From NCBI GenBank assembly GCA_963755045.1, contig CAVWIL010000006.1, forward strand, positions 74,664-138,663: a stretch of 64,000 bases of DNA, given 5' to 3'. The stretch comes from Nitrospirota bacterium. Lineage in GTDB: Bacteria > Nitrospirota > UBA9217. Of this stretch, positions 1 through 64,000 are shown piece after piece (positions within the stretch are counted from its first letter, which is position 1; each line of letters starts with the position of its first letter). The position numbers and the translations under genes are program-made. Under the pieces are notes generated by a model that made no database searches, was not told where the DNA came from, and saw only the letters and a list, made by a program, of their open reading frames with translations.

Positions 1-33
1 CGCTTCCTGGTCGAACATTAGCTGCTTTGCCAT
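1..33 (-). CDS. groL: Chaperonin GroEL, first 11 codons only (gene runs off the window)
   Basis: Minus-strand ATG at 33 follows a GGAGGA motif. It reads MAKQLMFDQEA, a GroEL-type N-terminus, 66 nt downstream of the groES stop. Confidence 0.7.
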   Translation of the reverse strand, partial: MAKQLMFDQEA

Positions 34-99
34 ATCATTTCCTCCTTAAAATTCATAATTATTGTATCATGCGTTCCGTTGACGGGAACCTTCAGGGAA

Positions 100-367
100 C
101 TAGCTCAGGACTCCGAGCACGTCTTCTTCTTTTACGATCAGATACTCGACGTTGTCGAGGTTGATCTTTGAGCCGGAGTAGCGGTCGAACAGGATCTTGT
201 CGCCCACCTTCAGGGACTTCACCTCATCACCGACTGCCTCTACTTTGCCGCTCTGCGGCTTCTCCTTCGCGGAATCCGGGAATATACAGACCGCCTGCGG
301 TCTTCTCCAGTTCCGCAGTGTAGCTTACGAACACCCTGTCTTTCAATGGCTTGAATTTAATACTCAT
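100..367 (-). CDS. groS: Co-chaperonin GroES, interrupted by a 1-nt insertion as sequenced
   Basis: From ATG 367 the minus strand reads MSIKFKPLKDRVFVSYTAELEKTAGGLYIP. After an extra G near 276-277 the next frame reads SAKEKPQSGKVEAVGDEVKSLKVGDKILFDRYSGSKINLDNVEYLIVKEEDVLGVLS*. The span is 268 nt (3n+1), and the gene is absent from the ORF track because of the shift. Confidence 0.85.
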
Positions 368-416
368 GTGTGCTCAACTCCTTTCGTAAATTGTAAGTTT
401 GATTATAGCAGAAAAT

Positions 417-443
417 TTAGCACTCGTTTAAGGCGAGTGCTAA
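417..443 (-). promoter_or_regulatory. CIRCE operator (HrcA binding site) of the groES-groEL operon
   Basis: TTAGCACTC-gtttaaggc-GAGTGCTAA matches the CIRCE consensus TTAGCACTC-N9-GAGTGCTAA exactly. It lies 50 nt upstream of the groES ATG. Confidence 0.9.
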
Positions 444-470
444 TATATGGCTGAGGCCAAAAAAAAGCAA
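442..470 (-). promoter_or_regulatory. Putative sigma70-type promoter of groESL
   Basis: On the minus strand, TTGCTT (470-465) is followed by a 17-nt spacer and TATATT (447-442). The -10 box abuts and overlaps CIRCE, the usual arrangement for HrcA-controlled promoters. Confidence 0.45.
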
Positions 471-558
471 ACCCAGTATATGTTAATTTAAGGCAATTTT
501 ACCTAGATACAAGGCAATTTTATGGATAAATCGAGGTATTGCTGATTATTTGAACTTA

Positions 559-591
559 TAAAAAAAAGCAGGGAGGATATCCCTGCTTTTT
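559..591. terminator. Bidirectional rho-independent terminator (downstream of ctp)
   Basis: Stem GCAGGGA (568-574) pairs with TCCCTGC (580-586) around a 5-nt loop. An A-run lies upstream and a T-run downstream. Confidence 0.6.
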
Positions 592-626
592 CAATTCATT
601 AACATTTATATTATAAATTTATTTAT

Positions 627-1987
627 CTATTTTTCCTTTTTTGCCGAAATCGGAAGATTCTTAAATACATCATCGGCCTTCAATGCCGGCTTTAAGATTT
701 CGATGGCCTTCTGTATCTGGATATCGTCCTTCTTGTCTTTCGGCGTAACTTCCATCGAGAATCGTCTTCAACGGAAGGCGTGCCCTTTCCTTTTTTCTTC
801 TCCTCTTTGACCGTTTCGTTCTTCAAGTGGCGATCGAGGTCCTTCTCGCGCACAACTACGTGCACCGAATCGTAGTGCCCTCCTTCGCCTCTTTTACCGT
901 CGGCAATTTCACCTCGATGTCCGGTGTAATCCCCACGTTCTGGATCGAACGGCCGCTTGGCGTGTAGTACTTGGCAGTCGTCAGCCGGACGCCACCACCG
1001 CCTTCGAGAGGGAATACGGTCTGAACCGATCCCTTACCGAAGGTCTGCGTACCCACGATCACTGCGCGCTTTGAATCCTGCAATGCGCCCGCTACGATCT
1101 CCGACGCGCTTGCGCTTCCGGTGTTCACGAGCACGACCATCGGGAACTCCCGTGGCTTTTCCGGGCCGCTGGTGAGAAAATCCTTCCGGTCGGATTTTTG
1201 TCTGCCCTGGATGTACACCACGAGGGAATCCTGAGGCAGGAACTTGCCGCTCACGTCCACGGACGAGTCAAGGAGCCCACCCGGATCGTTGCGCAGGTCG
1301 AGGACCAGCTTCTTGATCCCCTTTGCCTCAAGGTTCTTCAACGCTTTTTCAAGCTCCTCGGTGGTCTGCCCCTGGAACTGGATGATCTTGATATAACCGA
1401 TCTCGTTGTCCAGCATCTCGGACTTCACGCTCATCACCTTGATGACGTCGCGCATGATCTTGAACTCCTTCGGTTTGTCCCATCCATCGCGGTAGATCAG
1501 GAGGTTCACCTGCGTGTTCTTGGGACCGCGCATTTTGTCCACGGCCTGCTCGATGGACATGTCCTTGGTCCACTCATCGTTGATCTTCATGATCTTGTCC
1601 CCGGCGGCGAGTCCTGCGCGAAAACCGGGGGTATCCTCGATCGGCGCGATAATCGTGAGTTGCTGGTTCTTGACCCCGATCTGGATTCCAACGCCCTGGA
1701 ACTCGCCCTTAATGTCCATGTTCATCTCTTTGAACGACCGTTCGTTCATATAGGACGAATGGGGATCGAGGCTCGAGACCATGCCCCGGATGGCGCCCTG
1801 GATCAATTCCTTGGTATCCGGGTTCTCTACGTAGTTCCGCTTTACAAGCTCGAGTGCCTGGGTGAAGGCCTTCAGATCCTCATAGGTATCGGATTTGGCC
1901 TGGACCATCCCCTGACCGATCAACAATGCCGATCAGTAAAAGCATCAGCGCGGCCATCAGAAACTTCTTTTTGTTGATTCGTATCAT
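627..1987 (-). CDS. ctpA: Carboxy-terminal processing (S41, tail-specific) protease, with at least 3 frameshifts as sequenced
   Basis: The core is ORF 856-1926, which carries a PDZ region and the S41 motifs (GIGIQIG, LVNTGSASASEIVAGALQD, TFGKGSVQ). The signal peptide MIRINKKKFLMAALMLLLIG starts at 1987 in another frame. The C-terminal DKKDDIQIQKAIEILKPALK...* is in two further frames and ends at 627. Confidence 0.85.
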
Positions 1988-2163
1988 GTCATCTTCCTCC
2001 AGATGGTTCTGCATAATAACTCTCCCTGAAAAGTATAGCAGTTAGAGTGCATAGTAATAATACCTGACCTTTAGATTTTCGATACTGCTACAAGAAATGA
2101 ACCACAGTCCTCTAGCGGTCCGTGTGTGATCAGCTGTTTCACGGTATACTGACGATTCCATTT

Positions 2164-3361
2164 TCATTTATCCTTCGCCAGCCAGACGAGCGGGTCCTGG
2201 GCCTCTCCGTTCCGGCGTATCTCGAAGTATAGTTTCGAACCCTTCAGGCTGCCGGTATCGCCCGCAAGACCGATCACCTGGCCTCTGCACCGCTGTGCCC
2301 CTTTGTTCAGGTCAAGCCGCGAGAGGTTGCCGTAAAGTGTGTAGAACCCGTTGCCGTGGTCGAGGATCATGAGCTTCCCGTAGCCTTTGTACCAGTCCGC
2401 GTATGCCACCTGGCCGTCGCGGACCGCCCGCACCGACTCGCCTTCGTGCGCCTGGATCTCGATTCCCCGGCGGTATACCATGGTGCCGAACTGCGGGTGG
2501 CGCTGCATACCGAATCGTGTCAGCACCGGGCCGTCAAGGGGCCAGGGAAGCCGGGACCTGTCGCGGTCAGCAGTTTTTCGATCTTGCTGGGAAGCAGGGG
2601 CGAGTGCTTTCGCTGCCCTCTTCTTCTGCTCGTCCTTCTTGATCATGGCCCAGAGACTGGCCGACGATTCTTCCAGCTCGTGCAGGGACTGTTCGTACAG
2701 CGCCCTTTTCTTGCCGCACACCCGCCGAGGATGCCGGCTTTCTTCCGCCTCCGTGCCTCGAGCTCCACTTTCTTTGTCTCCACCGCCCGCTGGTGTGCGA
2801 GCAGTTCGTTTTTTTTCTCCTCAATCTCCGCCTGCCGCGATGCAAGCCGTCTCAGAGTGCTGCCGTACTCCCGAATGACCGCCTGGTCCTGCTCGGCGAT
2901 CAAACCGAGATACTTGATCCGCTTCATCGTCTGGCCCAGCCCGGCAGGGGAGAATATTGCAGCGGCGTATCCGCTCCGGCTCATCTTATATAGCGCCCGG
3001 AGCCGCCGGCTATACTGCTGCTTGAGCGCAGCAAGCTCACGGCTGAGCGCGGTGTTGTTCTCCTCGACCTCCCGAAGGGCCTTTTCGGACCCTCGCAGCT
3101 GTTGTTGCTGATCCGCGAGCTCCGTGCGACCCGTCTGAATGTCACGGTCGATCTTTTCAAGCTCCGACAGGATCGAACGCTCTTTGCGGTCTGCCCGTTT
3201 CAGCTCCTTTTTTTTCTCGCGCATTTCGCGCTTGATGCGCTGCAGCTCTTTGTTATCAGCGGCTTTGTCGGCGCCGAAGGCTGATGGAGACGCCCACCGG
3301 GAGCGCGAGCAGAACAGCCAGCATGAACATGAGAAACGCGGGAGCTGATCGTCGTTCGCAT
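2164..3361 (-). CDS. envC: EnvC-like murein hydrolase activator (coiled coil plus M23 peptidase domain), frameshifted
   Basis: The coiled-coil region (ELQRIKREMREKKKELKRADRKERSILSELEKIDRDIQ...) sits in the frame of ORF 2643-4253. The M23/LytM domain (ORF 2164-2721: GIEIQAHEGESVRAVRDGQVAYADWYKGYGKLMILDHGNGFYTLYGN) is in another frame. The gene lies directly downstream of ftsEX. Confidence 0.75.
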
Positions 3362-3364
3362 GCG

Positions 3365-4253
3365 CTACTCCAGGAACTTGCTGACCGAGACCAGGCCGCC
3401 GGCCAGGCCAAGCAGACCGCCGCCGACTATCATACATGTTACCACTGAAATCGGTAGAAAGTCCAGCCCATTCGGCCGCGACAGAAAGAGAACAACCTCC
3501 CGCGGAATCGCATAGTACACGCCTGCAAGAACTCCAACAGCAAGCGCTGAGCCGAGCATGGCGAGCATCATCCCTTCGATGAGGAACGGCCCCTGAATGA
3601 AACCCCTGGTCGCTCCGATCCATTGCAGCAGCTCGATCTCCTGCCCCCGTGAGTACAGCGCAAGACGAACCGAATTTGATATGATGAACACCACGGTCAC
3701 TCCGAGCAGAACGGCCAGCGCCATCCCGCCGTAGGTGATCACGCGTATAAAAACCTGACAGCACCCTGGCGCCTTCTTTCCCATAGGACACTTCTTCCAC
3801 ACCCCGATATTCGGAAAACCTCCCGGCCATGACCTCGAGTCGCTCTGCATCGGCATACCGGCGGTCGATGGTGACCTCATAGGAATCAGGCAGCGGGTTC
3901 TCAGCCAGGCCCTGGATCAGATCCTCCTGTCCCTTCAATTCCTTTTTGAACAACTGGAGCGCCTCGACCCTGGACAGATAGTTTACCTTCGCCACACCCG
4001 GCTCCATCCTGATCCGGTGCTGAATAAAATCCTTTTCGTACTGCGTCAGCCCATCCTTCAGGTATACGGACATCTCGAGGCGGTTCCCCAAGGCATTCAC
4101 CGCGGTCTGAAGGTTCAAGAACACGATCAGGAAAAAACCGACGATCAACATGGCCATGCTTATCGTGCCCACGGCGAGGAGATTCACGAGGCTATTGGCC
4201 CGAAGTCCGCGGAAGGCCTCGGCGATATAATAGAACAGGCCGTATCCTTTCAC
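3365..4253 (-). CDS. ftsX: Cell division permease-like protein FtsX, one net frameshift
   Basis: The N-terminal half is the start of ORF 2643-4253 (MKGYGLFYYIAEAFRGLRANSLVNLLAVGTISMAM...). The C-terminal TM bundle is ORF 3365-3880 (…VITYGGMALAVLLGVTVVFIISNSVRLALYSRGQEIELLQWIGATRGFI...). The frames switch at a T5 run near 3750. The ATGA at 4250-4253 overlaps ftsE. Confidence 0.85.
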
Positions 4254-4990
4254 GGTTCCCTCTCGACAGACTTTGTTCCTGCGGCTCCCGCCTGCGGGTT
4301 CAATGGTGTGAGGTTCGGCGTTTGCGCGGGCTGGCTTCCGTTGTCAATGACCTTCCCGCCCTCCATGGTTATGATCCTCCGCTGCATCTTCCTCACCGTT
4401 TCCCAGTCGTGTGTGGCCACCAGAACGGTTGTGCCCTTCATGTTGATATCCTTGAAGAGTCGGAACACCTCCTGCGCGCTCTGGGGATCCAGGTTGCCGG
4501 TGGGCTCATCGGCAAGCAGCACCTGGGGTTCATTCACGAGCGCGCGGGCCACGGCGACCTTCTGTTGCTCTCCGCCTGAGAGCTTCGGCGGTGTTAAATG
4601 GCGTTTGCCTTCCATCCCGACCTTCTTCAGCACCTGGTACACGCGCTGCTCGATCTCGCCGGCGGGCGTACCCACCACCTTGAGCGCAAGGGCGATATTT
4701 TCCGAGATTGTCTTGTGCGGGAGGAGCTTGTAGTCCTGAAACACGAAACCGATATTGCGCCTGAGGTAGGGAATGGTCGATGCTTTCAACCGGAAGGTAT
4801 TCACGCCCTGCATGACGATCCGCCCCTCGTCCGCATGTTCCGCGCAGAAAAGGATCTTCAGCAGGGTGGATTTGCCCGCGCCGCTTGGGCCGGTGACGAA
4901 AACAAACTCGCCCTTGTCCACGGTGAAACTCACCTCGCGGAGGGCTGGAACGCCTTCGTAATATTTTGTCACCCGATAGAGCTGGATCAT
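4250..4990 (-). CDS. ftsE: Cell division ATP-binding protein FtsE
   Basis: This is an intact 246-aa ORF with Walker A GPSGAGKST, the ABC signature LSGGEQQ and Walker B LLADEPTGNLD. It is translationally coupled to ftsX. Confidence 0.9.
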   Translation of the reverse strand: MIQLYRVTKYYEGVPALREVSFTVDKGEFVFVTGPSGAGKSTLLKILFCAEHADEGRIVMQGVNTFRLKASTIPYLRRNIGFVFQDYKLLPHKTISENIALALKVVGTPAGEIEQRVYQVLKKVGMEGKRHLTPPKLSGGEQQKVAVARALVNEPQVLLADEPTGNLDPQSAQEVFRLFKDINMKGTTVLVATHDWETVRKMQRRIITMEGGKVIDNGSQPAQTPNLTPLNPQAGAAGTKSVEREP

Positions 4991-5130
4991 AGTTTACTTT
5001 TACCACGGATCTCACACGGATAACGGCAAACTGGGGGTTTGCGGCGAATTGACGCGAATAAACCTCAAGTATAGAGCAGTATCTCTATTCTTCTCAGTTA
5101 TCGTGTTCATCATTGCGCGATCCGAAGTCT

Positions 5131-6071
5131 TCAGCGCTTCTTTTTTTTCATTACTTCTTTGACCGCGGTTGCGATATCGCCCGCCGACAGGCCATAATGT
5201 TTCATAAGCCCTTCCTGGTCACCGGACGTGCCAAAGGTGTCCTTGACGCCGATGCGCACCATCGGAACCGGTGCGGATTCGCACAGCACCTCCGCCACGG
5301 CCCCGCCCAGGCCGCCGATGATCGAGTGCTCTTCAGCGGTCACGATCGCGCCGCTGTGCTTCGCGGCCGCCACCACGGCCCCGGCATCGATCGGTTTGAT
5401 CGTGGACATGTTGATCACGCCCGCATCGATCCCTTCGGCCTTCAGCAGGTCACGCGCCTTGATCGCTTCGGCGACCATGATGCCTGTGGCAATGATGGCG
5501 GCGTCCTTGCCCTCATTGAACACATGGGCCTTGCCGATCTTGAACGTATACTCCCCGCCGAAGAGCGTCGGCACCTTGTTCCGCCCCACGCGCACGTAGC
5601 AGGGACCCTTGTGCTCCGCTACGGCCTCGATGGCCTGCAGGGTCTCGGGCCCGTCGGCAGGAACGATCACGGTCATGTTCGGGAGCACGCGCATCACGGC
5701 GATGTCCTCGACGGACTGGTGCGAACCGCCGTCCTCGCCCACCGTAATGCCCGCGTGGCTTGCCACGATCTTCACGTTCAGGTTCGGATAGCAGATGGAC
5801 TGCCGCACCTGCTCCCAGGCCCTGCCCGTGGCGAACACTGCAAAGGTGCTCGCGAACGGCAGCTTGCCGGCGATGGCGAGTCCGGCCGCCGTGCCCATCA
5901 TGTCCTGCTCGGCAATGCCGATATTGAAGAACCGGTCCGGGAACACCTTGGCGAATTTCGAGGTCTTCGTCGAACCCGACAGGTCCGCGTCCAGCACCAC
6001 CACATCGTCCCGTTTTTTCCCGAGGCCACCAGCGCGTCCCCGTATGCATCTCTTGTCGCTATCTTCGTCAC
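5131..6071 (-). CDS. Transketolase, C-terminal (pyrimidine-binding) subunit, frameshifted near the 5' end
   Basis: ORF 5131-6099 reads DADLSGSTKTSKFAKVFPDRFFNIGIAEQDMMGTAAGLA... The true start is GTG 6071 (MTKIATRDAYGDALVASGK), which is out of frame at an A-run near 6020. Confidence 0.85.
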
Positions 6072-6189
6072 AATTCCCCCCTGAACCGCTCAATTTCACG
6101 GATGGACATGATGGCCACGGATAGAAGTAAAAGCTTTATTCCCTGTCATTCGATTTCATCCGTGAAATCCTGCTAATCCGTGATTACTG

Positions 6190-7034
6190 TCATTTACACA
6201 CTGTTTCTTCCGACAACTCCTTCATCGCGATCTCAAGCTCTTCCTTCGACGGCGTGGTGCCGTGGAACTCCACCTTGCCTTCGAACTACTTCGAACCCTT
6301 GCCCTTCACCGTGCGGCAAACGATCATGGTCGGTTTCCCTTTTATGGTCTCGGCCTTGTCGAGCGCGGCACGTGATGGCGGACAGGTCGTGACCGTCGAT
6401 ATCCAGCACCTCCCAGCCAAAGGCGCGCCACTTGTCCGTGATCGGCTCCACGCCCATCACCTTGGCAACGGGCCCGTCGATCTGGAGCCCGTTGTTGTCA
6501 ACGAGCGCGCAGAGATTGTCGAGCTTGTAGTGGGCCGCGGTCATGGCCGCTTCCCAGACCTGGCCTTCCTGCAGTTCGCCGTCGCCGAGCAGGGCGTACA
6601 CGCGGTTCGGCGCCTTGTCGAGCTTGTGCGCAAGCGCGATGCCGTTGGCCACGGACAGGCCCTGGCCGAGCGAACCCGTGGAGATCTCGACTCCCGGCAC
6701 ATATTTGCTGTCCGGATGGCCCTGGAGCCGCGAACCGAGCTTCCGGAGCGTGCAGAGCTCCGCGTGCTCGATGAAGCCCGCATGCGCGAGCACTGTGTAC
6801 AGGAGCGGCGCTGCATGGCCCTTCGAGAGGATGAAATGGTCCCGCCCCTTCCAGTCCGGCTTCTTCGGATCGTACTTCATCTTGTAGAAGTAAAGCGCCG
6901 TCGCGATATCAGCGGCGGACAGGCTGCCGCCGGTATGGCCCGAGCCGCACTCGGTCAGCATCTTCAGGATGTCGATCCGGATCCTTCTGCGCTTTGTCCG
7001 TAAGTGTCTTCAATTGCTCTTTTGATGCCGCCAT
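6190..7034 (-). CDS. Transketolase, N-terminal (TPP-binding) subunit, with at least 2 frameshifts
   Basis: ORF 6233-6961 reads GSGHTGGSLSAADIATALYFYKMKYDPKKPDWKGRDHFILSKGHAAP...GSLGQGLSVANG. The start MAASKEQLKTLTDKAQ (7034) and the tail ...KGKGSKVVEGKVEFHGTTPSKEELEIAMKEL...* (stop at 6190) are in other frames. Confidence 0.85.
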
Positions 7035-7166
7035 GCACCTATCCTCCTGAGTGGATCATAATATATATGGAATAAAACAACAACGAATGAGGATATATTC
7101 ACAACGATAGGCGTCGCACCGATGTTTCACGCGTCAATCCCGCACATCACCATAGCAACGGGTGTT

Positions 7167-7641
7167 TTAAATCGACTTCTTCTGTTCTCTGTTCCTGCTG
7201 TTCCTGGGCGAGAAAGTCCAGGATAATATCGTCGAGGCCCTTTTCTTTAGCATCTGCCCTCGAGGGGTCAGAGATGGCGGAGATGGTTTTTCCTCTGCTG
7301 GTGCTGGCGCCGGAGTCGGCACGGCCGGGGTGGCCGGTGCGGCCACGGACGCAGTTGCCGGCGTGTACGTGGATTCATGCGGGGCATTATTCAGGTCCAG
7401 CTTGCCCTGCATCAGGTCGCGGATCATCTGCTTGTGCTGCTCCATCATCAGCTCGCGCACTACTTCATCAAGACAGTCGGCCTTGAGAATGTCGGCATAG
7501 CTGGTCTTGCGCGAGGCGAGGATCGCACCCCTGAAGATACAGGAGCGAAGTCATGTACGGACTGTTGACCCCGCCGTCTTCGGTCTGACAGTGGTAGATC
7601 TTGCCCTGAAATTTGAAGTCGGTGTTGTAGCCCGTGAGCAT
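7167..7641 (-). CDS. Conserved hypothetical protein (MLTGYNTDFKFQGKIYHCQTEDGG... family), frameshifted
   Basis: From ATG 7641 the minus strand reads MLTGYNTDFKFQGKIYHCQTEDGGVNSPYMTSLLYLQG. After a shift it continues ...SRKTSYADILKADCLDEVVRELMMEQHKQMIRDLMQGKLD (ORF 7167-7460). The tail is low-complexity and Pro/Ala-rich. I cannot name a function. Confidence 0.5.
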
Positions 7642-7688
7642 AGTTCGGTATTATACAAAGCCGGGCGGGAAGTTGCAAGCCTTTTTGC

Positions 7689-7717
7689 TTGACAGTAAAA
7701 GCGGGTTAGTGTAACTT
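7689..7717 (+). promoter_or_regulatory. Putative promoter of tRNA-Leu
   Basis: TTGACA (7689-7694) is followed by 17 nt and TAACTT (7712-7717). This ends 10 nt before the tRNA 5' end. Confidence 0.35.
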
Positions 7718-7726
7718 TCATCGCGT

Positions 7727-7813
7727 GCCGGTGTGGTGAAACTGGTAGACGCAGAGGACTCAAAATCCTCCGGGGGCAACTCCATGTCGGTTCGATTCCG
7801 ACCACCGGCACCA
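7727..7813 (+). tRNA. tRNA-Leu (anticodon CAA), class II with a long variable arm and an encoded CCA
   Basis: Acceptor GCCGGTG pairs with CACCGGC. The anticodon stem GAGGA/TCCTC encloses the loop CTCAAAA. The T-arm reads GGTTCGATTCC. Total length is 87 nt and the gene ends in ACCA. Confidence 0.9.
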
Positions 7814-8006
7814 ATAAAAAGATCGGTTATTCAGCCGGTCTTTTTTGTTTTACAGCGAGAGGAATCGAACAAAGGGGGATGGGGGAAGGATTCCCCCATG
7901 CTTCGGGGGAGCGCACGAGGGGGCGGGCCCCATCGTGAAGCGGGGCAACCACGTTAGACGGCACACAGGCATTATGACCGAGAGAAGAATTACTCAATAT
8001 TTACTC

Positions 8007-8035
8007 TTGATTTTATCATTATATGGTGATAATAT
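8007..8035 (+). promoter_or_regulatory. Putative promoter and operator of the phd-parE module
   Basis: TTGATT (8007-8012) is followed by 17 nt and TAATAT (8030-8035). The spacer contains the inverted repeat TTATCA...TGATAA (8013-8018 and 8027-8032), typical of autoregulated TA promoters. Confidence 0.4.
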
Positions 8036-8058
8036 AAAAACCAATCAAGGAGATAATC

Positions 8059-8328
8059 ATGCCGATCATTAAGCCCATATCAAGCCTTCGGAACAAAACA
8101 CGGGAAATTGCTTCTCTCTGCCATGACCAGGATGAACCGGTCTACCTCACCACCAACGGCGAGGGAGACCTTGTCGTTATGAGTATTGAACACTTTGAAA
8201 AGCTGAATGCCAGGATTGATCTCTTCGAAAAGCTTGCCGTGGCCCAGTCGCAGGCCTCATCAGGAGAAAAGGGCATTACCCACTCACAGATGATGCAGAA
8301 ACTCCGGCAGCGCAGCCATGCCAGCTAA
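8059..8328 (+). CDS. Type II antitoxin, Phd/YefM family
   Basis: An 89-aa ORF follows an AGGAGA RBS. Its N-terminus IKPISSLRNKTREIASLCHDQDEPVYLTTNGEGDLVVMSIEHFEKL is Phd/YefM-like. It overlaps the downstream toxin by 11 nt. Confidence 0.8.
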   Translation: MPIIKPISSLRNKTREIASLCHDQDEPVYLTTNGEGDLVVMSIEHFEKLNARIDLFEKLAVAQSQASSGEKGITHSQMMQKLRQRSHAS

Positions 8329-8623
8329 ATACGTTGTCCGCTATCTTCCCATTGCCGTTGACGATCTTCTCGCCATCTATGACTGGATCGCCTCAGACAG
8401 TCCCGCACGAGCAGCTGCCTTTACGAACAAACTTGACAAGCAAATCGGCAGTCTTGCAACTCACCCTTTTCTCGGCCGTATCCCTAAACATGAACAACTG
8501 CAGGCCTCCGGCTACCGTGTGCTTGTCATCGAAGCCTATCTCGTCTTCTATAAGGTACGCGGACACATCGTCGAAATACACCGTGTTATTCATGGCTCAC
8601 GTCATCTCGACGACATTGCTTAG
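8318..8623 (+). CDS. Type II toxin, ParE/RelE family
   Basis: This is a 101-aa ORF. The motifs A..DL..IY.WI, the FLGRIPK stretch and YRVLVIEAYLVFYKVRGHIVEIHRVIHGSR are typical of ParE/RelE. Confidence 0.8.
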   Translation: MPAKYVVRYLPIAVDDLLAIYDWIASDSPARAAAFTNKLDKQIGSLATHPFLGRIPKHEQLQASGYRVLVIEAYLVFYKVRGHIVEIHRVIHGSRHLDDIA

Positions 8624-8763
8624 TATCAGACTGGGTTACGCGTCCCAGCCCAGTAGCTACAAGTCCATCTGACAAAAAATCATGCCCGTAATCTACTAAA
8701 CAAATGGCAAGAAGTCATCGGCAATCCGCTTCAACCGGTGACATTTTATCGCCGATTGACTTT

Positions 8764-8975
8764 TTACTCCGCATACGGAATGGTATCGTTGTTCTTCTCG
8801 GCGATCTCCATGATCCGGCTTATGATATGGGCGCGGTTAGTCCTGATCCCGGGCAGCTTTTCAAATTCCTCTGCAAGCAGTATCTTTTGAAGATCCGCTC
8901 TCAATTTGTTTCGCGCGGGAATGCTTTCCCAGAATCCCGTCAGCCTCAATTCCCGTTCGATTTCAAGAAATGACT
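8764..8975 (-). pseudogene. Possible 3' remnant of a larger gene (C-terminal helical fragment; origin uncertain)
   Basis: The reading frame is open only after a TAG and reads KSFLEIERELRLTGFWESIPARNKLRADLQKILLAEEFEKLPGIRTNRAHIISRIMEIAEKNNDTIPYAE*. It has no credible start or RBS. It vaguely resembles the C-terminal tail of restriction-enzyme R subunits. Confidence 0.2.
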
Positions 8976-9056
8976 TCTAAGTCAAATCAACCAGCCGGCT
9001 GTTCTCGCCGTTCTTGGTGGCATAGGAACCGGAGTATCAAATCTGCAATTGTGACA

Positions 9057-9299
9057 TCAACTTACTCCGGCGCGTTTACTTGTCATCATCGAAGATTTGA
9101 CCCCCTTTGCTCTTCCAGGTCGTGCGGCTGTCGCAGATGCTTCTTCAATACCGCGGGCAAAAGATCCGCAGGATTCACAATGATAGGTCTTGATACTCAT
9201 CGTTTTCATCTTGCCATCCTTATCGGCAATTGTCCGTGGTGTGACGGTTCTGATCATGTTGGTAGCAGTTCTGCAAAGGTGACAAAATTCGATTGGCAT
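9057..9299 (-). CDS. Small zinc-ribbon protein (CxxC...CxxC), hypothetical
   Basis: It reads MPIEFCHLCRTATNMIRTVTPRTIADKDGKMKTMSIKTYHCESCGSF.... It lies immediately downstream of vapC on the same strand. I recognise no family. Confidence 0.35.
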   Translation of the reverse strand: MPIEFCHLCRTATNMIRTVTPRTIADKDGKMKTMSIKTYHCESCGSFARGIEEASATAARPGRAKGVKSSMMTSKRAGVS

Positions 9300-9318
9300 A
9301 CTGAACCCCCTAAGCCAG

Positions 9319-9720
9319 TTAAATGCTCCAGTCCACAATCTTCAGATTCTTTATTTGTTTAAACTCTTTGGTGTTATTCGTAACGAGGGTCATGCCAAGC
9401 GCGTGAGCGTGAGCGCCTATCAGCATGTCCATGGATCCGACGGGCTTCCCTGCTCTTTCGAGCTCTGCACGGATCGCCCCGTATTCCTGGGCCGCCTTTT
9501 CATCGAAGTCCGCGATTTCAAGAGGGAGAATGAACTCATCAAGAGCTTGCTGGTTCTTTTCGATGTGCTGGCTTTTGGACACACCATAACGAAGTTCCGC
9601 AAGGGTTATGGAAGAAATACCGATATCGCCGATAGCATGAGATTTAAAATGTTTAAGCACTTTGGCGGGATTTTGTTTGATGAGGTAAATGCAGATATTC
9701 GTATCCAGCATGTACTTCAT
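9319..9720 (-). CDS. vapC: Type II toxin VapC (PIN-domain ribonuclease)
   Basis: This is a 133-aa ORF. MLDTNICIYLIK is the first acidic PIN motif, and ITLAELRYG and LVTNNTKEF are also present. Its start overlaps the vapB stop (ATGA-type junction at 9720). Confidence 0.88.
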   Translation of the reverse strand: MKYMLDTNICIYLIKQNPAKVLKHFKSHAIGDIGISSITLAELRYGVSKSQHIEKNQQALDEFILPLEIADFDEKAAQEYGAIRAELERAGKPVGSMDMLIGAHAHALGMTLVTNNTKEFKQIKNLKIVDWSI

Positions 9721-9947
9721 TAAAAGTCCTCCCTTTTCTGCATCTTTGGTTGCTTTCTTTCAACCATGAAGTCATCGGAGAATTTATCGAGGCTGTGAAT
9801 CAGGGTATCCCATGAGTTCTTTGTCGGGATCAGCACCACGACGTTCCCCGATTTTTTAACGAACACGTGGTCGTCCTCGAAACGGAATTCCTTGGGCAGA
9901 CGAACTGCCTGGCTTTGTCCATTTTGGAACAGCTTTGCGGTCTTCAT
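9720..9947 (-). CDS. vapB: Type II antitoxin VapB (AbrB/SpoVT-type)
   Basis: This is a 75-aa ORF. The N-terminus AKLFQNGQSQAVRLPKEFRF is the classic AbrB/MazE-like VapB N-terminus. Confidence 0.85.
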   Translation of the reverse strand: MKTAKLFQNGQSQAVRLPKEFRFEDDHVFVKKSGNVVVLIPTKNSWDTLIHSLDKFSDDFMVERKQPKMQKREDF

Positions 9948-9958
9948 TACACACCTCC

Positions 9959-10004
9959 GTATAGTCTATACCAATAATATATATTAAATGGTGCCGGATT
10001 GCAA
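9959..10004 (-). promoter_or_regulatory. Putative vapBC promoter with operator palindrome
   Basis: On the minus strand, TTGCAA (10004-9999) is followed by 17 nt and TATATT (9981-9976). The palindrome GTATAG-t-CTATAC (9959-9971) sits between the -10 box and the GGAGG RBS. Confidence 0.45.
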
Positions 10005-10495
10005 GGGATTTTTAGGTAATTGAAGTGAGGTCAGCTGGCAATGTGCAAAGTCTAACATTAAAGACCTGTATAACCATCCCTCTTGTTCAGTTTTAGTACT
10101 TGCGCAGGTGGAGGTAGTAATACAGACGGGGTAGTGGGTCATTTTGAAAACGTTTTCAAAAATGAGAGTAATTATTCCGAATTGGAACGATTAATTTGAT
10201 AATTAAATAATATGTCTAAATGTGATTGTAAGAGAAGGGATAAATATCAAAAAAGGGACGGAATTTTGTTGATTTGATTTACTACCTTTTAAAGAACATT
10301 CCATGCGCATGTCTCGCTGCCTAAGCGCTGATCCCTTTTCATTTTCATTTTTCTCGGCAGAAGTATGACTAAAGTTTACACGGTTAGACCCACCGATTAA
10401 GTCGGCGTTGCACTGAGCTGATTGCAAAGATCGATTCGATTGATCCTCCCCCGTTGTCTCCTTCACCTGCTCTTTCGAAACGATTGACATCCCGT

Positions 10496-11248
10496 TTACT
10501 TTTGCTCCTGCGCGCCGGCAGCATAGAGGAATTCCTGTGTGTTCACGACAGCGGCTTGCCTCGGGAACACCTTGTCCATGAGAACGCGGTGTACTTCCGC
10601 ATCCCCATCAGCGCATGCGTCCGAGATGACCGCAAGTTTGTAGTCCATATCAGCAGCCCAGCGCACCGTGGAAAGAACAACGCCGCTTGTCGAAATGCCG
10701 AGTAATACGATCGTGTTGATATTTTTGGACCGCAGGATCGTTTCAAGGTCGGTGGTTGAGAATGCCCCCACGCGGCGCTTCGTGACGATTATATCGCCCG
10801 GCTGCGGGGCTACCTTTGCGTGAATCTCGGCTCCCGGGGTGCCTTCACGAAGGCGGCCCGAAGCCTTCAAGCCGCTAAAGAGTTTGTTCTGCGGATTGAT
10901 CTCAGGATACCCGTCCCGAAAACGCACAACGACGTAAATAACTGGCATATGGGCCTGCCGCGATGCCTTGAGGATTGTACCGGCCTTTTCCAACAAGGAC
11001 GTCTGCACACTCTCCGAAAGCATGCCCACGATATCATTTTCATAGTCCATGATTAATACCGCTGTTCTGTCTGCGTGTAAGGAAAACGCGGGCTGGATGA
11101 GTACCGTAGCCTTCGCGCCGGGAGCGGCCGGATCCGGCATGGGGCCGCCTTTCTGCATCTCCTGCTTTTCAACGGCAAAAAGAACCGTTCCCGAAATAGC
11201 AAGAAGCATAATCAACAATAAGATTTTTAAGGTTCTGTGCATGTACAT
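10496..11248 (-). CDS. Isochorismatase-family (cysteine) hydrolase with N-terminal signal/anchor
   Basis: ORF 10496-11308. The likely start is MYMHRTLKILLLIMLLAISGTVLFA. The domain reads TAVLIMDYENDIV...VTKRRVGAFSTTDLETILRSKNINTIVLLGISTSGVVLSTVRWAADMDYKLAVISDAC. Confidence 0.75.
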   Translation of the reverse strand: MYMHRTLKILLLIMLLAISGTVLFAVEKQEMQKGGPMPDPAAPGAKATVLIQPAFSLHADRTAVLIMDYENDIVGMLSESVQTSLLEKAGTILKASRQAHMPVIYVVVRFRDGYPEINPQNKLFSGLKASGRLREGTPGAEIHAKVAPQPGDIIVTKRRVGAFSTTDLETILRSKNINTIVLLGISTSGVVLSTVRWAADMDYKLAVISDACADGDAEVHRVLMDKVFPRQAAVVNTQEFLYAAGAQEQK

Positions 11249-11324
11249 TTCCCCTTTTTGTAATAGAAGTTCTTCTCCCTCTTGAGTGGGCTCGTTTCCC
11301 TTCCTCAAGAGAACTTAGTCTTAT

Positions 11325-11840
11325 TTTTTGCATATCCCCTTCTCGGCCTGAGCAAAATTTCTGACCCGTCTAAGGCCACGTCCGCTCGCCCGCGTAAACT
11401 CGGCCTGTGGCCTCAGACATGTACGCGTTCGCCCCTTCGGGGACGCTTCCTTAGGCCAAGACGGGTGCCCAAAAATTTCGCAATGGTCCGATCCGGGGAC
11501 ATGCGGGGTTGGGGGTAAGGCCAAGACTTTGTTGCTTTACCCCCATTCGAAAATTTAGGTGTGCGACCGAGTCCGAGGGTTAAGCATTTCGGACTGTCTG
11601 AGCCCGCAGGGCGAGTTTCCGAAATGTACTGAGGACGACCGAGCACGCCGTGAAGAATTTTCGTCGGGTGCCCTTCTTTGGTCACATTTCTTGGGCACGC
11701 AAGAAAGGTGACAGAAAAGAGCGAGGGTGGAGTGCTGCGTTGCTCGAAAAGGCTTGTTATCAGTAACGGCAATCATACCGGAGCCTGCCCTCGAATGAAT
11801 TCATCGGGGGCGGACTGTGAACCGGGGTGCAGAAAAAAAA
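11325..11840 (+). repeat. Mosaic foldback repeat, copy A (5'-truncated relative to copy B)
   Basis: Positions 11325-11515 align to 13376-13570 at about 88-90% identity by eye. Positions 11715-11840 align to 13725-13860. The central ~200 nt differs. The copy ends in ...CTGTGAACYGGGGTGCAGAAAAAAAA. Confidence 0.8.
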
Positions 11841-11965
11841 CATCGTGTGCTCCTTGCAAGAAGTCGTATTTACTTTTGATCCTTCATATTGCACCGACAA
11901 TTTTCTCGTACTCGGCAATTATCTCATTATTCTGGTTCTTTATGATGGCAGAAAAAATAAAGAAT

Positions 11966-12341
11966 TTAGCCCGTCCTCCCGGTGAGTTTAACTTCTGCAA
12001 TCATTCTGTCGCCCGGGTTTGCACTGTGTTTATACCGCACGATCTTCTGCACAACATGAGGGTCTGTTGATAAATCTGTCACCGTAGTCGGAATGAGCGC
12101 GGCGGCTACAAGGCAGACAAATTCATCCTGGGCGTAGCCGGGATAGGTGGGTGCCCCGGGGAAATGGCCTTCAAGGTCCAGGTCGTCATTGCGAATTTCT
12201 TTTATTCCCATCATGATATCGGGAACACTGAGCACTATAAAAAACACCATCGATCTTTCTGAGTGCCGCGCCTCTATGCGGTAAAATTGTTTCGAGACCC
12301 TTCCTGTTGTAACATACGAAGGGCATTCCGTTGGGTGCCAT
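11966..12341 (-). CDS. FabZ/FabA-like hotdog-fold dehydratase, frameshifted in a T6 run
   Basis: ATG 12341 follows AAGGAGG and reads MAPNGMPFVCYNRKGLETILPHRGAALRKIDGV. After the T-run near 12240-12245 the sequence continues in ORF 11966-12250: IVLSVPDIMMGIKEIRNDDLDLEGHFPGAPTYPG... (LPHR and HFPG motifs). Confidence 0.6.
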
Positions 12342-12447
12342 TACACGAATCCTCCTTACTTCGATTTAAATGTTATCCTCCGATATAACTCCACGATGCG
12401 CACTTTACTTTACAGGAAGGACTCCCGGGTGTCAACCTTTGCTGCAC

Positions 12448-13032
12448 TCATGTTCCTCTCTTTGGCACATACGGTCTGGAGTAATGGTTGTGTTTAACCT
12501 TGTTATAATCCAGTTCGCTCTCTGCAATCGGGTTCTTTATTTCGTCCGGATAGCCAATGCTCACCATACATTCAACCTTGATGTGTTGGGGCAGTCCCAG
12601 CAGACTTTGAATATATTGCTCCGACGACATCCTCTCTGTATGATTCCGATTCCTGATTTGTATCCAGCAGCTGCCGAGACCCAAATCAAGAGCAGTCATC
12701 TGAACAAGTATTGCTGCAATGGAACAGTCCTCAACCCATACATCGGATTTTGCACTGTCGGCACACACGACGATCCCCAATGCCGCATCCCGCAAATGCT
12801 GAGATCCCTGCTCTCTTGCTTTCGAAAGTTTAGACAGGAGCTCCCGATCGTCAGCAATAATAAATTCCCATGATTTGCCGTTTCGTGAGGTCGGTGAACG
12901 GAGCAATGCCTCTATAAGCACATCAACCGTTTTGCCGGCAATTGGCTTCTGGGCATATTTACGAATACTTCTGCGTGTTCGCAAGAGATCGATCATACCA
13001 TGTCCTTCCTGTAACGTTGCCGGATGCGCCAT
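12448..13032 (-). CDS. Nitroreductase-family (FMN) oxidoreductase
   Basis: This is an intact ORF. LLRTRRSIRKY is the hallmark N-terminus, followed by ...SWEFIIADD...GLGSCWI. The start may be the internal MIDLL at 12996. Confidence 0.8.
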   Translation of the reverse strand: MAHPATLQEGHGMIDLLRTRRSIRKYAQKPIAGKTVDVLIEALLRSPTSRNGKSWEFIIADDRELLSKLSKAREQGSQHLRDAALGIVVCADSAKSDVWVEDCSIAAILVQMTALDLGLGSCWIQIRNRNHTERMSSEQYIQSLLGLPQHIKVECMVSIGYPDEIKNPIAESELDYNKVKHNHYSRPYVPKRGT

Positions 13033-13294
13033 GCCGGCTATCCTTCTTCCCGGCCGTCACGAGGACGTTCAGGGATCCACTTTGTTGTCATTCTCCGGAC
13101 TATTCCCCTGTTAACGTGCTGGAAGCTGGTGGACAGGCAGGTCTTCATAATTAAGGATATATCAATCACGAAAGAGTGTCAAGAAAGGGGCATCGAACTG
13201 CTGTAGACGAAGGGAATCGGCGCAGAGAGCCGTGGTATGTTATTCATACTGAAACGTAGTACAAAGGATTATGCGGAACTGCATTTAGACATTC

Positions 13295-13860
13295 GTCCCA
13301 CGTGTGCATTGTTTTTTTGGGCAGCTCATCACTCGGCCATCCCCGATAAAGGCATTCGAGGACAGGCTCCGCATGCTCTTTTTTGCACATCCCCTTCGCG
13401 TCCTGAACGACATTTTTGACCCGTCTAAGGCCACGTCCGCTCGCCCGCGTAAACTCGGCCTACGGCCTCAGACAGTACGCGTTCGCCCTGTGGGACGCTT
13501 CCTTAGGCCAAGACGGGTGCCCAAAAATATCGTAAGGGCCGCTCCGGGGACGTGCGGGGTTGGGGTAAATCTTAATTCTGCCATTCCCGGCGCAGGGGAA
13601 CGGCAGAACTCTTTGCCTTTCAGAAGCCCCTGCATCCCATGAGCAGGTTCGCGCACAAGCATGGTAAGGTTGAAAAGACCGATGCTGCCACAATGCCAGG
13701 CAGACGCGGCCGAGCCCGTTCTCAAGGCGAGGGTGGAGTGCTGCGCTGCTCGAAAAAGCATGTTATCAGTACCGGCAATCATGCCGGAGCCTGCCCTCGA
13801 ATGAATTCATCGGGGGCGGAGCTGTGAACTGGGGTGCAGAAAAAAAATAGGATCGTGATA
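13295..13860 (+). repeat. Mosaic foldback repeat, copy B (most complete copy)
   Basis: This copy shares modules with copy A (left and right modules) and with copy C in inverse orientation (46-nt identical end GTCCCACGTGTGCATTGTTTTTTTGGGCAGCTCATCACTCGGCCA, plus middle and right modules). Internal inverted repeats lie at 13341-13375 and 13780-13815. Confidence 0.85.
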
Positions 13861-13881
13861 TGTGCTGAGTTAAAACTGCGC

Positions 13882-13911
13882 TTGACTTCGGACATACTAT
13901 ATCAGTATACT
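13882..13911 (+). promoter_or_regulatory. Putative promoter of the PilZ gene
   Basis: TTGACT (13882-13887) is followed by 18 nt and TATACT (13906-13911). This would give a ~190-nt leader. Confidence 0.3.
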
Positions 13912-14104
13912 CAATCGAACAAATAAAGTATTAGCTGCTCCGATAATCGCTAACTTCTTCCTGAAGCGCGCACTTGGGGGATCCTTAGAAGTGCTGGCGA
14001 TTGCATTCTAATGATACTTATTGTTTACGATGTCCTCCCCGCTGAATCTTCTCTTCTGGATTTGATCCAATTATGAAGCTCTGGGAAACGGGAGTTAAGA
14101 GATA

Positions 14105-14815
14105 ATGCAGGAAAAGAGACGACATAAAAGATACAATTTGGATTTAATAGAAATTAACGGCAAGATGAGCTTAACCGACAAAGTCGAAGTCCTTGATATC
14201 AGTCTCGGCGGAGTTGCCCTGAAAGCAGACCGGAGACTTAATATCGGCAAAGAGTATATGATCAAGCTGAAGGAAAAAGGGAAAACGCTCGACGTGAAGG
14301 GCATTGTAGTTCGATCAGAGTTAAGCGGAATAGAAGAAAGAGGCCACGGGGAAACGGCCTCAATATACACGGCAGGGTTGGTATTTAAAGATGGCTTTGC
14401 GGATAAGATAGCTGATTTTCTCAGACCGATCGAGCAAAATAGAAAGAAGAATTCGTCGGCTGTGGTTGATCGGCGGTTCAATGTCAGGTTTACTATCACC
14501 ACTCCCGGCAAGCATATTTTGAGCTATCCTTTAGAGTTTAAGCTGAGATCGATCAGCCTGGGCGGCATGCTCATCCAAACCCAGCAGTCCGTCGAAATCA
14601 ATAGCACTATCCCCATGGAATTGTCTCTGACTTCCGACAAAGCTGTTACCTTTGTCGGAAGAACTATTGCATGCAATATGACGGAAATTGCCGGTCAAGC
14701 AAACTATGATATCAGAGTTGAGTTTACCGATTTGACGGATAAGGACAAGACCCTCCTCCAGACATTCATAGATTACCTGGATGAACTGGAAGCCAGAGAC
14801 GCGGGGAAAAAATAG
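14105..14815 (+). CDS. Tandem PilZ-domain protein (putative c-di-GMP receptor)
   Basis: There are two PilZ signatures: RRHKR...DISLGGVALK and DRRFNVR...SISLGGMLIQ (the RxxxR and D/NxSxxG motifs). The ORF is intact at 236 aa. Confidence 0.8.
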   Translation: MQEKRRHKRYNLDLIEINGKMSLTDKVEVLDISLGGVALKADRRLNIGKEYMIKLKEKGKTLDVKGIVVRSELSGIEERGHGETASIYTAGLVFKDGFADKIADFLRPIEQNRKKNSSAVVDRRFNVRFTITTPGKHILSYPLEFKLRSISLGGMLIQTQQSVEINSTIPMELSLTSDKAVTFVGRTIACNMTEIAGQANYDIRVEFTDLTDKDKTLLQTFIDYLDELEARDAGKK

Positions 14816-14924
14816 GCTGCCCGGACATCGTAATCACCGTTGAACCTGACTTTCTTCTTTAGCACCGCTTCTGTTTTATGTTCTCTTTCCGCATCCACAT
14901 TACAAATCCTCATGCATCGCATGT

Positions 14925-15470
14925 TTAACTGACTACCGTTGTTTCGATCTGCGACCTGAAAAATCCAAAGGCTTCCTTGTCAAAGATGCAGAATTCGACG
15001 AGTTCGAGCGCTGCGCCGGAATTGCCTTTCAAGAACGCCACGGTTTCACCCACCAGTATCTTCGCGCACCGGTCCTTGGGAAAACCGAAGATTCCCGCGC
15101 TGATTGCGGGAATTGAGATGCTCCTGAGCTTTTCTTCAGTTGCAAGGGCAAGCACGCTGTTGATCGCCTGCTTTAATTTATTGTCCTCGTCCCCCTCACC
15201 CATCCTCGGCCCAACCGCGTGAATGACGTACCGCGCTTTCAATTTTCCGCCCGTAGTGATCGCAGCACCGCCGACCGGCACATAGCCGATCTTGTCGCTC
15301 TCGTCCTGTATGACCTGTCCGCCTTTTCTCACGATCGCTCCCGCGACCCCTCCGCCGTGCTGCAGCCGGCTATTTGCCGCGTTCACGATCGCGTCGACCT
15401 CACGTTCGGTGAGGTCTGCTGACACAAGACGGATGATAGTCTTGTTGATCTTTATTTCAAACGTATCCAT
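14925..15470 (-). CDS. Macro domain protein (ADP-ribose / O-acetyl-ADP-ribose hydrolase type)
   Basis: It reads MDTFEIKINKTIIRLVSADLTEREVDAIVNAANSRLQHGGGVAGAI...YVIHAVGP...SISIPAISAGIFGFP. These are the canonical macro-domain motifs. ORF 14925-15551 extends further upstream. Confidence 0.85.
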   Translation of the reverse strand: MDTFEIKINKTIIRLVSADLTEREVDAIVNAANSRLQHGGGVAGAIVRKGGQVIQDESDKIGYVPVGGAAITTGGKLKARYVIHAVGPRMGEGDEDNKLKQAINSVLALATEEKLRSISIPAISAGIFGFPKDRCAKILVGETVAFLKGNSGAALELVEFCIFDKEAFGFFRSQIETTVVS

Positions 15471-15736
15471 AAAACACCTCCTCAACCGGACAAGCGGAAC
15501 CGAAAGGTCAAAAACCGAAAGGCATCTCTCGCAAAGACGCAAAGATCGCAAAGAAAGGCTAAATTAGTCGTTATTTAAACCAAGAGTTCAAGATTTTCTT
15601 GACGTCCTTTGCGGAATCTCTAAGTGGCCGCCTTTCTTTCATAGGCTATTGCGAGGAATATTTTTACCGTTTTGAGTGATATTTGATTCCTTAGTTACTC
15701 TCATCAAGGAAGAGGAACCTAGTATTGGAACAGTAC

Positions 15737-16993
15737 CTATCCCCTGATCTTTTTTCTCTCTTCATCCTCAAATATCTTGACCTTGCCGAACTCGCCATCA
15801 TACCCCGGTGCGATATGGACGTTCCCTGCCCGCATGCGCGCAACGGCCTCGCGGATGAGACGCGAACTCGCGCGCTCGATATCGTCGAGCGGCGTGTCAA
15901 GGAGTATCTTGAACTCGTTGCCGAGCCGTTCGAGCATAGGCAGATACAGAGCATTTACTTTTTTAGTATTCACTCCGCATTCCAAACCCTCGGCAATGAT
16001 CTCCGGCAGGGGGATGATGGAAGCAAAAGAAGGCGCTCCCGTAAGCTTGAAACCTTCTGCCCGGTCGGCAAGTTTCTCAACCCGGTGCATCACGCCCACG
16101 GTCACCTTCCTGCCGCATGTGGGGCAGAGGTAGTTATTGCGTATCGTTTCCTTCGGCGTCAGGCTTACCCCGCAATTCCGGTGTCCGTCGTAGTGATACT
16201 TCCCTTGCTCAGGAAAGAACTCAATGGTCCCGAGAAATCCTTCTCGCGTTTTAATGGCCTTCATCATTGCTGCGTACGTGATGTCCGTATCAAGGATGTT
16301 CGCCTCGCGACCGATCTTTGACGCGGAGTGGGCATCCGAGTTCGAGACAAGAGTGACCCTATCAAGAGCGGAAATCCGCCAGTTCATGAGCGGGTCTGAT
16401 GACAGCCCGTCTCGACAGCATGGATATGCGGCGTAAGCTCCTCATAGCATTCTTCCAGCGAATCGAAGCCCGAGGCAGCGCCGAGTACGGAGAAGTGCGG
16501 CGTCCAAACATGCGCCGGGATGAGCATGGCATCAGGAGCGGCATCGAGGGTGATCTGGAGCAGTTTCTTGGCATCGAGGCCGAGAATCGGCCTGCCGTCG
16601 GACTTGAGGTTGCCGATCTTTGACAAGGCAAGGTTCAATCGCTCGGCAGCCGCGACATCAGGCGCCAGGATGACGGAATGAACCTTCCGCGTCTTTCCGT
16701 TCTTGCTGTAGATACTGCTGATCTCGGCGGAGAGGATGAACGAGACATTCGGCCTTGCACGACCCGGGAACGTCGTCGGTCGTGTACTTTTTCTTAAGCG
16801 TGAACAAGCCATTGCCGGCTGGGGCGAGTTTCTTCTTCAGCTCTTTGATCCATTGGGGATGGGTAAAGTCTCCGGTCCCGATAACGCTGATTCCCTTGAG
16901 CTGTGCCCATTTCCAGATGCCTTCCGGGCACATGTCCGGGCTCGTTGCGCGTGAGTAGTGGGAATGAACGTGGAGGTCGGCGATGAATCGCAT
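15737..16993 (-). CDS. Endonuclease Q-like PHP-domain protein with zinc ribbon, with at least 2 frameshifts
   Basis: Three consecutive ORF pieces make up the gene. They are MRFIADLHVHSHYSRATSPDM...GTGDFTHPQW (16658-17038), ...LIPAHVWTPHFSVLGAASGFDSLEECY (16384-16812), and ...LVSNSDAHSASKIGREANIL...YLCPTCGRKVTVGVMHRVEKL...APGYDGEFGKVKIF (15737-16387). Confidence 0.6.
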
Positions 16994-17240
16994 GGCGGGA
17001 TTATAGCATGAAAATATTTTTTTACCACGGATTTGCACGGATGGGCACGGATGAAAAACTCTCGCCTCTCTGGCAAAGAGGCTTAATATTCCTCTTGTTG
17101 ATCACACTGATTTTTTTTACAAAAAGTCCGATTACTGATATACTTCTTCGAATCGCTTAATAACATGCTTATCTTCGCATGAGACATGAAGACGAATTCC
17201 TTCAGAACCCTCTTCTTGATCAGCTTCTTGGAGTGACAAC

Positions 17241-17474
17241 ATGACTGACCAAAAACCCAAAGACCCTCTCCACGGCATCACGCTTGAAATGATCCTTACC
17301 CAACTGGTGGAACAGTATGGCTGGGATAAAATGGGGAAGGCCGTCAAGATCAAATGCTTTACCAACGATCCGAGCATCAAATCCAGCCTGCAATTTCTGA
17401 GGAGAACTCCCTGGGCGAGAAGCAAGGTTGAAGCTCTGTATCTGAGATGCAAACGAGAGAGCGCGAAGAAATAG
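17241..17474 (+). CDS. DUF2132 (VF530-like) small protein
   Basis: This is a 77-aa [64 protein letters not shown] is the conserved DUF2132 core. Confidence 0.7.
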
Positions 17475-17561
17475 AAGAGTAAAGAGGAGGGATTAAAAGC
17501 ATAAACTCGCAGCTAAGACCTGAAGATACTTCCCACCCTTCTCTCCGCCCCGACCAATCCC

Positions 17562-18074
17562 TCAAGATATTGATCCGTTGCGTGACTCAAACCATCTGCG
17601 GTCCGCCAGCACAACAGAGGTCTCCGTCTGCCGCTCGGGAATGGACCAGTATTTCCCGAGCAGGCGTTCCTTCTCTTCCCACGTGACCAGACGAAAGCCG
17701 TTCTTCTCGTAGAACCTTATGGCCCAGACCGCGGCTGCCCAGGTGCCAACGAGAGTGGGGTGGATCGCGAGCTTCTTGAGATGGGCGATCAGCTTTCCAC
17801 CGATCCCCTGACCCCGAAAAGCCGTGGCGACATAGGCGTGGCGGATGAGCGTCACGTCGTGCACGTCCTGAATGCCCATGATGCCGACGATCTCCCCTGC
17901 TGCCTCGTATCCCCAGAATATCACGCCCGCTTCCAGCTCATGCCGGAGATACTCGCGTGACATATAGGGCTCGTTCCAGCAATCCGCCGGGATAACGCCC
18001 TTGTATGCCCGGGCGGAATCGTTGATGATGGTGTAGAGCGTCTCGAAATCTTTTTCATCACATTCTCGAATCAT
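17562..18074 (-). CDS. GNAT-family N-acetyltransferase
   Basis: It reads MIRECDEKDFETLYTIINDSA...IRHAYVATAFRGQGIGGKLIAHL...FYEKNGF. The Q/RxxGxG motif is the acetyl-CoA binding motif. Confidence 0.8.
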   Translation of the reverse strand: MIRECDEKDFETLYTIINDSARAYKGVIPADCWNEPYMSREYLRHELEAGVIFWGYEAAGEIVGIMGIQDVHDVTLIRHAYVATAFRGQGIGGKLIAHLKKLAIHPTLVGTWAAAVWAIRFYEKNGFRLVTWEEKERLLGKYWSIPERQTETSVVLADRRWFESRNGSIS

Positions 18075-18090
18075 GACATCTTCAGCACTC

Positions 18091-18651
18091 TCAGGCGCCC
18101 CATTGCTCGTTGAAGCAGATCTCGTCAAGAGGTTTCCTCTTCGGACCGTCCTTCTTCTCTTCGGTCGGATATCCCAGCGGTAGAAGTCCGACGATCCTGA
18201 TCGAAGCTGGAATGTTCAAAAGTTTTTTTAACTTCTCTTCATCATAGACGCCCACGAAGACAGTGCCGAGACCCTGGCCCCGCGCCGCAAGCATCAGGTT
18301 CTGGGCGGCGATACCGACATCCACGAGGTAATAGTTCTGGTCCCAAAGCACGCCCGACTGGGCCGGATCAGCGCAGAACACGATCACGACCGGCGCCTCG
18401 CAAAGGGCCTTTTTCGAGGGGTTGGACTTGTAGCCCTTGGGTGCGAAGTAGGAATCCACATAAGAGAGGTCGCTGATCTTCTCCCGCGTTGATCTGTCCT
18501 TTACCACAACCATGCGCCAGCATTGCATGTTCGCCCACGACGGCGCCATGCGCACGGCATCCAGTACTGCATGGAGCTTCTCGTCTTCAACGGGCTTGTC
18601 CCGATAGGTTCGGACGCTCCTGCGCGTCCTTATGGCTTCGGATAGTTTCAT
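18091..18651 (-). CDS. Nitroreductase-family oxidoreductase (second paralogue)
   Basis: It reads [50 protein letters not shown]...[16 protein letters not shown] 18651 was chosen over the upstream in-frame start at 18687. Confidence 0.8.
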
Positions 18652-18744
18652 GTCCTGACCTCCTTCTGAACAATGACATATTGACAAATGTGGGTCTTCC
18701 GGGTTTTGTGTGGGTCGCTTTCTCTGTTCCTCACTCAGCGCATT

Positions 18745-19258
18745 TCACGATCCTATTTTTTTTCTGCACCCCAGTTCACAGCTCCGCGCCGGGCAAGATT
18801 GCCGATACTGAAACAATCCTTTTCGAGCATCGCAGCACTTCCCCTCACCCGGGGACGGGATCGGCCGTGTCTGCCTGGCTTTGTGGCAGCATCGGTCTTT
18901 TCAACCTTATCATGCTTGTGCGGGAACCTGTTCATGGGATGCAGGGGCTTCTGGAAATGCAAAGATACGGGTCTCTCCCCAAACCCCGCAGAGGTTAATT
19001 CGCCACTGAATGGGGTAGGCCTTTTAAGTTCTGCCGTTCCCCTGCGCCGGGTAGCTCTGAGCGAAAGACACGCATAGCAATGCTGCACAGATCATAGTTA
19101 CGAGAACAAGACAAGGCAGACACGGCCGAGCCCTTTTTTAAAGGGCGAGGGTGGAGTGATGCGAGTCCTGCATATCAGGGTGGAGGTACTGTACATCTTC
19201 CCTGCATGCTGCGTGGCCGAGTGATGAGCTGCCCAAAAAAACAATGCACACGTGGGAC
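18745..19258 (-). repeat. Mosaic foldback repeat, copy C (inverted relative to copy B)
   Basis: The reverse complement aligns to both ends of copy B (19258-19213 vs 13295-13340; 18745-18780 vs 13860-13825) and to the middle module. It has an internal inverted duplication (about 18823-18872 vs 19118-19168, GGCAGACACGGCCGA...GAGGGTGGAGTG). Confidence 0.8.
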
Positions 19259-19549
19259 AAGTGCCAACTTAGATAACATTCAGGAAACAGCTTGTTTGAA
19301 ATGAAGAATAAATACGATACTTGTAATTATGTGACCCACATTAAAGTCAGACCCACAAATGTTAACCATAGAGCGCACGGAGAATGCCTTAGTCTATAGA
19401 GTATGAACCTCTGTGGCCTCCCCCCTCACCGTCTGCGCCCTTTTTTACAAATATCGAAAGATTTTTTCTCAGCGTTCTCTGTGGTTGCGTTTTATGTTTT
19501 TCTTTTTTACCGCTCATTTATCATGAAACTTTTTATCAGAAACAACATT

Positions 19550-19585
19550 GAGCAAAACAAAAGGGGATGATGTTGCCATCCCCTT
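19550..19585 (-). terminator. Rho-independent terminator downstream of the TRL-like lipoprotein genes
   Basis: Stem GGGGATG (19563-19569) pairs with CATCCCC (19577-19583). On the minus strand it is followed by TTTTGTTTTG. Confidence 0.55.
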
Positions 19586-19610
19586 GTTGAATTGCAACTA
19601 CGCATTTTTT

Positions 19611-19928
19611 CTACTTCCCATACACATGGACCGTGTATTGGTTCCATATCCTTAGGATGCTGAATATTTCCAGATCCGCATAATAGACTTTCTTCATCCC
19701 CTGTTGCTTTGATACTTCTCCAATCGCAGCGTTACCCCATGCTACGAGCCCAACCGAAGTGAAATAATAGGGGAATGCAATCACCTGAATGCTGCCTTCT
19801 TTTTCCACGCCGGACACGGAGGTCCGGTCCATGTCAACGGTCAGTGGCTCCACCGTGTGAACGTACACACATCCCGAAAGGGGCATCGTAAGAATCAACG
19901 CTATCACCAGTAAACGATAGGGCTTCAT
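19611..19928 (-). CDS. TRL-like small lipoprotein
   Basis: MKPYRLLVIALILTMPLSGC is a lipobox. The sequence continues VYVHTVEPLTVDMD...WGNAAIGEVSKQQGMKKVYYADLEIFSIL...HVYGK. It is a paralogue of the upstream gene. Confidence 0.6.
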   Translation of the reverse strand: MKPYRLLVIALILTMPLSGCVYVHTVEPLTVDMDRTSVSGVEKEGSIQVIAFPYYFTSVGLVAWGNAAIGEVSKQQGMKKVYYADLEIFSILRIWNQYTVHVYGK

Positions 19929-19941
19929 AAACAGGTCCTCC

Positions 19942-20238
19942 CTAGTCGCCATATACGATCGTAGTTGTCTCGGTGTAGGTGCCGAAAAAGACGCTGAATA
20001 TTTCCCTGTCCATGTGGTTCACGGTTGAAATGCCGCCGTTCTTGGCTGCTGCCGCAGTGCCTGCATCGCCCCAGGCAGCCACCCATAAAAGCGAGTAGGA
20101 CAGGGCTTTTCCGGTCTTCGCGCCGAGGACCGTCTTGTCCACGTTGGTGTCCAGAGGTGTCACAACATGTGCGTAAAAACACCCTGACAACAGAAACATG
20201 AAAACGAGCGCTGCGGCTACAATCCTTACTGGTCTCAT
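19942..20238 (-). CDS. TRL-like small lipoprotein
   Basis: MRPVRIVAAALVFMFLLSGC is a lipobox. The sequence continues FYAHVVTPLDTNVD...WGDAGTAAAAKNGGISTVNHMDREIFSVF...IVYGD. Confidence 0.6.
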   Translation of the reverse strand: MRPVRIVAAALVFMFLLSGCFYAHVVTPLDTNVDKTVLGAKTGKALSYSLLWVAAWGDAGTAAAAKNGGISTVNHMDREIFSVFFGTYTETTTIVYGD

Positions 20239-20319
20239 GGCAATCCTCCTTTATCGATTAATTCGCGCCGAATGGATCAATTATAGCACAGAATATATTA
20301 GAGCTACTCGGATTTTGGA

Positions 20320-21418
20320 TCAGCGTTGACCGAGAAAAGAGGTCATCTGCTTTTCAACAGACTCGATGCTTTCGAGCAGCCTGAACTGCACCCGGGCGCG
20401 GTGGAGATTGTGGGTCGGATATTGTATCTTGAAATAGGTGTCCCCCCGCAGATAGTCTGCAAGGAACCGGAGTCCGAGTTCGAAAGTGATCACCTTAACG
20501 GACTGGGGCAGGAGTTCGACCTCTTTTCTCGTAAGGAACGCTCCCGCTTCGCGAAGGTACCCTTCGGCGATGGCTTCGAAGAGCGTCATGTCGAGGTTGA
20601 CTGATCCGAGGTCCAACGCGTTCTCCCCTGCGGGGTTTGCTGCGGAGCGCACGCAGTCGCCGAAATCGAAGTGCACAATCCCGGGCATCACGGTATCCAG
20701 ATCGAGCATGCACAGGGCTTCCCCGCTCTCCTTATTGACCATGATGTTGTTCACCTTGGGATCGTTGTGCACAACCCGAAGCGGGAGCTCGTTCGACGCG
20801 ATGAGATCGGTCAGCCTTGCCGCAAGGCGTCTTCTCTTAAAAACGAATGCGATCTCAGGTCCGGTCCCCGCGACCCTGCCCCCGGCATCCGCGTCGACGG
20901 CATCGTCATAGGCCGCAAGATATTTCGGCGTGTAATGAAATCCCGGAATGGTGTCGTGCAACAAATCCGGCGACAGGCCGGAAACCAGCGACTGAAACCG
21001 GCCAACGCATCGACCGACTTCGTATGCGTGCTTCCTGTCCAGGACCGTATCGAAGACTATCCCGGACTCGATGAAATGGAACATGCGCCAGTACGCACCG
21101 TTATCATCGACAAGGAATGATCGTCCACTCCGGGTGTTGATGAGCGCGGGTGTCATTGCATAGGGATCAACGATGCCTTCTGCGCTCAATCGCCTGACCA
21201 TGTGCGTCGTCACGGTCTCCACGTTCCGCATCACCTGTTCCGGGTGCGTGAACACGGTCGTATTGATCCGCTGAAGGATGAATTTGCGGCGTTGTCCATC
21301 ATCGTCGAACTCGCAGAGATAGGTGTCGTTGATCAGGCCTGAGCCAAATCGTCCGGCGATAATGAAGGATCCGGGAATGGCGAATTGGGCGATGATGGGT
21401 GTCGAGCATATTCTTCAT
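20320..21418 (-). CDS. APH-fold phosphotransferase (NahK / sugar-kinase-like), one frameshift near the 5' end
   Basis: ORF 20320-21255 carries VVHNDPKVNNIMV (catalytic loop) and LDLDTVMPG (DxD). The N-terminus MKNMLDT|PIIAQFAIPGSFIIAGRFGSGLINDTYLCEF...ILQRINTTVF shifts frame at a C-run near 21395. Confidence 0.65.
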
Positions 21419-21491
21419 ATAATATCCGTTCGTGGTGAGCCTGTCGAACCACAATCCAATTATTTAATCATCGGTCCAGCCCATACACTTT

Positions 21492-21857
21492 TTACGAAGA
21501 TTTTCCGCTGCACGCTTTACTCTTCGCAAGCCTGCTTATCTCTACCCAATCTCCACGGATCAATGCTTCTTTTTTCTTTCGGCTCCATCCTTTTATTTGC
21601 CGTTCGCAAATAAGTGCCTCTAACCGCGTTGGGAAATCTTGTGAGAATGACAAGGTAATTGGAAGCCGCGTAGACGTATAACCGTGATACTCACCTGACT
21701 GATGTTGGCTTATTCGAGTTTCCAGGTTATCGGTGTGACCTGTATAGTACGAGCCGTCGGAGCATTTTAGTATATAGACCCAGAATGACAAAAGCAGACT
21801 CCTGATAAAAGCTTGTCCTTCGACAAGCTCAGGACGAAGCGGATATAAGAACTGCAT
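21492..21857 (-). CDS. GIY-YIG nuclease family protein (UPF0213-like)
   Basis: It reads FWVYILKCSDGSYYTGHTDNLETRISQHQSGEYHGYTSTRLP...ERQIKGWSRKKKEALI. The ORF track starts at ATG 21857, but the first ~22 codons (…LRPELVEGQ…) are a repeat hairpin. A TTG at 21791 (MSFWVYIL) is the more plausible start. Confidence 0.75.
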   Translation of the reverse strand: MQFLYPLRPELVEGQAFIRSLLLSFWVYILKCSDGSYYTGHTDNLETRISQHQSGEYHGYTSTRLPITLSFSQDFPTRLEALICERQIKGWSRKKKEALIRGDWVEISRLAKSKACSGKSS

Positions 21858-21988
21858 TCAACATTATCCGTTCATGGTGAGCGTTCGACTACGCCCACGC
21901 CGACGTCTTATCAAACCACAAGCCTCTCCTTTGACAGTCTCAGGATAAACGGTTCTTCAAAAGAAAGAACTATGAGATAATTCCTTTT

Positions 21989-22622
21989 CTACTTCTTCGC
22001 AACAATCAAAAAAACCGGAAACTCTTTTTCCCCTTTTCCCTCAACGTCTTTTATCATCGTCGTTGCCGTGGTATCACGAACATCGAGGAATCCGGCCGAC
22101 AGAAGAAGTTTTTTCAGGTGTCCGCGCTCAAAGCCCATGATGGAACACTCCGGTGTTGTCGCCATGGAACGATCCGTCTTCAGCATCAAGATCTGCAAAA
22201 CACACGTGCCCTCCCGGCAACAGAAGCTCCTTCCACTGTTTAAATAGTCCCACGATGTCCGGCACATGGTGCAGGGTCATGCTGCTCACGAGCAGATGGA
22301 ACCTGCCCTCGATGCGGCCGCCCCTCTCGAAATCGACAAGCCGCGTCGCAATGTTCTTGAGCCCCTGTGTCCTGATCTTTCCCTCCAGAACGCCGAGCAT
22401 TCCCTGCGAGCTGTCCGCACCAAGGATGGTCCTGACGAGAGGCTGCAGCCTCAGCGTGACCAGGCCTGTCCCGCATCCGAAGTCCAGCACATCCATGTCG
22501 CGCGAAGGCTTCGCCTCTCTGATGATCGCATCAGCCACCTCGTGCGCGAGCTTCACTCGTCCCGGGTTTGTATCCCATTGCTCTGCTTCCTTGTCGAAAT
22601 CTCTTTTCTCTTCCGATTGCAT
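21989..22622 (-). CDS. Class I SAM-dependent methyltransferase, one frameshift
   Basis: It reads MQSEEKRDFDKEAEQWD...VLDFGCGTGLVT (motif I)...LLPGGHVCFADLD (ORF 22128-22643). It continues in ORF 21989-22267: FERGHLKKLLLSAGFLDVRD... Confidence 0.75.
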
Positions 22623-22726
22623 TGATCGATTTCCTCTGACCAAAAGGACATCACAGCCTTAGGGACAACTTGATCCGGAAACGTTCACTATCCGGTACGG
22701 AGGGGCTTCCGCGAATGACGCTGCCT

Positions 22727-24358
22727 TCAGGGCTCACACACAATGTTCGAAAGCTCTTTTGAAAACGTTTCATAATTAGCTGAATAATCGATCGGACATT
22801 CTATAAGCACGACCGTTTTGAGCGAGAACGCCTTTCGCAGGAGTTCCGACAGGTTGTCCCCCTCCCCGACCTTCATCCCGACAGCCCCGTAGCTTTCCGC
22901 ATACTTCACAAAATCGGGGTTGCTGTAATCCGCACCGAAGCCGGCAAACCCCTTGTTCTTTTGTTCCCACTTGACGAACCCGAAAGCGTTGTCATTCAAA
23001 ATAAGGGCGACGATCGGGACATTATATCGCAGTGCGGTCTCCAGCTCCTGCGAGTTCATCATAAATCCGCCATCCCCGAGGACCGCAAGCACGCTTCTGT
23101 CGGGGCAGAGCATCTTGGCGGCGATGGCAGCGGGGAGGCCTGCGCCCATCGTGGCCAGCGCATTGTCCAGAATAAATGTGTTCGGCCGGTAGGTTTTGTA
23201 GAGCCGTGAAAACCAGAGTTTGTAAATGCCGTTGTCCAGAGTGAGGATGTCCTCTGCAGCCAGCACGTTCCGCACGTGCCATACTATTTCCTGGGGGGTC
23301 GGAGGATATCGCTTCGTTAAGTCGGTCGCGAGTTTTTTCTTCAGAAATTCCCGTATGGACTTGTAGACCTCTCCGCCCTGTTTTTTCACCCTCGACCCGA
23401 GCAGCAGCAGTGATGAGGATATATCTCCAATGACTTCGATTTCAGGATTGTAGTATTTGTCCAGTTCCGCCTCGGCAAAATCAATGTGGATGATCCTCTT
23501 GTGCATGTCCCTGTTCCATACGTAGGGAGGATATTCCACGATATTATACCCGACGGTGATGATCACGTCCGCCCGATCGATCCCGCAGTTGACGTAGTCA
23601 CGCCGGTGGATGCCGGTGGCGAAGAGACTATAAGGCGATTCATCGCTCAGCACGCCCTTGCCCATCTGGGTATGCACCACGTAGATGCCGGTCTTCTCCA
23701 CAAAATCCCTGATCTCGTTCGAGACTAATGTCCTGTTCGCCCCGGCAGAAAGGATCAGCAAGGGCTGCTTCGAGGAATTGATCAGTTCGGCGGCCCGGTC
23801 GATTGCGACAGGGTCGGGCATGGGCCTGCGCACATGTCCTTTTCGCTGGATCGGAGCGTCCGTCCCGCTTTCCGCGACGTCTTCGGGCAATTCCAGGTGG
23901 ACCGCTCCCGGCCGTTCCGCCTGCGCAAGTTTAAACGCATTTCTCACCACCGTGGGAATGGTGCTCGGATCGGCGATCTGGATGGAGTTTTTAGTGACCG
24001 GCTTCAGCAGATTCACCACGTCGATGAGCTGAAACCGCGCCTGCCAGTTGTCCCGGATCGCTTTCTGGCCGGTAATGGCCACCAGGGGGGCTCCGATGAG
24101 CTGGGCGTGCGCGATGCCGGTAACCAGGTTCGTGGCGCCCGGGCCCAGGGTGGAGAAACACACACCCGCCCTTCTCGTCAGCCGCCCGTAGGTGGCCGCC
24201 ATGAAGGCCGCAGCCTGCTCATGACGGGTGATGATCACCTTGATCGATGACGTGCGGAGCGATTCGAGAAAGTCGAGATTCTCCTCGCCCGGCAAGCCAA
24301 AGATATACTCGACCCCTTCTTCTTCCAGCTGTTTGACGAACAGATCGGATGCTTTCAT
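22727..24358 (-). CDS. Acetolactate synthase-like thiamine-diphosphate enzyme (catabolic AlsS type)
   Basis: This is an intact 543-aa ORF with N-terminus MKASDLFVKQLEEEGVEYIFGLPGEENLDFL...GPGATNLVTG and the TPP motif GDGGFMMNSQELET...NDNAFG. Confidence 0.8.
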   Translation of the reverse strand: MKASDLFVKQLEEEGVEYIFGLPGEENLDFLESLRTSSIKVIITRHEQAAAFMAATYGRLTRRAGVCFSTLGPGATNLVTGIAHAQLIGAPLVAITGQKAIRDNWQARFQLIDVVNLLKPVTKNSIQIADPSTIPTVVRNAFKLAQAERPGAVHLELPEDVAESGTDAPIQRKGHVRRPMPDPVAIDRAAELINSSKQPLLILSAGANRTLVSNEIRDFVEKTGIYVVHTQMGKGVLSDESPYSLFATGIHRRDYVNCGIDRADVIITVGYNIVEYPPYVWNRDMHKRIIHIDFAEAELDKYYNPEIEVIGDISSSLLLLGSRVKKQGGEVYKSIREFLKKKLATDLTKRYPPTPQEIVWHVRNVLAAEDILTLDNGIYKLWFSRLYKTYRPNTFILDNALATMGAGLPAAIAAKMLCPDRSVLAVLGDGGFMMNSQELETALRYNVPIVALILNDNAFGFVKWEQKNKGFAGFGADYSNPDFVKYAESYGAVGMKVGEGDNLSELLRKAFSLKTVVLIECPIDYSANYETFSKELSNIVCEP

Positions 24359-24472
24359 ACGGACTCCATGTAAAAATGCGGAGTGACGATGGACGTCCGC
24401 TCGCTTCGCTCGCTAGGACGATGGACGCGTACAACCATCACCTCGTCCGTCGTCCCTCGTCTCTCGCGCACC

Positions 24473-25877
24473 TTACTCCCTCACCACTACCGTTTTGATG
24501 TTCACGAACTCCTTTATCCCGTGATGCGACATTTCCCTGCCGACACCGGACTTTTTGACGCCGCCGAAGGGCAGCCGCGGGTCGGACTTCACCATGTCGT
24601 TGATGGTGACGGTACCTGACTCTATTCGCCCAGCAAGCCGCTCTGCTCGTTCATGGTTTCGGCTCCAGATGGCTGCGCCGAGACCATAGGCCGTGTTGTT
24701 CGCCACCTTGATCGCCTCGTCATCGTCTTTCACGATGATGATCGGGGCGATAGGGCCAAAGACCTCCTCGGTCATGATCTTCATGTTGGGTTTGGTATTG
24801 ACCACTGCACAGGGCGCAAAGAAGAATCCCTTTTTGAAGGTCCGGTCGACCTGCATGACCTTGCCGCCTTTTGCCTTCGCATCCCTGAGCTGTTCCTTGA
24901 GCCCGTCACGGATGTCCTTCCTGGCCAGCGGCCCGATGTCGGTCGACTCGTCCATGGGGTCGCCGACTTTCAGTTCCTTGAGCCTCGCCATAAAGTGCCT
25001 GGTGAAATCAGCGGCGACCTTTTCCATTACGATGAAACGCTTCGCCGCGATACAGCTCTGGCCCGCGTTGATCATCCGCGCATTGGCGGCCATTCTGCCG
25101 GCTTTCTCGATGTCGGCGTCGTCAAGTACGATATATGGGTCGGAACCCCCCTAGTTCGAGCACAAGCTTCTTGATCTTTCCGCCGGCATGGGCGCCGACC
25201 TCCGCTCCGGCGCGGTTACTGCCCGTGAGCGAAACCCCGTCCACCAGGTCATCGTCGATAAGCCGCAGGGTCTCGGGCACGTCGATGAGCACGGTCTTGA
25301 ACACGTTCTCCGGGAACCCGGCCTTTCTGAATGCCTCTTCAATGGCGAGGGCCGTCATCGGGACATTGGACGCGTGCTTGAGCAGTGCGGCATTGCCGGC
25401 AACGACTGCAGGAACGCCGAACCGGAAGGCCTGCCAGAACGGGAAGTTCCAGGGCATGATGGCCAGCACAACGCCGAGGGGCTGGTACATGACGTAGCTC
25501 TTCTTTGCTTCGGTCCTGATCTCTTCCGGTTTCAGGAACTGCTCTGCGTTGTCGGCATAGTAGTCCGCAAGCCAGGCGCACTTCTCGACCTCGGCAAGCG
25601 ACTCCTTGATGGCCTTGCCCATCTCTTTCGTGATGAGTTCGGCGTAGACCCGCTTCTCGGCCCTCAGCACCGCTGCGAGCTTCTTTGAATAGTTCGCCCG
25701 TTCCGCGACAGGGACGTCCCTCCACGCCAGAAAGGCCTTGCGGGATTCCTGCACCTGACGGTTCAACTCCGCTGCGGTCATAATCGGGAACTCTTTCATC
25801 ACCTCTTCGGTGAAAGGATTGATGGACTGTATTGTTTTCGGTTTTTTATTATATGATTGTAACGTTGCGGTCTTCAT
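24473..25877 (-). CDS. NAD(P)-dependent aldehyde dehydrogenase (succinate-semialdehyde dehydrogenase-like), frameshift in a G-run
   Basis: ORF 25122-26087 (from MKTATLQSYNKKPKTIQSINPF...WNFPFWQ...KKLVLELGG) continues in ORF 24473-25093 (...NAGQSCIAAKRF...EEVFGP...). The break is at CTAGGGGGGTTCC near 25141-25155, where G6 stands where G5 would restore ELGGSDPYIV. Confidence 0.8.
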
Positions 25878-26194
25878 TTTATTCACTCCCTTCTCCCGGG
25901 ATACTGTGCGCTTCTTCCGGGGGGAACTGTTTCTTCTTGCTTTTCTTGACTTTCTAGAGTCCTTCCTGTTGCCATGTGCGTCCTCCCTGAATTCATACAT
26001 AATGTCAAAATCCAAAACCCGAGATGATTTTGATAAGTTCGGGAGTGTCCTTTCAGCCCCCCTCTGAGTCCTCTTCAAGTTTCTCACTTCTTCATACTTG
26101 TTTTATGGAAAACTACTTGAGAGCACAAGATTGTTACTTCTCTTTTTTCTCAGTGTGCTCTGTGTTCATTTTCTCTCTTTCATTTTCATGAAAC

Positions 26195-27379
26195 TCATCT
26201 TCCCCTCTTTTCCATTGGCTCATACACACACCCCGTCTTTCCGCAATAATTGCCCGTATAATCGGACGACGGCCGATAGAGCGCCGGCTTCTCCTGGGCA
26301 TCGCCGAACTTTTCCTCGATGATATGCGACGTCCACCCTGCGATCCGTGACACGGCAAAGATCGGCGTCATCAGATCCCCCGAAAAGCCCATCATGTGGT
26401 AAACCGGTGCGCTGAAGAAATCGACATTGGGTTTGATCGTGGCCTTGCCCCGCTTCTCGAACTCGGACACAGCGCTATTCTCGATCAGACCGGACAGATT
26501 ACACCAATGCTCCTGACCGAGCTTCTTGCCCAGTCGGAAGCACATATCCTTCAGGAACGGCCCCCTCGGGTCGGTTGTCTTATACACAGCATGGCCCATG
26601 CCCATGATCTTCCTGCCGCTGTCCAACTGCCTCTTCACCCAGCCCGGCACATCCTTCTCGTCTTTCAGCTCAATGAGCATCTTCATTACCTGCGCGTTCG
26701 CCCCGCCGTGCAGGCTTCCGGACAGGGCGCCGACGCCGGCTGCCACAGCCGCATACATGTGCGCCTGCGTGGATGCGACCTCGCGGCACGCAAAGGTGGA
26801 TGCGTTGAACGAGTGGTCCGCGTGCAGCACGAGTGCCGTGTCGAGGTCTTTCGCTATTTCTGGGTCTGGCTTCTCGCCCGTCAGCTGCCATAAAAAATTA
26901 CCGGCATGGGACAACGCTTCATCGCTTGGAAGCGGCTCCTTGTCATGCCTGATCCTTTGCCAGGCAGCGACGATTGATGCGGTGCCGGCAATGAGCTTTA
27001 TGGCTTTTTTCATATTCGCTTCCCGCGACTCGTCAGTGAGCTCGGGGTCCGCAATGGCCAGCAGGGGGACCGAGGCCTGAAGCACATCCATGGGATGCGC
27101 CCCGTGCGGAAGGCTCTTGAGCGTGTTGAGGATGAAGCCCGGCACCTGTCGCGCCCGCACCAGCTGCCGGGTGAACTCCTCAAGACTGCTTGCAACCGGC
27201 AACGCGTCGTGCAGGAGCAGGTACGCCGTCTCCTCGAATGTCGCATTTTTCGCGAGGTCTTCGATGCGATATCCACGATAGATAAGGATCCCGTTCTCCC
27301 CGTCGACGTGGCTGATCTTCGTGTCCGCCACCTTCACGCCACGAAGGCCGATGTTCTTTGTTTTTGCAAGTTCGGCCAT
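26195..27379 (-). CDS. gltA: Citrate synthase (short, ~390-aa type; citrate vs 2-methylcitrate specificity not resolvable)
   Basis: It reads MAELAKTKNIGLRGVKVADTKISHVDGENGILIYRGYRIEDLA...LVLHADHSFNASTF...GSLHGGANAQV...MGMGHAVYKTTDPR. Confidence 0.85.
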   Translation of the reverse strand: MAELAKTKNIGLRGVKVADTKISHVDGENGILIYRGYRIEDLAKNATFEETAYLLLHDALPVASSLEEFTRQLVRARQVPGFILNTLKSLPHGAHPMDVLQASVPLLAIADPELTDESREANMKKAIKLIAGTASIVAAWQRIRHDKEPLPSDEALSHAGNFLWQLTGEKPDPEIAKDLDTALVLHADHSFNASTFACREVASTQAHMYAAVAAGVGALSGSLHGGANAQVMKMLIELKDEKDVPGWVKRQLDSGRKIMGMGHAVYKTTDPRGPFLKDMCFRLGKKLGQEHWCNLSGLIENSAVSEFEKRGKATIKPNVDFFSAPVYHMMGFSGDLMTPIFAVSRIAGWTSHIIEEKFGDAQEKPALYRPSSDYTGNYCGKTGCVYEPMEKRGR

Positions 27380-27450
27380 AATAACAGCCTCCATGACAAA
27401 ACTTCCCTGACACGGACCGATGCGGATTACTTTACGATTCCCATAACTCC

Positions 27451-27533
27451 GTCATTCCCGCAACGATTCTCAGCGGGAATCCAGTCTTTAGCCTTGGTTT
27501 CCTGGATCCCCGATAGATGCATTCGGGTATGAC
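27451..27533. repeat. Paired palindromic units (GTCATTCCCGC...GCGGGAATCCAG / CTGGATCCCCG...CGGGTATGAC) in the acn-gltA spacer
   Basis: There are two hairpin units, at 27451-27484 and 27502-33, in mutually inverted orientation. The same unit types occur at 50170-50245 and, as variants, inside repeats A and B. Confidence 0.75.
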
Positions 27534-27620
27534 GATCCGGTGGTACGGAAACGATTGCAAACAGCCTGTTATAATCCGCTTCAATCATAGGCAAGTCCGC
27601 CTCTTCAGTGTCAAAAGGTT

Positions 27621-29561
27621 TTATCGCTTCCCCAGTTCCTGTTTCACATAATTCAGCGTCCCGCCCGCCAGAAGATGTTTCCTCTGCCGATCTGACACGT
27701 CCAAAATTGTCATAATAGTCCGGCCATCCGCCTCTACCGGAATTTCCCTGTCGCCCCGTTCTATCCGCTTCCGGACCTCGGAAAACACCACGGTCGCAGC
27801 CTTATTCAGTGTATCATAATCTTTCGGATCTTTGAACATGAGCGGAATGATCCCAAAGTTGCACAGGTTCGATTTATGGATGCGGGCAAAGCTCTTCACG
27901 ATCTTCACGCGGACTCCCAGATAACGCGGCGCGAGCGCCGCATGCTCCCGGCTCGATCCCTGTCCGTAGTTCTCACCCCCGATGATCACCACCGTACCCA
28001 TGTCTTTAGCTCTCTTTGCAAAACCCGGGTCAAGCTGGGAATAGACGAACTCGCTGATCGCCTCGATGTTCGAGCGAAGAGGGAGTATCTGGTTCCCTGC
28101 CGGCATGATCGCGTCCGTTGAGATATTGTCACCCACCTTCAATGCAATCGTTGCGATGAGCGTGTCCGGCAGTGGTTCCAGAACCGGCAGGGGCTTGATG
28201 TTCGGCCCGCGAACGATCGCGGTTTTTCTCAACTCGTCCGATGGAAAAACGATCGACTTCTCTTCTATTATAGTCTTCGTCGGCTCCGTAATGCGCGGAT
28301 AAGCCATCTCCCCGGCCAGGTCGCGTGGGTCAGTAATGACCCCTTTCAGCGCCGCCGCGGTGGCGGTTTCTGGAGAGCAGAGGTAGACCTTGTCGTCCTT
28401 GGTCCCCGACCTGCCCGGGAAATTCCGCGGAAAGGTGCGCAGACTCACCTCGCCCGTACCGGGCGCCTGGCCCATGCCGATGCATCCCTGGCAACCGGGC
28501 TCGTGCACACGCGCGCCCGCCATGAAGAACAACTGGAGTCCGCCCTGCTGCGCCACGTTCTCGATCACCTCGCGGCTCCCGGGATTCACGTGAAAGTTCG
28601 TCTCCGGGTGGACGCGTCTTCCCTCGAGCATTCTGGCTGAAATCATCAGGTCACGATAGGACGAGTTCACGCTGCTGCCTACGATGGCCTGGTCCACTTT
28701 GATGCCTGCCACTTCCCTGACCCGCACAACGTTCCCGGGCGACGACGGCGTGGCGATCAGCGGTTCGAGCTTCGAGAGATCGATCTCTTCCTGTTCGTCA
28801 TATTCGGCCCCCTCATCAGCCGCAAGAGGAACCCATTTGTCACCCCTTCCCTGGGCAACGAGATATTCCCTCGTCCGTTCATCGGAAGGAAAGATCGAGG
28901 ACGTTGCCCCGGTCTCGGTACCCATGTTGCCAATGGTCTCGCGGTCCGTGGCGGACAGCGACGCCACACCCGGTCCATAGTACTCAATGACCTTGCCCAC
29001 GCAGCCCTTGACGTCATGGCGTCTGAGCATTTCGAGTATCACGTCCTTGGCGCTCACCCAGTCAGGCAACCTTCCGATGAGCCTGACGCCGAGCACCCTG
29101 GGACACGGGAGATGATAGGGATACCCGGCCATGGCCAAGGCGACATCCAGACCTCCGGCGCCGATCCCGAGCATGGACGCGCCTGCCGCGCCCGGCGTGT
29201 GGCTGTCCGCGCCAAGAAGCGTCTTGCCCGGCGCGCCGAAGCGCTCCATGTGCACCTGGTGAGAAACGCCGTTGCCCGGCTTGCTGAAATGCACGCCGAA
29301 GCGCGCGGCCGCAGTCTGAAGGAACTTGTGGTCATCCGCATTTTTGTTGTCCGTCTGGAGCAGGTTGTGATCGACGTACTGCGCGGCAAGCTCCACCTTC
29401 ACCCGATCAAGCCCCAGCGCCTCGAACTCGAGCATCGCAAGCGTTCCCGTCGCGTCCTGCAGCAGCGTATGGTCGATCCTGATGCCGATCTCCTTGCCGG
29501 CGACCAGTTCTCCTTCCACCAGATGTGACCCCAGGATCTTATGTGTAAGATTCTTTTTCAT
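27621..29561 (-). CDS. acn: Aconitate hydratase (646-aa compact type)
   Basis: This ORF is intact. It carries ...GADSHTPGAAG..., the Fe-S ligand region HEPGCQGCIGMGQAP, and a C-terminal swivel domain GGENYGQGSSREHAALAPRYLGV. Confidence 0.85.
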   Translation of the reverse strand: MKKNLTHKILGSHLVEGELVAGKEIGIRIDHTLLQDATGTLAMLEFEALGLDRVKVELAAQYVDHNLLQTDNKNADDHKFLQTAAARFGVHFSKPGNGVSHQVHMERFGAPGKTLLGADSHTPGAAGASMLGIGAGGLDVALAMAGYPYHLPCPRVLGVRLIGRLPDWVSAKDVILEMLRRHDVKGCVGKVIEYYGPGVASLSATDRETIGNMGTETGATSSIFPSDERTREYLVAQGRGDKWVPLAADEGAEYDEQEEIDLSKLEPLIATPSSPGNVVRVREVAGIKVDQAIVGSSVNSSYRDLMISARMLEGRRVHPETNFHVNPGSREVIENVAQQGGLQLFFMAGARVHEPGCQGCIGMGQAPGTGEVSLRTFPRNFPGRSGTKDDKVYLCSPETATAAALKGVITDPRDLAGEMAYPRITEPTKTIIEEKSIVFPSDELRKTAIVRGPNIKPLPVLEPLPDTLIATIALKVGDNISTDAIMPAGNQILPLRSNIEAISEFVYSQLDPGFAKRAKDMGTVVIIGGENYGQGSSREHAALAPRYLGVRVKIVKSFARIHKSNLCNFGIIPLMFKDPKDYDTLNKAATVVFSEVRKRIERGDREIPVEADGRTIMTILDVSDRQRKHLLAGGTLNYVKQELGKR

Positions 29562-29652
29562 GATACCCTGACCAAATTTAGGACAGAATGACTCCCTTTT
29601 CCCTTCTCTAGTATTATTTTACCACGTTTTCAGGGGAGACGAGCTGCCGGGA

Positions 29653-30018
29653 TCAACCCTCTTCCGATAGTTCCGTCCGGACAAGGGCGAGAATTGCTGA
29701 ATGGGGAACAATGAGGTATTTCTTGTCCTCGAACTCGATCTCCATTGATTGATCTTTGAGGAAGATGGCGTAATCACCATCGGCGGCCTGCAAGGGGAGG
29801 TACTTTACGTCCTTCTTGCCCGTTCTCCACGACTCGTCGGGGGTATTGTCCGGAATGGGATACCCCGGCCCTGTCTTCACCACATGGCCGCCCATGATCT
29901 TTTCCTTTTCCTTGACCGTGGGAGGAAGATAGAGCCCTGAAGGCGTTTTGTCCATCCGTTCATCAGGGTCAATGAGGACTCTGTCGCCGACGATGATGAG
30001 ATTTTTCTTCGTTTTCAT
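29653..30018 (-). CDS. GroES/Cpn10-like protein (second, divergent paralogue)
   Basis: MKTKKNLIIVGDRVLIDPDERMDKTPSGLYLPPTVKEKEKIMGGHVVKTGPG resembles the Cpn10 mobile loop plus beta core. There is an extra insert and an acidic tail. Confidence 0.55.
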   Translation of the reverse strand: MKTKKNLIIVGDRVLIDPDERMDKTPSGLYLPPTVKEKEKIMGGHVVKTGPGYPIPDNTPDESWRTGKKDVKYLPLQAADGDYAIFLKDQSMEIEFEDKKYLIVPHSAILALVRTELSEEG

Positions 30019-30043
30019 CCTGACCTCTTTGTTCCCGCCCATG

Positions 30044-31327
30044 TTATAAATTTCCGCGCAGTTTCTCCACGTTCAGGATCCGCTTCACCGCCAGCTCGTA
30101 GGCGGCCTTCCGCATCCGGCACTTTGTTTCGCGGCAGTGGTCATGGACATCATTGAACGCCGTGATCATGATCAGCTTCAGACGTTCAAGCACCTTTTCT
30201 TCCGGCCAGGGCTCGTTGCTCAGATTCTGGCTCCATTCGAAATAGCTCACCACGACACCGCCTGCGTTGGCAAGAATATCAGGGATTACCAGGATGTCCC
30301 TTTTGAAGAGAATGTCATCGGCTTGTGCGGTAAGGGGCGCGTTCGCGAGCTCGAGGACGATCTTTGCCTTCACGTCATGGGCGTTATTCGCGTCGAGCTG
30401 GTTCGAGAGGGCCGCCGGTATCAGGATTTCGCAGTCAACGGCAAGGAGTTCTGCAGGGGAAATGTTTTGTGCGTTTTCGAAACCGGCGACGCTGCCGGTC
30501 TTGTTCTTGTGATGTCTGAGCGAAGGGATATCGAGCCCGCCGGGGTCCATGATGGCGCCGTTCACGTCGCTCACGGCCACGATCGTGTAGCCCCAGTGAT
30601 GGAGCATGCGTGCGACATTCTTTCCCGCATTGCCGAACCCCTGGACCGCAACACGCGTCCCCTGCGCTTTCATGCCCAGCTCCTTCATGGCCTGCTCAAG
30701 CACGTGGATGCCGCCCAGCGCGGTCGAGTACCTGCGCGCCCTGATGCCGCCCAGCGCGGGCGGTTTTCCCGTGACCACGGCGGGAACATGCTCACGCTTG
30801 ATCCGCTCATACTCGTCGAGTATCCACGCCATGATCTGCTCGTCGGTGTACACGTCGGGCGCGGGGATATCCTTGAACGGCCCGATGTAGTCCGCAATGG
30901 CCCGGATGTACCCGCGCGTCACCAGTTCAAGATCGCGCTTCGAAAGGTCCAGGGGATTGACCGCAACACCGCCCTTTGCGCCGCCGAAGGGGATGTTCAC
31001 CACAGCGCACTTGAGCGCCATGAGGAAGGCAAGCTCACTCGCATGCTCTTCATCCATCGCGGGATGGAAGCGAATGCCGCCCTTGGCCGGGCCGCACGCG
31101 TCATTGTACTGCACACGGTAACCCGTGTACATCTGGGTCCTGCCCGTTGTCATCTTCACCGGAAAGCTCACGGTAAAGGACCGGCGCGGCGCGGACAGAA
31201 GGTCGAGTTCCTCCTGCGTGAGACCGAGGTCGGCGTAGATGGTCTGCAGCTCGGTCATGGCGAGGCTGCGAAGGTCTTTTTCGTCACGGTGGAGACGATC
31301 GTCGTTACGGTTCATGAAATGCCTCAT
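30044..31327 (-). CDS. gdh: Glutamate dehydrogenase (Glu/Leu/Phe/Val dehydrogenase family)
   Basis: The ORF is intact. It reads ...GYRVQYNDACGPAKGGIRFHP...FGGAKGGV...VAVQGFGNAGKNVA.... The start was chosen at MRHFMNRND (31327). The ORF track extends to 31369, into a hairpin repeat. Confidence 0.85.
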   Translation of the reverse strand: MRHFMNRNDDRLHRDEKDLRSLAMTELQTIYADLGLTQEELDLLSAPRRSFTVSFPVKMTTGRTQMYTGYRVQYNDACGPAKGGIRFHPAMDEEHASELAFLMALKCAVVNIPFGGAKGGVAVNPLDLSKRDLELVTRGYIRAIADYIGPFKDIPAPDVYTDEQIMAWILDEYERIKREHVPAVVTGKPPALGGIRARRYSTALGGIHVLEQAMKELGMKAQGTRVAVQGFGNAGKNVARMLHHWGYTIVAVSDVNGAIMDPGGLDIPSLRHHKNKTGSVAGFENAQNISPAELLAVDCEILIPAALSNQLDANNAHDVKAKIVLELANAPLTAQADDILFKRDILVIPDILANAGGVVVSYFEWSQNLSNEPWPEEKVLERLKLIMITAFNDVHDHCRETKCRMRKAAYELAVKRILNVEKLRGNL

Positions 31328-31336
31328 TGAAAATAC

Positions 31337-31422
31337 GTTCGGAGTCAGAGCAGTGAGTTCGTAGTTCAAACAATGGAGAGGATGGGTTTTTCACTCCGAA
31401 CTCCGAACTGACAACTCCGAAC
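31337..31422. repeat. Word hairpin (CCGAAC/GTTCGG words) between gdh and the malic enzyme gene
   Basis: The left arm GTTCGGAGTCAGAGCAGTGAGTTCGTAGTTC (31337-31367) is imperfectly complementary to CACTCCGAACTCCGAACTGACAACTCCGAAC (31392-31422). Confidence 0.6.
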
Positions 31423-31424
31423 AT

Positions 31425-32835
31425 TTATTTCGCAAGCCCCGTCTTCTTCGCGGCCTCGGCCACGGCAGCCGCCACTGACGCCACCACGGTGCGGTCGAAA
31501 ATGCTTGGGATAATATAGTCCTCGTGCAGCTCCCCGGTCTTAACCGTGTGGGCGATGGCCCTGGCAGCGGCGAGCTTCACCGCCTCGTTCACGCCGTGCG
31601 CGCGCACATCGAGCAATCCCCGGAACATGCCGGGGAAACACGAGCATATTGTTGATCTGGTTCGGGTAGTCCGACCGTCCTGTTGCCATGACCCGCACCA
31701 GCGGCATGGGCCTTCTCCGGCGAGATCTCGGGCTCGGGATTTGCGAGGGCGAATACGATCGGGCCTTTCGCCATCCTCTTGATGTCATGCGCGGTGATCA
31801 AATTCGGGGCCGACAACCCGATGAACACATGCGCGCCCTTCATTGCGTCGGATATGCTTCCCTTCACCTTTCGCGGGTTCGTGGCTTTTGCCAATGCGCT
31901 TTTATAGGGGTCCATTCCCTGCTTCCTGCCCGTGTACAGCGCGCCGGTCCTGTCGCACACGATAATGTCCCTGACCCCCGAGGACAGGAGGATCTTCGTG
32001 GTCGCCGAACCGGCCGCTCCCGCCCCGACGACCACGATCCTGAAATTTTTCAGGTCGCGCTTGAGCAGCCTCGAAACATTGATGAGCGCTGCCAGCACAA
32101 CCACGGCCGTGCCATGCTGGTCGTCATGGAACACCGGGATATCGAGCATACTTCCGGAGCCGGGATTCGATCTCGAAGCAGCGGGGCGCGGAAATGTCCT
32201 CGAGGTTGATGCCGCCGAAGGCCGGCGCAATGTTCTTGACCGTGGTCGATGATCTCGTCCACGTCTTTGGTCGCGAGCACGATGGGGAAAGGCGTCGATG
32301 TTCGCGAACTCCTTGAAGATCATGGCCTTGCCTTCCATGACCGGCAGCGCCGCCTCGGGCCCGATGTCGCCCAGGCCCAGGACCGCGGTGCCGTCGGATA
32401 CCACGGCAACGGCATTTCCCTTGATCGTGTAGCGGTACGCGTGCTCCGGTTGCTGATGGATGTCCATGCAGACCCGCGCCACGCCCGGCGTGTAGACCTT
32501 GGAAAGATCGTTCCGGTCGCGCACCGGCAGCTTGTTTTTGATCTCGATCTTTCCGCCCTCATGGGCCGAGAAGGTGCGGTCCGTGGACCCTGAGGACTTT
32601 CACGCCCGGCACGGTCTTGATGGCCTTTACGATCGACCGTTCGTGCTCCTCGTTGCGGGCGTTCACGGTGATGTCCCGGATGATCTTGCCCTTCTCCACG
32701 CGCACGATGTCCACAGCGCCCATGTCGCCGCCCGGCACCGCCTATGGCCGTGGCGATCCTGGCGAACATGCCGATGCGGTTCTCGATCTCGACCCGGATG
32801 GTGATGCTGTAGCTGGGACTGGGACTGGACTGCAT
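31425..32835 (-). CDS. NAD(P)-dependent malic enzyme with N-terminal ACT domain, multiple frameshifts
   Basis: The pieces span several frames. They are [32 protein letters not shown] (ACT), ...[79 protein letters not shown]..., ...[17 protein letters not shown]..., and a C-terminal ...[30 protein letters not shown]...*. Confidence 0.8.
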
Positions 32836-33141
32836 ACAAGTTCTTCATGGAGCATCTCCTTTGTTCTCTCATTATAGAGGCAATTTACCCGCATGGTCAA
32901 CCAGCTGGAAAAGAAATCGTGAGTGTTATTGTTCCAGGCTGAGTTTTCTCATAGAAAAATCACGTGCAAAATCCGGAACGAACGTGTATAATCGGGTCCA
33001 TGTATTTTGTAAATTATGATTCTTGCCCAGCTCTCTGCGCTCCAGGAAACAGTCATAGCTCGATGGCATTCATAGTACTTGAACGTTGCGATGAGTGCCT
33101 CTGCGAGACACTAGCATTAGTCCTTCTGGTGAAAAGAACTC

Positions 33142-34541
33142 ATGACCGACTACCGAATTGAAAAAGACTCCCTCGGTGAAGTCAAGGTCCCCGTGGACGC
33201 GCTCTACGGCGCGCAGACCCAGCGCGCCGTCCAGAACTTCCCCGTGAGCAGCATCCGGTTCCCCCGCGTCTTTATCCGCTGCTCTCGGGCTCATCAAGGC
33301 CGTGGCCGCCGAGGTAAACGCGGGACTGGGGCTGCTCGATCGCGAAGATCGCCGAGGCCATCCATCAGGCCGCCCTGGAAGTTGCGGACGGCAACTGGGA
33401 CGACCACTTCCCGCTCGATATCTTCCAGACCGGCTCGGCAACATCCACGAACATGAATGCCAACGAGGTGATCGCCAACCGCGCCACACAGATCCTCGGC
33501 GCCATCGGCAAAGCCCGTCCATCCGAACAACGACGTGAACATGGGCCAGTCCTCGAACGATGTCATCCCCGCTGCGATCCATGTGAGCGCCTATCTTGAA
33601 GTAAGCGAAGTGCTTCTGCCGGCATTCAAACACCTCCATGAAACGCTCAAAAAGCGTGAACTGGAATTTCGGGATATCGTCAAGACCGGCCGCACCCATC
33701 TGATGGACGCCATGCCGGTCCGGCTCGGCCAGGAGATCAGCGGCTGGGCTTATCAGGTGCAGCAGAGCATCGAACGGATCGAATCCTCCCTGCCCCGTCT
33801 CGCAAAGCTCGCCATCGGCGGCACTGCCGTGGGCACGGGATCAATGCGCCGAAGGATTTCGGCAAGATCGTCGCCCAGCAGGCTCGCCGGGCCGTACCAG
33901 TCTGCCCTTTGTTGAAACCGACAATCACTTCGCAGCCCAGGCGACCATGGACACGGCCGTGGAACTGTGCGGACAGCTGAAAGCTACTGCCTCTTCCTTC
34001 ATGAAAATGGCGAACGACCTGCGGCTGGATGAACAGCGGCCCGATCGCGGGGCTCGGAGAGATATCGCTGCCGGCGCTTCAGCCCGGTTCCAGCATCATG
34101 CCCGGCAAGGTGAACCCGGTGATGTGCGAGATGATGATGATGGTCTGCGCCCAGGTTACGGGGAACGATGCGGCCATTACGATCGCAACCAGCAGGGCAA
34201 TTTCGAGTTGAATGTCATGCTGCCGGTCATCGCCCACAACCTGCTCCAGTCCATCACCCTGCTCGGAAACGCATCCCGTCTCCTGGCGGACAAGGCGATC
34301 GCAGGCTTCACCGTGAACCGGGAACGCATCGACGGGACTGGTGGACAAGAACCCCATCCTCGTGACCGCGCTGAACCCGGTCATCGGCTATGACAAGGCC
34401 GCCCAGATCGCGAAGAAGGCGTATGCAGAGGGCCGGTCATTGAAGGATGTGGCAGCGGAGATGACGGATTTATCAAAGGAAGAACTGGACAAACTGCTTG
34501 ATCCGAGGAAGATGACGGAAGGCGGGGTCAATGATGCTTAG
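33142..34541 (+). CDS. fumC: Class II fumarate hydratase, many frameshifts
   Basis: It reads [36 protein letters not shown]..., then in shifting frames ...[16 protein letters not shown].., [18 protein letters not shown]..., [18 protein letters not shown]..., [11 protein letters not shown] (the SS loop), and ...[25 protein letters not shown]...*. Confidence 0.85.
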
Positions 34542-34774
34542 GGCAGAGCGCTAAGCTGGTCTTTCTATTCATTCTATACGTTGTGCGCCATGCGCCGTGC
34601 TCCATCCTCCATCCTTCATCCACTTCTCTCAGAGTCAGGGGCAAATCGTTTTCGTATTGCAAATAGGATTGCACTTCGGTTTACTGGTGCTGACCAACAA
34701 GATGTAACAATCATGAATAATAATAACACGAAAAGAAGTTTAATTAAAACCTCCTCAGGCATGAAATCCCTTCC

Positions 34775-35008
34775 TCAATCCCCAAAATGTTTCTTGAACA
34801 ATTCCTCCGCCAGCCTCGCACCTTCCGCGGACACGGTGACTGACTTTGCCTTGCTCTTCGGATTGCTGATGTACCCCTTCTCGTGCAGCCGGTTCATTGT
34901 TTCCCAGTCGAACCCCTTCCATGCCCTCACGCCATCCTTGCCTTTTTCCGTAACGAGGTACAGAAGCGCAAGCGTCATTTCGTCCACTTTGTCTTTGTTG
35001 TACGCCAT
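34775..35008 (-). CDS. DUF6429-like small protein
   Basis: This 77-aa ORF reads MAYNKDKVDEMTLALLYLVTEKGKDGVRAWKGFDWETMNRLHEKGYISNPKSKAKSVTVSAEGARLAEELFKKHF. The family call is from memory of the RAWKGFDW..MNRLHEKG motif. Confidence 0.55.
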   Translation of the reverse strand: MAYNKDKVDEMTLALLYLVTEKGKDGVRAWKGFDWETMNRLHEKGYISNPKSKAKSVTVSAEGARLAEELFKKHFGD

Positions 35009-35288
35009 AATGCCTCCTCATTCGCAGCGCGGCCTTTGTGACCTCCCTCTCCTTCAAGGAGAGGGCTGGGGTGAGGATGGGTTACTGCTGTGTCTACGAA
35101 ACCCATCCCCACCTTAATCCTCCCCTTGAAGGGGAGGAAACCCGACGCCTGCGTTGGTATTTACGTTGCGTTGTCCTGTCTCTCACTCTTCTAAGCTTCA
35201 AATCGTCATCTATCACACAGCATGAGCATTCCATCGTCACACTGAAAAATGCTCTGCTGATAGTTCCTGGGACCGTCGCGCACCGTTC

Positions 35289-35570
35289 TCAACTATCAAA
35301 AAGCAATTCAAATTCTCTTGGGGCGATGATGCGAATTCCATTGAAGACTTTCAAATGAAGAAGGTCCTTGTCTCCTGTGATAAGATAATCAGCGTCTGCT
35401 TCCAGAGCGCATGCCAGAACATTGTCGTCATCTTTGTCCCGGCAAACCCCTGATGGCCTTTCGGTAGGATGCACGATATCCTGGGCCGCCTCAGCGATCA
35501 ATGTCAGGGCGTTTTCCCGCTCCTGTTTTGTTGCTGAAAACTTTTTTGAAGGGATGCGTTCGAATTCGTG
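35289..35570 (-). pseudogene. PIN-family toxin (TIGR00305-like), C-terminal fragment lacking its N-terminal half
   Basis: It reads ...ILHEFERIPSKKFSATKQERENALTLIAEAAQDIVHPTERPSGVCRDKDDDNVLACALEADADYLITGDKDLLHLKVFNGIRIIAPREFELLFDS*. There is no PIN N-terminal DTN motif and no start. It is fused upstream to a DUF6429-like fragment. Confidence 0.55.
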
Positions 35571-35962
35571 AAGGATGAAGGGACACGTGCAGCCGGTTCA
35601 TCGTTTCCCAGTCGTAACCCTTTCCACGCCCGCGCGCCATCCCAATTATCAGCGTCGGGCTGTAGTCCGTTCGCTGACTTTAAGTGTTCGGTGAATGTCT
35701 GTATGAGATTGTAGGGGTATTTCTGCGGGTTTTCGAGGTTATCAAGTCCTAAGTCGACATCCAACTCCGACCAGTATAAATGATAAGCGTGAAGGAGTTG
35801 AACCTTTTGAATGGACTTTATCGTTTTTTCTTGGAAATAAGGATAGTCCTCGTAGCTTAAGAAATATTCCTTTTCCTTTACATAGAGCCATATGCCGAAG
35901 GGGGTTATATTTTCAACGCTTACTAAAATGTCTTTGCCAGGCTTTAAGGATTTCATTTCCAT
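35504..35962 (-). CDS. DUF2442-domain protein whose 3' end reads through into gene remnants
   Basis: The N-terminal ~90 aa (…VSVENITPFGIWLYVKEKEYFLSYEDYPYFQEKTIKSIQKVQLLHAYHLYWSELDVDLGLDNLENPQKYP) are DUF2442-like. The tail overlaps, in another frame, ARAWKGYDWETMNRLH, a second partial DUF6429 copy. Confidence 0.55.
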   Translation of the reverse strand: MEMKSLKPGKDILVSVENITPFGIWLYVKEKEYFLSYEDYPYFQEKTIKSIQKVQLLHAYHLYWSELDVDLGLDNLENPQKYPYNLIQTFTEHLKSANGLQPDADNWDGARAWKGLRLGNDEPAARVPSSFTNSNASLQKSFQQQNRSGKTP

Positions 35963-36155
35963 GCTCCTCTACGATTTTCTGAATCTCCCTCAACTGTTTC
36001 GGATTCAATCCATGATGCACGGCCAGCGACACGATGGGTTCCAGCCAGAATTTGGCCTCGCCGTTCTCGCAGGTGACATGAATATGGATTCTGTCCTCTT
36101 CATTTTACAGAAAATAAAATCGATACCCTTTTGCTCTGAAAATTGAAGGCGTCAT
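35913..36155 (-). pseudogene. DUF4160-family protein with an in-frame TAA
   Basis: It reads MTPSIFRAKGYRFYFL*NEEDRIHIHVTCENGEAKFWLEPIVSLAVHHGLNPKQLREIQKIVEEHGNEILKAWQRHFSKR*. The stop falls where the family has FySNE. It sits in the usual partner position upstream of DUF2442. Confidence 0.6.
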
Positions 36156-36218
36156 AATCGGGATTACTGTAGCACATTCAAAATGAGGTTTTCAATCAAT
36201 TTTCTTGACGATTTGTCC

Positions 36219-36247
36219 TTGTGCTGATTTGCTTGTTCAAGTATAAT
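36219..36247 (+). promoter_or_regulatory. Putative sdhCAB promoter
   Basis: TTGTGC (36219-36224) is followed by 17 nt and TATAAT (36242-36247). The AAGGAG RBS lies at 36261-36266. Confidence 0.4.
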
Positions 36248-36272
36248 TACGTCATTGCTAAAGGAGCCGGTC

Positions 36273-36936
36273 ATGTTCCCCACCTCCACCGTAGGCAAAA
36301 AAATATTGATGGCCTTCACAGGCCAGATGATGCTCCTGTTCGTCATCATCCATCTGCTCGGCAATACCACTGTCTATTTCCACAACCTCAATGCCTACGC
36401 CGCTGCTTTGCATGCCATGCCGGTCCTCGTTTGGATGTTCCGGCTTTTCATGTCCTTGATGCTCTGTCTCCATGTCTATCTCGGCATCGTGCTCACGCTG
36501 GAGAATAAGAAGGCAAAACCGCATGCCTATGCCGTGAACACCCAGCTCAGCGCCACGTTCGCCGGAAGGAACATGATCTGGACCGGCTCGCTCATCGCCG
36601 TGTTCCTGGTCTATCATTTGCTGCAATTCACGATCCAGGTCATCGACCCATCCGTCTCGGCGCTCAGGAACCCCGACGCCCTCGGCCGGCCCGATGTATT
36701 CATGATGGTGCTCAGCAGCTTCCGGCATGTCGGCATTGTTTCCTTCTATATTATATCCGTGGCCGCTCTGCTGCTGCATCTGTTCCACGGGATACAGAGC
36801 TCATTCCAGACCTGGGGCCTGAACAACGAAAGGACGTTTCCCATCATCACCAGGGGAGGCCAAATCGCCGCGACTGATCCTGTTCCTTGGATATGGTGCG
36901 ATACCGGTTGTGATCGTGATGGGAATAGTGAAATGA
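36273..36936 (+). CDS. sdhC: Succinate dehydrogenase/fumarate reductase cytochrome b subunit (b558, five-helix type), frameshift near the 3' end
   Basis: It reads MFPTSTVGKKILMAFTGQMMLLFVIIHLLGNTTVYF...HLLQFT...LLLHLFHGIQSSFQTWGL. The authentic tail ...LILFLGYGAIPVVIVMGIVK* (stop 36934-36936) is in another frame from about 36860. Confidence 0.75.
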
Positions 36937-37012
36937 TAAAAACGCATGGGCAGAGGGCAGAGGGTTCAACGCTATGCTCCATGCACCATGCCCTCTGCAC
37001 GGAGCATAATTG

Positions 37013-38942
<1,930 letters not shown>

Positions 38943-39085
38943 AGACAAGCACCAAATAGCAGGCACCAAATCCGCAAACAAGCACCAATTTCCAAACGAT
39001 GAAATCCAAAACGTTTTGGATATTTGCTCATTGTGATTTGAGCTTATTTGAGCTTCGAATTTGAGATTTGGAATTTTCTTTAGAG
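38943..39085. repeat. Word hairpin (CACCAAAT/ATTTGAG words) in the sdhA-sdhB spacer
   Basis: The C/A-rich arm is CAAGCACCAAATAGCAGGCACCAAATCCGCAAACAAGCACCAATTTCCAAAC. The apex is the perfect palindrome AAATCCAAAACGTTTTGGATATTT. The G/T-rich arm is GCTCATTGTGATTTGAGCTTATTTGAGCTTCGAATTTGAGATTTGG. Confidence 0.7.
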
Positions 39086-39091
39086 GTCTTC

Positions 39092-39832
39092 ATGAATCTA
39101 ACACTTTACGTCTGGCGTCAGAAAGGCCCCGAGGACAAAGGCCGGCTCGTCGCAGTACGAGGCGAAGGACATCCTCTCCGACATGTCCTTCCTCGAGATG
39201 CTCGACACCGTGAACGAGGGCCTGGTCAAAAAGGGAGACGAGCCCATCGCCTTCGACAGCGACTGCCGTGAGGGCATCTGCGGCATGTGCGGCCAGGTCG
39301 TGAACGGCGTGCCGCACGGGCCGCGGAAAAAACCACGGTCTGCCAGCTTCATATGCGCCATTTCAAGGACGGCGACACCATCTACATCGAGCCCTTCCGC
39401 GCCCGGGCATTCCCGGTGATCAAGGACCTGATCGTGGACCGGGGCGCCTTTGACAAGATCATCCAGGCTGGAGGCTATATTTCGGTCCATACCGGCGGCG
39501 TGCCTGACGGCAACGCGATCCTGGTCCCCAAGCATGACGCCGACACTGCCATGGATGCGGCCGAGTGCATCGGCTGCGGGGCCTGCGTCGCCGCCTGCCC
39601 GAACGGCTCGGCCATGCTCTTCACCGCGGCGAAGGTGTCGCACCTCGCCATGCTGCCCCAGGGCCGGGTCGAGGCGGCCCGCCGCGTCTGCGTCATGACC
39701 GAGGAGATGCTTCATCAGGGCTTCGGCAATTGCGGCAACCACTACGAATGCGAGGCCGTCTGCCCCAAGGGCATCAAGGTCAAGTTCATCGCGAAGCTGA
39801 ACCGGGAGTTCATCAAGGCGCAAATGCCGTGA
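39092..39832 (+). CDS. sdhB: Succinate dehydrogenase/fumarate reductase iron-sulfur subunit, at least 2 frameshifts
   Basis: It reads [20 protein letters not shown].., [37 protein letters not shown] (2Fe-2S), ...[16 protein letters not shown] (4Fe-4S)...[15 protein letters not shown]...*. Confidence 0.85.
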
Positions 39833-39952
39833 ATCATGAAGGCCGATTAAACATTGCAAATATATCGGTTTCCATGATATTTATTTGAGTAGGACAACAA
39901 CCGTTGCATGAGCACGAAGTCATCTCATCACAATCACAATAAGGAGGGCACC

Positions 39953-41147
39953 ATGAAACGTCTGTCACTCGTAATCGCAGTACTGGTTCGTCAAGCTCTT
40001 CTTCGTCACCCGTTGTTGGCTGCCGACACCTTTGACCTCACCATTCCGCTTCCGCTCACCGGCAAACAGGCGAAGTTCGGCGAGATCATGAAGCGGTCCT
40101 ACGAAATGGCCGCCGAAGAGATCAATGCCAAGGGCGGGGTCAAGGGCAAGAAGCTCGCCCTTTCCTTCGAGGACTCCACGGGCAAGCCGGAGACGGCCCG
40201 CGCCATCGTGGAAAAGCTGATCGACGTGAAGAAGCAGCCCATCATCGTGGGCGAGTATACCTCGTCCTGCGCCAAGGCCGTTGCCGCTGTTGCCGAGGAG
40301 CGCAAGACCCCCTACCTCGTCGTGGCGAGCGCCGATGACGACATCACCCAGCAGAACTACAAATATGTCTTCCGCCAGAACCAGGTCAATGCCCACTATG
40401 CCGACGCATTCGTCTCTTTCCTCAAGAAGTGGTGAAGCCCAAGACCATCGCGATCCTGTACGAGAGCTCGGCCTTCGGCACCTCGGGCGCCGATGCCATG
40501 GAGAAGGACGCGCAAAGAGCTCGGCATCAAGGTCGTGCTGAAGGAGAAGTTCGAGACCGGCGCCATCGACTTCAAGCCGCTCCTGTCCAAGGTGAAGGCG
40601 GCGCAGCCTGATGTCGTTTACACCGTCTCCTACGCGAACGAGGCCCAGCTCATCATGAAGCAGATCAAGGAAATCCGCATGGACGCCAAGCTCTATTGCC
40701 GGCGGCGCGGCCGGGTTCGCCATCCCCGAGTTCATCAAGGGCGCCCAGGATGCGGCCGAGTACGTGGTCAGCGCCACGCTCTGGACGCCCCAGGTCAAGT
40801 ATCCCGGCGCAAAGGAGTTCGCCGAAAAGTACAAGGCCAAATACGGAGACTATCCCTCCTATCACGGCGCCTCGGCCTATGCGGCGCATCTACGTGACCG
40901 CGGACGCCCTCGAGCGGGCAAAGGACTGGACCCAGGACGGCATCCGCGACGCGCTCAAGGCCACGAACATCAAGACCGCCTTCGGCCCCGGTCAAGTTCG
41001 AGGACAAGGAAGGCTACCAGAACCAGAACTTCCACGGAGACCCTCGCCATCCAGGTGCAGAAGGGCGAGTTCGAGACCGATCTGGCCCAAGAGCACGCAA
41101 GCAAGCCCTATGTCTTCCCGGTCCCGGCGTGGAAGGAGCGGAGATAG
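39953..41147 (+). CDS. livK: Branched-chain amino acid ABC transporter substrate-binding protein (LivK/LivJ family), multiple frameshifts
   Basis: The AAGGAGG RBS is followed by MKRLSLVIAVLV.... The domain fragments are IPLPLTGKQAKFGEIMKRSYEMAAEEINAKGGVKGKKLALSFEDSTGKPE, IIVGEYTSSCAKAVA, KPKTIAILYESSAFG, and ...QKGEFETDLAQEHASKPYVFPVPAWKERR*. Confidence 0.8.
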
Positions 41148-41150
41148 ATT

Positions 41151-41246
41151 CAATTGCGGATTTCGGATTGCGGATTGCGGAATGAAGCTGCAAGACAGCA
41201 GTAGTCCAGTTCTGCTCCGCACTCCGAATTCCGCACTCCGCAACTG
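41151..41246. repeat. Word hairpin (GCGGATT/AATCCGC words) in the livK-livH spacer
   Basis: CAATTGCGGATTTCGGATTGCGGATTGCGGAATG (41151-41184) is complementary in register to CTCCGCACTCCGAATTCCGCACTCCGCAACTG (41215-41246). Confidence 0.7.
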
Positions 41247-41261
41247 TATTTGAAGGTTTCC

Positions 41262-42197
41262 ATGACCGCTGTCCAGACTGAAGTCCTGCTCCAGACGCTC
41301 ATATCCGGCATTCTGCTCGGCGGGCTCTACGCCCTGATCGGCATCGGCATGACCATCATCATGGGCGTCATGAAGATCATCAACCTCGCCCACGGCGAGC
41401 TCATGATGGTGGGCATGTACATCGCCTATGTCCTGTTCTCGCTATTTCCACATCGACCCCTATCTGTCGATCTTCATCGCCGCGCCGGCCCTGTTCCTGC
41501 TCGGCATCGGGACTCCAGAAGTATCTGATCAATCCCGGTGCTCAAGGTGGACTCCATCCTGCCCGAGAACCAGGTGATCCTCACGGTCGGCATCGGCATG
41601 GTGCTGGCGAACCTCGCGACGATCATCTTCAAGTCCGATTACCGCCAGACGCCCGTGTCCTACGGCACCAAGGCCTGGTACCTCGCCGACCTCTGGAAGA
41701 ACGCGCCCATCGAGCTGTCGCTCTCCGTTGCCCTGGAGCGTCTCCTTCGTCGTCTGCCGTGGCGATCACCGCGGGTCTCTGGTTCTTCCTGACCAAAACG
41801 GACACGGGCAAGTCCATCCGCGCCACGGCCCAGGACAAGGATGCGGCGCTGCTCATGGGCGTGAACGTGGGACGGATGCGGGTGATCACCTTCGGGCTCG
41901 GGCTCGGCCCTCGTGGGCGCGGCCGGCTGCCTCTTCATCCCGATCTATTACATTTATCCCGACATCGGCGGGCAGTTCACGCTGATCGCCTTCGTCATCA
42001 CCATCCTGGGCGGCCTCGGCTCCACCGTGGGGGCGATCATCGGCGGCCTGATCCTCGGTCTCTTCGAATCCCTCACCGCCACCTACATCGGCATGGGCTG
42101 GGCGCCGGTGGGACGGTTCGTCATCTTCGTCGCCGTGCTGATCTTCATTCCCGGCGGCGTGGCATCGCTGCTCAAGAGCAGAAAGTTCGGGAAATAA
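41262..42197 (+). CDS. livH: Branched-chain amino acid ABC transporter permease LivH, frameshifted
   Basis: It reads [51 protein letters not shown]..., ...[14 protein letters not shown]..., and a C-terminal ...[40 protein letters not shown]...*. Confidence 0.8.
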
Positions 42198-42302
42198 CGA
42201 TCAACAGTCTTGACACTGATTTAAACTGAGTTCTATGATGAAAGTAAGCACGTGCATCGCCTCTATCATACAAATCGGCCTTATCTGTGTCCAAGGTTTT
42301 TC

Positions 42303-43252
42303 ATGAAAAAATTTTTCCTTCATAGCGCTGGTGCTGCTGGCCCTCCTTCCCCTCCTGGGCCTGAACAGCTATCTGATGCACATCCTGATCCTGGTCATCA
42401 TGTGGTCCGTGATCGGCATGGCCTGGAACCTCCTGTCGGCGGCTACTGCGGCCAGGTCTCCTTCGGCCATGCCGCCTTTTTCGGCGTCGGGGCCTACACC
42501 GCCGGGATGCTCTACAGCAAGCTCGGCATCTCGGGCTGGTGGGGCCTGCCCGCGAGCATCATCGTCGGTCACTCGTCTTCGCGCTGGTCATCGGCTACAT
42601 CTGCCTGCGGCTGCGCGGCCCCTACTTCGCCCTGGCCACGCTGGCCATGGGCGTCATCCTCCGGATCGTGGCGGAGAACCTCGCGGGCTTCACCGGCGGA
42701 GATCTGGGCATCATGATCCGCGAACGAACCTGGGTCGAGAAAACCTGGTACTACTACATCATCCTGGCCATCGCCGCCGTGACCTATCTTGCTCGTCAAG
42801 AAGGTCATCGATTCCAAGCTCGGCTACTACTTCGTGGCCATCCGCGAGGACCAGGACGCGGCGGAATCCCTCGGCATCAACACCACCCTGTACAAGACCA
42901 TTGCGCTCGTGCCTGAGCGCCGTGCTCACCGGCTTCGCCGGCGCCTTTTACACGAACTACATGGGCTACATCGATCCCAAGGTCGTCTTCGCGCTCCACG
43001 ACATATCCATCGTCACGATCATGGTCGTCATGGTCGGCGGCGTGGCGACCTTCTGGGGGCCGATCGTGGGCGCGGTCATCATGGTGCTCCTGGCGGAGCT
43101 GATCCGGTCCATCCCGATGCTCGGCACGGCGCACCAGACGTTCTTCGGCATCCTGCTGATCGTGATCATCATCTTCCTGCCCAACGGCATCGTGGGCGAC
43201 TTTCCGAAACTGAAGAAACTGGTCGGTCTCGGCACGAGGAGGCCCGTCATGA
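42303..43252 (+). CDS. livM: Branched-chain amino acid ABC transporter permease LivM, frameshifted
   Basis: It reads MKKFF.., ...GYCGQVSFGHAAFFGVGAYTAGMLYSKLG..., LRLRGPYFALATLAMGVILRIV..., YFVAIREDQDAAESLGINTTLYK.., and ...GGVATFWGPIVGAVIMVLLAELIR.... The stop overlaps the livG ATG (ATGA at 43249-43252). Confidence 0.8.
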
Positions 43253-43977
43253 GCCTCCTCGAGGTCAAAAAGGTCTCCCGGTTCTTCGGCGGCATCGCCG
43301 CGATCAAGGACGTTTCCTTCAGCGTCGCGGAAGGGCGAGATCCTCGGGCTCATCGGTCCGAACGGCGCCGGCAAGACAACGCTGTTCAACGTCGTGAACG
43401 GATTCTATCGTCCCTCGCGCGGCGAGGTGTTTTTCAAGGGCGAGACGATCTCCGGCCTGCAAGCCGCACCAGATCTGCAAACGCGGCATGGCCAGGACCT
43501 TCCAGGTCGTGAAGCCGCTCCAGCGCATGACCGTGCTCGACAACGTCATCGCGTCGGCATTTCTTCGTGCGAAGGACAAGACGCGAGGCCGAGGAGATCG
43601 CGCGCGGAGATCCTCGAGTTCACCGGCCTGTATGACGACCGGGACGTGATATCGAAGGGCCTGCCGCTCGGGAAGCGCAAAGCGGCTCGAGATCGCCCGG
43701 GCGCTGGCAACGCAGCCCGACGATCCTGCTCCTTGACGAATCCTTCGCCGGCCTGAACCCGTCGGAGCTGGACGAGTCCATCGGCATCATCCGCAAGATC
43801 AAGGAACGGGGCATCACGATCATGATCATCGAGCACCACATGAAGGTGATCATGTCCATATCCGACCGGATCGTGGTCCTGAACTACGGGGAGAAGATCG
43901 CCGAGGGCACCCCGCTGGAGATCCGGAACAATCCCCTGGTCATCGAGGCGTATCTGGGAGAGGCGCAGAGTGCTTGA
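43249..43977 (+). CDS. livG: Branched-chain amino acid ABC transporter ATP-binding protein LivG, frameshifted
   Basis: It reads MSLLEVKKVSRFFGGIAAIKDVSF.., GLIGPNGAGKTTLFN (Walker A), ...LLLDESFAGLNP (Walker B)...ITIMIIEHHMKVIMSISDRIVVLNYGEKIAEGTPLEIRNNPLVIEAYLG...*. Confidence 0.8.
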
Positions 43978-44675
43978 GGTCCGGAACATAGACGTATTCT
44001 ACGGCGACGTCCAGGTGCTCTGGGACGTTTCCTTTGAGGTGAAACAGGGCGAGGTCGTCGCGCTCATCGGCGCGAACGGCGCGGGCAAATCGACGACCCT
44101 CAAGACCATCTCCGGGCTTCTCCGGCCCCGCAAGGGCGGGATGATCGTTCAACGACACACCGATCCACACCGTCGAGCCATTCAGGCTCATCGAGCTGGG
44201 CATCGCCCACTGCCCCGAGGCGCGGCGGCTCTTTGTCGAGATGACCGTCGAGGAGAACCTCGACATGGGCTCGCTCCGGGGCGAGGCGAGGCAGCAGCGC
44301 GAGAAGACCAAGGAGATGGTATTCGGCCTCTTTCCCCGGCTCAGGGAGCGCAGAAGACAGCCTGCCGGGACGCTGTCCGGCGGCGAGCAGCAGATGGTGG
44401 CGATCGGCAGAGGGCTGATGGCGATGCCGAAGCTCATCATGTTCGATGAGCCATCGCTGGGGCTGGCGCCGATCCTGGTGCGGGAGATCTTCGACGTCAT
44501 CAAAAAGATCCGGGAGCAAGGGACCACGGTCCTGATCGTGGAGCAGAATGTGAAGCAGACCCTGGCGATCGCCGACCGCGCCTATGTGCTGGAAAGCGGC
44601 AGGGTGGTGATGCAGGGAACCGGTGCGGCCTTGCTGAACGATGAACATGTAAAGACGGCGTATCTGGGTGTATAG
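43970..44675 (+). CDS. livF: Branched-chain amino acid ABC transporter ATP-binding protein LivF, one frameshift
   Basis: The start is GTG: MLEVRNIDVFYGDVQVLWDVSFEVKQGEVVALIGANGAGKSTTLKTISGLL. This is followed by ...LSGGEQQMVAIGRGLMAMPKLIMFDEPSLGLAP...VEQN...AYLGV*. The shift is near 44140. Confidence 0.85.
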
Positions 44676-44700
44676 CCGGACACATGGCGCCCGGAAAGCT

Positions 44701-44806
44701 CAAGCACCAAATGACAAATCTCAAATAAACTCCAAACTCCCATCACCCAATTGAAACTTTGGTCATTGGATATTATTTGGGTTTAAGATTTCGGATTTGA
44801 AATTTG
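44701..44806. repeat. Word hairpin (CACCAAAT / ATTTGG words) downstream of livF
   Basis: The C/A-rich arm CAAGCACCAAATGACAAATCTCAAATAAACTCCAAACTCCCATCACCCAATTGAAAC opposes the G/T-rich arm TTTGGTCATTGGATATTATTTGGGTTTAAGATTTCGGATTTGAAATTTG. Confidence 0.65.
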
Positions 44807-44825
44807 TATTACCCCGGAGGTAGCC

Positions 44826-45467
44826 ATGTACGTTTCCGACTGGATGACGAAAAAGGTCTTTACCGTAGAGCCCGACGATTATCTCTCCATGCTTTATCGG
44901 TGATGAAGGAAAAGGGCGTCAAGCACCTCCTGTTGTCAAGGGCAGCAGCTGAAAGGCATCGTCTCGGACCGGGACATCAAGGAGTACAGCCCTTCAAAGG
45001 CCACATCCCTCGACATCTACGAACTCCACTATCTCCTGGCAAATACCAGGATCAAGGAGATCATGAGTACAAAGGTCGTAACCACTACCTCCGAAACACC
45101 CGTCGAAGAAGCCGCCATGATCATGCTGGACCAGAATATCGGCTGCCTCCCGGTGCAGGATAACGGGAACCTCGTCGGCATCATTTCCGACAAGGACATC
45201 TTTCACGCCCTGGTGGATATCACCGGGGTCAGACATGGCGGCAACCGGGTCTGCGTGACGATCGAGGACAGGCCGGGCTCCATAAGGGAAGTTGCAGACA
45301 TCATCCGAGAATACGGCTTCCACCTCCAGGGGATACTCACCTCCTACGAGGGAGTGAAGGACGGTTATCGAAAGGTGGTCATCAGAACAAGTGGTAAGGG
45401 AGATTTCACCGGTCTCAAATCGAAGATCGAGGGTGCTTTCAAGACCTGCCAGATCAGCAAGGGATAG
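44826..45467 (+). CDS. CBS-pair plus ACT-like domain protein (AcuB-like), frameshifted
   Basis: It reads MYVSDWMTKKVFTVEPDDYLS.., ...VKHLPVVKGQQLKGIVSDRDIKEY.. (shifted), then ORF 45063-45467: MSTKVVTTTSETPVEEAAMIMLDQNIGCLPVQDNGNLVGIISDKDIFHALVDITG...CVTIEDRPGSIREVADIIREYGF. Confidence 0.7.
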
Positions 45468-45587
45468 CAGCGAGAAGGTCATCAGCACCGGCTTATGCCC
45501 GTTCAGGCAAGATGTACGGGCAGGTATCGATCAAAACAACGCTAGGAGGAGGTTATAACGCTGGATTTCTTCCTTATCGGAGAAGGG

Positions 45588-45833
45588 GTGCAGCTTGCGA
45601 AAAAAGGGGTGGCCAAAACCATATCAATGGAGCTGGAAGGCAAGCAGGTCAATGTGGGTGAACTGCTGGAAATGATCAGTGAGTTTGGGGTGAAATTTTA
45701 CGTCTGCCACGCATTCATGCCGGACTTTGGTGTTACAAAAGAAGATCTTATCGAAAATGCAGAAGTAAAGTCGAGTTCATATCTCGGCGAACTGCTCCTG
45801 CATGGCTACATCCCTTTTTCGCTTGCCATGTAA
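45588..45833 (+). pseudogene. DsrE/DrsE-family protein, apparently N-terminally truncated
   Basis: The C-terminal two-thirds is present (…LDFFLIGEGVQLAKKG...ELLEMISEFGVKFYVCHAFMPDFGVTKEDLIENAEV...). The in-frame upstream sequence hits TAG after 14 codons with no ATG/GTG/TTG. About 35-40 N-terminal residues of the family are missing. Confidence 0.45.
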
Positions 45834-45950
45834 TAATCGAAAGCTCCCTCAAGGCTTTTTCTGATGCGTCTTTTTCCTGCATGGAAGGATCGTCCGGATC
45901 AGCTGTAATACGTGATGTTGCTCTCCATTATAACAACCTGCTCTATATGT

Positions 45951-45990
45951 AAAAAAGCCGGGAATCACAATCCCGGCTTTTATCTTTTTT
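45951..45990. terminator. Bidirectional rho-independent terminator between the DsrE-like gene and fbp
   Basis: Stem GCCGGGA (45957-45963) pairs with TCCCGGC (45971-45977). An A6 run lies upstream and T-runs downstream. Confidence 0.65.
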
Positions 45991-46019
45991 GCGTCCTCTC
46001 CGGCTAGAACATTGCCTCT

Positions 46020-47135
46020 TCACGCCGCTTTCTTCACGCTCCGTACGACGAACCTCTTTTCTAGGACTGCAAGCTTTTCCATGATCCCCGTGTACTCAAG
46101 CTCGTTCATGGGCAGCATGGCCGCTCCGAAGAACCCCTGCCTTCTCATATCCATGGCCTTGTCCGCCACATGGTCCCTCACCCGGTCCCAAAAAGGATGG
46201 TCAAAGGCATCGATGGTTTCGGTGAGTTTGCCGTCGCGCGTGCAAAACGTCGCACAGCTCACGATCGGCGGACCATCGAAGTAACTGATCGTCGTGTTCA
46301 GCTTCACCGGCATTATCGGCATGTTGTGGGACCCGCGCATACAGCCCGCCACAAAATGACCGACCGCAAAAGGCTGCAGCACTTCACCGGTAGCGGGAAA
46401 ATCCATCTGGGTCCGGACCAGCATCACCGGGTCGTCCTTGCCCGTGTACTTTCCGGCGATGTTGTGCAGCCGGGATGTTGCCACGGAAACAGCCTGTGTT
46501 CCCGCAGCGCGTGACCAGATCGACTCCACCACATAGCGCTCCGGGTCGCGAAGCAGTGTTGCGATGTCATAGAGATCTTCGGGCGCGTTCAGCTCGATGA
46601 CCGAGTCGCCTTCGGTATGGTTCACGTCCATGATCACGAACTTGAAGCCCTTTGCCAGCTTGGGTGAAAGCATCAGCCCCGGTGTGTTCATGGCATCTGC
46701 GAACGCGAGATAGAGCGGGAAGTTGTATGCGCCGGGATCGGTCTTGTCAGCCGCGAAGAACATGAACGGTTCGCCTGGTCGCTCCTCGAACTCCATCTCA
46801 GTCACCGCCGGCCCCATGCCGTGAACATTCCCGGAAAAGGCGTCCTTCAGCAGGTCCTGACCGGCGCCGTAGAGACCTTGTGATTTCGCTACCACGGTCC
46901 CGGCTACGAAGGCGTCCCAGGCAAGCTTATGGACCTGCTCGTTCCCCTCGCCCAGTCTATGCGTCATGAGGATCGCCACGTCATCGCCGGTGAAGCTCAC
47001 ATAGTTATCGATCAGAAATCCCTTCCCTTTTTCCTGCACGTGTTTTTTCACCGTATCAAGAAGCTTTGCCGACGGCGCGATGTGACCTCCAACGGAACCG
47101 ATATCAGCTTTGATGACACTTACCGTGATCTTCAT
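46020..47135 (-). CDS. fbp: Fructose-1,6-bisphosphate aldolase/phosphatase (class V FBPase, bifunctional)
   Basis: This is an intact 371-aa ORF. MKITVSVIKADIGSVGGHIAPS...LLKDAFSGNVHGMGPAV...FFAADKTDPGAYNFPLY... are the characteristic motifs of the archaeal-type FBPA/P. Confidence 0.85.
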   Translation of the reverse strand: MKITVSVIKADIGSVGGHIAPSAKLLDTVKKHVQEKGKGFLIDNYVSFTGDDVAILMTHRLGEGNEQVHKLAWDAFVAGTVVAKSQGLYGAGQDLLKDAFSGNVHGMGPAVTEMEFEERPGEPFMFFAADKTDPGAYNFPLYLAFADAMNTPGLMLSPKLAKGFKFVIMDVNHTEGDSVIELNAPEDLYDIATLLRDPERYVVESIWSRAAGTQAVSVATSRLHNIAGKYTGKDDPVMLVRTQMDFPATGEVLQPFAVGHFVAGCMRGSHNMPIMPVKLNTTISYFDGPPIVSCATFCTRDGKLTETIDAFDHPFWDRVRDHVADKAMDMRRQGFFGAAMLPMNELEYTGIMEKLAVLEKRFVVRSVKKAA

Positions 47136-47603
47136 AGCAGACCTCCTTCCCAGATGGGTTATAGGGTAAAAATATTATACACAGATGCACAGAGAGAACA
47201 GAGACATTACGATTTTTCAAAATAGCATATGCGTTCTGTGTTCCTTCCCCCTCAGAATCCGTCATCCCCGGGTGTCCCGAGCCTGCCGCCTGTAGTGAGC
47301 GACTCGACTGAGCTCGCCGAAGTCTTGTCGAACCTGTCGAAGGATCGGGATAAGGTGTTGATCTCTCTGAAAAAAACTGATTCCCGCCGGCCTGGAGCGT
47401 GCCGGGGAGGCTTATCCGCCCTCGCACATGGCATGCCTTTGAAGAAAACTCCTCTCCGGATCAGTTTAACAGGACAGACAATACTCAGAATAATATTTTA
47501 TCACAAAGAAATGGAATTATCGGGCGGGACAAAGTTTTGGCATGAGGTGTCAACAAAATTGGGCGCAGGCTAAATAAAGTAGGGACAGTTTAAACAAAAT
47601 AAT

Positions 47604-49343
47604 TTACTCAATATCAAATGACCGCGTTGTTTCAGCAACCTTCCAGAGGACCTCGAAATTGCAGATGATGACGTCCGGTTCGCCTGCCTTGTCCTTCATG
47701 ATTTCACCCTGGGAGTCTATCGCGATAAGCAGGTCGTTGGGTTTTAAGAGCGACCCGTCATATCCGGCACCGCGCAGCCGCACCTTGAACTTTTCGAGCA
47801 ACAGACCGCATTGCGTGTCGTTCATGATTTTTTTTCGAACCGCCTTGACCAGGTCCACGGGTGTGAGCAACGTACCCTCGTGCTTCGACACCCATTCATC
47901 CGGGCCGTTGTAGTAGCCGCGGATCGTTATATAGTTGTGGTCCTCCGACAGGATTGGTTTGCCGTCGCTGTCCAGGATCGTTTTGTGGGACTCATACTTC
48001 CGGCGGTCGATAGACGGCTCCTCCTTTGCGCTGCCGGTCATGTAGATCGCCCGCACGTAAGCCGCATGGATGCCCTGCTCATTGAGCGCCTGGGAGATGG
48101 CGAACTCCTCAAAAGGGCTGTTGATTCCGTAGAGCCTGATCTTCTCGATCTCGTCGGCGCTGAACTTTTTGTCATCCGGGATCTCGCCGACACGGGACGT
48201 TTCCCAGACAAGATGGATGTTGTCCTTCGTGACCGTGTAATACACTTCGTTGGCTTCGGACAGGCTCAGCGACGGGGTCTTCCGCCATCGCTCCGGCAGA
48301 AAATAATCGAACAGACGCGAATTCCTGCCGACGACCCACATGCGGCCGCCGGTGCTTTCAGCACGGCCGAAGATATATGGTACACCGAAGATCTCCGTGC
48401 GGGTCAGATGCGACGGAAGCGGGATCGGATTGAACCGGTCCCGCATGTCGTCGAGATATGAGTGCCTCCTCGATGCCTTGACCTGATCCTCGTGCTCGGG
48501 TGTGCGGAACAGCAGCTCGTAATCGATGACCGAGTATTTCCCGACATTCAGCAGGTGATAGACCATGTCCACCTGCTGCGTTGCACCGGCGTCCCCGTTT
48601 CCGCCCGCCTGCACGATACGCTTGCAGTCGTCCTCATCGAGGATCACATGCTCCGGCTTCATGTCCGCCATGTGATACCCTTTTTTGCTCAGATCGACGA
48701 ACGCTTTTTTCTGCATGGTCTTCAGGTGATGAACAACATCAGGGAACTCGAGCTTGAAATGCGCAAATGTCTCAATCAGGTTTTTGCCCCGGATCCATTC
48801 ATAGACCAGCTTGTACTGTTTCAGGATGTCGATGTCAATGCCCGGATGACGCGCGTGGATGCGGTTGATCCTGGAGCGGGACCGTCCGCTCTGCCACAAC
48901 TGCATTCGCTGCGGCGGGACATAGATCGCGAGGGGCCGCTGCACCTTGATCCATTCGAGCCGCTGGCCGATCTGCTTGTCACCCATCTCCATGACCAGGG
49001 CAAACTCCTCCCAGGGGCTGTTGAACTCGGCGCTCACGAACTCTTCGAGCGTATGGGTGTTTATGGGGACGTCTTCTCCCACGCGGCAGTTCTTCACGAC
49101 CAGGTCCAGACTTGTGCCATTAACGCGCCGTGTGGGGACCCGGAACACGGAACTCGTCCCGAGCAGCCGGACACGGTGTTTCGTGAACCATCCTTCCTCG
49201 AACCAATTCTTGATTTCGAGATGCTCCTGGTGCGGCTCGGCAAACCGGGTGAGATAGAGATCTCCCCCGTCCTCGGTTTTCGTATGAAGGTATACGACGC
49301 CGAGCACGTTTACCAGGGCTTTCTGTTGGGCGGTCTTTTTCAT
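47604..49343 (-). CDS. Uncharacterised 579-aa protein with an internal duplication of a protein-kinase-like (Kdo/RIO/ePK-like) fold
   Basis: The ORF is intact. Half 1 has VVKNCRVGE, NSPWEEFALVMEMG, GYHMADMKPEHVIL and VIDYE. Half 2 has LVWETSRVGE, NSPFEEFAISQALNEQG, GYDGSLLKPNDLLI and ICNFE. No other domain is recognisable. Confidence 0.6.
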   Translation of the reverse strand: MKKTAQQKALVNVLGVVYLHTKTEDGGDLYLTRFAEPHQEHLEIKNWFEEGWFTKHRVRLLGTSSVFRVPTRRVNGTSLDLVVKNCRVGEDVPINTHTLEEFVSAEFNSPWEEFALVMEMGDKQIGQRLEWIKVQRPLAIYVPPQRMQLWQSGRSRSRINRIHARHPGIDIDILKQYKLVYEWIRGKNLIETFAHFKLEFPDVVHHLKTMQKKAFVDLSKKGYHMADMKPEHVILDEDDCKRIVQAGGNGDAGATQQVDMVYHLLNVGKYSVIDYELLFRTPEHEDQVKASRRHSYLDDMRDRFNPIPLPSHLTRTEIFGVPYIFGRAESTGGRMWVVGRNSRLFDYFLPERWRKTPSLSLSEANEVYYTVTKDNIHLVWETSRVGEIPDDKKFSADEIEKIRLYGINSPFEEFAISQALNEQGIHAAYVRAIYMTGSAKEEPSIDRRKYESHKTILDSDGKPILSEDHNYITIRGYYNGPDEWVSKHEGTLLTPVDLVKAVRKKIMNDTQCGLLLEKFKVRLRGAGYDGSLLKPNDLLIAIDSQGEIMKDKAGEPDVIICNFEVLWKVAETTRSFDIE

Positions 49344-49514
49344 ATCGAATGTTTATAGTAAACCATGCCGCTTATAGAAGCAAGTCGGGACAGGATAAAA
49401 CTTTCTTGGTTGAACGTTGTGGCTAACCGGCGCGCGAAAGGAGGCGAAGCCGACTGAAGCGCGTCCGGATGAGCCGCGTGTTAGGCCCGACCGTGTTAGA
49501 TGTCGGGCCTGAGC

Positions 49515-49859
49515 TTACTCGTGCCTGACTATATCGACCGAGATCTCCACTGCCGGAATCGTTCCTCTGTTCTCAAGCCAGTGCGTGGTGTTCCTATCCT
49601 CGGGCCAGCCCACTCCCGGCCCATAGTCCGTAGCGACTCCATTTCGATGGTCAGTGATCGTTCCTTGCAGTATGTAGACGGTGCCTGGTCTGTCTTTATG
49701 GTCGTGAATCGGGCCGAAGACGCCTCCAGGCTCGATGGTCACCATACGCATTCGAAGTTGGCGCCCTGCCATACCCTCGATCTCAGGGCCAAGGTCAACC
49801 GTTGCAAGTAACTTCACCGTAACACCTTTCGTCTCAGGTGCCACCTGTTCGTTGCTCAT
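49515..49859 (-). CDS. Cupin-domain protein
   Basis: This is a 114-aa ORF. MVTIEPGGVFGPIHDHKDRPGTVYILQGTITDH...THWLENRG contains the cupin motifs G(X)5HxH and the second His motif. Confidence 0.7.
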   Translation of the reverse strand: MSNEQVAPETKGVTVKLLATVDLGPEIEGMAGRQLRMRMVTIEPGGVFGPIHDHKDRPGTVYILQGTITDHRNGVATDYGPGVGWPEDRNTTHWLENRGTIPAVEISVDIVRHE

Positions 49860-50128
49860 CGAGCTCTCCTCTCTGTACTTCCAGGGCCTAACCAGTTGTT
49901 ATTGAACGGAAACCGTCCGTAAAACCGAAAGTCCGATATTAGTGGGATGGATCCCCGAGACAATATCACAGTGAACACAACTCGTGGCAGCATTATGAAT
50001 ATATTCGTTGACTGCTTAATTGTCAAAGGGTTTTAATACTATTGCAAGGTAAGAAAATGCCCTCTTCCCGAGAAGGGAGAGGGCATGACAATATTTCCCG
50101 ACTGAGTGGTGAGGGAGAAATTACGGTT

Positions 50129-50272
50129 CATTCGTATAAAAGTTGAAGGACGAGAAATATCACTAAGAACTGGATTCCCGCTTTCGCGGGAATGACTATA
50201 AAACAAGCAGTTAGGAATGTCATCCCCGTGAAAACGGGGATCCAGAGGTTCTTTTCAACTTGAATACGAATG
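50129..50272. repeat. ~145-nt composite foldback immediately downstream of pckG
   Basis: The outer arms are CATTCGTATAAAAGTTGAAGGA (50129-) and its complement (ending 50272). They enclose CTGGATTCCCGCTTTCGCGGGAATGAC (50170-50196) and GTCATCCCCGTGAAAACGGGGATCCAG (50219-50245). Confidence 0.75.
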
Positions 50273-50285
50273 AGGCGAAATTAAA

Positions 50286-52073
50286 CTACCCAAGCCGCTT
50301 CCTGAACTCCTCAAGCTGCTTTTTGAGTCGCACGGGAAGACGGCTGCCGAACAGCGCGAAGTGCTGCTCGATTTCCGGGATCTCCATACGCAATGCCGCC
50401 AGGTCAACAGCCATGAGCGCCGTCATGGTCTCCGTCGGGATGTCTAGACCCGCGAGGTCCAGATCTCCGTCCTTCGGCATCAGGCCGATGGGCGTTTCCC
50501 TGGCGCCGACCTTGCCGTCCACGCGCTCGCACATCCACTTGAGCACCCGGCTGTTGTCGCTGAACCCGGGCCACAGGAACCTTCCTTCCGGGCTCTTCCG
50601 GAACCAGTTGACGTAGAATATCCTGGGCGCCTTGGCACCAAGTCGATCGCCCATGGCAAGCCAGTGCTGGAAATAGTCTCCCATGTGATAGGCCAAAAAG
50701 GGTTTCATGGCAAAGGGATCTCGTCGCAAATTGCCGACCGCTCCGATGTTCGCGGACGTGGTCTCGGACGCCGCGATTGCACCAAGGAACACGCCATGGT
50801 CCCAGGAAAACGCCTCGGTGACAAGAGGTACAACGCTGCTTCTGCGGCCGCCGAAAATAAAGATGTCAATGGGAACACCCTCGGGGTTCTCCCAATCAGG
50901 ACAGATGACCGGGCATTGCGATGCAGGCGCTGTAAATCGCGCATTCGGATGGGCGGCATCTTCCTTGCTCGTAGGCGGCCAGTCGCGGCCCTTCCAGTCA
51001 ATAAGATGCGACGGCAATTCATCGGTCATGCCCTCCCACCAGACATCGCCGTCATCGGTGAGCGCGCAGTTCGTGAAGATGATGTTCTTCTTCAGCGTGT
51101 CCATGGCCATGGGATTCGTGTCATAGGACGTTCCAGGCGCAACGCCGAAAAAGCCGCTCTCGGGGTTGATGGCATGAAGCCTGCCGTCGCCCCGCACCTT
51201 CATCCACGCGATGTCGTCGCCGATGCATTCGCACTTCCATCCTTTGATCGACGGCACCATCATGGAGAGGTTCGTCTTGCCGCACGCCGAGGGGAACGCA
51301 GCCGCAATGTGATAGCGCCTGCCTTCGGGACTGATCAACCGCAGGATCAGCATGTGCTCCGCCATCCAGCCTTCTTTTCTCGCCATGTTCGAGGCGATCC
51401 GGAGCGCGAGGCACTTCTTCCCGAGCAGGGCGTTGCCGCCGTACCCGGAACCGTAGGACCAGATCAGGTTCTCCTCGGGAAAATGGCTGATATATTTCTT
51501 CTCGATCGGCGCGCACGGCCACACGGAATCCTTCTGGCCGGGAGCAAGGGGCGCGCCAATCGAATGAAGACAGGGAATGAACTCCCCGTTTTCGCCAAGC
51601 ACCTCGAGCACCCTGGTGCCGACGCGGGTCATGATGTGCATATTGCAGACAACATACGGGCTGTCGGTCAGTTCGACCCCGATCTTCGAAATGGGAGAGC
51701 CGATGGGCCCCATGGAAAACGGGATGACGAACATCGTACGCCCCTTCATGCAGCCCCGGTAAAATCCGCGCATGGTCTTCTTGAGCTCGTCCGGGTGGAC
51801 CCAGTTGTTGGTGGGGCCGGCCTCTTCCGAAGAGTGTGTGCTGATGTAGGTGCGGTCCTCCACACGGGCCACATCGCTGGGATCGGTACGGAACAAATGG
51901 CTGTTGGGCCGTTTCTTGAGCGGGATCGCCATGCCGCGTTGCTGCATGAGCGACATCATCCGGTCATACTCATCCTTCGATCCGTCGCACCAGGTGATCG
52001 AATCAGGTTGACAGAGATCGGCAACCTCCTTCACCCAGGCGTTCAGTTTTTCGTGCCCTGCTCCATTCTTCAT
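50286..52073 (-). CDS. pckG: Phosphoenolpyruvate carboxykinase (GTP)
   Basis: The ORF is intact, with a GAGGAG RBS. It reads [32 protein letters not shown]...[13 protein letters not shown] (kinase-1a)...YFGVAPGTS... Confidence 0.9.
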
Positions 52074-52273
52074 AGTGAATCTCCTCGATATCATGATCGT
52101 TTTCCGGCCCGCTCTCCGGATAGCCGCGGGCCGTCTTCACCCGTTCAAGGTTGGTGTCATTGAACAGGTATTATGCATAATCAATGAAAAAAGTAAAGGG
52201 ACAACCGGATCTGAATAAAAAAAAGCCCCGCACGAGAACGGGGCCGAAGAAACCTGTTAAGAACATCCCCTGC

Positions 52274-53056
52274 TCAGCGCTGAATGCTCGCGTTTTCCAT
52301 GATCACCCCATATTTATATCCGGCGCCGAAGTCTTTATCTTTATAGATCGTGCCCTTCATCGTCACAATGTCTCCGACTGCCGGCAGGTCCTGTGATGTC
52401 GTGACCAGTTTGTTGGTTTGAGTGGCAGTATCACCCGTGCCGTCCTTCAAATGGATCCAGTTCTTGCCCATGATGCCCGCAGAAACCTTGACTACCTTTC
52501 CCTTGACCACAGCGGTTTTCTCGTTCAGTGTTGCCGCTTTTTCATAGATTTCGCCCACCGTATAGGCATCGGGACCCGAGGCCTTGTCAACGCTGATCTT
52601 CTCGTTCGCCATCGGAGGCGCGACCGGTTTGTCACCATGCTGCGAACTTGACGGCTTATTGGCAGCCACCGACCCCGGTTGAGAGGCAAGACCAGGGGAG
52701 AAGATGATGCTTTCAAATGTCCGATTGAGCGTTTTGCTTGTGAAGTTCCTCATCTCTGCGCCAGGCTGGTACGTCACCTTCTGCCCGACTTTGACCTTAG
52801 TCACCGGTATGGCAACCCAGGTCTTCTTCCCATTCTTCTCAACAACAGAGATGTAGGTGTAACCGCCGGCATTCATAGTCTCCACCACCTTGCCCGAAAG
52901 GGAAGAGGAATTAAGAGCAGCCCCTGCTTTTTCCACCTTTTTTTCCGGCGGCGGTACGGGTGAAGGTTTATCCGTCACAGCAAAAGCAGAGACGGCAGAT
53001 AAGATCATCGAGGAGATAATTACCGCTGGTACTGCATGTCCAAAAAATCGTTTCAT
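52274..53056 (-). CDS. Secreted protein with two OB-fold-like repeats (hypothetical)
   Basis: The signal peptide is MKRFFGHAVPAVIISSMILSAVSAFA. The repeats are GKVVETMNAGGYTYISVVEKNGKKTWVAIP and VKGKVVKVSAGIMGKNWIHLKDGTGD. Pro/Ser-rich linkers join them. Confidence 0.5.
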   Translation of the reverse strand: MKRFFGHAVPAVIISSMILSAVSAFAVTDKPSPVPPPEKKVEKAGAALNSSSLSGKVVETMNAGGYTYISVVEKNGKKTWVAIPVTKVKVGQKVTYQPGAEMRNFTSKTLNRTFESIIFSPGLASQPGSVAANKPSSSQHGDKPVAPPMANEKISVDKASGPDAYTVGEIYEKAATLNEKTAVVKGKVVKVSAGIMGKNWIHLKDGTGDTATQTNKLVTTSQDLPAVGDIVTMKGTIYKDKDFGAGYKYGVIMENASIQR

Positions 53057-53304
53057 TTTTTCGCTCCCTGTAATTGAGGTTGATTTGATTCAGGCCTTTG
53101 TCGGGTGAATCATGATATAAGCAATAGGCACCTTACCGCTTTTGGCGCAAATAATCAAGCGGGTTTTTCGATAGCCGGCTTCTCCCGGCGAAACGTATTG
53201 CACAAGGAATACGCAGGCACCCATGAAATCAATTCGTGCCATACATCAATTTCGTGATATTCGTGATACTGCCTTGATACTTTTCTCGCCTTGGGTGCGT
53301 TCGA

Positions 53305-53787
53305 TCAGAGCTTGTACCCGATCCTTCGCAGAAATTCCTTCCGCTGCGTCTTGTCAGCCGGCGTTTCCACTCCCTTAGGGGAGAAACCATCGATCACGCC
53401 AAGTATGCCCTTGCCCTGGGGAGACGCTGCAACTACCACTTCGAGCGGGTTCGCCGTGGCGCAAAAGATGCGGCAGACCTCGGGACAGTTCTTGATCGGG
53501 GTGAGGACATTGACGGGGAATGCGTTCTTGAGATAGATGCAGAAGACATGGCCCGCACCAATGGATTGGAGCGTTTTCACGCAGGAAGTGATAAGTTCCT
53601 CGTCGTTCCCTTCCGTGCGGATGAGGCAGGGACCCGACGCCTCGGTAAAGGCAATGCCGAACTTCGCCTGTGGGACGGTCGTGACGATGATCTCATACAG
53701 GTCTTCTGCGGTCTTGATGAAGTGGGTCTGACCGAGGATGATATTGCAGCCTTCGGGAATATCAACTTTTACGATATGCCTGTCCAT
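53305..53787 (-). CDS. Adenosine-specific kinase family protein (PF04008-like)
   Basis: This 160-aa ORF reads [48 protein letters not shown]...[19 protein letters not shown]...[11 protein letters not shown]. The family call is from memory. Confidence 0.55.
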
Positions 53788-53888
53788 ATGCGCACCTCCC
53801 TGCTCGGATTGATAACAGATCGGTTATGATTCGAGAGAAAGAATTGACACGCAATGGAAGAGGGTCGAATGCGGAATCCTGCGTGCGA

Positions 53889-54575
53889 TCAGAGCGGGTT
53901 CTTGTTCAGCACCGCGGATTCAGTGCCGTTTTGGAGCAATTCAAGCATACGGGCCAGGGATTCTTCGTGGAGTTCCTGAATGAGTTCCTTGTCCACTCCC
54001 CGCTTTCTCTTCTTGTTCAGGAACGAAAGAAAGACCATGCTTTTGTAGATCCGCTTGTTGGTCTTGAAGGAAAAAATGTAACTGTCCAGCGAGTTTTCGA
54101 GCAGCAGATCGCTCCGCTTCCGGACCGCCTTACTGATCATGACGGTCTGGAGCCAGTAGGTCTTATCGATCAGGCTGTCAGCCTTCATCTCGACCCACGT
54201 ATGTCCCATGTTCCCCTTCTCATCCGTCAGGGTCTCATGGGCCACGGTATCGGCGGCAAGATGGGACAGATAGCCGTAGGCAAACGCCCGCTCGGGCCAG
54301 GTCTTTGCCTGGTCCAGCAGCTTCAGACCCACATCCCAGGAGTGTGAACTCTTGTCGTCGGGGAGATATTTTTTGCCGAGGATGATATCGGCCATGAGGT
54401 TGCCGTAGAGGAAATCCTGACGGTGTTTTTTGAGAAGCGCGAGTATGCCGGCAGGGATGAGCGGCGCACAGTTCAGCAGCTCATTGCCGAGATACATATG
54501 GGTCAGGGGACCCCAGGCAAAAGCAAAAGAAGGAATAAGAATGAAACCGGCTGCAAGGAATAAAATAAATGACAT
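53889..54575 (-). CDS. Zinc-dependent phospholipase C-like family membrane/secreted protein
   Basis: MSFILFLAAGFILIPSFAFAWGPLTHMYLG carries the WG..TH metal motif. HLAADTVAHE is also present. The call is tentative. Confidence 0.45.
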   Translation of the reverse strand: MSFILFLAAGFILIPSFAFAWGPLTHMYLGNELLNCAPLIPAGILALLKKHRQDFLYGNLMADIILGKKYLPDDKSSHSWDVGLKLLDQAKTWPERAFAYGYLSHLAADTVAHETLTDEKGNMGHTWVEMKADSLIDKTYWLQTVMISKAVRKRSDLLLENSLDSYIFSFKTNKRIYKSMVFLSFLNKKRKRGVDKELIQELHEESLARMLELLQNGTESAVLNKNPL

Positions 54576-54784
54576 GTGCTCTTTTTCTGGCTCGTATAAA
54601 AAAATGACCGGAACAACAAACCTAAACATAATAACTCTTCTGTACCCTCTACGTCAATACAAAATTTACATCAAAACAGTTTCTCATAGGTGCGGATATG
54701 TCCATGTCAACACAAGTTGCTGAGATTGCATCCGAAGCCTGGATACGTTGGTTCGGTTAAAATCTCTTTTATATCACGATGCGA

Positions 54785-55013
54785 TTACTTGCACCCTGCG
54801 CAGGATGAGGAAGAACAGCCGCCGCAGCCGGAACTTCTGCCGGAAGAAGCTGATGACGAACTGCCTGAAGACCTGCCCATGCCGAAGCGTGACACGAGCT
54901 TCTCCGTCTTCTTAGAGCCGCACTTTTCGCAGGATGACTTCTGGATGTGATCCGAAGACAAGCTTCTCGAAATCAGCGTTGCAGTTATTGCAGTGATATT
55001 CGTAGATGGGCAT
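54785..55013 (-). CDS. FmdB-family zinc-ribbon protein (CxxC_CxxC_SSSS type) with Ser/Cys-rich tail, one frameshift
   Basis: ATG 55013 reads MPIYEYHCNNCNADFEKLVFGS. After a shift near 54950 it continues HIQKSSCEKCGSKKTEKLVSRFGMGRSSGSSSSASSGRSSGCGGCSSSSCAGCK*. The span is 229 nt (3n+1). Confidence 0.7.
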
Positions 55014-56323
55014 AGTATTATTTTAATCCTAAAAAAACGTTTAGGCCCCGAAAAATCGGAATTTACCCTTATGATAAGCGCTTCTTCCAGCAGCTGTACC
55101 GGGTGCACCACTCCAATCTCCGAACCATGCCGCTTCAGCGCATCAGTAATCTGCATACAACAGCCCGGACAGCCCGTGGCTACTACCGCAGCGCGGGTCG
55201 CGATAATATTGTTTACTTTGTCCACGGCAATACCATCGGAAAGCTCCCGGTGGGTTATCCGCATCACCCCGCCAAACCCGCAGCAGCGGTCCGGGTCCTT
55301 CATCTCCGCGAGGGTAAGGCCGGGTATGGTCTGAAGCAGGTCTCGCACGGTCCGCGATAGTCCTTGACCTCTGCCGAGGTGGCATGGGTCATGAACGGTT
55401 ACGCTCTTGCTGACCGGGTTGAGCTTGATCCCTGCGATCCGGCCAGCAAGAAACTCATGGATGTCGAGCACAACCGGCGCCTTCGCACCGGGCTGAAGCA
55501 GTTTAGGGTAATCCTTTTTAAACGTCAGGCCGCAAGAGGCGCAGGAGGTGATGATTGCTTCCACCTCAAGCGCTTCGAAGAGCGCGGCGTTATGCGCGGC
55601 AAGCTCTTGCGCTGCCTGTCGGTCGCCGAGCGAAAGAAGCGGCCTGCCGCAGCATTTCAGGTCGTCGGGCACGATCACGTCATATCCGATCGTATTCACC
55701 ACGCGTATCGTCGCGGCTCCAATGTCATGCTGAACATGCCCAATCGCACACCCCGGGAAAAAAGCAACCCTGCCGCGTCTCCCGGTTTTCTTTGAACTTT
55801 GAACGAAGCCTGCCCTCGAATGTTTTAATCGCGGTAACCTTGAACTTTTTCTCCGTCCCGGTGCCCCCTCTGAACCCTGGACCCTGTCCCCCGGACCTTG
55901 CCTTGAATAATGAAGTGCAACCGGGGCAAACCGGGCGGCAACGCGAAACAGTGCGGGCCGTTTCACCATGCCGGCGATGAGGCTGCTGACGATACCCCTG
56001 CCGGAATCCGCGACCACCTGCTCTTTTGCAGCCTGGATGATCTCCGTCACCGGCACGTTGCTCGGGCAGGCCGCCTCGCAGGCCAGGCATGTCGTGCATG
56101 TCGCAAGACGTTCTTTATATATCCCGGAGACCGCAAGCCGTCCGTTTAATACCGCGTGAATGAGTGCCATCCTGCCTCGCGCCGAGTAGGATTCGTTTCG
56201 TTCATGCAGATACGTTGGACAGACCCCGGCGCAGGACCCGCACTTTACGCAGTGTGCGATCTCCTCCCGGTAGGTCTGGAGAAGCGGGTACCGCGGGGTC
56301 GTTTCAGGCCGGATGCGCTTCAT
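55014..56323 (-). CDS. (Fe-S)-binding protein of the GlcF/HdrD/LutA type (2x4Fe-4S plus two CCG domains); 3' end uncertain
   Basis: It reads MKRIRPETTPRYPLLQTYREEIAHCVKCGSCAGVCPTY...CTTCLACEAACPSNV...FFPGCAIGH...LKCCGRP...VHDPCHLGRG...DRCCGFGG...ATGCPGCCMQI. As sequenced there is no stop before the fmdB tail frame (ORF 54785-56500). Confidence 0.75.
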
Positions 56324-56952
56324 GGCAGGATCGTTACCGGGGTGCCGAGCGACACCACGCGGTAAACCTCGTCTACATCGGCGTTGTCGAGGGCGATGCA
56401 ACCGTCGGTCCAGTTTATATCGGCGGACAGTCGACGCGCATCCTCGGCACCGAGCATTCTGCCATGGATACCCACGGCCCCGCCGAGCCGCGTCTCCCAC
56501 GGCGGCAACGACCGTTCCTCGATCGCCTTCTTGATCATCGCATACTCATCCGGAGCGATCATCCCGGAGCGGAGCCCCTCTTCCGCATGTTTCAAACCCG
56601 GATAGCTGAGGCCCATGAACTTGTAGAACCGCTTGCTGTGGTTCTTGGTACAAATATAGAACTCCCCTTCCGGCGTCCGCCGGTCGCCCATCCTTTGTTT
56701 ATCGCCGTCCCCATAGCCCCTGCCGAATACGGACTGGTACGTCTTGACGGGAGTCTCACCCTTGTAGAGGATCATGGTATATCTCGATTTTTGGATAACA
56801 AGCTTGACGGTGCCGTCAAGTGAGGAAAGCAGTGTTTCAAAGGCATCCGTATGGCGGGCGGGCGTCTCAGGCAGCGGCGAAATGCAGGTCAGCAGCAGGA
56901 ACGCGGCAAGGGGTATGAGTACACGGCTGCTATTTCTCTGATTCAGCGCCAT
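56320..56952 (-). CDS. L,D-transpeptidase (YkuD domain) with signal peptide
   Basis: It reads MALNQRNSSRVLIPLAAFLLLTC...TPEGEFYICTKN...GGAVGIHG...WTDGCIALDNADVDEVY (the HG...C catalytic motif). The stop overlaps the next gene's ATG. Confidence 0.8.
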   Translation of the reverse strand: MALNQRNSSRVLIPLAAFLLLTCISPLPETPARHTDAFETLLSSLDGTVKLVIQKSRYTMILYKGETPVKTYQSVFGRGYGDGDKQRMGDRRTPEGEFYICTKNHSKRFYKFMGLSYPGLKHAEEGLRSGMIAPDEYAMIKKAIEERSLPPWETRLGGAVGIHGRMLGAEDARRLSADINWTDGCIALDNADVDEVYRVVSLGTPVTILP

Positions 56953-56966
56953 TCGTCTGCCCGCGG

Positions 56967-57227
56967 TCACGCGCGGTTCTTTTCCTCGTACTGTCTGGCA
57001 CAGGCCTCGCTGCAGAAGTAAGTAAGCGTGCCCCGAATGCGCCGTGCAACGGCGCGGTTCTTTACCACATAGGTACGGCATTCAGGATCAAGGACCATTT
57101 CATCTCCTATGACCCGCCTGCTGCGCTGTTTTTCATCATCGTGGTAGGACTTGACCGCCGACCGGACCACGGTCTTGACCGCGAAATAGATCACAAAAAT
57201 GGCGAGGAAAAACAGCAAGCCCCTCAT
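56967..57227 (-). CDS. Small membrane-anchored protein with C-terminal Cys motif (TRASH/YHS-like), hypothetical
   Basis: The TM helix is MRGLLFFLAIFVIYFAV. The C-terminal part reads ...DPECRTYVVKNRAVARRIRGTLTYFCSEACARQY. Confidence 0.5.
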   Translation of the reverse strand: MRGLLFFLAIFVIYFAVKTVVRSAVKSYHDDEKQRSRRVIGDEMVLDPECRTYVVKNRAVARRIRGTLTYFCSEACARQYEEKNRA

Positions 57228-57276
57228 CGTGGAGACTCCTTGTTGTGCGCTTTTTTCAATGTCATAGTCGTGGACC

Positions 57277-58836
57277 TCAATGCCTGAAATGCCGCATCCC
57301 GGTCATGACCATGGCAATGCCGTGCTCGTTCGCCGCCTTGATCACCTCTTCGTCCTTGAGCGACCCGCCGGGCTGGATGACAGCGGTGACGCCAGCCTTC
57401 GCCGCCTCGTCGAGTCCGTCGCGGAAGGGGAAGAAGGCGTCCGAGGCAAGCACGGTCCCCGTAAGCGGGAACTGCGCCTTCATCACGGCGATACGCACCG
57501 AATCAAGACGGCTCATCTGGCCGGCCCCGATGCCGATGGTCCGGTCATTTGTGGTAAAGATGATGGCATTCGACTTCACATGTTTGCAGACCTTCCAGGC
57601 GAAGGCAAGGGCTTCGTATTCGTCATCAGTGGGTTTCCGCGCGGTCGCGATGGTCAGTTTCCTGATGTCTGTGATCCGGCCGAGGTCGCGGTCCTGATAG
57701 ATAAGCCCGCCCACGATTTTTTTCATATCCATGCCCTCGGGCTCGCCCGTCACCGTGGGACCGACGTCGAGCAGCCTCAGGTCCTTTTTCCGCCTGAGTT
57801 CTTCGAGTGCGTCAGGCGCGTACTCGGGCGCAACCACCACTTCCACGAAGGTGGACGTGAGTTCTTTTGCCGTATCAAAATCCACCATGCGGTTAAAGGC
57901 GATCACCCCGCCGAAGGCCGCGACCGGGTCGCAATCACGCGCCTTACGATAGGCCTCCACGGGCGTTGCTGCCGTGGCCACGCCGCAGGGATTGTTGTGC
58001 TTCACGATGATCGCTGCGGTCTGGTCGTATTCCTTCGCAAGCTCGAGCGCGCTGTTCGCATCAAGGAAATTGTTAAAGGACATCTCTTTACCCTGCAGCT
58101 GTCTCGCATGGGCAACGCACGGCTCCCTGCGCCCGAATTCCCTGTAGAACGCCCCCTGCTGATGGGGATTCTCGCCGTAGCGCAGGTTCTGCACCTTCTC
58201 AAGCTGAAGCGTGAGGATATTGGGGAATCGGGTCTTCTCGTCTGCCGGCACCTGGCTGTCGAGCCAGGCCGAGATCGCGCTATCGTAGCGGGCGGTATGG
58301 AGAAAGACCGTGCGGCAAAGCTCAAAGCGGGTCTTTGCCGAGACCTCGCCGTGCTTCTGAAGCTCTTCGAGCACGCGGTCGTAGTCGCGGGGCGACACCA
58401 CCACGGCCACGTCGGTGTAATTCTTGGCCGCGGAACGCAGCATGGTCGGGCCGCCGATATCGATGTTCTCGATCGCGTCCTCGAGGGTGCACCCCGGTTT
58501 AGCCACCGTCTGCTCAAAGGGGTAGAGGTTCACGACCACAAGATCGATGGGCTCGATGCCGTGCTGTTTCATCTGTCTCACATGCTCGGGATTGCCGCGC
58601 CTGCCGAGGATCCCGCCATGCACCTTGGGATGCAGGGTCTTGACCCTGCCGTCGAGCATCTCGGGGAATCCCGTGAACTCTGAAACATCCTTGACCTTGA
58701 CGCCGGCATCGCGGAGCATCTTTGCCGTCCCCCCTGTGGACAGGATCTCAATGCCGAGTTTCTCGATCCCCTTGGCGAAATCGAGAATGCCTTCCTTGTG
58801 TGAAACACTGATGAGTGCGCGCGTCACTTTGGCCAC
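57277..58836 (-). CDS. purH: Bifunctional AICAR formyltransferase / IMP cyclohydrolase
   Basis: This is an intact 519-aa ORF. It reads ALISVSHKEGILDFAKGIEKLGIEILSTGGTAKML...KTLHPKVHGGIL...GAGQMSRLDSV...VASDAFFPFRDG...IQPGGS. Confidence 0.92.
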   Translation of the reverse strand: MAKVTRALISVSHKEGILDFAKGIEKLGIEILSTGGTAKMLRDAGVKVKDVSEFTGFPEMLDGRVKTLHPKVHGGILGRRGNPEHVRQMKQHGIEPIDLVVVNLYPFEQTVAKPGCTLEDAIENIDIGGPTMLRSAAKNYTDVAVVVSPRDYDRVLEELQKHGEVSAKTRFELCRTVFLHTARYDSAISAWLDSQVPADEKTRFPNILTLQLEKVQNLRYGENPHQQGAFYREFGRREPCVAHARQLQGKEMSFNNFLDANSALELAKEYDQTAAIIVKHNNPCGVATAATPVEAYRKARDCDPVAAFGGVIAFNRMVDFDTAKELTSTFVEVVVAPEYAPDALEELRRKKDLRLLDVGPTVTGEPEGMDMKKIVGGLIYQDRDLGRITDIRKLTIATARKPTDDEYEALAFAWKVCKHVKSNAIIFTTNDRTIGIGAGQMSRLDSVRIAVMKAQFPLTGTVLASDAFFPFRDGLDEAAKAGVTAVIQPGGSLKDEEVIKAANEHGIAMVMTGMRHFRH

Positions 58837-58944
58837 CGGGTGAACCTCCAGGATAAAGATTGACAGGAAACCGCAGCAGAACGTGCAGAATTGTAACCGA
58901 TAGGGCGATGAAAGTCAATTTATGGTGAACTCGTAAAGCGGGCT

Positions 58945-59030
58945 TTCACCACAGAGGCATGGAGGGCACAAAGAATAAATCCTTTGGCTTCAACCTGCTT
59001 CCCTCCGTGACTCAGTGTCTCCGTGGTGAA
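58945..59030. repeat. Word hairpin (CACAGAGG/CCTCCGTG words) between purH and the ferritin-like gene
   Basis: TTCACCACAGAGGCATGGAGGGCACAAAG (58945-58973) opposes CTTCCCTCCGTGACTCAGTGTCTCCGTGGTGAA (58998-59030). Confidence 0.65.
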
Positions 59031-59064
59031 TTTTGTCTATTTGTTATGGATTATAACCCTTCTC

Positions 59065-59541
59065 TTATTTCACCAGACCCGTCCGGAAGGCATCGAGCCA
59101 CCTGATATGGCTTTTCTCCTCGTTGATGACCTCGTCGACCACTTCCTTCTCTTTTACGAGGGACCTGAGCTCATAAAAGTAGAGGAGCGTCTCTTTTTCG
59201 AAACCCAGCGCAAACGTAACGGCATCCTGTACGGTCTTCAACTGGTCCATGGACGGAAGGGCCTTTCCCCTGCCGAGGAAGAATTCGGATTCGACAAAGG
59301 CCCGCATATAATTGCTCACCTCTTCCCACTCGACCGGCTCGGCCCCCTGCTTCGCGACCTTCGCTTTTAGATCGGTAAAGGTCTTCTCGTGCACTTTTTC
59401 CTTTGACGCCAGGGTGCTAAACAGCTTGACCAGGCCGTCGTCCTTTTTGAACTTCTCCGCCATGTTCGTATAGAACTGGTACCCGAGCGTTTCCGTTCGT
59501 ACTGCCATCTCCATGATCTCATTGATCGAATATTTATTCAT
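59065..59541 (-). CDS. Ferritin-like (rubrerythrin-family four-helix bundle) protein
   Basis: It reads MNKYSINEIMEMAVRTETLGYQFYTNMAEKF...EKVHEKTF...ALGFEKETLLYFYEL...EEKSHIRWL (the ExxH metal motifs). Confidence 0.65.
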   Translation of the reverse strand: MNKYSINEIMEMAVRTETLGYQFYTNMAEKFKKDDGLVKLFSTLASKEKVHEKTFTDLKAKVAKQGAEPVEWEEVSNYMRAFVESEFFLGRGKALPSMDQLKTVQDAVTFALGFEKETLLYFYELRSLVKEKEVVDEVINEEKSHIRWLDAFRTGLVK

Positions 59542-59873
59542 GCCTGTCTCCCTTATAAACAAATAGATGATGTCCGTTGCATACTGTCTACCGCGGCGCC
59601 TGAAAATAATAGCGTGTTACCGTGAAGGTGTCAATCGAATTTTATTCCGTTCATGGCGGCTTTCCTGTCGAGCCCCGAACACGTCGACTCAGAGGCTGTG
59701 GTGCAGAAACACGAGGCCGGCATGCCAATCAAAAAGCTGCCAATACCCCGGCTCTGCCTGCCGCTGTTTCGTGGTTGACAAGTACGCTCTGTTTTGCTAC
59801 ATTTGCGCGGGACTTGGAACGTAAGGGTCAGAAGCAGTACGAGAACAAAATATCGAGCGATCAGGAGGCGATC

Positions 59874-61109
59874 ATGGGAGAAAAGCTTGCAATAGTCATC
59901 GGCGGGGGTCCGGCACCGGGGATTAACGGGGTGATCGCCGCGGTCACCTTCGAGGCCATCAAGGAGGGACTGGAGGTCATCGGCATCTATGATGGATTCA
60001 AGTGGCTTTCCAAGGGGGACACGGCGCATACCATCCGTCTTGATAAGGGGGAGATCTCGCGCATTCATCTTCGCGGCGGGTCGATCCTGCGCACGTCGCG
60101 CGACAACCCGACGAAAAGCCCCGAAAAGATGGCCAACGTGGTCAGGTCCCTGAACAACCTCGGGGTCAGGTATCTGGTTACCATCGGTGGAGACGACACG
60201 GCCTTCACATCCACCCGGGTTGAGAAGGAAGCGGGCGGCAAGATATCGGTCTGCCATGTGCCCAAGACCATTGACAACGATCTTCCGCTTCCGCACGGCA
60301 TCCCGACCTTCGGGTTTGAGACCGCGCGTCAGCTTGGGACGCAACTGGTCGAAAACATTATGGAGGATGCCCGCACCGCCAGCAGGTGGTATTTCGTGAT
60401 CGCCATGGGCCGCTCGGCCGGGTTTCTGGCGCTCGGCATGGGCATGGGCGCCGGCGCAACACTTACCCTGATCCCGGAGGAACTGGGTGATAAAATATCA
60501 TTGAACAAGGTGGTCGCCATTCTCTCCGGCGCAATCATCAAGCGTCTTGATTACGGGAGGAACCATGGCGTAGCGGTGATCGCCGAAGGCGTGGCCACGC
60601 GGTTCGATCCGGAAGAGCTGACCTTCCTCAAAGACGTGCCGCGGGACGATCATGGCAACATCCGCCTGGCCGAGATCCCGCTCGGCGACATGCTGAAGCA
60701 GCGGGTGATGGCGGATCTGGAAACACTGGGAATCAAGACCACCGTAATCGCCAAGGACATCGGCTACGAGCTTCGCTGTCATCCGCCCATCTCCTACGAC
60801 CGTGAATACTCGCGTTACCTGGGCTACAGCGCGGTGAAGTTCCTCACCTCGGGCGGCAGCGGCGCCATGATCATGCTGAAGGACGGCAAATGCCTCCCGA
60901 TCAAATTCGCTGACCTTATAGACCCCAAGACCGGTAAAACGCGCATCCGCATCGTGGACATCAATTCCGATGACTACCACATGGCACGTCGATACATGAT
61001 CCGTCTTGAAAAGGAAGATATGGAGGGCGAGAAGCTTAAAAAACTTGCGGCAACGGCGAAAATGAGTCCCGAGGATTTCAAAAGAAAGTTCGCGGTGGCG
61101 GTGGAATAG
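59874..61109 (+). CDS. pfp: 6-phosphofructokinase, PPi-dependent type likely
   Basis: The CAGGAGG RBS is followed by MGEKLAIVIGGGPAPGINGVIAAVTFEA...TIGGDDTAFT...VPKTIDNDL...MGRSAGFLAL. ORF 59622-61109 has a spurious 5' extension. The PPi specificity is inferred from the GGDDT / TIDND context only. Confidence 0.8.
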   Translation: MGEKLAIVIGGGPAPGINGVIAAVTFEAIKEGLEVIGIYDGFKWLSKGDTAHTIRLDKGEISRIHLRGGSILRTSRDNPTKSPEKMANVVRSLNNLGVRYLVTIGGDDTAFTSTRVEKEAGGKISVCHVPKTIDNDLPLPHGIPTFGFETARQLGTQLVENIMEDARTASRWYFVIAMGRSAGFLALGMGMGAGATLTLIPEELGDKISLNKVVAILSGAIIKRLDYGRNHGVAVIAEGVATRFDPEELTFLKDVPRDDHGNIRLAEIPLGDMLKQRVMADLETLGIKTTVIAKDIGYELRCHPPISYDREYSRYLGYSAVKFLTSGGSGAMIMLKDGKCLPIKFADLIDPKTGKTRIRIVDINSDDYHMARRYMIRLEKEDMEGEKLKKLAATAKMSPEDFKRKFAVAVE

Positions 61110-61115
61110 ATGGTT

Positions 61116-61206
61116 CAGTGAAACGTGAATCGTGAACGTGAGAAGTCGGCAAAAGGTATTCCCGATTACATTATAACGTTTCACCCTTCACGATTCACGT
61201 TCTTAC
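61116..61206. repeat. Word hairpin (CGTGAA/TTCACG words) downstream of pfp
   Basis: CAGTGAAACGTGAATCGTGAACGTGAGAAG (61116-61145) opposes CGTTTCACCCTTCACGATTCACGTTCTTAC (61177-61206). Confidence 0.65.
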
Positions 61207-61484
61207 AGCGGAATTCTCTTCTCCCGGGCGATGTTTCTGAGGACGATCATGGCATTGTGCAGGCGCTGAAGCTTCATGTTCCGTGTTCTCAGGACAGCCT
61301 GATCGGTAAAGTCCGTCTTTTCATTCCTCGTGAGGGTAAGCGCCTTGTTCAGGTGATCGTACAGTTCCTTGACCATGTCCTTGTCGAATTTTTTCAGAAA
61401 GAGCGGATTCACCGAGACATAGCCTTCGGCCACATCGAGGGCGACCACCCTCATGCTCTTGCCTCTGAATCCGCCCTCCGCCAT
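61203..61484 (-). CDS. Hypothetical 93-aa protein
   Basis: The ORF is intact: MAEGGFRGKSMRVVALDVAEGYVSVNPLFLKKFDKDMVKELYDHLNKALTLTRNEKTDF.... I recognise no family. It lies directly downstream of the membrane-protein gene on the same strand. Confidence 0.4.
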   Translation of the reverse strand: MAEGGFRGKSMRVVALDVAEGYVSVNPLFLKKFDKDMVKELYDHLNKALTLTRNEKTDFTDQAVLRTRNMKLQRLHNAMIVLRNIAREKRIPL

Positions 61485-61495
61485 AATAACCGCCC

Positions 61496-62052
61496 CTACC
61501 TTTTTTCACCGGTTGTGATCGCTTTTTCCAGGAGTTCCTGCGTCGTGCGCAGGCCCTCGACGAGTTTCTGAATTTCCTCCTGGTCCGCGCCTTGCCGGAC
61601 TTTTTCCCGGAGCGCCTCGATGGCCGCAAAAAGGTCCTGGGCGGTTTCCCGGATCAGCATCATGGGAGTTCCTGCTGTGCTCACACAACTGGCTGACTGC
61701 CGTCGCCCAGGTCCTTCAGCACGGGATCGTCCGAACCCCGCAGTCGCAGGCAAACGTTGGTATCTCCCTCCGCAAGGTGCTCGACGATCCTGCGTATCCG
61801 CTGCATGGGACCGATGAAGGTGTGGGAATACATCGTGCCGGCCATGCCGACGAAGACCAGGATGGTGATCAGCCCGATGGGGAGAAAAACGGGGAGTTGC
61901 ACGATCTCGGCGAGTTTCTGGAAAACCTTCAACAGAAAGGTGTAGGCGCCCAGGACAACGATAAGAAAGATGATAAACCGGTACTGCGAGCCTGCTGCGT
62001 TCATATGGCCCGTGCCCCTGCCTAACAGTTGTCTCTTCCCGGTTTTCGGCAT
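61496..62052 (-). CDS. Small membrane protein with HAMP-like linker and C-terminal coiled coil, frameshifted
   Basis: ORF 61681-62109 has two TM helices followed by HTFIGPMQRIRRIVEHLAEGDTNVCLRLRGSDDPVLKDLGD. It continues in another frame (ORF 61496-62194 tail): ...MMLIRETAQDLFAAIEALREKVRQGADQEEIQKLVEGLRTTQELLEKAITTGEKR*. Confidence 0.45.
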
Positions 62053-62239
62053 AACCTCTCTGCACCTTATCAAAACTGCGCTGCCTGCGTGATATTTCAG
62101 TTGGGTCACGCCGTTCGCAGTACAACCATGATTTGATTATACTGATAACGGGACGGCCGGTCAAGGTCATATTTGCCGGCTCACCGGCCTGCATGAAATA
62201 CCGCTTGAAGATCGCTCGGCACTATGGTAAAGTTTCTTC

Positions 62240-63229
62240 ATGCCGCTCTACGACTCGCATAAACGGCGTATAGACTATCTTCGGATTTCTGTCACTGACC
62301 GGTGCAACCTCTCCTGCTTCTACTGCAAGCCCCGCGCCATGATGAAGACGCTGTCCCACCACGAGATACTCTCCTATGAAGAGATCCTCCGGCTCGTGGC
62401 CCTTGCCCTGCCGCTCGGGATCTCCCGCGTACGCGTGACCGGCGGCGAACCCCTGGTCAGGCGCGGGATCGTCAATTTTATCGCATCGCTGAATACGCTC
62501 AAGGGATTACAGGACATCAGCATCACCACGAACGGGGTGTTGCTCGAGGAGATGGCGGACGGCCTTATCAAGGCAGGGAAACCGCGACTCAACATCAGCC
62601 TTGATTCGCTCAATCCGCACAAGTTCAGGGAGATCACCGGCAGCGACAATTATGAGCAGGTATGGCGCGGGATCAATCGGGCGGAGGAACTCGGATTTTC
62701 CCCGATCAAGATCAACATGGTTCCGATCAGGGGCATGAATGATGTCGAGGTGGCCGACTTTGCGCGCCTCACGCTCGACCGGAGGTTACACGTACGGTTC
62801 ATCGAATACATGCCCATCGGCGCGAATCACCGCTGGCACAGGGAGGAATGCGTTCCCTCTGATGAGATCCGGGCGGTCATCGAACGCGAGGTCGGTCCGC
62901 TCAAGCCATTCGGCTCGGGGAATTCCGCGGGCCCTTCGGACAACTACCAGCTCCCCGATGCCCGCGGGGTGATCGGGTTCATCAGCCCTATCACGCGGCA
63001 TTTTTGCGAGTCCTGCCGGCGCCTCCGCCTCACGGCGGATGGGAAGATCAGGCCCTGCCTGCTTTCGGACACGGAGATCGACGTGAAGTCGCCCATGAGA
63101 AGCGGGTGTGATGATAGGGAGCTGGAACGACTGTTCAGGCTCGCACTTGAGATCAAGCCGGACAGGCATTATATCAATGAAACCGGACCTGGTTGCTTCC
63201 AACGAACCATGTCGCGAATAGGGGGATGA
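62240..63229 (+). CDS. moaA: GTP 3',8-cyclase (molybdenum cofactor biosynthesis protein A)
   Basis: This is an intact 329-aa ORF. It has YLRISVTDRCNLSCFYC (the radical SAM CxxxCxxC motif) and the C-terminal cluster CESCRRLRLTADGKIRPCL. Confidence 0.92.
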   Translation: MPLYDSHKRRIDYLRISVTDRCNLSCFYCKPRAMMKTLSHHEILSYEEILRLVALALPLGISRVRVTGGEPLVRRGIVNFIASLNTLKGLQDISITTNGVLLEEMADGLIKAGKPRLNISLDSLNPHKFREITGSDNYEQVWRGINRAEELGFSPIKINMVPIRGMNDVEVADFARLTLDRRLHVRFIEYMPIGANHRWHREECVPSDEIRAVIEREVGPLKPFGSGNSAGPSDNYQLPDARGVIGFISPITRHFCESCRRLRLTADGKIRPCLLSDTEIDVKSPMRSGCDDRELERLFRLALEIKPDRHYINETGPGCFQRTMSRIGG

Positions 63230-63238
63230 TTAAAAAGC

Positions 63239-63357
63239 AATCCCGAAATCCGAAAATCTAATATCTAAACAAATTTAAATTATCAAAAGCTTCAATAAAC
63301 CTTCATTGATACCACTAAAATAGAGTTTAGAATTTCGAAATTCGTATTTCGTATTTG
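63239..63357. repeat. Word hairpin (CCGAAAT/ATTTCG words) in the moaA-moaC spacer
   Basis: AATCCCGAAATCCGAAAATCTAATATCTAAAC (63239-63270) opposes GTTTAGAATTTCGAAATTCGTATTTCGTATTTG (63325-63357). Confidence 0.65.
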
Positions 63358-63366
63358 ACAAAACCT

Positions 63367-63846
63367 ATGTCTAAACTTACTCATTTCGATAAAGAAGGCG
63401 CCGCGCGAATGGTCGACGTTACCGCCAAAGATGAAACAGCCCGGGAGGCTGTGGCAGAAGGCCGCGTCTTCATGCAACCCGAAACGCTTGCGCTTATCCT
63501 CGACCGCAAGGTCGTCAAAGGAGATGTTTTTTCAGTGGCGCGCATTGCAGGCATCATGGCCGCAAAAAGAACTCCCGAATTCATTCCCCTCTGCCATCCG
63601 CTGAACGTCTCGTCCGTCAACATCGACTTCGAACCGGACAAGGAACGATCCAGCGTCCTGGTCCGCGCTACGGTCAGGATCTTTGCGCGGACCGGTGTGG
63701 AGATGGAGGCGCTCACTGCCGTCGCCGTAGCGGGCCTCACGGTCTACGACATGTGCAAGTCAACGGATCGCACCATGACCATTTCCGACATCCGGCTGAT
63801 GAAGAAATCCGGCGGCAAGACAGGGACCTTTGAAAGAGTAAAATAA
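63367..63846 (+). CDS. moaC: Cyclic pyranopterin monophosphate synthase
   Basis: It reads [28 protein letters not shown]...[18 protein letters not shown]...[23 protein letters not shown]. Confidence 0.9.
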
Positions 63847-63909
63847 CAAGTTCTTGTTGATAACCCATCTGAATGATTCAGTTTCCCAAGCATTGTTGAT
63901 TGCTCTTCT

Positions 63910-64000
63910 TTATTCCAGAATATTCGTCTCTGAAAGCACATCTCCCTTTACGCCGACGATGATCTCCGTCATGGGGATCTGTCTCCCCGAGCGGTTGATC
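63910..64000 (-). CDS. 3' end of an unidentified gene entering from the right edge
   Basis: The minus-strand frame is open to the window edge and reads ...INRSGRQIPMTEIIVGVKGDVLSETNILE*. It is too short to assign. Confidence 0.25.
   Translation of the reverse strand, partial: INRSGRQIPMTEIIVGVKGDVLSETNILE

Follow-up and report, generated by a model that had tools for sequence, protein, structure and literature searches.

The three related repeats A, B and C in the window analysed here, a stretch of 64,000 nucleotides from a soil Nitrospirota genome, are very probably complete or fragmentary members of a 0.5-0.83 kb MITE family that ISL3-family DDE transposases mobilise in trans. The family is new and derived from ISL3, while MITEs as a kind are already known and ordinary. 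Copy C is the sole intact element in the window, and copies A and B are mosaics in which interior modules (X1, X2 and YR) are combined. An earlier note on this DNA had suggested a non-autonomous, MITE-like family and proposed to look for further copies, true termini, target-site duplications, empty sites in relatives and a cognate transposase elsewhere. The suggestion holds, with many additional copies in the genome, recognisable termini and 8-bp duplications, precise empty sites in congeners and ISL3 elements with matching ends in related genera.

Copy C and the mosaic copies A and B

Copy C ends in ~27-nt imperfect TIRs (GGnTCTTCnGnnTTTTnTGTGGGTC) that read GGGTCTTCCGGGTTTTGTGTGGGTC at 18692 on the plus strand of the window and GGGTCTGACTTTAATGTGGGTC at 19354 on the reverse strand. 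Each TIR contains two TGTGGGTC boxes, and a target-site duplication abuts the element on either side (Table 1). The earlier note, which placed this copy at 18745-19258, had recognised a genuine repeat but understated its length; the true extent, with TIRs and the 8-bp duplication, is 18692-19354. The YR module of copy C runs from CUGCAUCCCA to UGGGGUGCAG, followed by A8, and has a stable predicted fold (MFE −75.3 kcal/mol, z = −2.7). It faces outward in the direction of nitroreductase 2, with the start codon of that gene (18651-18649) 40 nt past the end of the MITE. The inverted duplication previously noticed inside C (18857-18884 vs 19106-19133) proved to be an entire inverted module (19035-19244, 64 bits). 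This YL module matches the covariance model R1 over its full length (1-208) and also points outward, opposite to YR. As already supposed, the repeats encode no plausible protein: no ORF is conserved among the elements, indels are not multiples of three and the frame is not kept in relatives. ORFs of 111 and 129 aa within C were rejected as coding on the same grounds, as their frame is shut after 15 codons in relatives.

The similarity between the three copies is far above chance level and lies where it had been reported. A and B share direct repeats at 11324-11419 vs 13379-13474 (91%), and further ones at 11440-11514 vs 13492-13565 and at 11721-11840 vs 13727-13847 (86-95%). Inverted repeats link B to C at 13290-13339 vs 19214-19263 (96%), 13618-13719 vs 18855-18956 (93%) and 13813-13870 vs 18733-18790 (95%), and B contains an internal inverted repeat of 64 nt (13308-13371 vs 13785-13848, 70% complementary). 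The description as three 'foldback' copies of ~0.5 kb and equal rank is nevertheless inaccurate, since neither A nor B is a full copy or an intact mobile element. B spans only ~95-620 of the 663-nt element (BLAST query 123-648 of C) and possesses neither TIR; on its right it stops where synteny with the congener G002 begins (13868). A is chimeric, has a TIR at one end only and shows no clear target duplication around it. Both are immobile mosaics, which would have arisen through nesting, recombination between shared interior modules and loss of ends.

Table 1. Features of the repeat region, in positions of the window
Feature	Position	Strand	Basis or remark
Strain-specific segment adjoining a tRNA gene (7727-7810)	7820-13990		Synteny BLAST, tRNA, Pfam
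Copy A, chimeric element	11267-11866	+	Type-2 TIR compared with elements of G018 and an ISL3 end of G007
Copy A, type-2 ISL3-like TIR	11267-11291		AAGTTCTTCTCCCTCTTGAGTGGGC
Copy A, X1	11324-11515		
Copy A, X2	11516-11715		
Copy A, 3′ fragment of YR	11716-11840		Last ~125 nt
Copy A, degenerate right end	to ~11866		
Copy B, TIR-less mosaic	13290-13870	+	Repeat comparison, BLAST, synteny; R1 146.7 bits
Copy B, Y-left fragment	13290-13339		
Copy B, inner inverted-repeat arm	13341-13375		
Copy B, X1 module	13379-13569		
Copy B, YR module	13616-13849		Hairpin insert ~13780-13815
Target-site duplication left of copy C	18684-18691		ACAAATGT (8 bp), read off sequence
Copy C, complete 663-nt Y-type MITE	18692-19354	−	19-copy alignment with flanks, BLAST limits (query 30-690), sequence itself
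Copy C, YR module, ~205-nt structured unit	18754-18958	−	Covariance model R1, 195.6 bits
Copy C, YL, diverged inverted paralogue of YR	19035-19244	+	R1 64.3 bits, E = 2e-16
Target-site duplication right of copy C	19355-19362		ACAAATGT (8 bp), read off sequence

The family and its probable ISL3 partners

The family occurs in this soil Nitrospirota genome and in relatives. Copy B alone gave 105 BLAST matches in this genome, related repeats merged into 53 loci, and the YR covariance model found at least 35 matches in the 2.96 Mb. Pairs of TIRs were found 22 times, spaced 500-821 nt from motif to motif, and no TIR motifs were paired at a larger distance when an autonomous copy was sought at 1-2.5 kb. 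Perfect 8-bp duplications flank 13 of the 22 TIR-bounded units and three more carry one mismatch; the targets are AT-rich. As in other MITEs, the elements are small (507-828 nt), lack a transposase gene and are numerous, with more than 50 loci amounting to ~1% of the genome. TIRs delimit C and the 22 genomic units, are missing from B and remain at one end of A.

Exact empty sites were identified by comparing C6:16427-16935 with G002 and C7:231510-232018 with G005, where the target occurs just once (ATTTTTAT in G002, AGAAATAA in G005). Two more junction-spanning matches were found in congeners. The empty site of copy C itself is inexact, because the G005 locus also lacks the ~190 nt beside it (19363-19543).

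Autonomous ISL3 elements (PF01610) of ~1378 nt with matching ends (IRL GGCTCTTCCGACTTTTCAATGGG, IRR GGGTCTTCCGGGTTTAGTGTGGGTC) and 8-bp duplications are present in G018 (L062, L069), G014 (L061), G034 (L068) and G041 (L060), and ISL3 elements with the type-2 end in G007 and G046. The same-genus ISL3 of G006 was rejected as a partner, its ends being unrelated. For ISL3 elements, ends that start with GG(C)TCTT and AT-rich duplications of 8 bp are described (PMC11448079), and the family shows both. An ISL3 transposase would recognise the ~27-bp imperfect TIRs with their two TGTGGGTC boxes apiece, and the element would insert into an AT-rich intergenic 8-bp target, which is thereby duplicated. Mobilisation in trans is what the shared ends suggest. 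Current mobility in this genome is putative, since ISL3 transposases had no match in this 86%-complete assembly and none in the copy-rich G005 (98% complete).

Synteny around the repeats

At the orthologous locus, G005, G002 and G006 carry neither copy C nor any B-like repeat, and G003 has no repeat module there. The block from PilZ to nitroreductase 2 is collinear with its flanks in these congeners without B and C, as judged by synteny BLAST across both flanks in G005, G002 and G006 and as far as 18081 in G003, beyond which synteny stops. No inversion of the segment at 13.9-18.7 kb between B and C was found relative to four congeners, and neither this inversion nor a 'recombination scaffold' is supported. 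Some observations would nonetheless suit the view that the direct pair A/B and the inverted pair B/C mainly serve to delete or invert the enclosed accessory genes. The shared stretches (100-190 nt, 90-96% identity) have sufficient length for exchange mediated by RecA, and the strain-specific 6.2-kb segment has A and B within it or at its margin, with a synteny breakpoint at the right end of B. This segment holds A, B, two toxin-antitoxin pairs, an isochorismatase gene, a FabA-like gene and nitroreductase 1, and is replaced by ~1.4 kb in G005. However, order and orientation between B and C are unchanged in the repeat-free congeners, no alternative arrangement was found, and the mosaicism of A and B points to past recombination between modules with no ongoing switch. 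We therefore regard such a scaffold as improbable.

The proximity of a repeat to each nitroreductase gene, which the earlier note had pointed out, is coincidental. Identity between the two proteins is 27%, and each faces a different end of the element, which also eliminates a segmental duplication of 'nitroreductase plus repeat'. Genome-wide, elements adjoin gene starts (27) about as often as gene ends (21).

Interior modules and their predicted fold

The interior of the elements is more than junk spacer and consists of ~200-nt modules (YR/YL, X1, X2) arranged as outward-facing inverted pairs. The modules are common to MITE subfamilies with two different ISL3-type TIRs. The ~205-nt YR is restricted to this bacterial family (20 of the 61 relatives searched), with a patchy copy number from 0 to at least 35 within one genus. 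X1, X2(rc) and YR(rc) share, by inspection of the sequences, the core CUCGSCC-loop-GGSCUC. At several loci the end of a module is 13-51 nt away from a start codon, or the module is located in an operon spacer.

The structure of YR was tested on 100 sequences from several genera, with 500 shuffles and slid alignments as controls. Paired cells amounted to 94.6% (shuffles 87.4 ± 0.2), 27 of 41 pairs were changed on both sides (14.5 ± 1.9) and 230 cells were compensatory (44), values reached by 0 of the 500 shuffles. All of these statistics are inflated to some degree, because the sequences have common ancestry and were aligned by fitting them to the model. Slid alignments were paired to at most 50%. 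G·U outnumbered A·C by 207 to 23, a 9:1 excess. Together with the covariation, this excess supports the fold and suggests a strand-specific single strand, probably RNA. The same basal rod appears in single-sequence folds from 14 lineages, and loop sequences are conserved across genera. In X1, counting G·U against A·C gave an excess of G·U on both strands, with different predicted folds.

Rfam 15 gave no match at the gathering score across the window and none of relevance at E ≤ 5 within 11200-19450. Neither a sigma-70 promoter nor an intrinsic terminator was detected above background in or next to the modules, and no consensus emerged. In both outward directions the module end is a hairpin with an A-run and not one with a U-run. 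The modules may act as RNA, for instance as terminator-free leaders compatible with read-through. Such a role as leader, stabiliser or promoter carrier is conceivable because the modules face outward, lack terminators and lie near start codons or in an operon spacer. Tentatively, and with clearly less than even confidence, we propose that YR, X1 and X2 form a new clade-restricted class of structured ncRNA modules for which ISL3 MITEs are the vehicle. They may rewire neighbouring genes as portable leaders at the 5′ end, as stabilisers or as carriers of promoters, and X1 would also be a landing pad for an RNA-guided IS1111-type element.

To our knowledge, typical MITE interiors show no covariation-backed conservation across genera, so the modules may have an independent life beyond the MITE model. 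They might even be the primary entity, either multicopy structured ncRNA genes specific to this clade or an RNA-level selfish element, which would spread by a mechanism of its own and would only have been captured, repeatedly, between ISL3 ends, with A and B as native module clusters and not decayed MITEs. This possibility, which we consider rather unlikely, draws on the covariation, the G·U asymmetry, the cross-genus loop conservation and the common core, and on the occurrence of YR alone in intergenic DNA (L087), joined to X1 within a different TIR type, and in TIR-less tandem arrays with a period of ~427 nt. The patchy copy number, however, is characteristic of a mobile element, not of a housekeeping RNA, and most module copies in this genome reside in TIR-bounded units with target duplications. 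The missing Rfam match and promoter or terminator consensus also count against it. Nor was orthologous conserved placement found, including that of a lone YR beside a BipA-like gene, which was sought in this genome.

Another idea is that the modules are transposase-less leftovers of the bridge/seek guide-RNA tails of IS1111/IS110-type elements. Their size of ~180-200 nt and their structure resemble bridge RNAs, and in G005 an IS1111-type element (L054, 402-aa DEDD transposase) sits between the halves of X1 in a composite MITE. In G020 and G003, however, the insertion sequence of L054 (ends ACATAATGG...CCATATCAG) is flanked by unrelated DNA, so that X1 is the target and not the tail of this element. 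Moreover, intact X1 runs continuously through the insertion point, and no module matched any of 16 IS110-family loci with flanks from seven genomes (BLAST, E = 1e-3). On these three counts we discard a guide-RNA tail origin, which we hold to be highly improbable. The IS110/IS1111 bridge/seek RNA class itself, defined by an RNA gene beside the DEDD transposase within the IS, does not accommodate the modules, and a TnpB/IscB omega-RNA is dismissed by the absence of PF07282 from five module-rich genomes.

Significance and relation to known elements

Among the dispersed repeats of this uncultured lineage of soil Nitrospirota, the elements are the dominant kind, and with termini, target duplications, empty sites and parent IS they offer a clean case for IS/MITE catalogues. 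They edge strain-specific DNA and lie directly upstream of genes, and therefore affect assembly quality, the annotation of 'intergenic' RNA and the interpretation of accessory regions. The conserved, covarying interior modules could prove more important: provided that they are transcribed, they would represent mobile structured-RNA cargo and also offer an RNA-guided IS110-family recombinase a defined target in nature.

A close counterpart among known elements is the 187-nt ISL3-derived MITE of Microcystis aeruginosa with its GGCTCTTCG end and 8-nt direct repeat (PMC11448079). Both kinds have ends starting GGCTCTTC, 8-bp direct repeats, no transposase and many copies, are accompanied by full ISL3 elements with matching ends and insert beside genes. 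In contrast to the Microcystis MITE, the present elements are 3-4 times longer (0.5-0.83 kb), have duplicated subterminal TGTGGGTC boxes and contain conserved structured modules that recur in subfamilies with two TIR types and outside TIRs. X1, a palindromic repeat serving as insertion site of an IS1111-type element, also recalls the REP/REPIN targets of IS1111-group IS. It is far larger (~190 nt; module units are 5-10 times longer than REPs) and travels inside a DDE-type MITE, and no RAYT gene is adjacent to it in this genome: Y1_Tnp genes are present, and none of them adjoins a module, the nearest being ~2 kb away.

Pneumococcal BOX, Correia, ERIC and RUP elements have the same modular or mosaic, RNA-foldable and intergenic character as the elements described here. 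The Tn3-derived TIMEs (PMC4133298) likewise consist of interchangeable modules, are predicted to fold as RNA if co-transcribed, are intergenic with some in operons, and form mosaics by recombination between copies. What distinguishes the present modules from all these repeats is their length of ~200 nt, their multi-helix fold and compensatory changes across genera.

Results

Copies A, B and C belong to a family of MITEs

The segments claimed to be shared by the three repeat copies A, B and C (C inverted) were reproduced by a repeat finder with 86–96% identity, and the inner inverted repeat of B and the internal inverted duplication of C were both recovered. The region was non-coding in all tests made. 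The boundaries proposed for C in the earlier note proved too narrow, and its three copies are not equivalent: C is intact, whereas A and B are not complete (see Table).

The window corresponds to C6:74664-138663 of the own genome (2.96 Mb, 25 contigs, 86% complete). With copy B as sole query, BLAST returned 105 matches in this genome, and A, B and C together gave 53 merged loci, so that further copies clearly exist. Coverage along the queries marks C as the archetype: by a first estimate, it is matched from 19351 to 18691 by about 20 copies. Alignment of 19 copies with their flanks revealed sharp boundaries and thus the true termini, namely imperfect terminal inverted repeats (TIRs) of ~27 nt, GGYTCTTCTGACTTTTnTGTGGGTCAC and GGGTCTTCCGGGTTTTGTGTGGGTCGC, flanked by AT-rich direct repeats of 8 bp. 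A motif scan of the own genome found 22 TIR pairs, each 500–821 nt apart motif to motif (elements of 507–828 nt), and none at a distance typical of an insertion sequence (IS). The 8-bp duplication is perfect (8/8) in 13 of the 22 pairs and matches at 7/8 in three more. Two copies on different contigs, C3 and C15, the latter near the contig start, have the same flanks, which points to a contig segment that was duplicated or mis-binned in the assembly.

The joined flanks of 14 own-genome copies were searched against eight congeners. Junction-spanning matches were obtained for four, and base-by-base inspection of two of these demonstrated exact empty sites in the relatives G002 and G005, where the target is present only once. 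The A/B/C family is a genuine, well-defined family of ISL3-derived MITEs (non-autonomous elements without transposase). Elements of this kind are known, and the phylum that carries them here has been little studied. The MITE reading of the earlier note thus holds for the family and for C, but not for A and B as complete copies.

Table. Features of the repeat family and its surroundings. Plain coordinates are window positions; C and own C denote copy C and contigs of the own genome, G genomes of relatives, L loci from relatives.
Feature	Location	Details
Copy A	11324-11840	type-2 end at 11267-11291
Copy B	13290-13870	inner inverted repeat 13308-13371 vs 13785-13848
Copy C, complete element	18692-19354	duplication ACAAATGT at 18684-18691 and 19355-19362
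YR of C	window	195.6 bits, covariance model
YR of B	window	146.7 bits, covariance model
Inverted YR paralogue, left half of C	19035-19244	full length, 64.3 bits, covariance model
Y architecture		about 660 nt; like C
X-type architecture		about 505 nt; X1 + X2; TIR pair in opposite polarity
Composite architecture		750-830 nt; Y-left + X1 + X2 + Y-right
MITE copies with same flanks	own C3:21354-22008; own C15:3443-4098	
Empty site	own C6:16427-16935 vs G002	single target ATTTTTAT
Empty site	own C7:231510-232018 vs G005	single target AGAAATAA
TIR-less tandem arrays	L045 3290-4387 (MFD01872 contig); G003:C3:15025-16534; G004:C11:17163-18275	YR + reverse-oriented X2; period ~427 nt
Nested inserts	L020, L022, L030, L054 1677-1715; own C7:620787-621253, C5:199689-200287	
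IS1111-type IS110-family element	L054 (G005:C1:1495500-1500500) 1742-3296; also L055, L056	about 1.55 kb; 402-aa transposase
Toxin-antitoxin pairs (type II)	8059-8623 and 9319-9947	Phd/YefM + ParE; MazE-like antitoxin + PIN/VapC

Anatomy and genomic context of the copies

Type-1 TIRs are common to three architectures, Y, X-type and composite, which combine interior modules of ~200 nt (YR/YL, X1 and X2). Copy B spans only 123–648 of the C query, with X1 replacing the middle and both ends missing, and copy A joins X1 and X2 to the final ~125 nt of YR and has a single type-2 end. Consequently, C is the sole intact mobile unit in the window. A and B probably arose by nesting and recombination between modules. 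Just beyond the right end of B, at 13882-13911, lies the best sigma-70-like promoter match of the region (TTGACT-18-TATACT), directed toward the PilZ-domain gene 14105-14815.

All 24 elements examined in the own genome are intergenic. Of their ends, 27 are directed at gene starts and 21 at gene ends, so neither orientation is preferred, and there is no particular association with the nitroreductases, to which the repeats had been linked; these two proteins share only 27% identity. Several copies stop 13–51 nt from start codons, one occupies a 45-nt spacer between co-oriented genes, and 40 nt separate the end of C from the start codon of nitroreductase 2. As neither strand of the element contains a hairpin followed by a U-run, its sequence would allow read-through.

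The alternative proposal of a recombination scaffold, with inversion between B and C, finds no support in synteny. Order and orientation of the block from PilZ to nitroreductase 2 (13989-18676) are kept in G005, G002, G006 and, to 18081 only, G003, and neither B nor C is present at this locus in any of the four. In G005, own positions 18677-19543 are wholly missing; the empty site for C is inexact there because ~190 nt beside C (19363-19543) are also specific to the own genome. This T-rich stretch has no ORF and is missing from the orthologous intergenic region of G002 and G006 as well. A and B reside in a strain-specific segment (7820-13990) directly after a tRNA gene (7727-7810), with ~1.4 kb in its place in G005. 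The segment carries two toxin-antitoxin pairs, of the Phd/ParE and VapBC types, and no integrase was seen with them.

The YR module has a predicted fold and is restricted to one family

YR, the right half of Y (~205 nt), was detected well beyond the MITE. A consensus fold was predicted from an alignment of 27 diverse copies, and a covariance model with five helices was used to search 100 loci; it matched none of five control loci taken from other phyla. The full-length inverted paralogue in C implies that each Y element is an outward-facing inverted pair of modules. In 100 aligned YR sequences, which are related and were fitted to the model, the paired fraction of cells is 94.6%, against 87.4 ± 0.2% in shuffles. 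Both sides vary in 27 of 41 pairs (14.5 ± 1.9 in shuffles) and 230 cells are compensatory (44 in shuffles), while slid controls are at most 50% paired. The distal arms differ wholly in sequence between lineages and retain pairing. G·U outnumbers A·C by 207 to 23 (126 to 23 once the single invariant G·U is set aside), an excess that would be expected only if one particular strand, CUGCAUCCC...GGGGUGCAG-A8, folds single-stranded.

BLAST found YR in 24 of 61 relatives. The covariance model matched 20 of the 61, in 10 of 37 genera and all within the window's own family; the 24 genomes searched from 11 other families had no match. An exact 19-nt motif from the 5′ helix, sought across 185,579 species genomes, is nearly confined to Nitrospirota, the few other matches being single and in unrelated phyla. 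In G018, YR runs straight into X1; in G020 it stands alone, and in G003 and G004, among others, it forms tandem arrays with X2; array units are 97% identical to each other, and some hold a repeated 77-aa ORF not conserved elsewhere. Within the window's own genus, copy numbers vary from 0 to at least 35, a patchiness more typical of a mobile element than of a housekeeping RNA. Some YR copies and some X1 copies contain a nested insert of about 36–100 nt (e.g. CACCGTGCTCTTGCGATAACGCGGGTGCAGGC), always just 3′ of the conserved CAGAC(A) motif; this insert may itself be another very small element with site specificity.

No Rfam family matches the modules, TnpB is absent from five module-rich genomes, and in the own genome no Y1/RAYT gene adjoins them. 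We also considered the modules as tails of IS1111-type elements and rejected this idea; sixteen IS110-family loci shared no module similarity. A composite MITE of G005, bounded by TIRs and the duplication AAAAGACT, harbors an IS1111-type element within X1 at CCTTAG^GCCAGGACGGG, but in G020 and G003 this IS is flanked by unrelated sequence. X1 is thus a target of this element and not its remnant. The element, with subterminal inverted repeats ATGGCTGACAGTT / AACTGTCAGCCAT, is also present in two further genomes, in different surroundings, at CYTnTAG^GG sites. Its 3′ tail includes TTGGCCTAGGGAA, almost the antisense of the X1 target, and by this complementarity may be a seek/bridge-RNA guide.

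Discussion

The element ends and the 8-bp duplication match the ISL3 family of insertion sequences. The search for a cognate transposase succeeded in relatives, where ISL3 elements with the same ends exist, but not in the own genome, whose 86% complete assembly has no match to PF01610; 20 of 61 relatives do. Elements of ~1378 nt in G018, G014, G034 and G041 end in GGCTCTTCCGACTTT..ATGGG and GGGTCTTCCGGGTTTAGTGTGGGTC and are flanked by 8-bp duplications, e.g. TTTTTTCT. The second type of end, GGGTCTTCTCC....GAGTGGGT, is found on ISL3 elements of G007 and G046, on module-bearing MITEs of G018 and on copy A. An ISL3 transposase acting in trans probably moved the elements into AT-rich intergenic sites, and would now be absent from the own genome or unassembled. 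The unexplained remainder is the interior modules, which covary, appear strand-specific and are restricted to one clade. ISL3-derived MITEs have been documented in Microcystis, where their ends are GGCTCTTCG and their direct repeats span 8 nt (PMC11448079), comparable to the 8-bp duplications that flank the elements described here.

Follow-up and report, generated by a model that had tools for sequence, protein, structure and literature searches.

The sdhA-sdhB spacer of this soil Nitrospirota genome raises the question of what a long run of degenerate short words, followed by their complements, represents between two genes of the same operon. A preliminary description of the window, i.e., of the whole 64-kb stretch of DNA analyzed here, listed eight such spacers and treated them as an architectural family located inside operons. 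We found all eight, each filling its spacer immediately 3' of a stop codon, and the placement inside operons holds for tktN-tktC, sdhC-sdhA-sdhB, livK-livH, and moaA-moaC. Three elements were added to the list, namely, the tktN-tktC hairpin, the sdhC-sdhA hairpin, and a half-array downstream of fumC (Table 1). The 11 elements are a small sample, in which 10 spacers are co-directional, one is convergent, and none is divergent.

Our preferred reading, to which we assign a probability of roughly one half, is that the window hairpins are gene-less palindromic inserts with heptamer arms. They would belong to a poorly described class that is tolerated at cistron junctions, would probably be RNase III substrates in mRNA, and would be neither classical terminators nor assembly artifacts. 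The proposed insert has a short loop flanked on either side by an array of about four 7-nt units, the two arrays being inverted relative to each other, and slippage would keep the units alike within an arm. The hairpin would return the ribosome-binding site of the following cistron to the vicinity of the stop codon, so that the insert could be tolerated at a cistron junction. Such inserts would be transcribed with the operon, and their long stems would probably be cut by RNase III, a step proposed for the window elements only by analogy with the heptamer-stemmed intervening sequences of rRNA. As a result of cutting, the cistrons would no longer be coupled, and the stability of the mRNA segments would change. 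We read such effects on expression as side effects of a selfish or near-neutral insert rather than its raison d'être.

Table 1. Heptamer elements of the window, with the supporting scores, arm units (left / right), and further details.
Element	Positions	Strand	Evidence	Units and details
tktN-tktC hairpin, split transketolase halves	6093-6168	-	RNAfold z -4.2; arm score z 5.8	words CACGGAT / ATCCGTG; flanks by Pfam assignment, tktN 6233-6961 and tktC 5131-6099, both minus strand
aldDH-alsS-like spacer hairpin	24377-24470	-	fold z -3.2; arm score p = 0.01; Pfam of flanks	right arm, four heptamers CCTCGTC CGTCGTC CCTCGTC TCTCGCG; lag-7 array 24437-24472
malic enzyme-gdh spacer hairpin	31331-31426	-	fold z -3.9; arm score z 5.9	GTTCGGA... 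/ CTCCGAA CTCCGAA CTGACAA CTCCGAA; lag-7 array 31388-31423
solo heptamer array (half-element) directly 3' of the fumC stop	34575-34628	+	lag-7 run, strongest class	GCGCCAT GCGCCGT GCTCCAT CCTCCAT CCTTCAT
sdhC-sdhA spacer hairpin	36944-36991	+	arm score z 3.5, p = 0.006; RNAfold z only -0.9	GCATGGGCAGAGGGCAGAGGG / GCTCCATGCACCATGCCCTCTGC; lag-7 array 36964-37006
index element, sdhA-sdhB spacer	38943-39085	+	apex palindrome, arm words, composition switch	degenerate NCCAAAT heptamers / ATTTGAG-type heptamers, terminating in TTTGAGATTTGGAATTTTC
livK-livH spacer hairpin, 4+4 heptamers	41148-41249	+	fold z -5.5; arm score z 8.0	GCGGATT TCGGATT GCGGATT GCGGAAT / CTCCGCA CTCCGAA TTCCGCA CTCCGCA
livF-next gene spacer hairpin	44701-44806	+	fold z -1.9; arm score z 3.5	CACCAAAT GACAAAT CTCAAAT ... 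/ ... ATTTGGG ... GATTTGAAATTTG
rubrerythrin/ferritin-like-purH spacer hairpin	58945-59030	-	fold z -2.9; arm score z 4.6	TTCACCACAGAGGCATGGAGG... / ...GTCTCCGTGGTGAA
pfp hairpin, convergent spacer	61116-61206		fold z -3.9; arm score z 6.3	GTGAAAC GTGAATC GTGAAC GTGAGAA / GTTTCAC CCTTCAC GATTCAC GTTC
moaA-moaC spacer hairpin	63239-63357	+	fold z -2.6; arm score z 6.1	CCCGAAAT CCGAAAAT CTAATAT CTAAAC / GTTTAGA ATTTCGA AATTCGT ATTTCGT ATTTG

To assess complementarity, we reverse-complemented one arm and scored the other against it; the null model shuffled each arm independently. RNAfold z-scores were computed against dinucleotide shuffles. The preliminary description presented the elements as two-arm word hairpins, and in nine of the 10 elements tested the arms were indeed more complementary than composition alone gives (p <= 0.01). 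The exception is the index element, the weakest hairpin (arm score z = 1.4, p = 0.15; RNAfold z -1.6). Despite this weak hairpin, the index element is non-random. It contains the strongest A+C to G+T switch of the 64-kb window (centered at 39013; 0.49, sd 0.087), with four CAAA[TC] words confined to its left side and five [GA]TTTG words confined to its right side. Its apex, ATCCAAAACGTTTTGGAT, is an 18-nt perfect palindrome (39004-39021); the view that the apex is often perfectly palindromic was overstated, being clear in this element only. The second strongest switch belongs to the element after livF, which has the same vocabulary class. The Shine-Dalgarno sequence of sdhB, AGAGG (39081-39085), and its ATG (39092) follow downstream of the arms. 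The index element is eroded and possibly composite.

The degenerate short words of the preliminary description are present; what it missed is that they are heptamers, the best self-match lag being 7 in 15 of 20 arms. The window contained 10 lag-7 arrays versus 0.5 in shuffles, and lags 4, 5, 8, 10, 11, and 13 gave 0-1; among lags that are not multiples of 3, enrichment was found only at lag 7 (and 14). Arms usually comprise about four units, i.e., about 28 nt each, and four-unit arms occur in the livK-livH, pfp, malic enzyme-gdh (right), aldDH-alsS (right), and moaA-moaC elements. Among 28 GCGGATT hairpins from many phyla, in which the right arm was unconstrained by the search pattern, that arm had four units in 17 and five units in six. 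Loops of the window elements span 0-55 nt and contain no ORF. The fumC half-element showed no complementary arm, and its RNAfold fold was not significant. At least seven vocabularies are present within 64 kb, most of them without G-tracts, and no head sequence is common to the 11 elements. The earlier claim that each element has a different vocabulary needs qualification: the vocabularies are many, but the elements at 38946 and 44700 share the 12-mer CAAGCACCAAAT, and each vocabulary is dispersed across phyla.

These regularities bear on the possibility that the elements are mutational by-products with neither mobility nor function, heptamer slippage making an array and template switching copying it in inverted orientation. 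The units of one arm resemble each other more closely than they resemble those of the opposite arm; for example, in the livK-livH element GCGGATT faces ACTCCGC, and the fold is a series of 6-bp helices separated by a single mismatch per 7 bp. In many bacteria, heptamers are reported to outnumber all other long simple-sequence repeats, and polymerase slippage was put forward as an explanation (summarized in PMC4679880). However, the unit number is sharply peaked at four, unlike the broad distribution expected of slippage. The homogenization of units within an arm fits slippage also when it is viewed as part of an insert's life, and in this respect it matches the earlier proposal of an element that regenerates its arms from words.

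Several other scans were set aside. RNALfold was non-discriminating because all segments across the window fold. A blastn search of the window against its own reverse complement yields only near-perfect palindromes and long dispersed repeats. A dynamic-programming scan for hairpins entered the linear regime of scores under lenient scoring and under strict scoring recovered only the best elements (35046, 50170, 41145, and 61118). The density of direct and inverse 6-mer repeats was higher in non-Nitrospirota loci, a measure distorted by coding repeats of high GC content and by the CRISPR array that L011 contains. At the gathering score, the sole Rfam match in the window was a tRNA (7727-7810), and no element was matched.

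That the hairpins are not ordinary terminators, as the preliminary description implied, is supported by their form. The stems, of 30-70 nt, are imperfect and in many cases AT-rich; a short GC stem with a U-tract behind it is absent, and most of the elements separate subunit genes within operons. A consensus scan of positions 30000-46000 called a canonical terminator at 45953-45981, and within elements it called only sub-fragments of the index element. In favor of rho-independent termination, in one or both directions, is the pfp hairpin, which fills the convergent gap between the pfp stop codon (61109) and the stop codon of a minus-strand gene (about 61205); in relatives, this site is occupied by a canonical terminator or by another heptamer hairpin. 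In the AT-rich family, moreover, the invariable C-arm-first order makes the 3' arm U-rich on either strand; the GC-rich families, however, have no U-rich 3' arm. Taken as a whole, this explanation appears highly improbable.

It should be noted that the window contains many 1-nt frameshifts, including those in conserved genes, that are typical of long-read assembly errors, so irregular units (6 or 8 nt) and mismatches may be partly due to such errors. Extending this argument to the hairpins themselves, as artifacts of an error-prone long-read assembly, is next to impossible, since the same architecture and words occur in Illumina/MEGAHIT MAGs and in isolate genomes from many projects, and the elements are found in Illumina-assembled relatives. 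Niastella sp. OAS944 and Flavobacterium poyangense JXAS1 were among the isolates with matches. Among public read runs, none contained more than 7% of the words of the window, and no RNA run contained its sequence.

Comparison of orthologous junctions demonstrates that the elements are gained, replaced, and nested at stop-to-next-start junctions. The sdhA-sdhB junction is tight (TAAATG, ...AGGAGTTATAAATAATG) in many Nitrospirota-like genomes, Geobacter, and other relatives. It is occupied by inserts of 52-320 nt with differing content in the window and in L201/L401, L202, L203, L406, L407, L412, and L414, and by independent inserts in Terriglobia (L248) and Kiritimatiellales (L267). The inserts differ between relatives whose SdhB proteins are 89-92% identical. 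Junctions with an insert usually no longer have the old Shine-Dalgarno sequence AGGAG within the 3' end of sdhA, which reads AGAAG or CGAAG instead; the sdhB ATG is then preceded by a new GAGG. At moaA-moaC, the spacing is -6 to 36 nt in 13 relatives (empty sites) and 64-278 nt in 12, and the filled sites contain related or nested elements; in L002 and L009, a second hairpin is nested at the apex of the first. At least seven genomes, with pfp proteins 76-84% identical to that of the window, carry a related moaA-moaC element.

Filled and empty orthologous sites, replacement, nesting, and multi-copy arrays across phyla make a self-propagating element the closest to the evidence of the options raised in the preliminary description, the interpretation of which is, as a whole, partly supported. 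No transposase, target-site duplication, or actual movement was seen; at moaA-moaC and sdhA-sdhB, filled and empty sites showed no visible duplication, with flanks too diverged for a clean comparison.

The same junctions can be viewed as sites of a host-selected regulatory RNA. Intercistronic stem-loops, similar to REP/BIME, would block 3'-5' exonucleases or attenuate read-through and would set protein ratios, the structure being selected while the sequence drifts. The hairpins do separate subunit genes, in spacers that are presumably transcribed, the classic binding protein-permease junction livK-livH among them; the Shine-Dalgarno sequence of each downstream gene is located directly past the stem; and the related moaA-moaC element persists at the divergence given above. 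REP elements, and Correia elements as well (PMC2649163), alter mRNA stability. Conversely, a tight junction suffices in many close relatives, the content of a given site is replaced rather than conserved, and the index element hardly qualifies as a hairpin. Differential expression is not required by partners made in equimolar amounts, such as sdhA/sdhB and the two transketolase halves. In relatives, a working terminator can lie between the arms, such that the outer stem would rarely form in RNA. Furthermore, when fold energies were used to detect selection at the RNA level, sense and antisense folds were equally stable, with no bias in either direction and no sign of optimization for the sense RNA, and the antisense fold was more stable in the three AT-rich elements. 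We consider this explanation rather unlikely.

Beyond the close relatives, each vocabulary is a dispersed family that occurs in many phyla and has a fixed left-right chirality. Loci with the livK-livH array, as matched by the 26-nt pattern CGGATTKCGGATTKCGGATTGCGGAA, number at least 120, come from no fewer than 10 phyla, and occur several to a MAG, whereas chance alone would give about 1e-3 matches in 596 Gb. Arrays of GCGGATT, of ATTTGRR, and of TTCACCACAGAG... occur at other loci, in multiple copies, in at least 10 phyla, and the dispersed vocabularies include GCGGATT, ATTTGRR/YYCAAAT, CACAGAG, CTCCGAA, and GTGAAAC. For example, the livK-livH array of the window recurs between two permease genes in the relative L032; the termini TTCACCAC[AG]GAG are common to the window, L202, L032, L081, and L314; and the termini of the ferritin-like-purH element match CACAGAG/CACGGAG-type elements of other genomes. 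In GCGGATT hairpins, the G-arm comes first in 30 cases versus 1, and in the ATTTG family, the C-arm comes first in 18 cases versus 1. A scan with the 17-mer TTTGAGATTTGGAATTT gave at least 120 matches, no clear excess over the roughly 70 expected by chance; this evidence rests on the context of the matches instead of their count, 85 of the 120 being inside ATTTG arrays. Among 27 paired hairpins of other phyla, the array begins 1-9 nt past a stop codon in 10 cases; classification of these hairpins by the orientation of the surrounding ORFs was too noisy.

The dispersal also bears on the by-product explanation. Solo arrays are common, 93 of 124 arrays having no partner arm under a strict criterion, and loops are not conserved, with no loop or inner motif after GCGGATT arrays beyond the continued unit. 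Because the loops are not conserved beyond the arrays, the identity across phyla could reflect convergence on favored heptamers instead of common descent. However, the strong chirality, the recurrence of identical words and outer termini in unrelated phyla at non-orthologous loci, and the presence of different inserts at the same sdhA-sdhB site in close relatives all argue against slippage and template switching alone, and we regard this origin as unlikely.

Elsewhere, arms with the livK-livH vocabulary can enclose a gene. ORFs of the PF05635 family lie between GCGGATT/AATCCGC arms in L298 (E 2e-18) and L296 (E 3e-14), and a third PF05635 gene lies near a GCGGATT array in L365; in total, such a gene was found at only about 3 of 120 GCGGATT loci. 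A tblastn search with two queries found no PF05635 gene in the window or in the Nitrospirota loci. PF05635 is named as the 23S rRNA intervening-sequence protein, and it is also the cargo of those 23S rRNA intervening sequences that carry a gene. We know of no accepted function, over about 30 years, for the rRNA intervening sequences or for the large PF05635 protein family.

Among known systems, these intervening sequences, such as those of Leptospira and of helix 45 in Coxiella burnetii, resemble the window elements in that their inverted arms measure about 28 bp and are built of heptamers. In Coxiella, the intervening sequence combines a 28-bp stem, formed by terminal inverted repeats with tandem heptamers, with an ORF of the PF05635 family, and RNase III excises it (Warrier et al. 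2016, PMC4990558), a step shown for the rRNA intervening sequence only. The differences are in location and content: the window elements occupy mRNA spacers between protein-coding genes, whereas intervening sequences occupy 23S rRNA helices, and ORF-bearing intervening sequences carry the PF05635 gene between their arms, whereas the window elements carry none.

A second close parallel is found in Xanthomonas, whose inverted GGGAATC arrays occur between aligned ORFs with a preference for four units (Rehm et al. 2015, PMC4692102). Per genome, 70-75 pairs of arrays in Xanthomonas (GGGAATC) and Nostoc (GGGGAYT) are convergent (inverted) and capable of forming stem-loops, and the arrays are transcribed (PMC4692102). 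As in the window, these arrays, and compare the cyanobacterial STRR heptamers, consist of tandem 7-nt units, about four per array, in inverted pairs, and are enriched between aligned ORFs near stop and start codons. Those genomes, however, have a single dominant G-tract word that was read as a G-quadruplex former, unlike the multiple vocabularies of the window, and the paper relates the arrays neither to PF05635 nor to the filling and emptying of coupled junctions. In Geobacter metallireducens, an environmental bacterium that is not a pathogen, multicopy sets of heptanucleotide hairpins with four or five tandem repeats are intergenic (Aklujkar et al. 2009, PMC2700814), and one class was drawn as two strands looping back, i.e., as a hairpin similar to those of the window. 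These sets were annotated as putative regulator-binding sites and were compared inside a single genome only, and their words, GGACCGG and MTYCTGA, differ from those of the window.

Two further classes of repeats were compared. REP/REPIN sequences, which are associated with RAYT transposases, are hairpins of two inverted units that are likewise extragenic, multi-copy, and often intra-operon, and they were proposed to be non-autonomous mobile DNA affecting mRNA (PMC3116915, PMC3337134). REPs, however, are single GC-rich palindromes of 20-40 nt that have a conserved GTAG head and are near-identical within a genome, whereas the window has tandem heptamer arms in many vocabularies. The Correia elements of Neisseria and other bacterial MITEs are inserts of about 100-150 bp with inverted ends, as in the window; Correia elements are co-transcribed with their neighbors, and RNase III binds or cuts their hairpins, which alter the expression of adjacent genes (PMC2649163, PMC3184786). 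Correia elements are delimited by terminal inverted repeats of 26 nt, duplicate a TA target, and contain a conserved core, whereas the window elements showed neither a duplication nor a conserved core, nor any correspondence in heptamer periodicity.

Three further candidates were rejected. Integron attC sites lack heptamers, and the flanks of the elements are core operons. For a CsrA sponge, the GGA motifs lie inside stems and are missing from several vocabularies. G-quadruplexes are incompatible with most words, which have no run of at least three G (GCGGATT, ATTTGAG, CTCCGAA, GTGAAAC, and CACAGAG).

A broader version of the preferred reading, i.e., of the gene-less inserts at cistron junctions, can be put forward tentatively, and we consider it doubtful rather than probable. 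The elements may form a bacteria-wide class of mobile palindromic cassettes with arms of 4 x 7 nt, in which (i) each vocabulary would be a lineage with its own chirality and termini; (ii) the cassettes would colonize stop-start junctions and rRNA helices; (iii) the PF05635 four-helix-bundle protein would recognize its own heptamer array; and (iv) the gene-less hairpins, including the 11 elements described here, would be non-autonomous derivatives, the cutting of which by RNase III would rewire the stability of operon mRNA.

Inverted arrays of 4 x 7 nt thus occur between tightly coupled genes of core metabolism in a soil Nitrospirota genome, and the same words occur in at least 10 phyla. If mobile, they would represent a kind of minimal mobile DNA that has been overlooked and that disrupts the translational coupling of operon genes; if selected by the host, they would represent a general means of operon tuning. 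Gene callers, as well as operon and terminator predictors, currently ignore heptamer hairpins, which produce spurious ORFs in the annotation of MAGs.

The words that make up the hairpins of the window are heptamers. With a lag array defined by 15 of 21 self-matches, the window holds 10 lag-7 arrays, whereas block shuffles give 0.5; the count is 0-1 for lags 4, 5, 8, 10, 11 and 13, and lags 6, 9, 12 and 15 are elevated by coding periodicity only. The best self-match lag is 7 in 15 of 20 arms (half-hairpins), and the typical arm has four units, for example, GCGGATT TCGGATT GCGGATT GCGGAAT opposite CTCCGCA CTCCGAA TTCCGCA CTCCGCA, a pair whose fold consists of 6-bp helices interrupted by one mismatch per 7 bp. 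Loci of Nitrospirota relatives contain 38 lag-7 arrays in 490 kb (three are runs of N), versus 5-16 for lags 5, 8, 10 and 11; no clear lag-7 excess was found in loci of other phyla picked by the same gene. Very long perfect arrays occur in Niastella sp. OAS944 (L127) and in locus L160 (at least 14 GTGAAAC units beside a run of N; seven GTGAATC units). Their words are those of the window's hairpin after pfp, the pyrophosphate-dependent phosphofructokinase gene, and unit number can therefore lie far above four in some genomes.

All eight elements of the preliminary description were found, each filling its spacer directly 3' of the stop codon, and three more are tabulated below. Ten of the 11 spacers are co-directional and one is convergent, and the elements often divide subunits of one enzyme or system (tktN-tktC, sdhC-sdhA-sdhB, livK-livH, moaA-moaC). 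They start 0-30 nt past the stop codon and reach nearly to the Shine-Dalgarno sequence of the following gene. The proposed complementarity of arms was scored by matching one arm to the other's reverse complement, with separately shuffled arms as the null; it is significant in nine of ten elements (p<=0.01) and not significant in the index element in the sdhA-sdhB spacer (p=0.15). RNAfold z-scores against dinucleotide shuffles range from -5.5 (livK-livH) to -1.6 (the index element). Nevertheless, the index element is non-random: its apex is an 18-nt perfect palindrome, the strongest A+C to G+T switch in the entire window lies exactly at this apex (0.49; sd 0.087), and CAAA[TC] words occur on its left side only, [GA]TTTG words on its right side only. 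The second strongest switch is in the element after livF.

Coordinates of elements, genes and other repeats (window positions unless another locus is named)
Feature	Position	Remark
Index element, sdhA-sdhB spacer	38943-39085	
Additional element, tktN-tktC, between halves of split transketolase	6093-6168	z -4.2
Additional element, sdhC-sdhA spacer	36944-36991	
Additional one-armed array after fumC	34575-34628	
sdhA	37010-38942	readable only across three frames
sdhA 3' end	38925-38942	compared with L404, L405, L408-L411, L415
pfp	59622-61109	
Repeated 1-nt frame corrections	31425-45467	sdhA, sdhB, livK and others
Ordinary terminator (example)	45953-45981	
Best hairpin of window	35046-35137	92 nt, -60 kcal/mol, z -6.5
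Small ORF	21492-21857 (-)	
Hairpin repeats flanking small ORF	21415-21494; 21858-21950	contain GGTGAGCCTGTCGAACCAC
Foldback elements	50119-50282; 27451-27533	
tRNA	7727-7810	
~0.26-kb inverted copies	13610-13870; 18733-18965	81% identical
45-nt inverted pair	13295-13339; 19214-19258	perfect
Listed with these inverted repeats	11723-11840	
Nested hairpins, moaA-moaC	L002:4235-4495; L009:9447-9726	
Long perfect arrays	L127:820-1010	
Chimeric junction	L314, near 4992-5060	
CRISPR array	L011:1-4400	

None of the elements matches an Rfam family. That they are terminators is highly improbable, in agreement with the initial view that a simple terminator between co-transcribed genes would be counterproductive: the consensus scan of 30000-46000 calls ordinary terminators in this organism and, within the elements, no more than sub-fragments of the index element. 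Folding is equally good on the sense and antisense strands, and in the three AT-rich elements the antisense fold is the more stable one; thus, there is no sign of optimisation as sense-strand RNA.

Orthologous junctions are both empty and filled, and their contents are replaced. In Geobacter, Thermodesulfovibrionia and many relatives known from metagenomes (SdhB 77-87% identical), sdhA and sdhB commonly meet at a coupled junction, ...AGGAGTTATAAATAATG. Spacers in the window and in the relatives closest to it (SdhB 84-92% identical) measure 52-320 nt and differ in content. The window has NCCAAAT/ATTTGAG heptamers there, L202 has a CACGGAG/CTCCGTG hairpin, L201 and L401 have a longer insert that begins with CACGGAG/CACAGAG units, and L203, L406, L407, L412 and L414 have other hairpins. 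A Terriglobia locus (L248) has an independent GGATGAA-type hairpin, and a Kiritimatiellales locus (L267) a different palindromic insert. In tight-junction genomes, the final sdhA codons hold the AGGAG Shine-Dalgarno sequence for sdhB; in most spacer-bearing genomes, this motif has degenerated to AGAAG or CGAAG, and the insert has a new GAGG at its 3' end, before the ATG. The decayed and the new motifs together indicate that the spacer is old in this clade and that its content has turned over.

Similarly, the moaA-moaC spacer is -6 to 36 nt in 13 relatives and 64-278 nt in 12. Related AT-rich arms at this site are common to the window, L001, L002, L009, L012, L020 and L024, and in L002 and L009 a second, unrelated palindromic hairpin is nested at the apex of the heptamer hairpin. 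At the site after pfp, relatives have a canonical terminator, another heptamer hairpin, or a terminator set within heptamer arms. Locus L297 shows CAGAG-type arms nested within GCGGATT arms. Regulatory stem-loops selected by the host are possible but doubtful: folding shows no sense-strand bias, contents at orthologous sites are replaced, and many relatives have tight junctions, all of which argues against a conserved host function.

The arrays are multi-copy and cross phyla with fixed chirality. An array that matches the livK-livH one nearly unit for unit lies between two permease genes in L032, a relative, and the 26-nt pattern CGGATTKCGGATTKCGGATTGCGGAA was found at no fewer than 120 loci, versus a chance expectation of ~1e-3 in 596 Gb by our own arithmetic. 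Among the matches listed are Nitrospirota, Chloroflexota, Acidobacteriota, Verrucomicrobiota, Planctomycetota, Gemmatimonadota, Bacteroidota, Thermodesulfobacteriota and others, with several copies within single MAGs. The G-arm (GCGGATT side) comes first in 30 versus 1 of those listed matches for which a complementary arm was found; the right arm, which the pattern leaves unconstrained, has four units in 17 of 28 listed GCGGATT hairpins and five in 6. The 17-mer of the AT-rich family is not above chance in count; 85 of its 120 listed matches sit within ATTTG arrays, and the C-arm (CAAAT side) is first in 18 versus 1 of those listed. Flavobacteriaceae and Gammaproteobacteria also contain words such as CAAGCACCAAAT, and the outer terminus of the ferritin-purH element, TTCACCAC[AG]GAG, is also present in L202, L032, L081 (Pyrinomonadaceae) and L314. 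No loop conservation was found. In L314, four CACAGAG-type units are followed directly by four AATCCGC units, i.e., the left arm of one vocabulary (word set) adjoins the right arm of another. Slippage with template switching as the sole source is unlikely, considering the sharp four-unit peak, the chirality and the shared termini.

Some arrays carry a gene. In L298 and L296, GCGGATT/AATCCGC arms ~400 nt apart enclose ORFs matching PF05635 (23S_rRNA_IVP; E 2e-18 and 3e-14), and a third such gene lies near a GCGGATT array in L365; tblastn with two PF05635 proteins found none in the window or the Nitrospirota loci. In the sample examined, gene-less hairpins are thus at least 10 times as common as armed genes.

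It should be noted that the window is part of a Nitrospirota MAG whose Pfp shares no more than 84% identity with proteins from other Nitrospirota MAGs of soil or groundwater, and that many single-base frameshifts break up its conserved genes, indicating an error-prone assembly of long-read type. The frame corrections fit long-read errors rather than pseudogenes; some irregular units may be errors, too, those of 6 or 8 nt possibly being miscalled homopolymers. Nonetheless, several relatives with elements at the pfp and moaA-moaC sites are Illumina assemblies, so the chance of a long-read artefact is negligible.

We consider it about an even bet (probability roughly 0.5) that the elements belong to a class of insertions that is mobile, or at least generated recurrently. 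Slippage would keep units within one arm alike; the hairpin would be tolerated at coupled junctions, since stop and start come together at its base; and transcribed stems would be putative RNase III substrates. Mobility is unproven, as neither an enzyme, nor target duplication, nor movement was seen.

Inverted heptanucleotide arrays between genes are already in print piecemeal, as a known, unexplained kind. Xanthomonas GGGAATC arrays prefer four units and lie between aligned ORFs, with 70-75 inverted pairs per genome (Rehm et al. 2015, PMC4692102); Geobacter metallireducens has four- and five-unit elements, one class drawn as a hairpin (Aklujkar et al. 2009, PMC2700814); TAACTGA arrays lie upstream of start codons, and heptamers are the commonest long simple repeats, for which polymerase slippage has been suggested (MacGregor 2015, PMC4679880, the latter in summary). 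The Coxiella intervening sequence of 23S rRNA combines a 28-bp stem, tandem heptamers and an ORF of the PF05635 family, and is excised by RNase III (Warrier et al. 2016, PMC4990558). Correia elements are bound by RNase III, which cuts or protects them (PMC2649163). We found no paper linking the PF05635/TIGR02436 family to heptamer hairpins in operons. New here are at least seven vocabularies co-resident within 64 kb, the turnover of spacer content at core-operon junctions that were once coupled, and the vocabulary that gene-less hairpins share directly with PF05635-bearing cassettes.

Other repeats were also observed. The window's best hairpin lacks the heptamer period, is of a type (CCTCTCC..GGAGAGGG / GGGGTGAGG) seen in many environmental genomes, and sits between fumC and sdhC, within a small accessory islet. 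The small ORF and its flanking repeats look like a separate gene-plus-repeat system. Foldback elements of GTCATTCCCGC..GCGGGAATCC-type palindromic units form another, non-heptameric family; they lie 3' of the PEP carboxykinase gene and in the spacer that adjoins the aconitase gene. The lower-GC accessory region after the tRNA is partitioned by the ~0.26-kb inverted copies and the 45-nt pair. The Nitrospirota relative L011 has a CRISPR array (repeat ATATTCCTCAGCGATATGCTGAGGCCTCATTGAAGC) that begins to the 5' side of pfp, ~2 kb away, and that distorted the k-mer repeat scan.

Follow-up and report, generated by a model that had tools for sequence, protein, structure and literature searches.

In bacteria, the main known examples of post-translational control at the PEP-pyruvate-oxaloacetate node are AceK, which targets isocitrate dehydrogenase (IDH), and PSRP/PDRP, which target PEP synthase and PPDK. 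In the literature searched, no bacterial regulator dedicated to PEPCK or to malic enzyme was found to be described, nor was a PEPCK kinase, a malic-enzyme kinase or the protein family analysed here. The window studied is a stretch of 64,000 nucleotides of DNA from a Nitrospirota bacterium. It carries a gene for a 579-aa protein which was originally predicted to be a duplicated kinase-like fold with an active N-terminal copy (half 1), a degenerate C-terminal copy (half 2) and no place in a described family. The core of this original prediction is supported by the analysis presented below.

In the logic proposed here, the protein would share with AceK (E. coli b4016, 578 aa) the size of about 580 aa, the cytoplasmic location, the combination of a PKL catalytic domain with a non-catalytic domain, the action on a decarboxylating dehydrogenase and a gene that forms part of the operon serving a branch point of central metabolism. 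In addition, the gene of one lineage of the family lies directly downstream of the IDH gene. In contrast, the regulatory domain of AceK is not a duplicated kinase domain, and the present family is usually partnered with PEPCK and malic enzyme rather than with IDH. Homology to AceK was rejected: hhalign against E. coli AceK resulted in E values of 0.63 (half 1) and 0.27 (half 2), BLASTP in E >= 0.23, and no significant match to AceK was detected with Pfam. PSRP/PDRP (DUF299) correspond to the proposed logic as dedicated regulators of the PEP-pyruvate node encoded beside their targets. However, they have a P-loop-type bifunctional kinase/pyrophosphorylase fold, to which the window family shows no sequence or structural similarity.

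Single-chain tandems have been described for plant kinase-pseudokinases, e.g. WTK1/Yr15 (PMC6170490). With these and with JH2-JH1 of JAK the window protein shares two homologous kinase folds in one chain, one catalytic and one degenerate and presumably regulatory. The JAK and plant tandems are eukaryotic, consist of full-length ePK domains and belong to an unrelated lineage, whereas the duplication described here is minimal, bacterial and family-specific. The pseudokinase of JAK precedes the kinase, whereas in the window protein the kinase comes first.

The Hanks-type Ser/Thr kinases (PF00069; PknB, PKA, PAK) have in common with the window family the bilobal PKL fold, the beta3 Lys, the alphaC Glu, the D-x-K-P-x-(N/H) loop (DMKPEH here versus DLKPEN), the D-F/Y-x metal segment and the register of hinge and loop. 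The window family differs from them by the missing GxGxxG, activation segment/APE and alphaF-alphaI, by the replacement of Asn with His, by an insertion of about 45 residues in the N-lobe, by the absence of a Pfam Pkinase match and by the doubling of the domain in one chain. The small core devoid of an activation loop is shared with ABC1/UbiB (PF03109), Kdo/WaaP (PF06293), WaaY (PF06176), RIO and Bud32. Unlike these minimal PKL families, the window family keeps the Lys of D-x-K, and its tandem architecture and PEPCK/malic-enzyme context are foreign to them. This Lys characterises the D-x-K-P-x-N loop of protein Ser/Thr kinases and not that of small-molecule PKL kinases; the loops of APH, choline kinase, Kdo, RIO and ABC1 are not known to contain it.

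Gene and locus

The gene was identified in the ORF list as a complete ORF at 47604..49343 on the (-) strand, with an ATG start, a product of 579 aa and the stop codon at 47604-47606, as expected for the intact gene that had been predicted. Homologues align over the full length of the protein. The eight motifs quoted in the original prediction were all found, at residues 80, 108, 222 and 271 of half 1 and at residues 377, 408, 527 and 558 of half 2. The ATG is not preceded by a Shine-Dalgarno motif, as had been noticed before; a simple motif of this kind was detected in just 15 of 80 homologues and its absence is common in the clade. The neighbouring features are as follows.

46020..47135, (-) strand: class V fructose-1,6-bisphosphate aldolase/phosphatase, situated downstream in the same orientation (Pfam FBPase_3, E 1.9e-159)
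49515..49859, (-) strand: Cupin_2 gene between PEPCK and the kinase-like gene (Pfam Cupin_2, E 1.8e-9)
49998..50026, (-) strand: TTGACA-17-TATATT ahead of the cupin gene, the best match to a sigma-70-like promoter (consensus scan, 11/12 matches, a pattern match only)
50286..52094, (-) strand: GTP-dependent PEP carboxykinase, conserved upstream partner (Pfam PEPCK_N and PEPCK_GTP, E 1e-165)

The Pfam matches to FBPase_3 and Cupin_2 agree with the proposed position of the gene between fbp and a cupin gene. Nine of the most closely related loci also carry the class V aldolase/phosphatase gene downstream. The cupin gene, which separates PEPCK from the kinase-like gene in the window, was not detected by tblastn in any of the 83 related loci. 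Two other claims about the locus did not hold. Repeat DNA had been reported on the 3' side of the gene, but the repeat finder, TRF and blastn were all empty: no direct, inverted or tandem repeats were found in the gene flanks and the intergenic spacers gave only self matches with blastn against the window. An Rfam scan of the flanks revealed no RNA elements. The gene had also been considered monocistronic, which is doubtful since no terminator-like site was found between the kinase-like gene and the cupin gene or fbp, and the gene of the relatives lies close behind a PEPCK on the same strand. The kinase-like gene is probably not monocistronic, and the promoter-like site at 49998..50026 (-) is a possible start of a cupin-kinase transcript.

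Duplication and predicted structure

The comparison of half 1 and half 2 as profiles of 40 diverse homologues with hhalign resulted in a probability of 99.9 %, an E value of 2.5e-36 and 246 aligned columns, whereas BLASTP of the two halves of the single protein gave only E ~1e-4. The register of the hhalign alignment was the one proposed originally, motif by motif. Judged by these profiles, both halves are homologous and the duplication is far beyond chance.

The AF2 model of the 579-aa protein, built from 103 diverse sequences, had a pLDDT of 92.1 and a pTM of 0.83. A shallow alignment (43 sequences, all >=75 % identical) resulted in an unusable model with a pLDDT of 50. Foldseek searches against the PDB gave 1,951 matches at E<=10 and 14 at E<=1e-3. 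The best 50 of the 1,951 matches were all protein kinases with probabilities of 0.93-1.0, and the structure search suggested with the original prediction as a check on the kinase-like fold was in its favour. The similarity to solved kinases is remote: E is ~1e-4, the TM-score is 0.2-0.34 when scaled to the length of the target, and the rmsd is 8-16 Å. These matches were obtained with the whole-chain model and refer to the chain as a whole. The model and the Foldseek matches indicate the bilobal kinase-like fold of the PKL superfamily, at low TM-scores of 0.2-0.34.

The family profile gave only matches to PAK5/7 at E ~1 among PDB sequences, in which the hinge and the HRD loop were aligned; this alignment was used for the register only. 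The hhalign comparison of the halves with PknB and PKA, performed with approximate sequences, resulted in E values of 0.01-0.05 at low probability and likewise supports only the register. In these weak alignments to PAK5/7, PknB and PKA the hinge and the D-x-K-P-x-(N/H) loop were found in the originally proposed register, and one register is shared by the weak alignments to PAK, PknB, PKA, ABC1 and Kdo.

Both copies are devoid of the GxGxxG loop, the activation segment and the alphaF-alphaI subdomains and resemble minimal atypical kinases; the insertion of about 45 residues in the N-lobe is counted relative to the canonical ePK. In the model, D274-Y-E is followed by a single helix (residues 282-301) before half 2, and half 2 ends about 15 residues past CNFE. 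The domains are confidently packed against each other as a pseudo-dimer (pTM 0.83). An internal duplication of a minimal PKL domain is very likely the basis of the two-domain architecture.

Catalytic residues of the two halves

The residue conservation was counted over representatives of 50 %-identity clusters. The features of half 1, all on the (-) strand, are listed below.

48429..49343, (-) strand: half 1, residues 1-305, minimal kinase-like domain with catalytic residues (hhalign of the halves, conservation, PAK/PknB/PKA register)
49074..49106, (-) strand: DLVVKNCRVGE, beta3-like strand with K84 and invariant R87 (conservation; strand at residues 80-85 in the model)
48981..49022, (-) strand: NSPWEEFALVMEMG, in which the alphaC-like helix starts and which carries E112 and E113 (conservation; helix at residues 110-121 in the model)
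48639..48680, (-) strand: GYHMADMKPEHVIL, catalytic loop D227-x-K229-P-x-H232, compare DLKPEN of ePK (conservation; kinase loop alignments)
48507..48533, (-) strand: SVIDYELLF, DFG-equivalent metal-binding segment D274-Y-E276 (conservation)

Position 84 is K in 80/95 and R in 13/95 representatives, and position 87 is R in 93/95. In the alphaC-like helix, P110 is kept in 92/95 and E113 in 87/91 representatives. D227, K229 and H232 of the catalytic loop are kept in 83/91, 85/94 and 85/92, and D274 and E276 of the metal-binding segment in 83/92 and 81/88 representatives, respectively. The conservation of K84, E113, D227, K229, H232 and D274 is 84-96 %, and the residues conserved best in the family are precisely those at the four motif positions. 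Two arginines, R87 and R154, are invariant. The loop of GYHMADMKPEHVIL was aligned to HRDIKSDS of PAK5/7, HRDVKPAN of PknB and YRDLKPEN of PKA; four of the six positions of DMKPEH (D, K, P and E) are equal to those of the Ser/Thr-kinase DLKPEN. The Mg-binding Asn is replaced by His (H232), and the WaaP motif HRDCYICH also has His at the Asn-equivalent position. The catalytic residues noticed earlier in half 1 are kept across the family according to these counts, and half 1 is apparently catalytically competent, judging from its residues.

The corresponding features of half 2 are the following.

47607..48428, (-) strand: half 2, residues 306-579, pseudokinase-like copy (hhalign of the halves; catalytic residues lost)
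48183..48215, (-) strand: HLVWETSRVGE, beta3 equivalent of half 2, here with E381 (position counts)
48072..48122, (-) strand: NSPFEEFAISQALNEQG, alphaC-like helix of half 2, still conserved (position counts)
47724..47765, (-) strand: GYDGSLLKPNDLLI, catalytic-loop equivalent of half 2 with the Asp replaced, L532 (position counts)
47643..47672, (-) strand: VIICNFEVLW, DFG-segment equivalent of half 2, C561-N562-F-E (position counts)

The half 2 equivalent of D227 is variable (N 21, L 12, R 10, D 9 and A 6 of 73), and the equivalent of the DFG Asp, D274, is Asn in 51/73 representatives. C561 is kept in 60/74 and N562 in 51/73. The helix is still conserved, with N408 in 80/91, P410 in 90/92 and E413 in 72/88 representatives. 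The replacement of Lys by Glu that had been ascribed to half 2 is present in the window protein (E381), but it is local to the clade and not a family trait: position 381 is K in 39/93, R in 32/93 and E in only 7/93 representatives, i.e. K or R in 71/93. The earlier view of half 2 as catalytically dead agrees with the loss of the catalytic Asp and the Asn in place of the metal-binding Asp, and because of these two changes half 2 is regarded as a pseudokinase-like module.

The PKL catalytic residues (beta3 Lys, alphaC Glu, catalytic Asp and metal-binding Asp) are thus present as a set in half 1 and not in half 2. The comparison of the K/D/N/D positions across homologues, advised with the original prediction, resulted in their retention in half 1, with His at the Asn position, and in the loss of the D positions in half 2. 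Since half 1 retains the catalytic set across the family, whereas half 2 lacks the catalytic Asp and has Asn at the metal-binding position, the kinase-plus-pseudokinase reading holds: two homologous kinase-fold domains are found in one chain, one of them without catalytic residues.

Family size and relation to described families

The protein had been called an orphan, which is incorrect, as 2,690 homologues were detected at E<=1e-3. The closest 120 are 75-100 % identical, and the family is, as judged from this identity, under strong purifying selection. It forms 461 clusters at 50 % identity and is encoded in at least 542 GTDB species genomes of Nitrospirota, Planctomycetota, Verrucomicrobiota, Binatia and others. 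The homologues are all unnamed, and Pfam and NCBIfam gave no match to any of them. The 579-aa protein is cytoplasmic and a member of a large unnamed bacterial family.

No match at threshold was obtained for the 579-aa protein with Pfam, NCBIfam, PADLOC or PDB sequences (phmmer), in accordance with the view that no described family fits. Pkinase (PF00069) gave no match at E<=1 with this protein, and the list of 25 families that recurred in 103 members did not include it. Of the characters of a canonical ePK, neither the Pkinase gathering score nor the GxGxxG, APE and alphaF-alphaI elements were found. The recurrent sub-threshold Pfam matches of the 103 members were to atypical kinase families only, namely ABC1 (9), Kdo (3) and WaaY (2), and the 579-aa protein itself had no ABC1, Kdo or WaaY match in Pfam. 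The best E for ABC1 (PF03109) was 4.6e-4; the member P0270 reached 16.5 bits, and the 22.9-bit gathering cut-off of ABC1/UbiB was not attained. The best E values for Kdo (3 members) and WaaY (2 members) were 0.043 and 0.14, respectively, below the gathering score, and LPS genes, as expected around Kdo/WaaP/WaaY, do not recur near the gene in the loci examined. The protein belongs to a new family inside the known kinase-like superfamily.

Linkage to PEPCK, malic enzyme and IDH

The search for homologues and conserved neighbours that had been recommended revealed a broad family with PEPCK or malic enzyme as partners. In 54 of 65 Nitrospirota species-level loci, PEPCK was found on the same strand at most 1 kb upstream, with a median gap of about 72 nt. 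The linkage to PEPCK recurs in three lineages (L085, L138, L160) in different gene orders and with kinase-like proteins 35-44 % identical. In the long subfamily of about 660 aa, all four loci that were inspected have the malic-enzyme gene directly upstream, and in three of them the two genes overlap by 4 bp; it is also upstream in 9 of the 11 metagenome loci with enough upstream sequence. In one Limisphaerales lineage, the kinase-like gene is situated 86 nt downstream of the isocitrate dehydrogenase gene; this linkage was absent from one further Verrucomicrobiota relative locus examined.

The recurrent neighbours are confined to two large clades and many lineages have no metabolic neighbour. 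No universal neighbour was found in the remaining clades, where 92 different Pfam families were counted among 95 neighbouring ORFs. The function is indicated chiefly by the conserved partners (PEPCK or malic enzyme), which had been missed by the original prediction. Due to this neighbourhood, the family may control the corresponding metabolic branch point.

Discussion

A duplicated PKL protein whose half 1 controls the neighbouring decarboxylating enzyme is an explanation that has, in our estimation, slightly less than an even chance of being correct. Half 1 would act as an ATP-dependent phosphotransferase that phosphorylates or otherwise controls this enzyme, which would be PEPCK in the window, and half 2 would have either a regulatory function, in which it binds a nucleotide or a metabolite, or a docking function. 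The arrangement would follow the logic of AceK in the aceBAK operon, where a dedicated kinase is encoded beside the branch-point enzyme that it regulates. The specific role of a regulatory kinase, drawn from the analysis as a whole, is suggested more tentatively. Several observations speak against this explanation: the remote similarity to solved kinase structures, the missing peptide-binding parts, His in place of the Mg-binding Asn, the invariant R87 and R154, the want of a recurrent neighbour outside the two large clades, the IDH linkage that a second Verrucomicrobiota relative does not share and, in the window, the cupin gene that intervenes between PEPCK and the kinase-like gene. It is somewhat unlikely that the full proposal applies, i.e. 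an unrecognised class of metabolic-enzyme kinases whose targets are GTP-PEPCK and malic enzyme, joined by IDH in some lineages, with the pseudokinase half as a metabolite or nucleotide sensor, AceK-like but evolutionarily unrelated to AceK.

The activation segment and alphaF-alphaI, missing here, are the peptide-binding parts of ePK, and their absence would suit a small-molecule kinase or an ATPase as well as a protein kinase. If the protein were a small-molecule kinase in central carbon metabolism, half 1 would phosphorylate a hydroxyl of a metabolite (sugar, hydroxy acid or cofactor) in the co-expressed gluconeogenesis/C4-acid pathway with half 2 as a structural partner. The minimal PKL core without the activation segment or peptide-binding subdomains is consistent with such an enzyme, as are the recurrent weak Pfam matches solely to ABC1/UbiB, Kdo/WaaP and WaaY, the His at the Asn-equivalent position as in WaaP HRDCYICH, a conservation at the level of a metabolic enzyme and the one-strand cluster with PEPCK and FBP aldolase/phosphatase. 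The invariant R87 and R154 could, from their conservation, bind an anionic small-molecule substrate. However, the Lys of D-x-K-P-x-N is kept, which is a hallmark of protein Ser/Thr kinases, and we know of no gluconeogenic or C4 step that lacks a kinase. The partner switches between PEPCK, malic enzyme and IDH, which fits a regulator of enzymes better than a fixed pathway step, and is absent beside the gene in many lineages. This alternative is considered unlikely.

Less probable still is a regulator or scaffold that does not phosphorylate a substrate but binds nucleotide or hydrolyses ATP in the manner of the RIO, Bud32 and UbiB-type atypical kinases, and whose effect on PEPCK or malic enzyme would come from binding in stoichiometric amounts. 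The 4-bp overlaps with the malic-enzyme gene suggest translational coupling and equimolar production, typical of complex partners, and the confident inter-domain packing, the replacement of Asn with His and the absent Gly-rich loop point in the same direction. In contrast, the conservation of the catalytic base D227, of K229 and of D274 at about 90 % over clusters of <=50 % identity is hard to explain without gamma-phosphate chemistry, and half 2 of the same protein demonstrates how relaxed catalytic residues look.

A diverged LPS-core kinase (Kdo/WaaP/WaaY) with an envelope role, for which the PEPCK linkage would be incidental, is very improbable. The sub-threshold matches to Kdo in 3/103 and WaaY in 2/103 members are far under the gathering scores and the window protein has none; LPS/envelope genes are not recurrent near the gene in the loci examined, the tandem architecture is not known in that family, and the linkage to PEPCK/malic enzyme repeats in independent lineages. 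A chance resemblance of motifs in an unrelated fold would accord with the lack of a significant kinase match in sequence-only searches and with the low TM-scores of Foldseek, but is hardly credible given that the best 50 structural matches are all kinases with a probability of about 1, that PAK, PknB, PKA, ABC1 and Kdo, though weakly aligned, are independently matched in one register, and that the four motifs coincide with the most conserved residues of the family.

The family is widespread, strongly conserved and unannotated, and is linked to PEPCK or malic enzyme in several phyla. Whatever its function, it merits a domain model and a name. The kinase hypothesis is directly testable, as two recombinant proteins suffice. 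If control of the neighbouring decarboxylating enzyme by half 1 is confirmed, the tandem would be a bacterial example of kinase-pseudokinase regulation, and Nitrospirota, Planctomycetota, Verrucomicrobiota and their relatives would gain a post-translational control of the PEP-pyruvate-oxaloacetate node. This would add a new layer of regulation to the partitioning of carbon flux in lineages that are dominant in the environment and for the most part uncultured.

The kinase-like gene and its surroundings

The kinase-like ORF starts with ATG, encodes 579 aa, and its GC content is continuous with that of its neighbours. Genes matching Pfam Cupin_2 and FBPase_3 adjoin it, which bears out the predicted position between a cupin gene and fbp:

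46020-47135, class V fructose-1,6-bisphosphate aldolase/phosphatase (fbp; Pfam FBPase_3)
47604-49343, minus strand, kinase-like gene
49515-49859, cupin gene (Pfam Cupin_2)
50286-52094, same strand as the kinase-like gene and one gene further upstream than the cupin gene, GTP-dependent PEP carboxykinase (PEPCK)

Monocistronic transcription, which had been claimed, was not established, since no terminator-like site was detected between the kinase-like gene and either the cupin gene or fbp, and the cupin gene is preceded by the best promoter-like site of the region. The ATG is not preceded by a Shine-Dalgarno motif, as had been noted; this says little because only 15 of 80 homologues of the clade have a simple motif of this kind. 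A strong one (GGAAGGAGG) precedes fbp. The repeat DNA reported on the 3' side was not recovered: direct, inverted and tandem repeats are all absent from the flanks, the spacers gave only self-matches within the window, and the Rfam scan of the flanks gave no RNA element. At 468 bp, the stretch separating the kinase-like gene from fbp (47136-47603) is an unusually long spacer; no Rfam match, repeat or terminator-like site was found in it, only a weak promoter-like site at 47543-47516 (minus strand) and short, unsupported ORFs.

Genes of central metabolism are plentiful in the window: besides PEPCK and FBP aldolase/phosphatase it encodes citrate synthase, aconitase, glutamate dehydrogenase, phosphofructokinase, aldehyde dehydrogenases and an adenosine-specific kinase. 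Neither another kinase-like gene nor a PP2C-type phosphatase was present among the top 25 of the 55 Pfam families matched in the window. Three collinear blocks of 47-96 nt at 11324-11814 recur about 2.0 kb apart at 13379-13820 with 91-95% identity (repeat families D1, D2 and D4), which suggests a recent duplication of an intergenic/regulatory segment of about 0.5 kb, or a small mobile element.

Distribution of the family

The protein, originally called an orphan, has 2,690 homologues at E ≤ 1e-3 in a large protein collection. The 120 closest share 75-100% identity with it and, with few exceptions, span the full length; they are named only 'hypothetical protein' where named and belong to Nitrospirota where an organism is given. 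A HMMER search covering all 1.84 billion cluster representatives yielded 461 clusters at 50% identity, of which 140 reached E ≤ 1e-30. Relatives are encoded in at least 542 GTDB species genomes, the best 80 being all Nitrospirota, mostly Thermodesulfovibrionia, and the remoter branches are labelled Phycisphaerae/Planctomycetota, Binatia, Elusimicrobiota, Eiseniibacteriota, Deltaproteobacteria and Verrucomicrobiota/Limisphaerales. The family is under strong purifying selection. None of the homologues carries a Pfam domain, and the window protein had no match in Pfam, NCBIfam, PADLOC or PDB sequences.

Some members have N-terminal fusions, with a GNAT acetyltransferase domain (P0134) or a fragment of an O-methyltransferase domain (P0144). 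In P0192 the N-terminus contains helix-hairpin-helix/PolX-like motifs; this fusion may be a gene-call merger because a PolX/PHP gene is located just downstream of the family member in loci L002 and L003. Six proteins of about 275-330 aa (P0251, P0256, P0262, P0264, P0265, P0270) consist of half 1 only, with intact KFSRV, FNSPFEEF, LDNKPKHFI and IDFELL motifs, and stop shortly past the DFE segment. They may be relatives that exist as single domains, or their gene calls may be truncated.

Duplicated halves and the kinase-like fold

All eight motifs on which the duplication had been proposed were found, at residues 80, 108, 222 and 271 of half 1 (residues 1-305) and 377, 408, 527 and 558 of half 2 (306-579). 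The BLASTP comparison of the halves of this single protein was suggestive only (E ~1e-4). Profiles of residues 1-300 and 301-579, built from 40 homologues 29-85% identical to the window protein, aligned in the predicted register over 246 columns with a probability of 99.9% and E of 2.5e-36. The paired motifs of halves 1 and 2 are VVKxxRVG/VW(K/R)xSRVG, NSPFEEF/NSPFEEF, GYxVxDxKPxHxI/AGYxxLxLxxxHLLL and IDFELL/CNFEL.

The AlphaFold model reached a pLDDT of 92.1 and pTM of 0.83 with 103 diverse sequences; the pLDDT with a shallow alignment was 50. Foldseek against the PDB gave 1,951 matches at E ≤ 10, the best 50 of which are all protein kinases (probability 0.93-1.0), including MerTK, FIKK13, PKA, CDPK1, the MSK1 C-terminal domain, DAPK3, CaMKII, MELK and Akt. 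The predicted kinase-like fold was thereby upheld as a remote likeness, with E from 1.8e-4 and TM of 0.2-0.34 by target length, the matches not being attributed to either half. In a weak alignment of the family profile with PAK5/7, the hinge vvYeWvkG corresponds to VVMEFLEGG and the catalytic loop kGfrvaDmKpeHiIl to QGVIHRDIKSDSILL. The hinge-to-loop stretch of the half 1 profile aligns weakly with residues 91-149 of PknB and 115-177 of PKA. These independent weak alignments agree on one register. At E ≤ 1, the Pfam families matched recurrently among 103 members included three of atypical kinases: ABC1 in 9 members (best E 4.6e-4), Kdo in 3 and WaaY in 2, all below threshold.

The predicted structure of half 1 comprises, in order, N-lobe strands, an alphaC-like helix (110-121), hinge strands (178-188), an alphaE-like helix (200-220), the catalytic loop, the D274-Y-E segment and one helix (282-301), followed by half 2. 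This predicted secondary structure shows a minimal kinase core; the GxGxxG Gly-rich loop, activation segment, APE motif and alphaF-alphaI are absent from both the alignment and the predicted structure. No signal peptide, transmembrane segment or further domain was detected.

Conservation of putative catalytic residues (counts are from representatives of the 50%-identity clusters)
Position; half 1; half 2
beta3 Lys; K84: K 80/95, R 13/95; 381: K 39/93, R 32/93, E 7/93 (E in the window protein)
Arg +3 from beta3 Lys; R87: 93/95; R384: 58/92
alphaC Glu; E113: 87/91; E413: 72/88
Catalytic Asp; D227: 83/91; 532: N21, L12, R10, D9, A6 of 73 (L in the window protein)
Loop Lys; K229: 85/94; 534: K14, R12 of 73
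Asn equivalent; H232: 85/92; 537: H 46/75, D 17/75 (D in the window protein)
Metal-binding Asp; D274: 83/92; 562: N 51/73
Glu +2 from metal-binding Asp; E276: 81/88; E564: 43/71

The proposed contrast of an active-looking half 1 and a degenerate half 2 agrees with these counts, the catalytic residues being conserved in half 1 only. Across the family, half 2 has lost the loop Asp and carries Asn at the DFG position, whereas the Lys-to-Glu exchange holds for the window protein and its close relatives only. Half 2 also keeps C561 in 60 of 74 representatives and retains NSPFEEF; these counts therefore indicate a conserved pseudokinase-like module rather than decaying sequence. [quoted passage not shown]

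In a malic-enzyme-linked subfamily of about 660 aa (loci L084-L087, e.g. P0142), about 70-95 aa are inserted within the alphaE-like helix of half 2 (homologue alignment A2, columns ~830-897). The consensus, …GxLRRDxxGExxVxLCxDAL…, resembles the C-terminal hairpin and CNFE segment, …PDGxLxxDxxGxxxxTLCNFEL…, and may represent a further partial internal duplication.

Gene context of the relatives

Gene context is the main new finding. Of the 80 Nitrospirota loci from GTDB, 65 have 2 kb or more of sequence upstream of the gene, and in 54 of these a GTP-PEPCK gene of the same orientation is found no more than 1 kb upstream (median gap about 72 nt). Another gene separates the pair in few cases, among them the window. 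The cupin gene that does so here had no tblastn match in any of 83 related loci and appears to be a lineage-specific insertion, splitting a PEPCK-kinase pair that is otherwise tight. FBPase_3 is also downstream in the sub-clade of the window (9 loci), likewise in L001. The PEPCK linkage recurs with proteins only 35-44% identical to that of the window in varied arrangements: upstream (L160), downstream on the same strand (L138), or downstream and convergent (L085).

In the ~660-aa subfamily (Planctomycetota, Binatia, Eiseniibacteriota and others), a malic-enzyme gene lies directly upstream in all four long contigs examined, overlapping by 4 bp in three; one locus has malic-enzyme genes on both flanks. 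The same arrangement was found in 9 of 11 further metagenome loci with enough upstream sequence. The family is linked, in operon-like fashion, to enzymes of the PEP-pyruvate-oxaloacetate node that decarboxylate C4 acids.

In one Limisphaerales lineage, an NADP-IDH-like gene with the active-site motif GGIRSLNVALRQ precedes the family member by 86 nt (L170, 1009-2325 and 2411-4156; also L171). In E. coli IDH the Ser of this motif is the target of isocitrate dehydrogenase kinase/phosphatase (AceK), and the linkage would be an intriguing parallel to aceK; it is absent in a second Verrucomicrobiota relative (L174). P0130 (L168, 1843-4889) is divergent from an adjoining cluster with glutamate dehydrogenase and a 586-aa PPDK_N-domain protein, a PEP-utilising enzyme-like protein that adds a further enzyme type with ties to the PEP/pyruvate node. 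No recurrent neighbour was detected in the remaining clades, where 95 adjacent ORFs represented 92 Pfam families; the isolated contexts include argininosuccinate synthase and CoaBC.

Discussion

The protein would work like a PKL phosphotransferase. In aceBAK (AceK) and ppsA/PSRP, kinases dedicated to a metabolic enzyme have their genes next to those of their targets. Because of this precedent, a regulatory kinase of the neighbouring enzyme is tentatively proposed: half 1 would pass on the gamma-phosphate of ATP, most parsimoniously to the enzyme encoded next door, here PEPCK, and half 2 may be a ligand-sensing or docking module.

A small-molecule kinase, which appears unlikely, finds support in the minimal core, the weak affinities to Kdo, WaaY and ABC1, and the invariance of R87 and R154. 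The half 1 loop DMKPEH agrees with the Ser/Thr-kinase consensus DLKPEN at 4 of 6 positions, Lys included; small-molecule PKL kinases and RIO, Bud32, ABC1 and Kdo are not known to possess this loop Lys (D-x-K). Translational coupling favours a non-phosphorylating ATPase or scaffold binding PEPCK or malic enzyme, a rather improbable role beside the catalytic residues kept in half 1. Beside Kdo and WaaY matches below threshold, membership in the LPS-kinase family is very improbable, and beside a Foldseek list headed by fifty kinases a chance resemblance is even more so.

Membership in Pkinase, ABC1 and Kdo/WaaP was rejected by scores below Pfam gathering; AceK was rejected as well, the E. coli protein (NC_000913.3) having no similarity to either half. 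Eukaryotic kinase-pseudokinase tandems, such as JAKs and plant TKPs (PMC6170490), are parallel in architecture, with homology only at the superfamily level. Literature searches turned up no account of this family, nor of any kinase for PEPCK or malic enzyme in bacteria; as originally stated, no described family fits. A 2026 preprint, which shows that bacterial PKL families are still being added to the catalogue as a matter of routine, tempers the novelty of finding one more.

The structural reading of the original prediction is right and the finding is real: the protein represents a widespread family, new and so far undescribed, inside a known superfamily. The tandem architecture of this family is unusual, and its link to PEPCK and malic enzyme is specific and testable.
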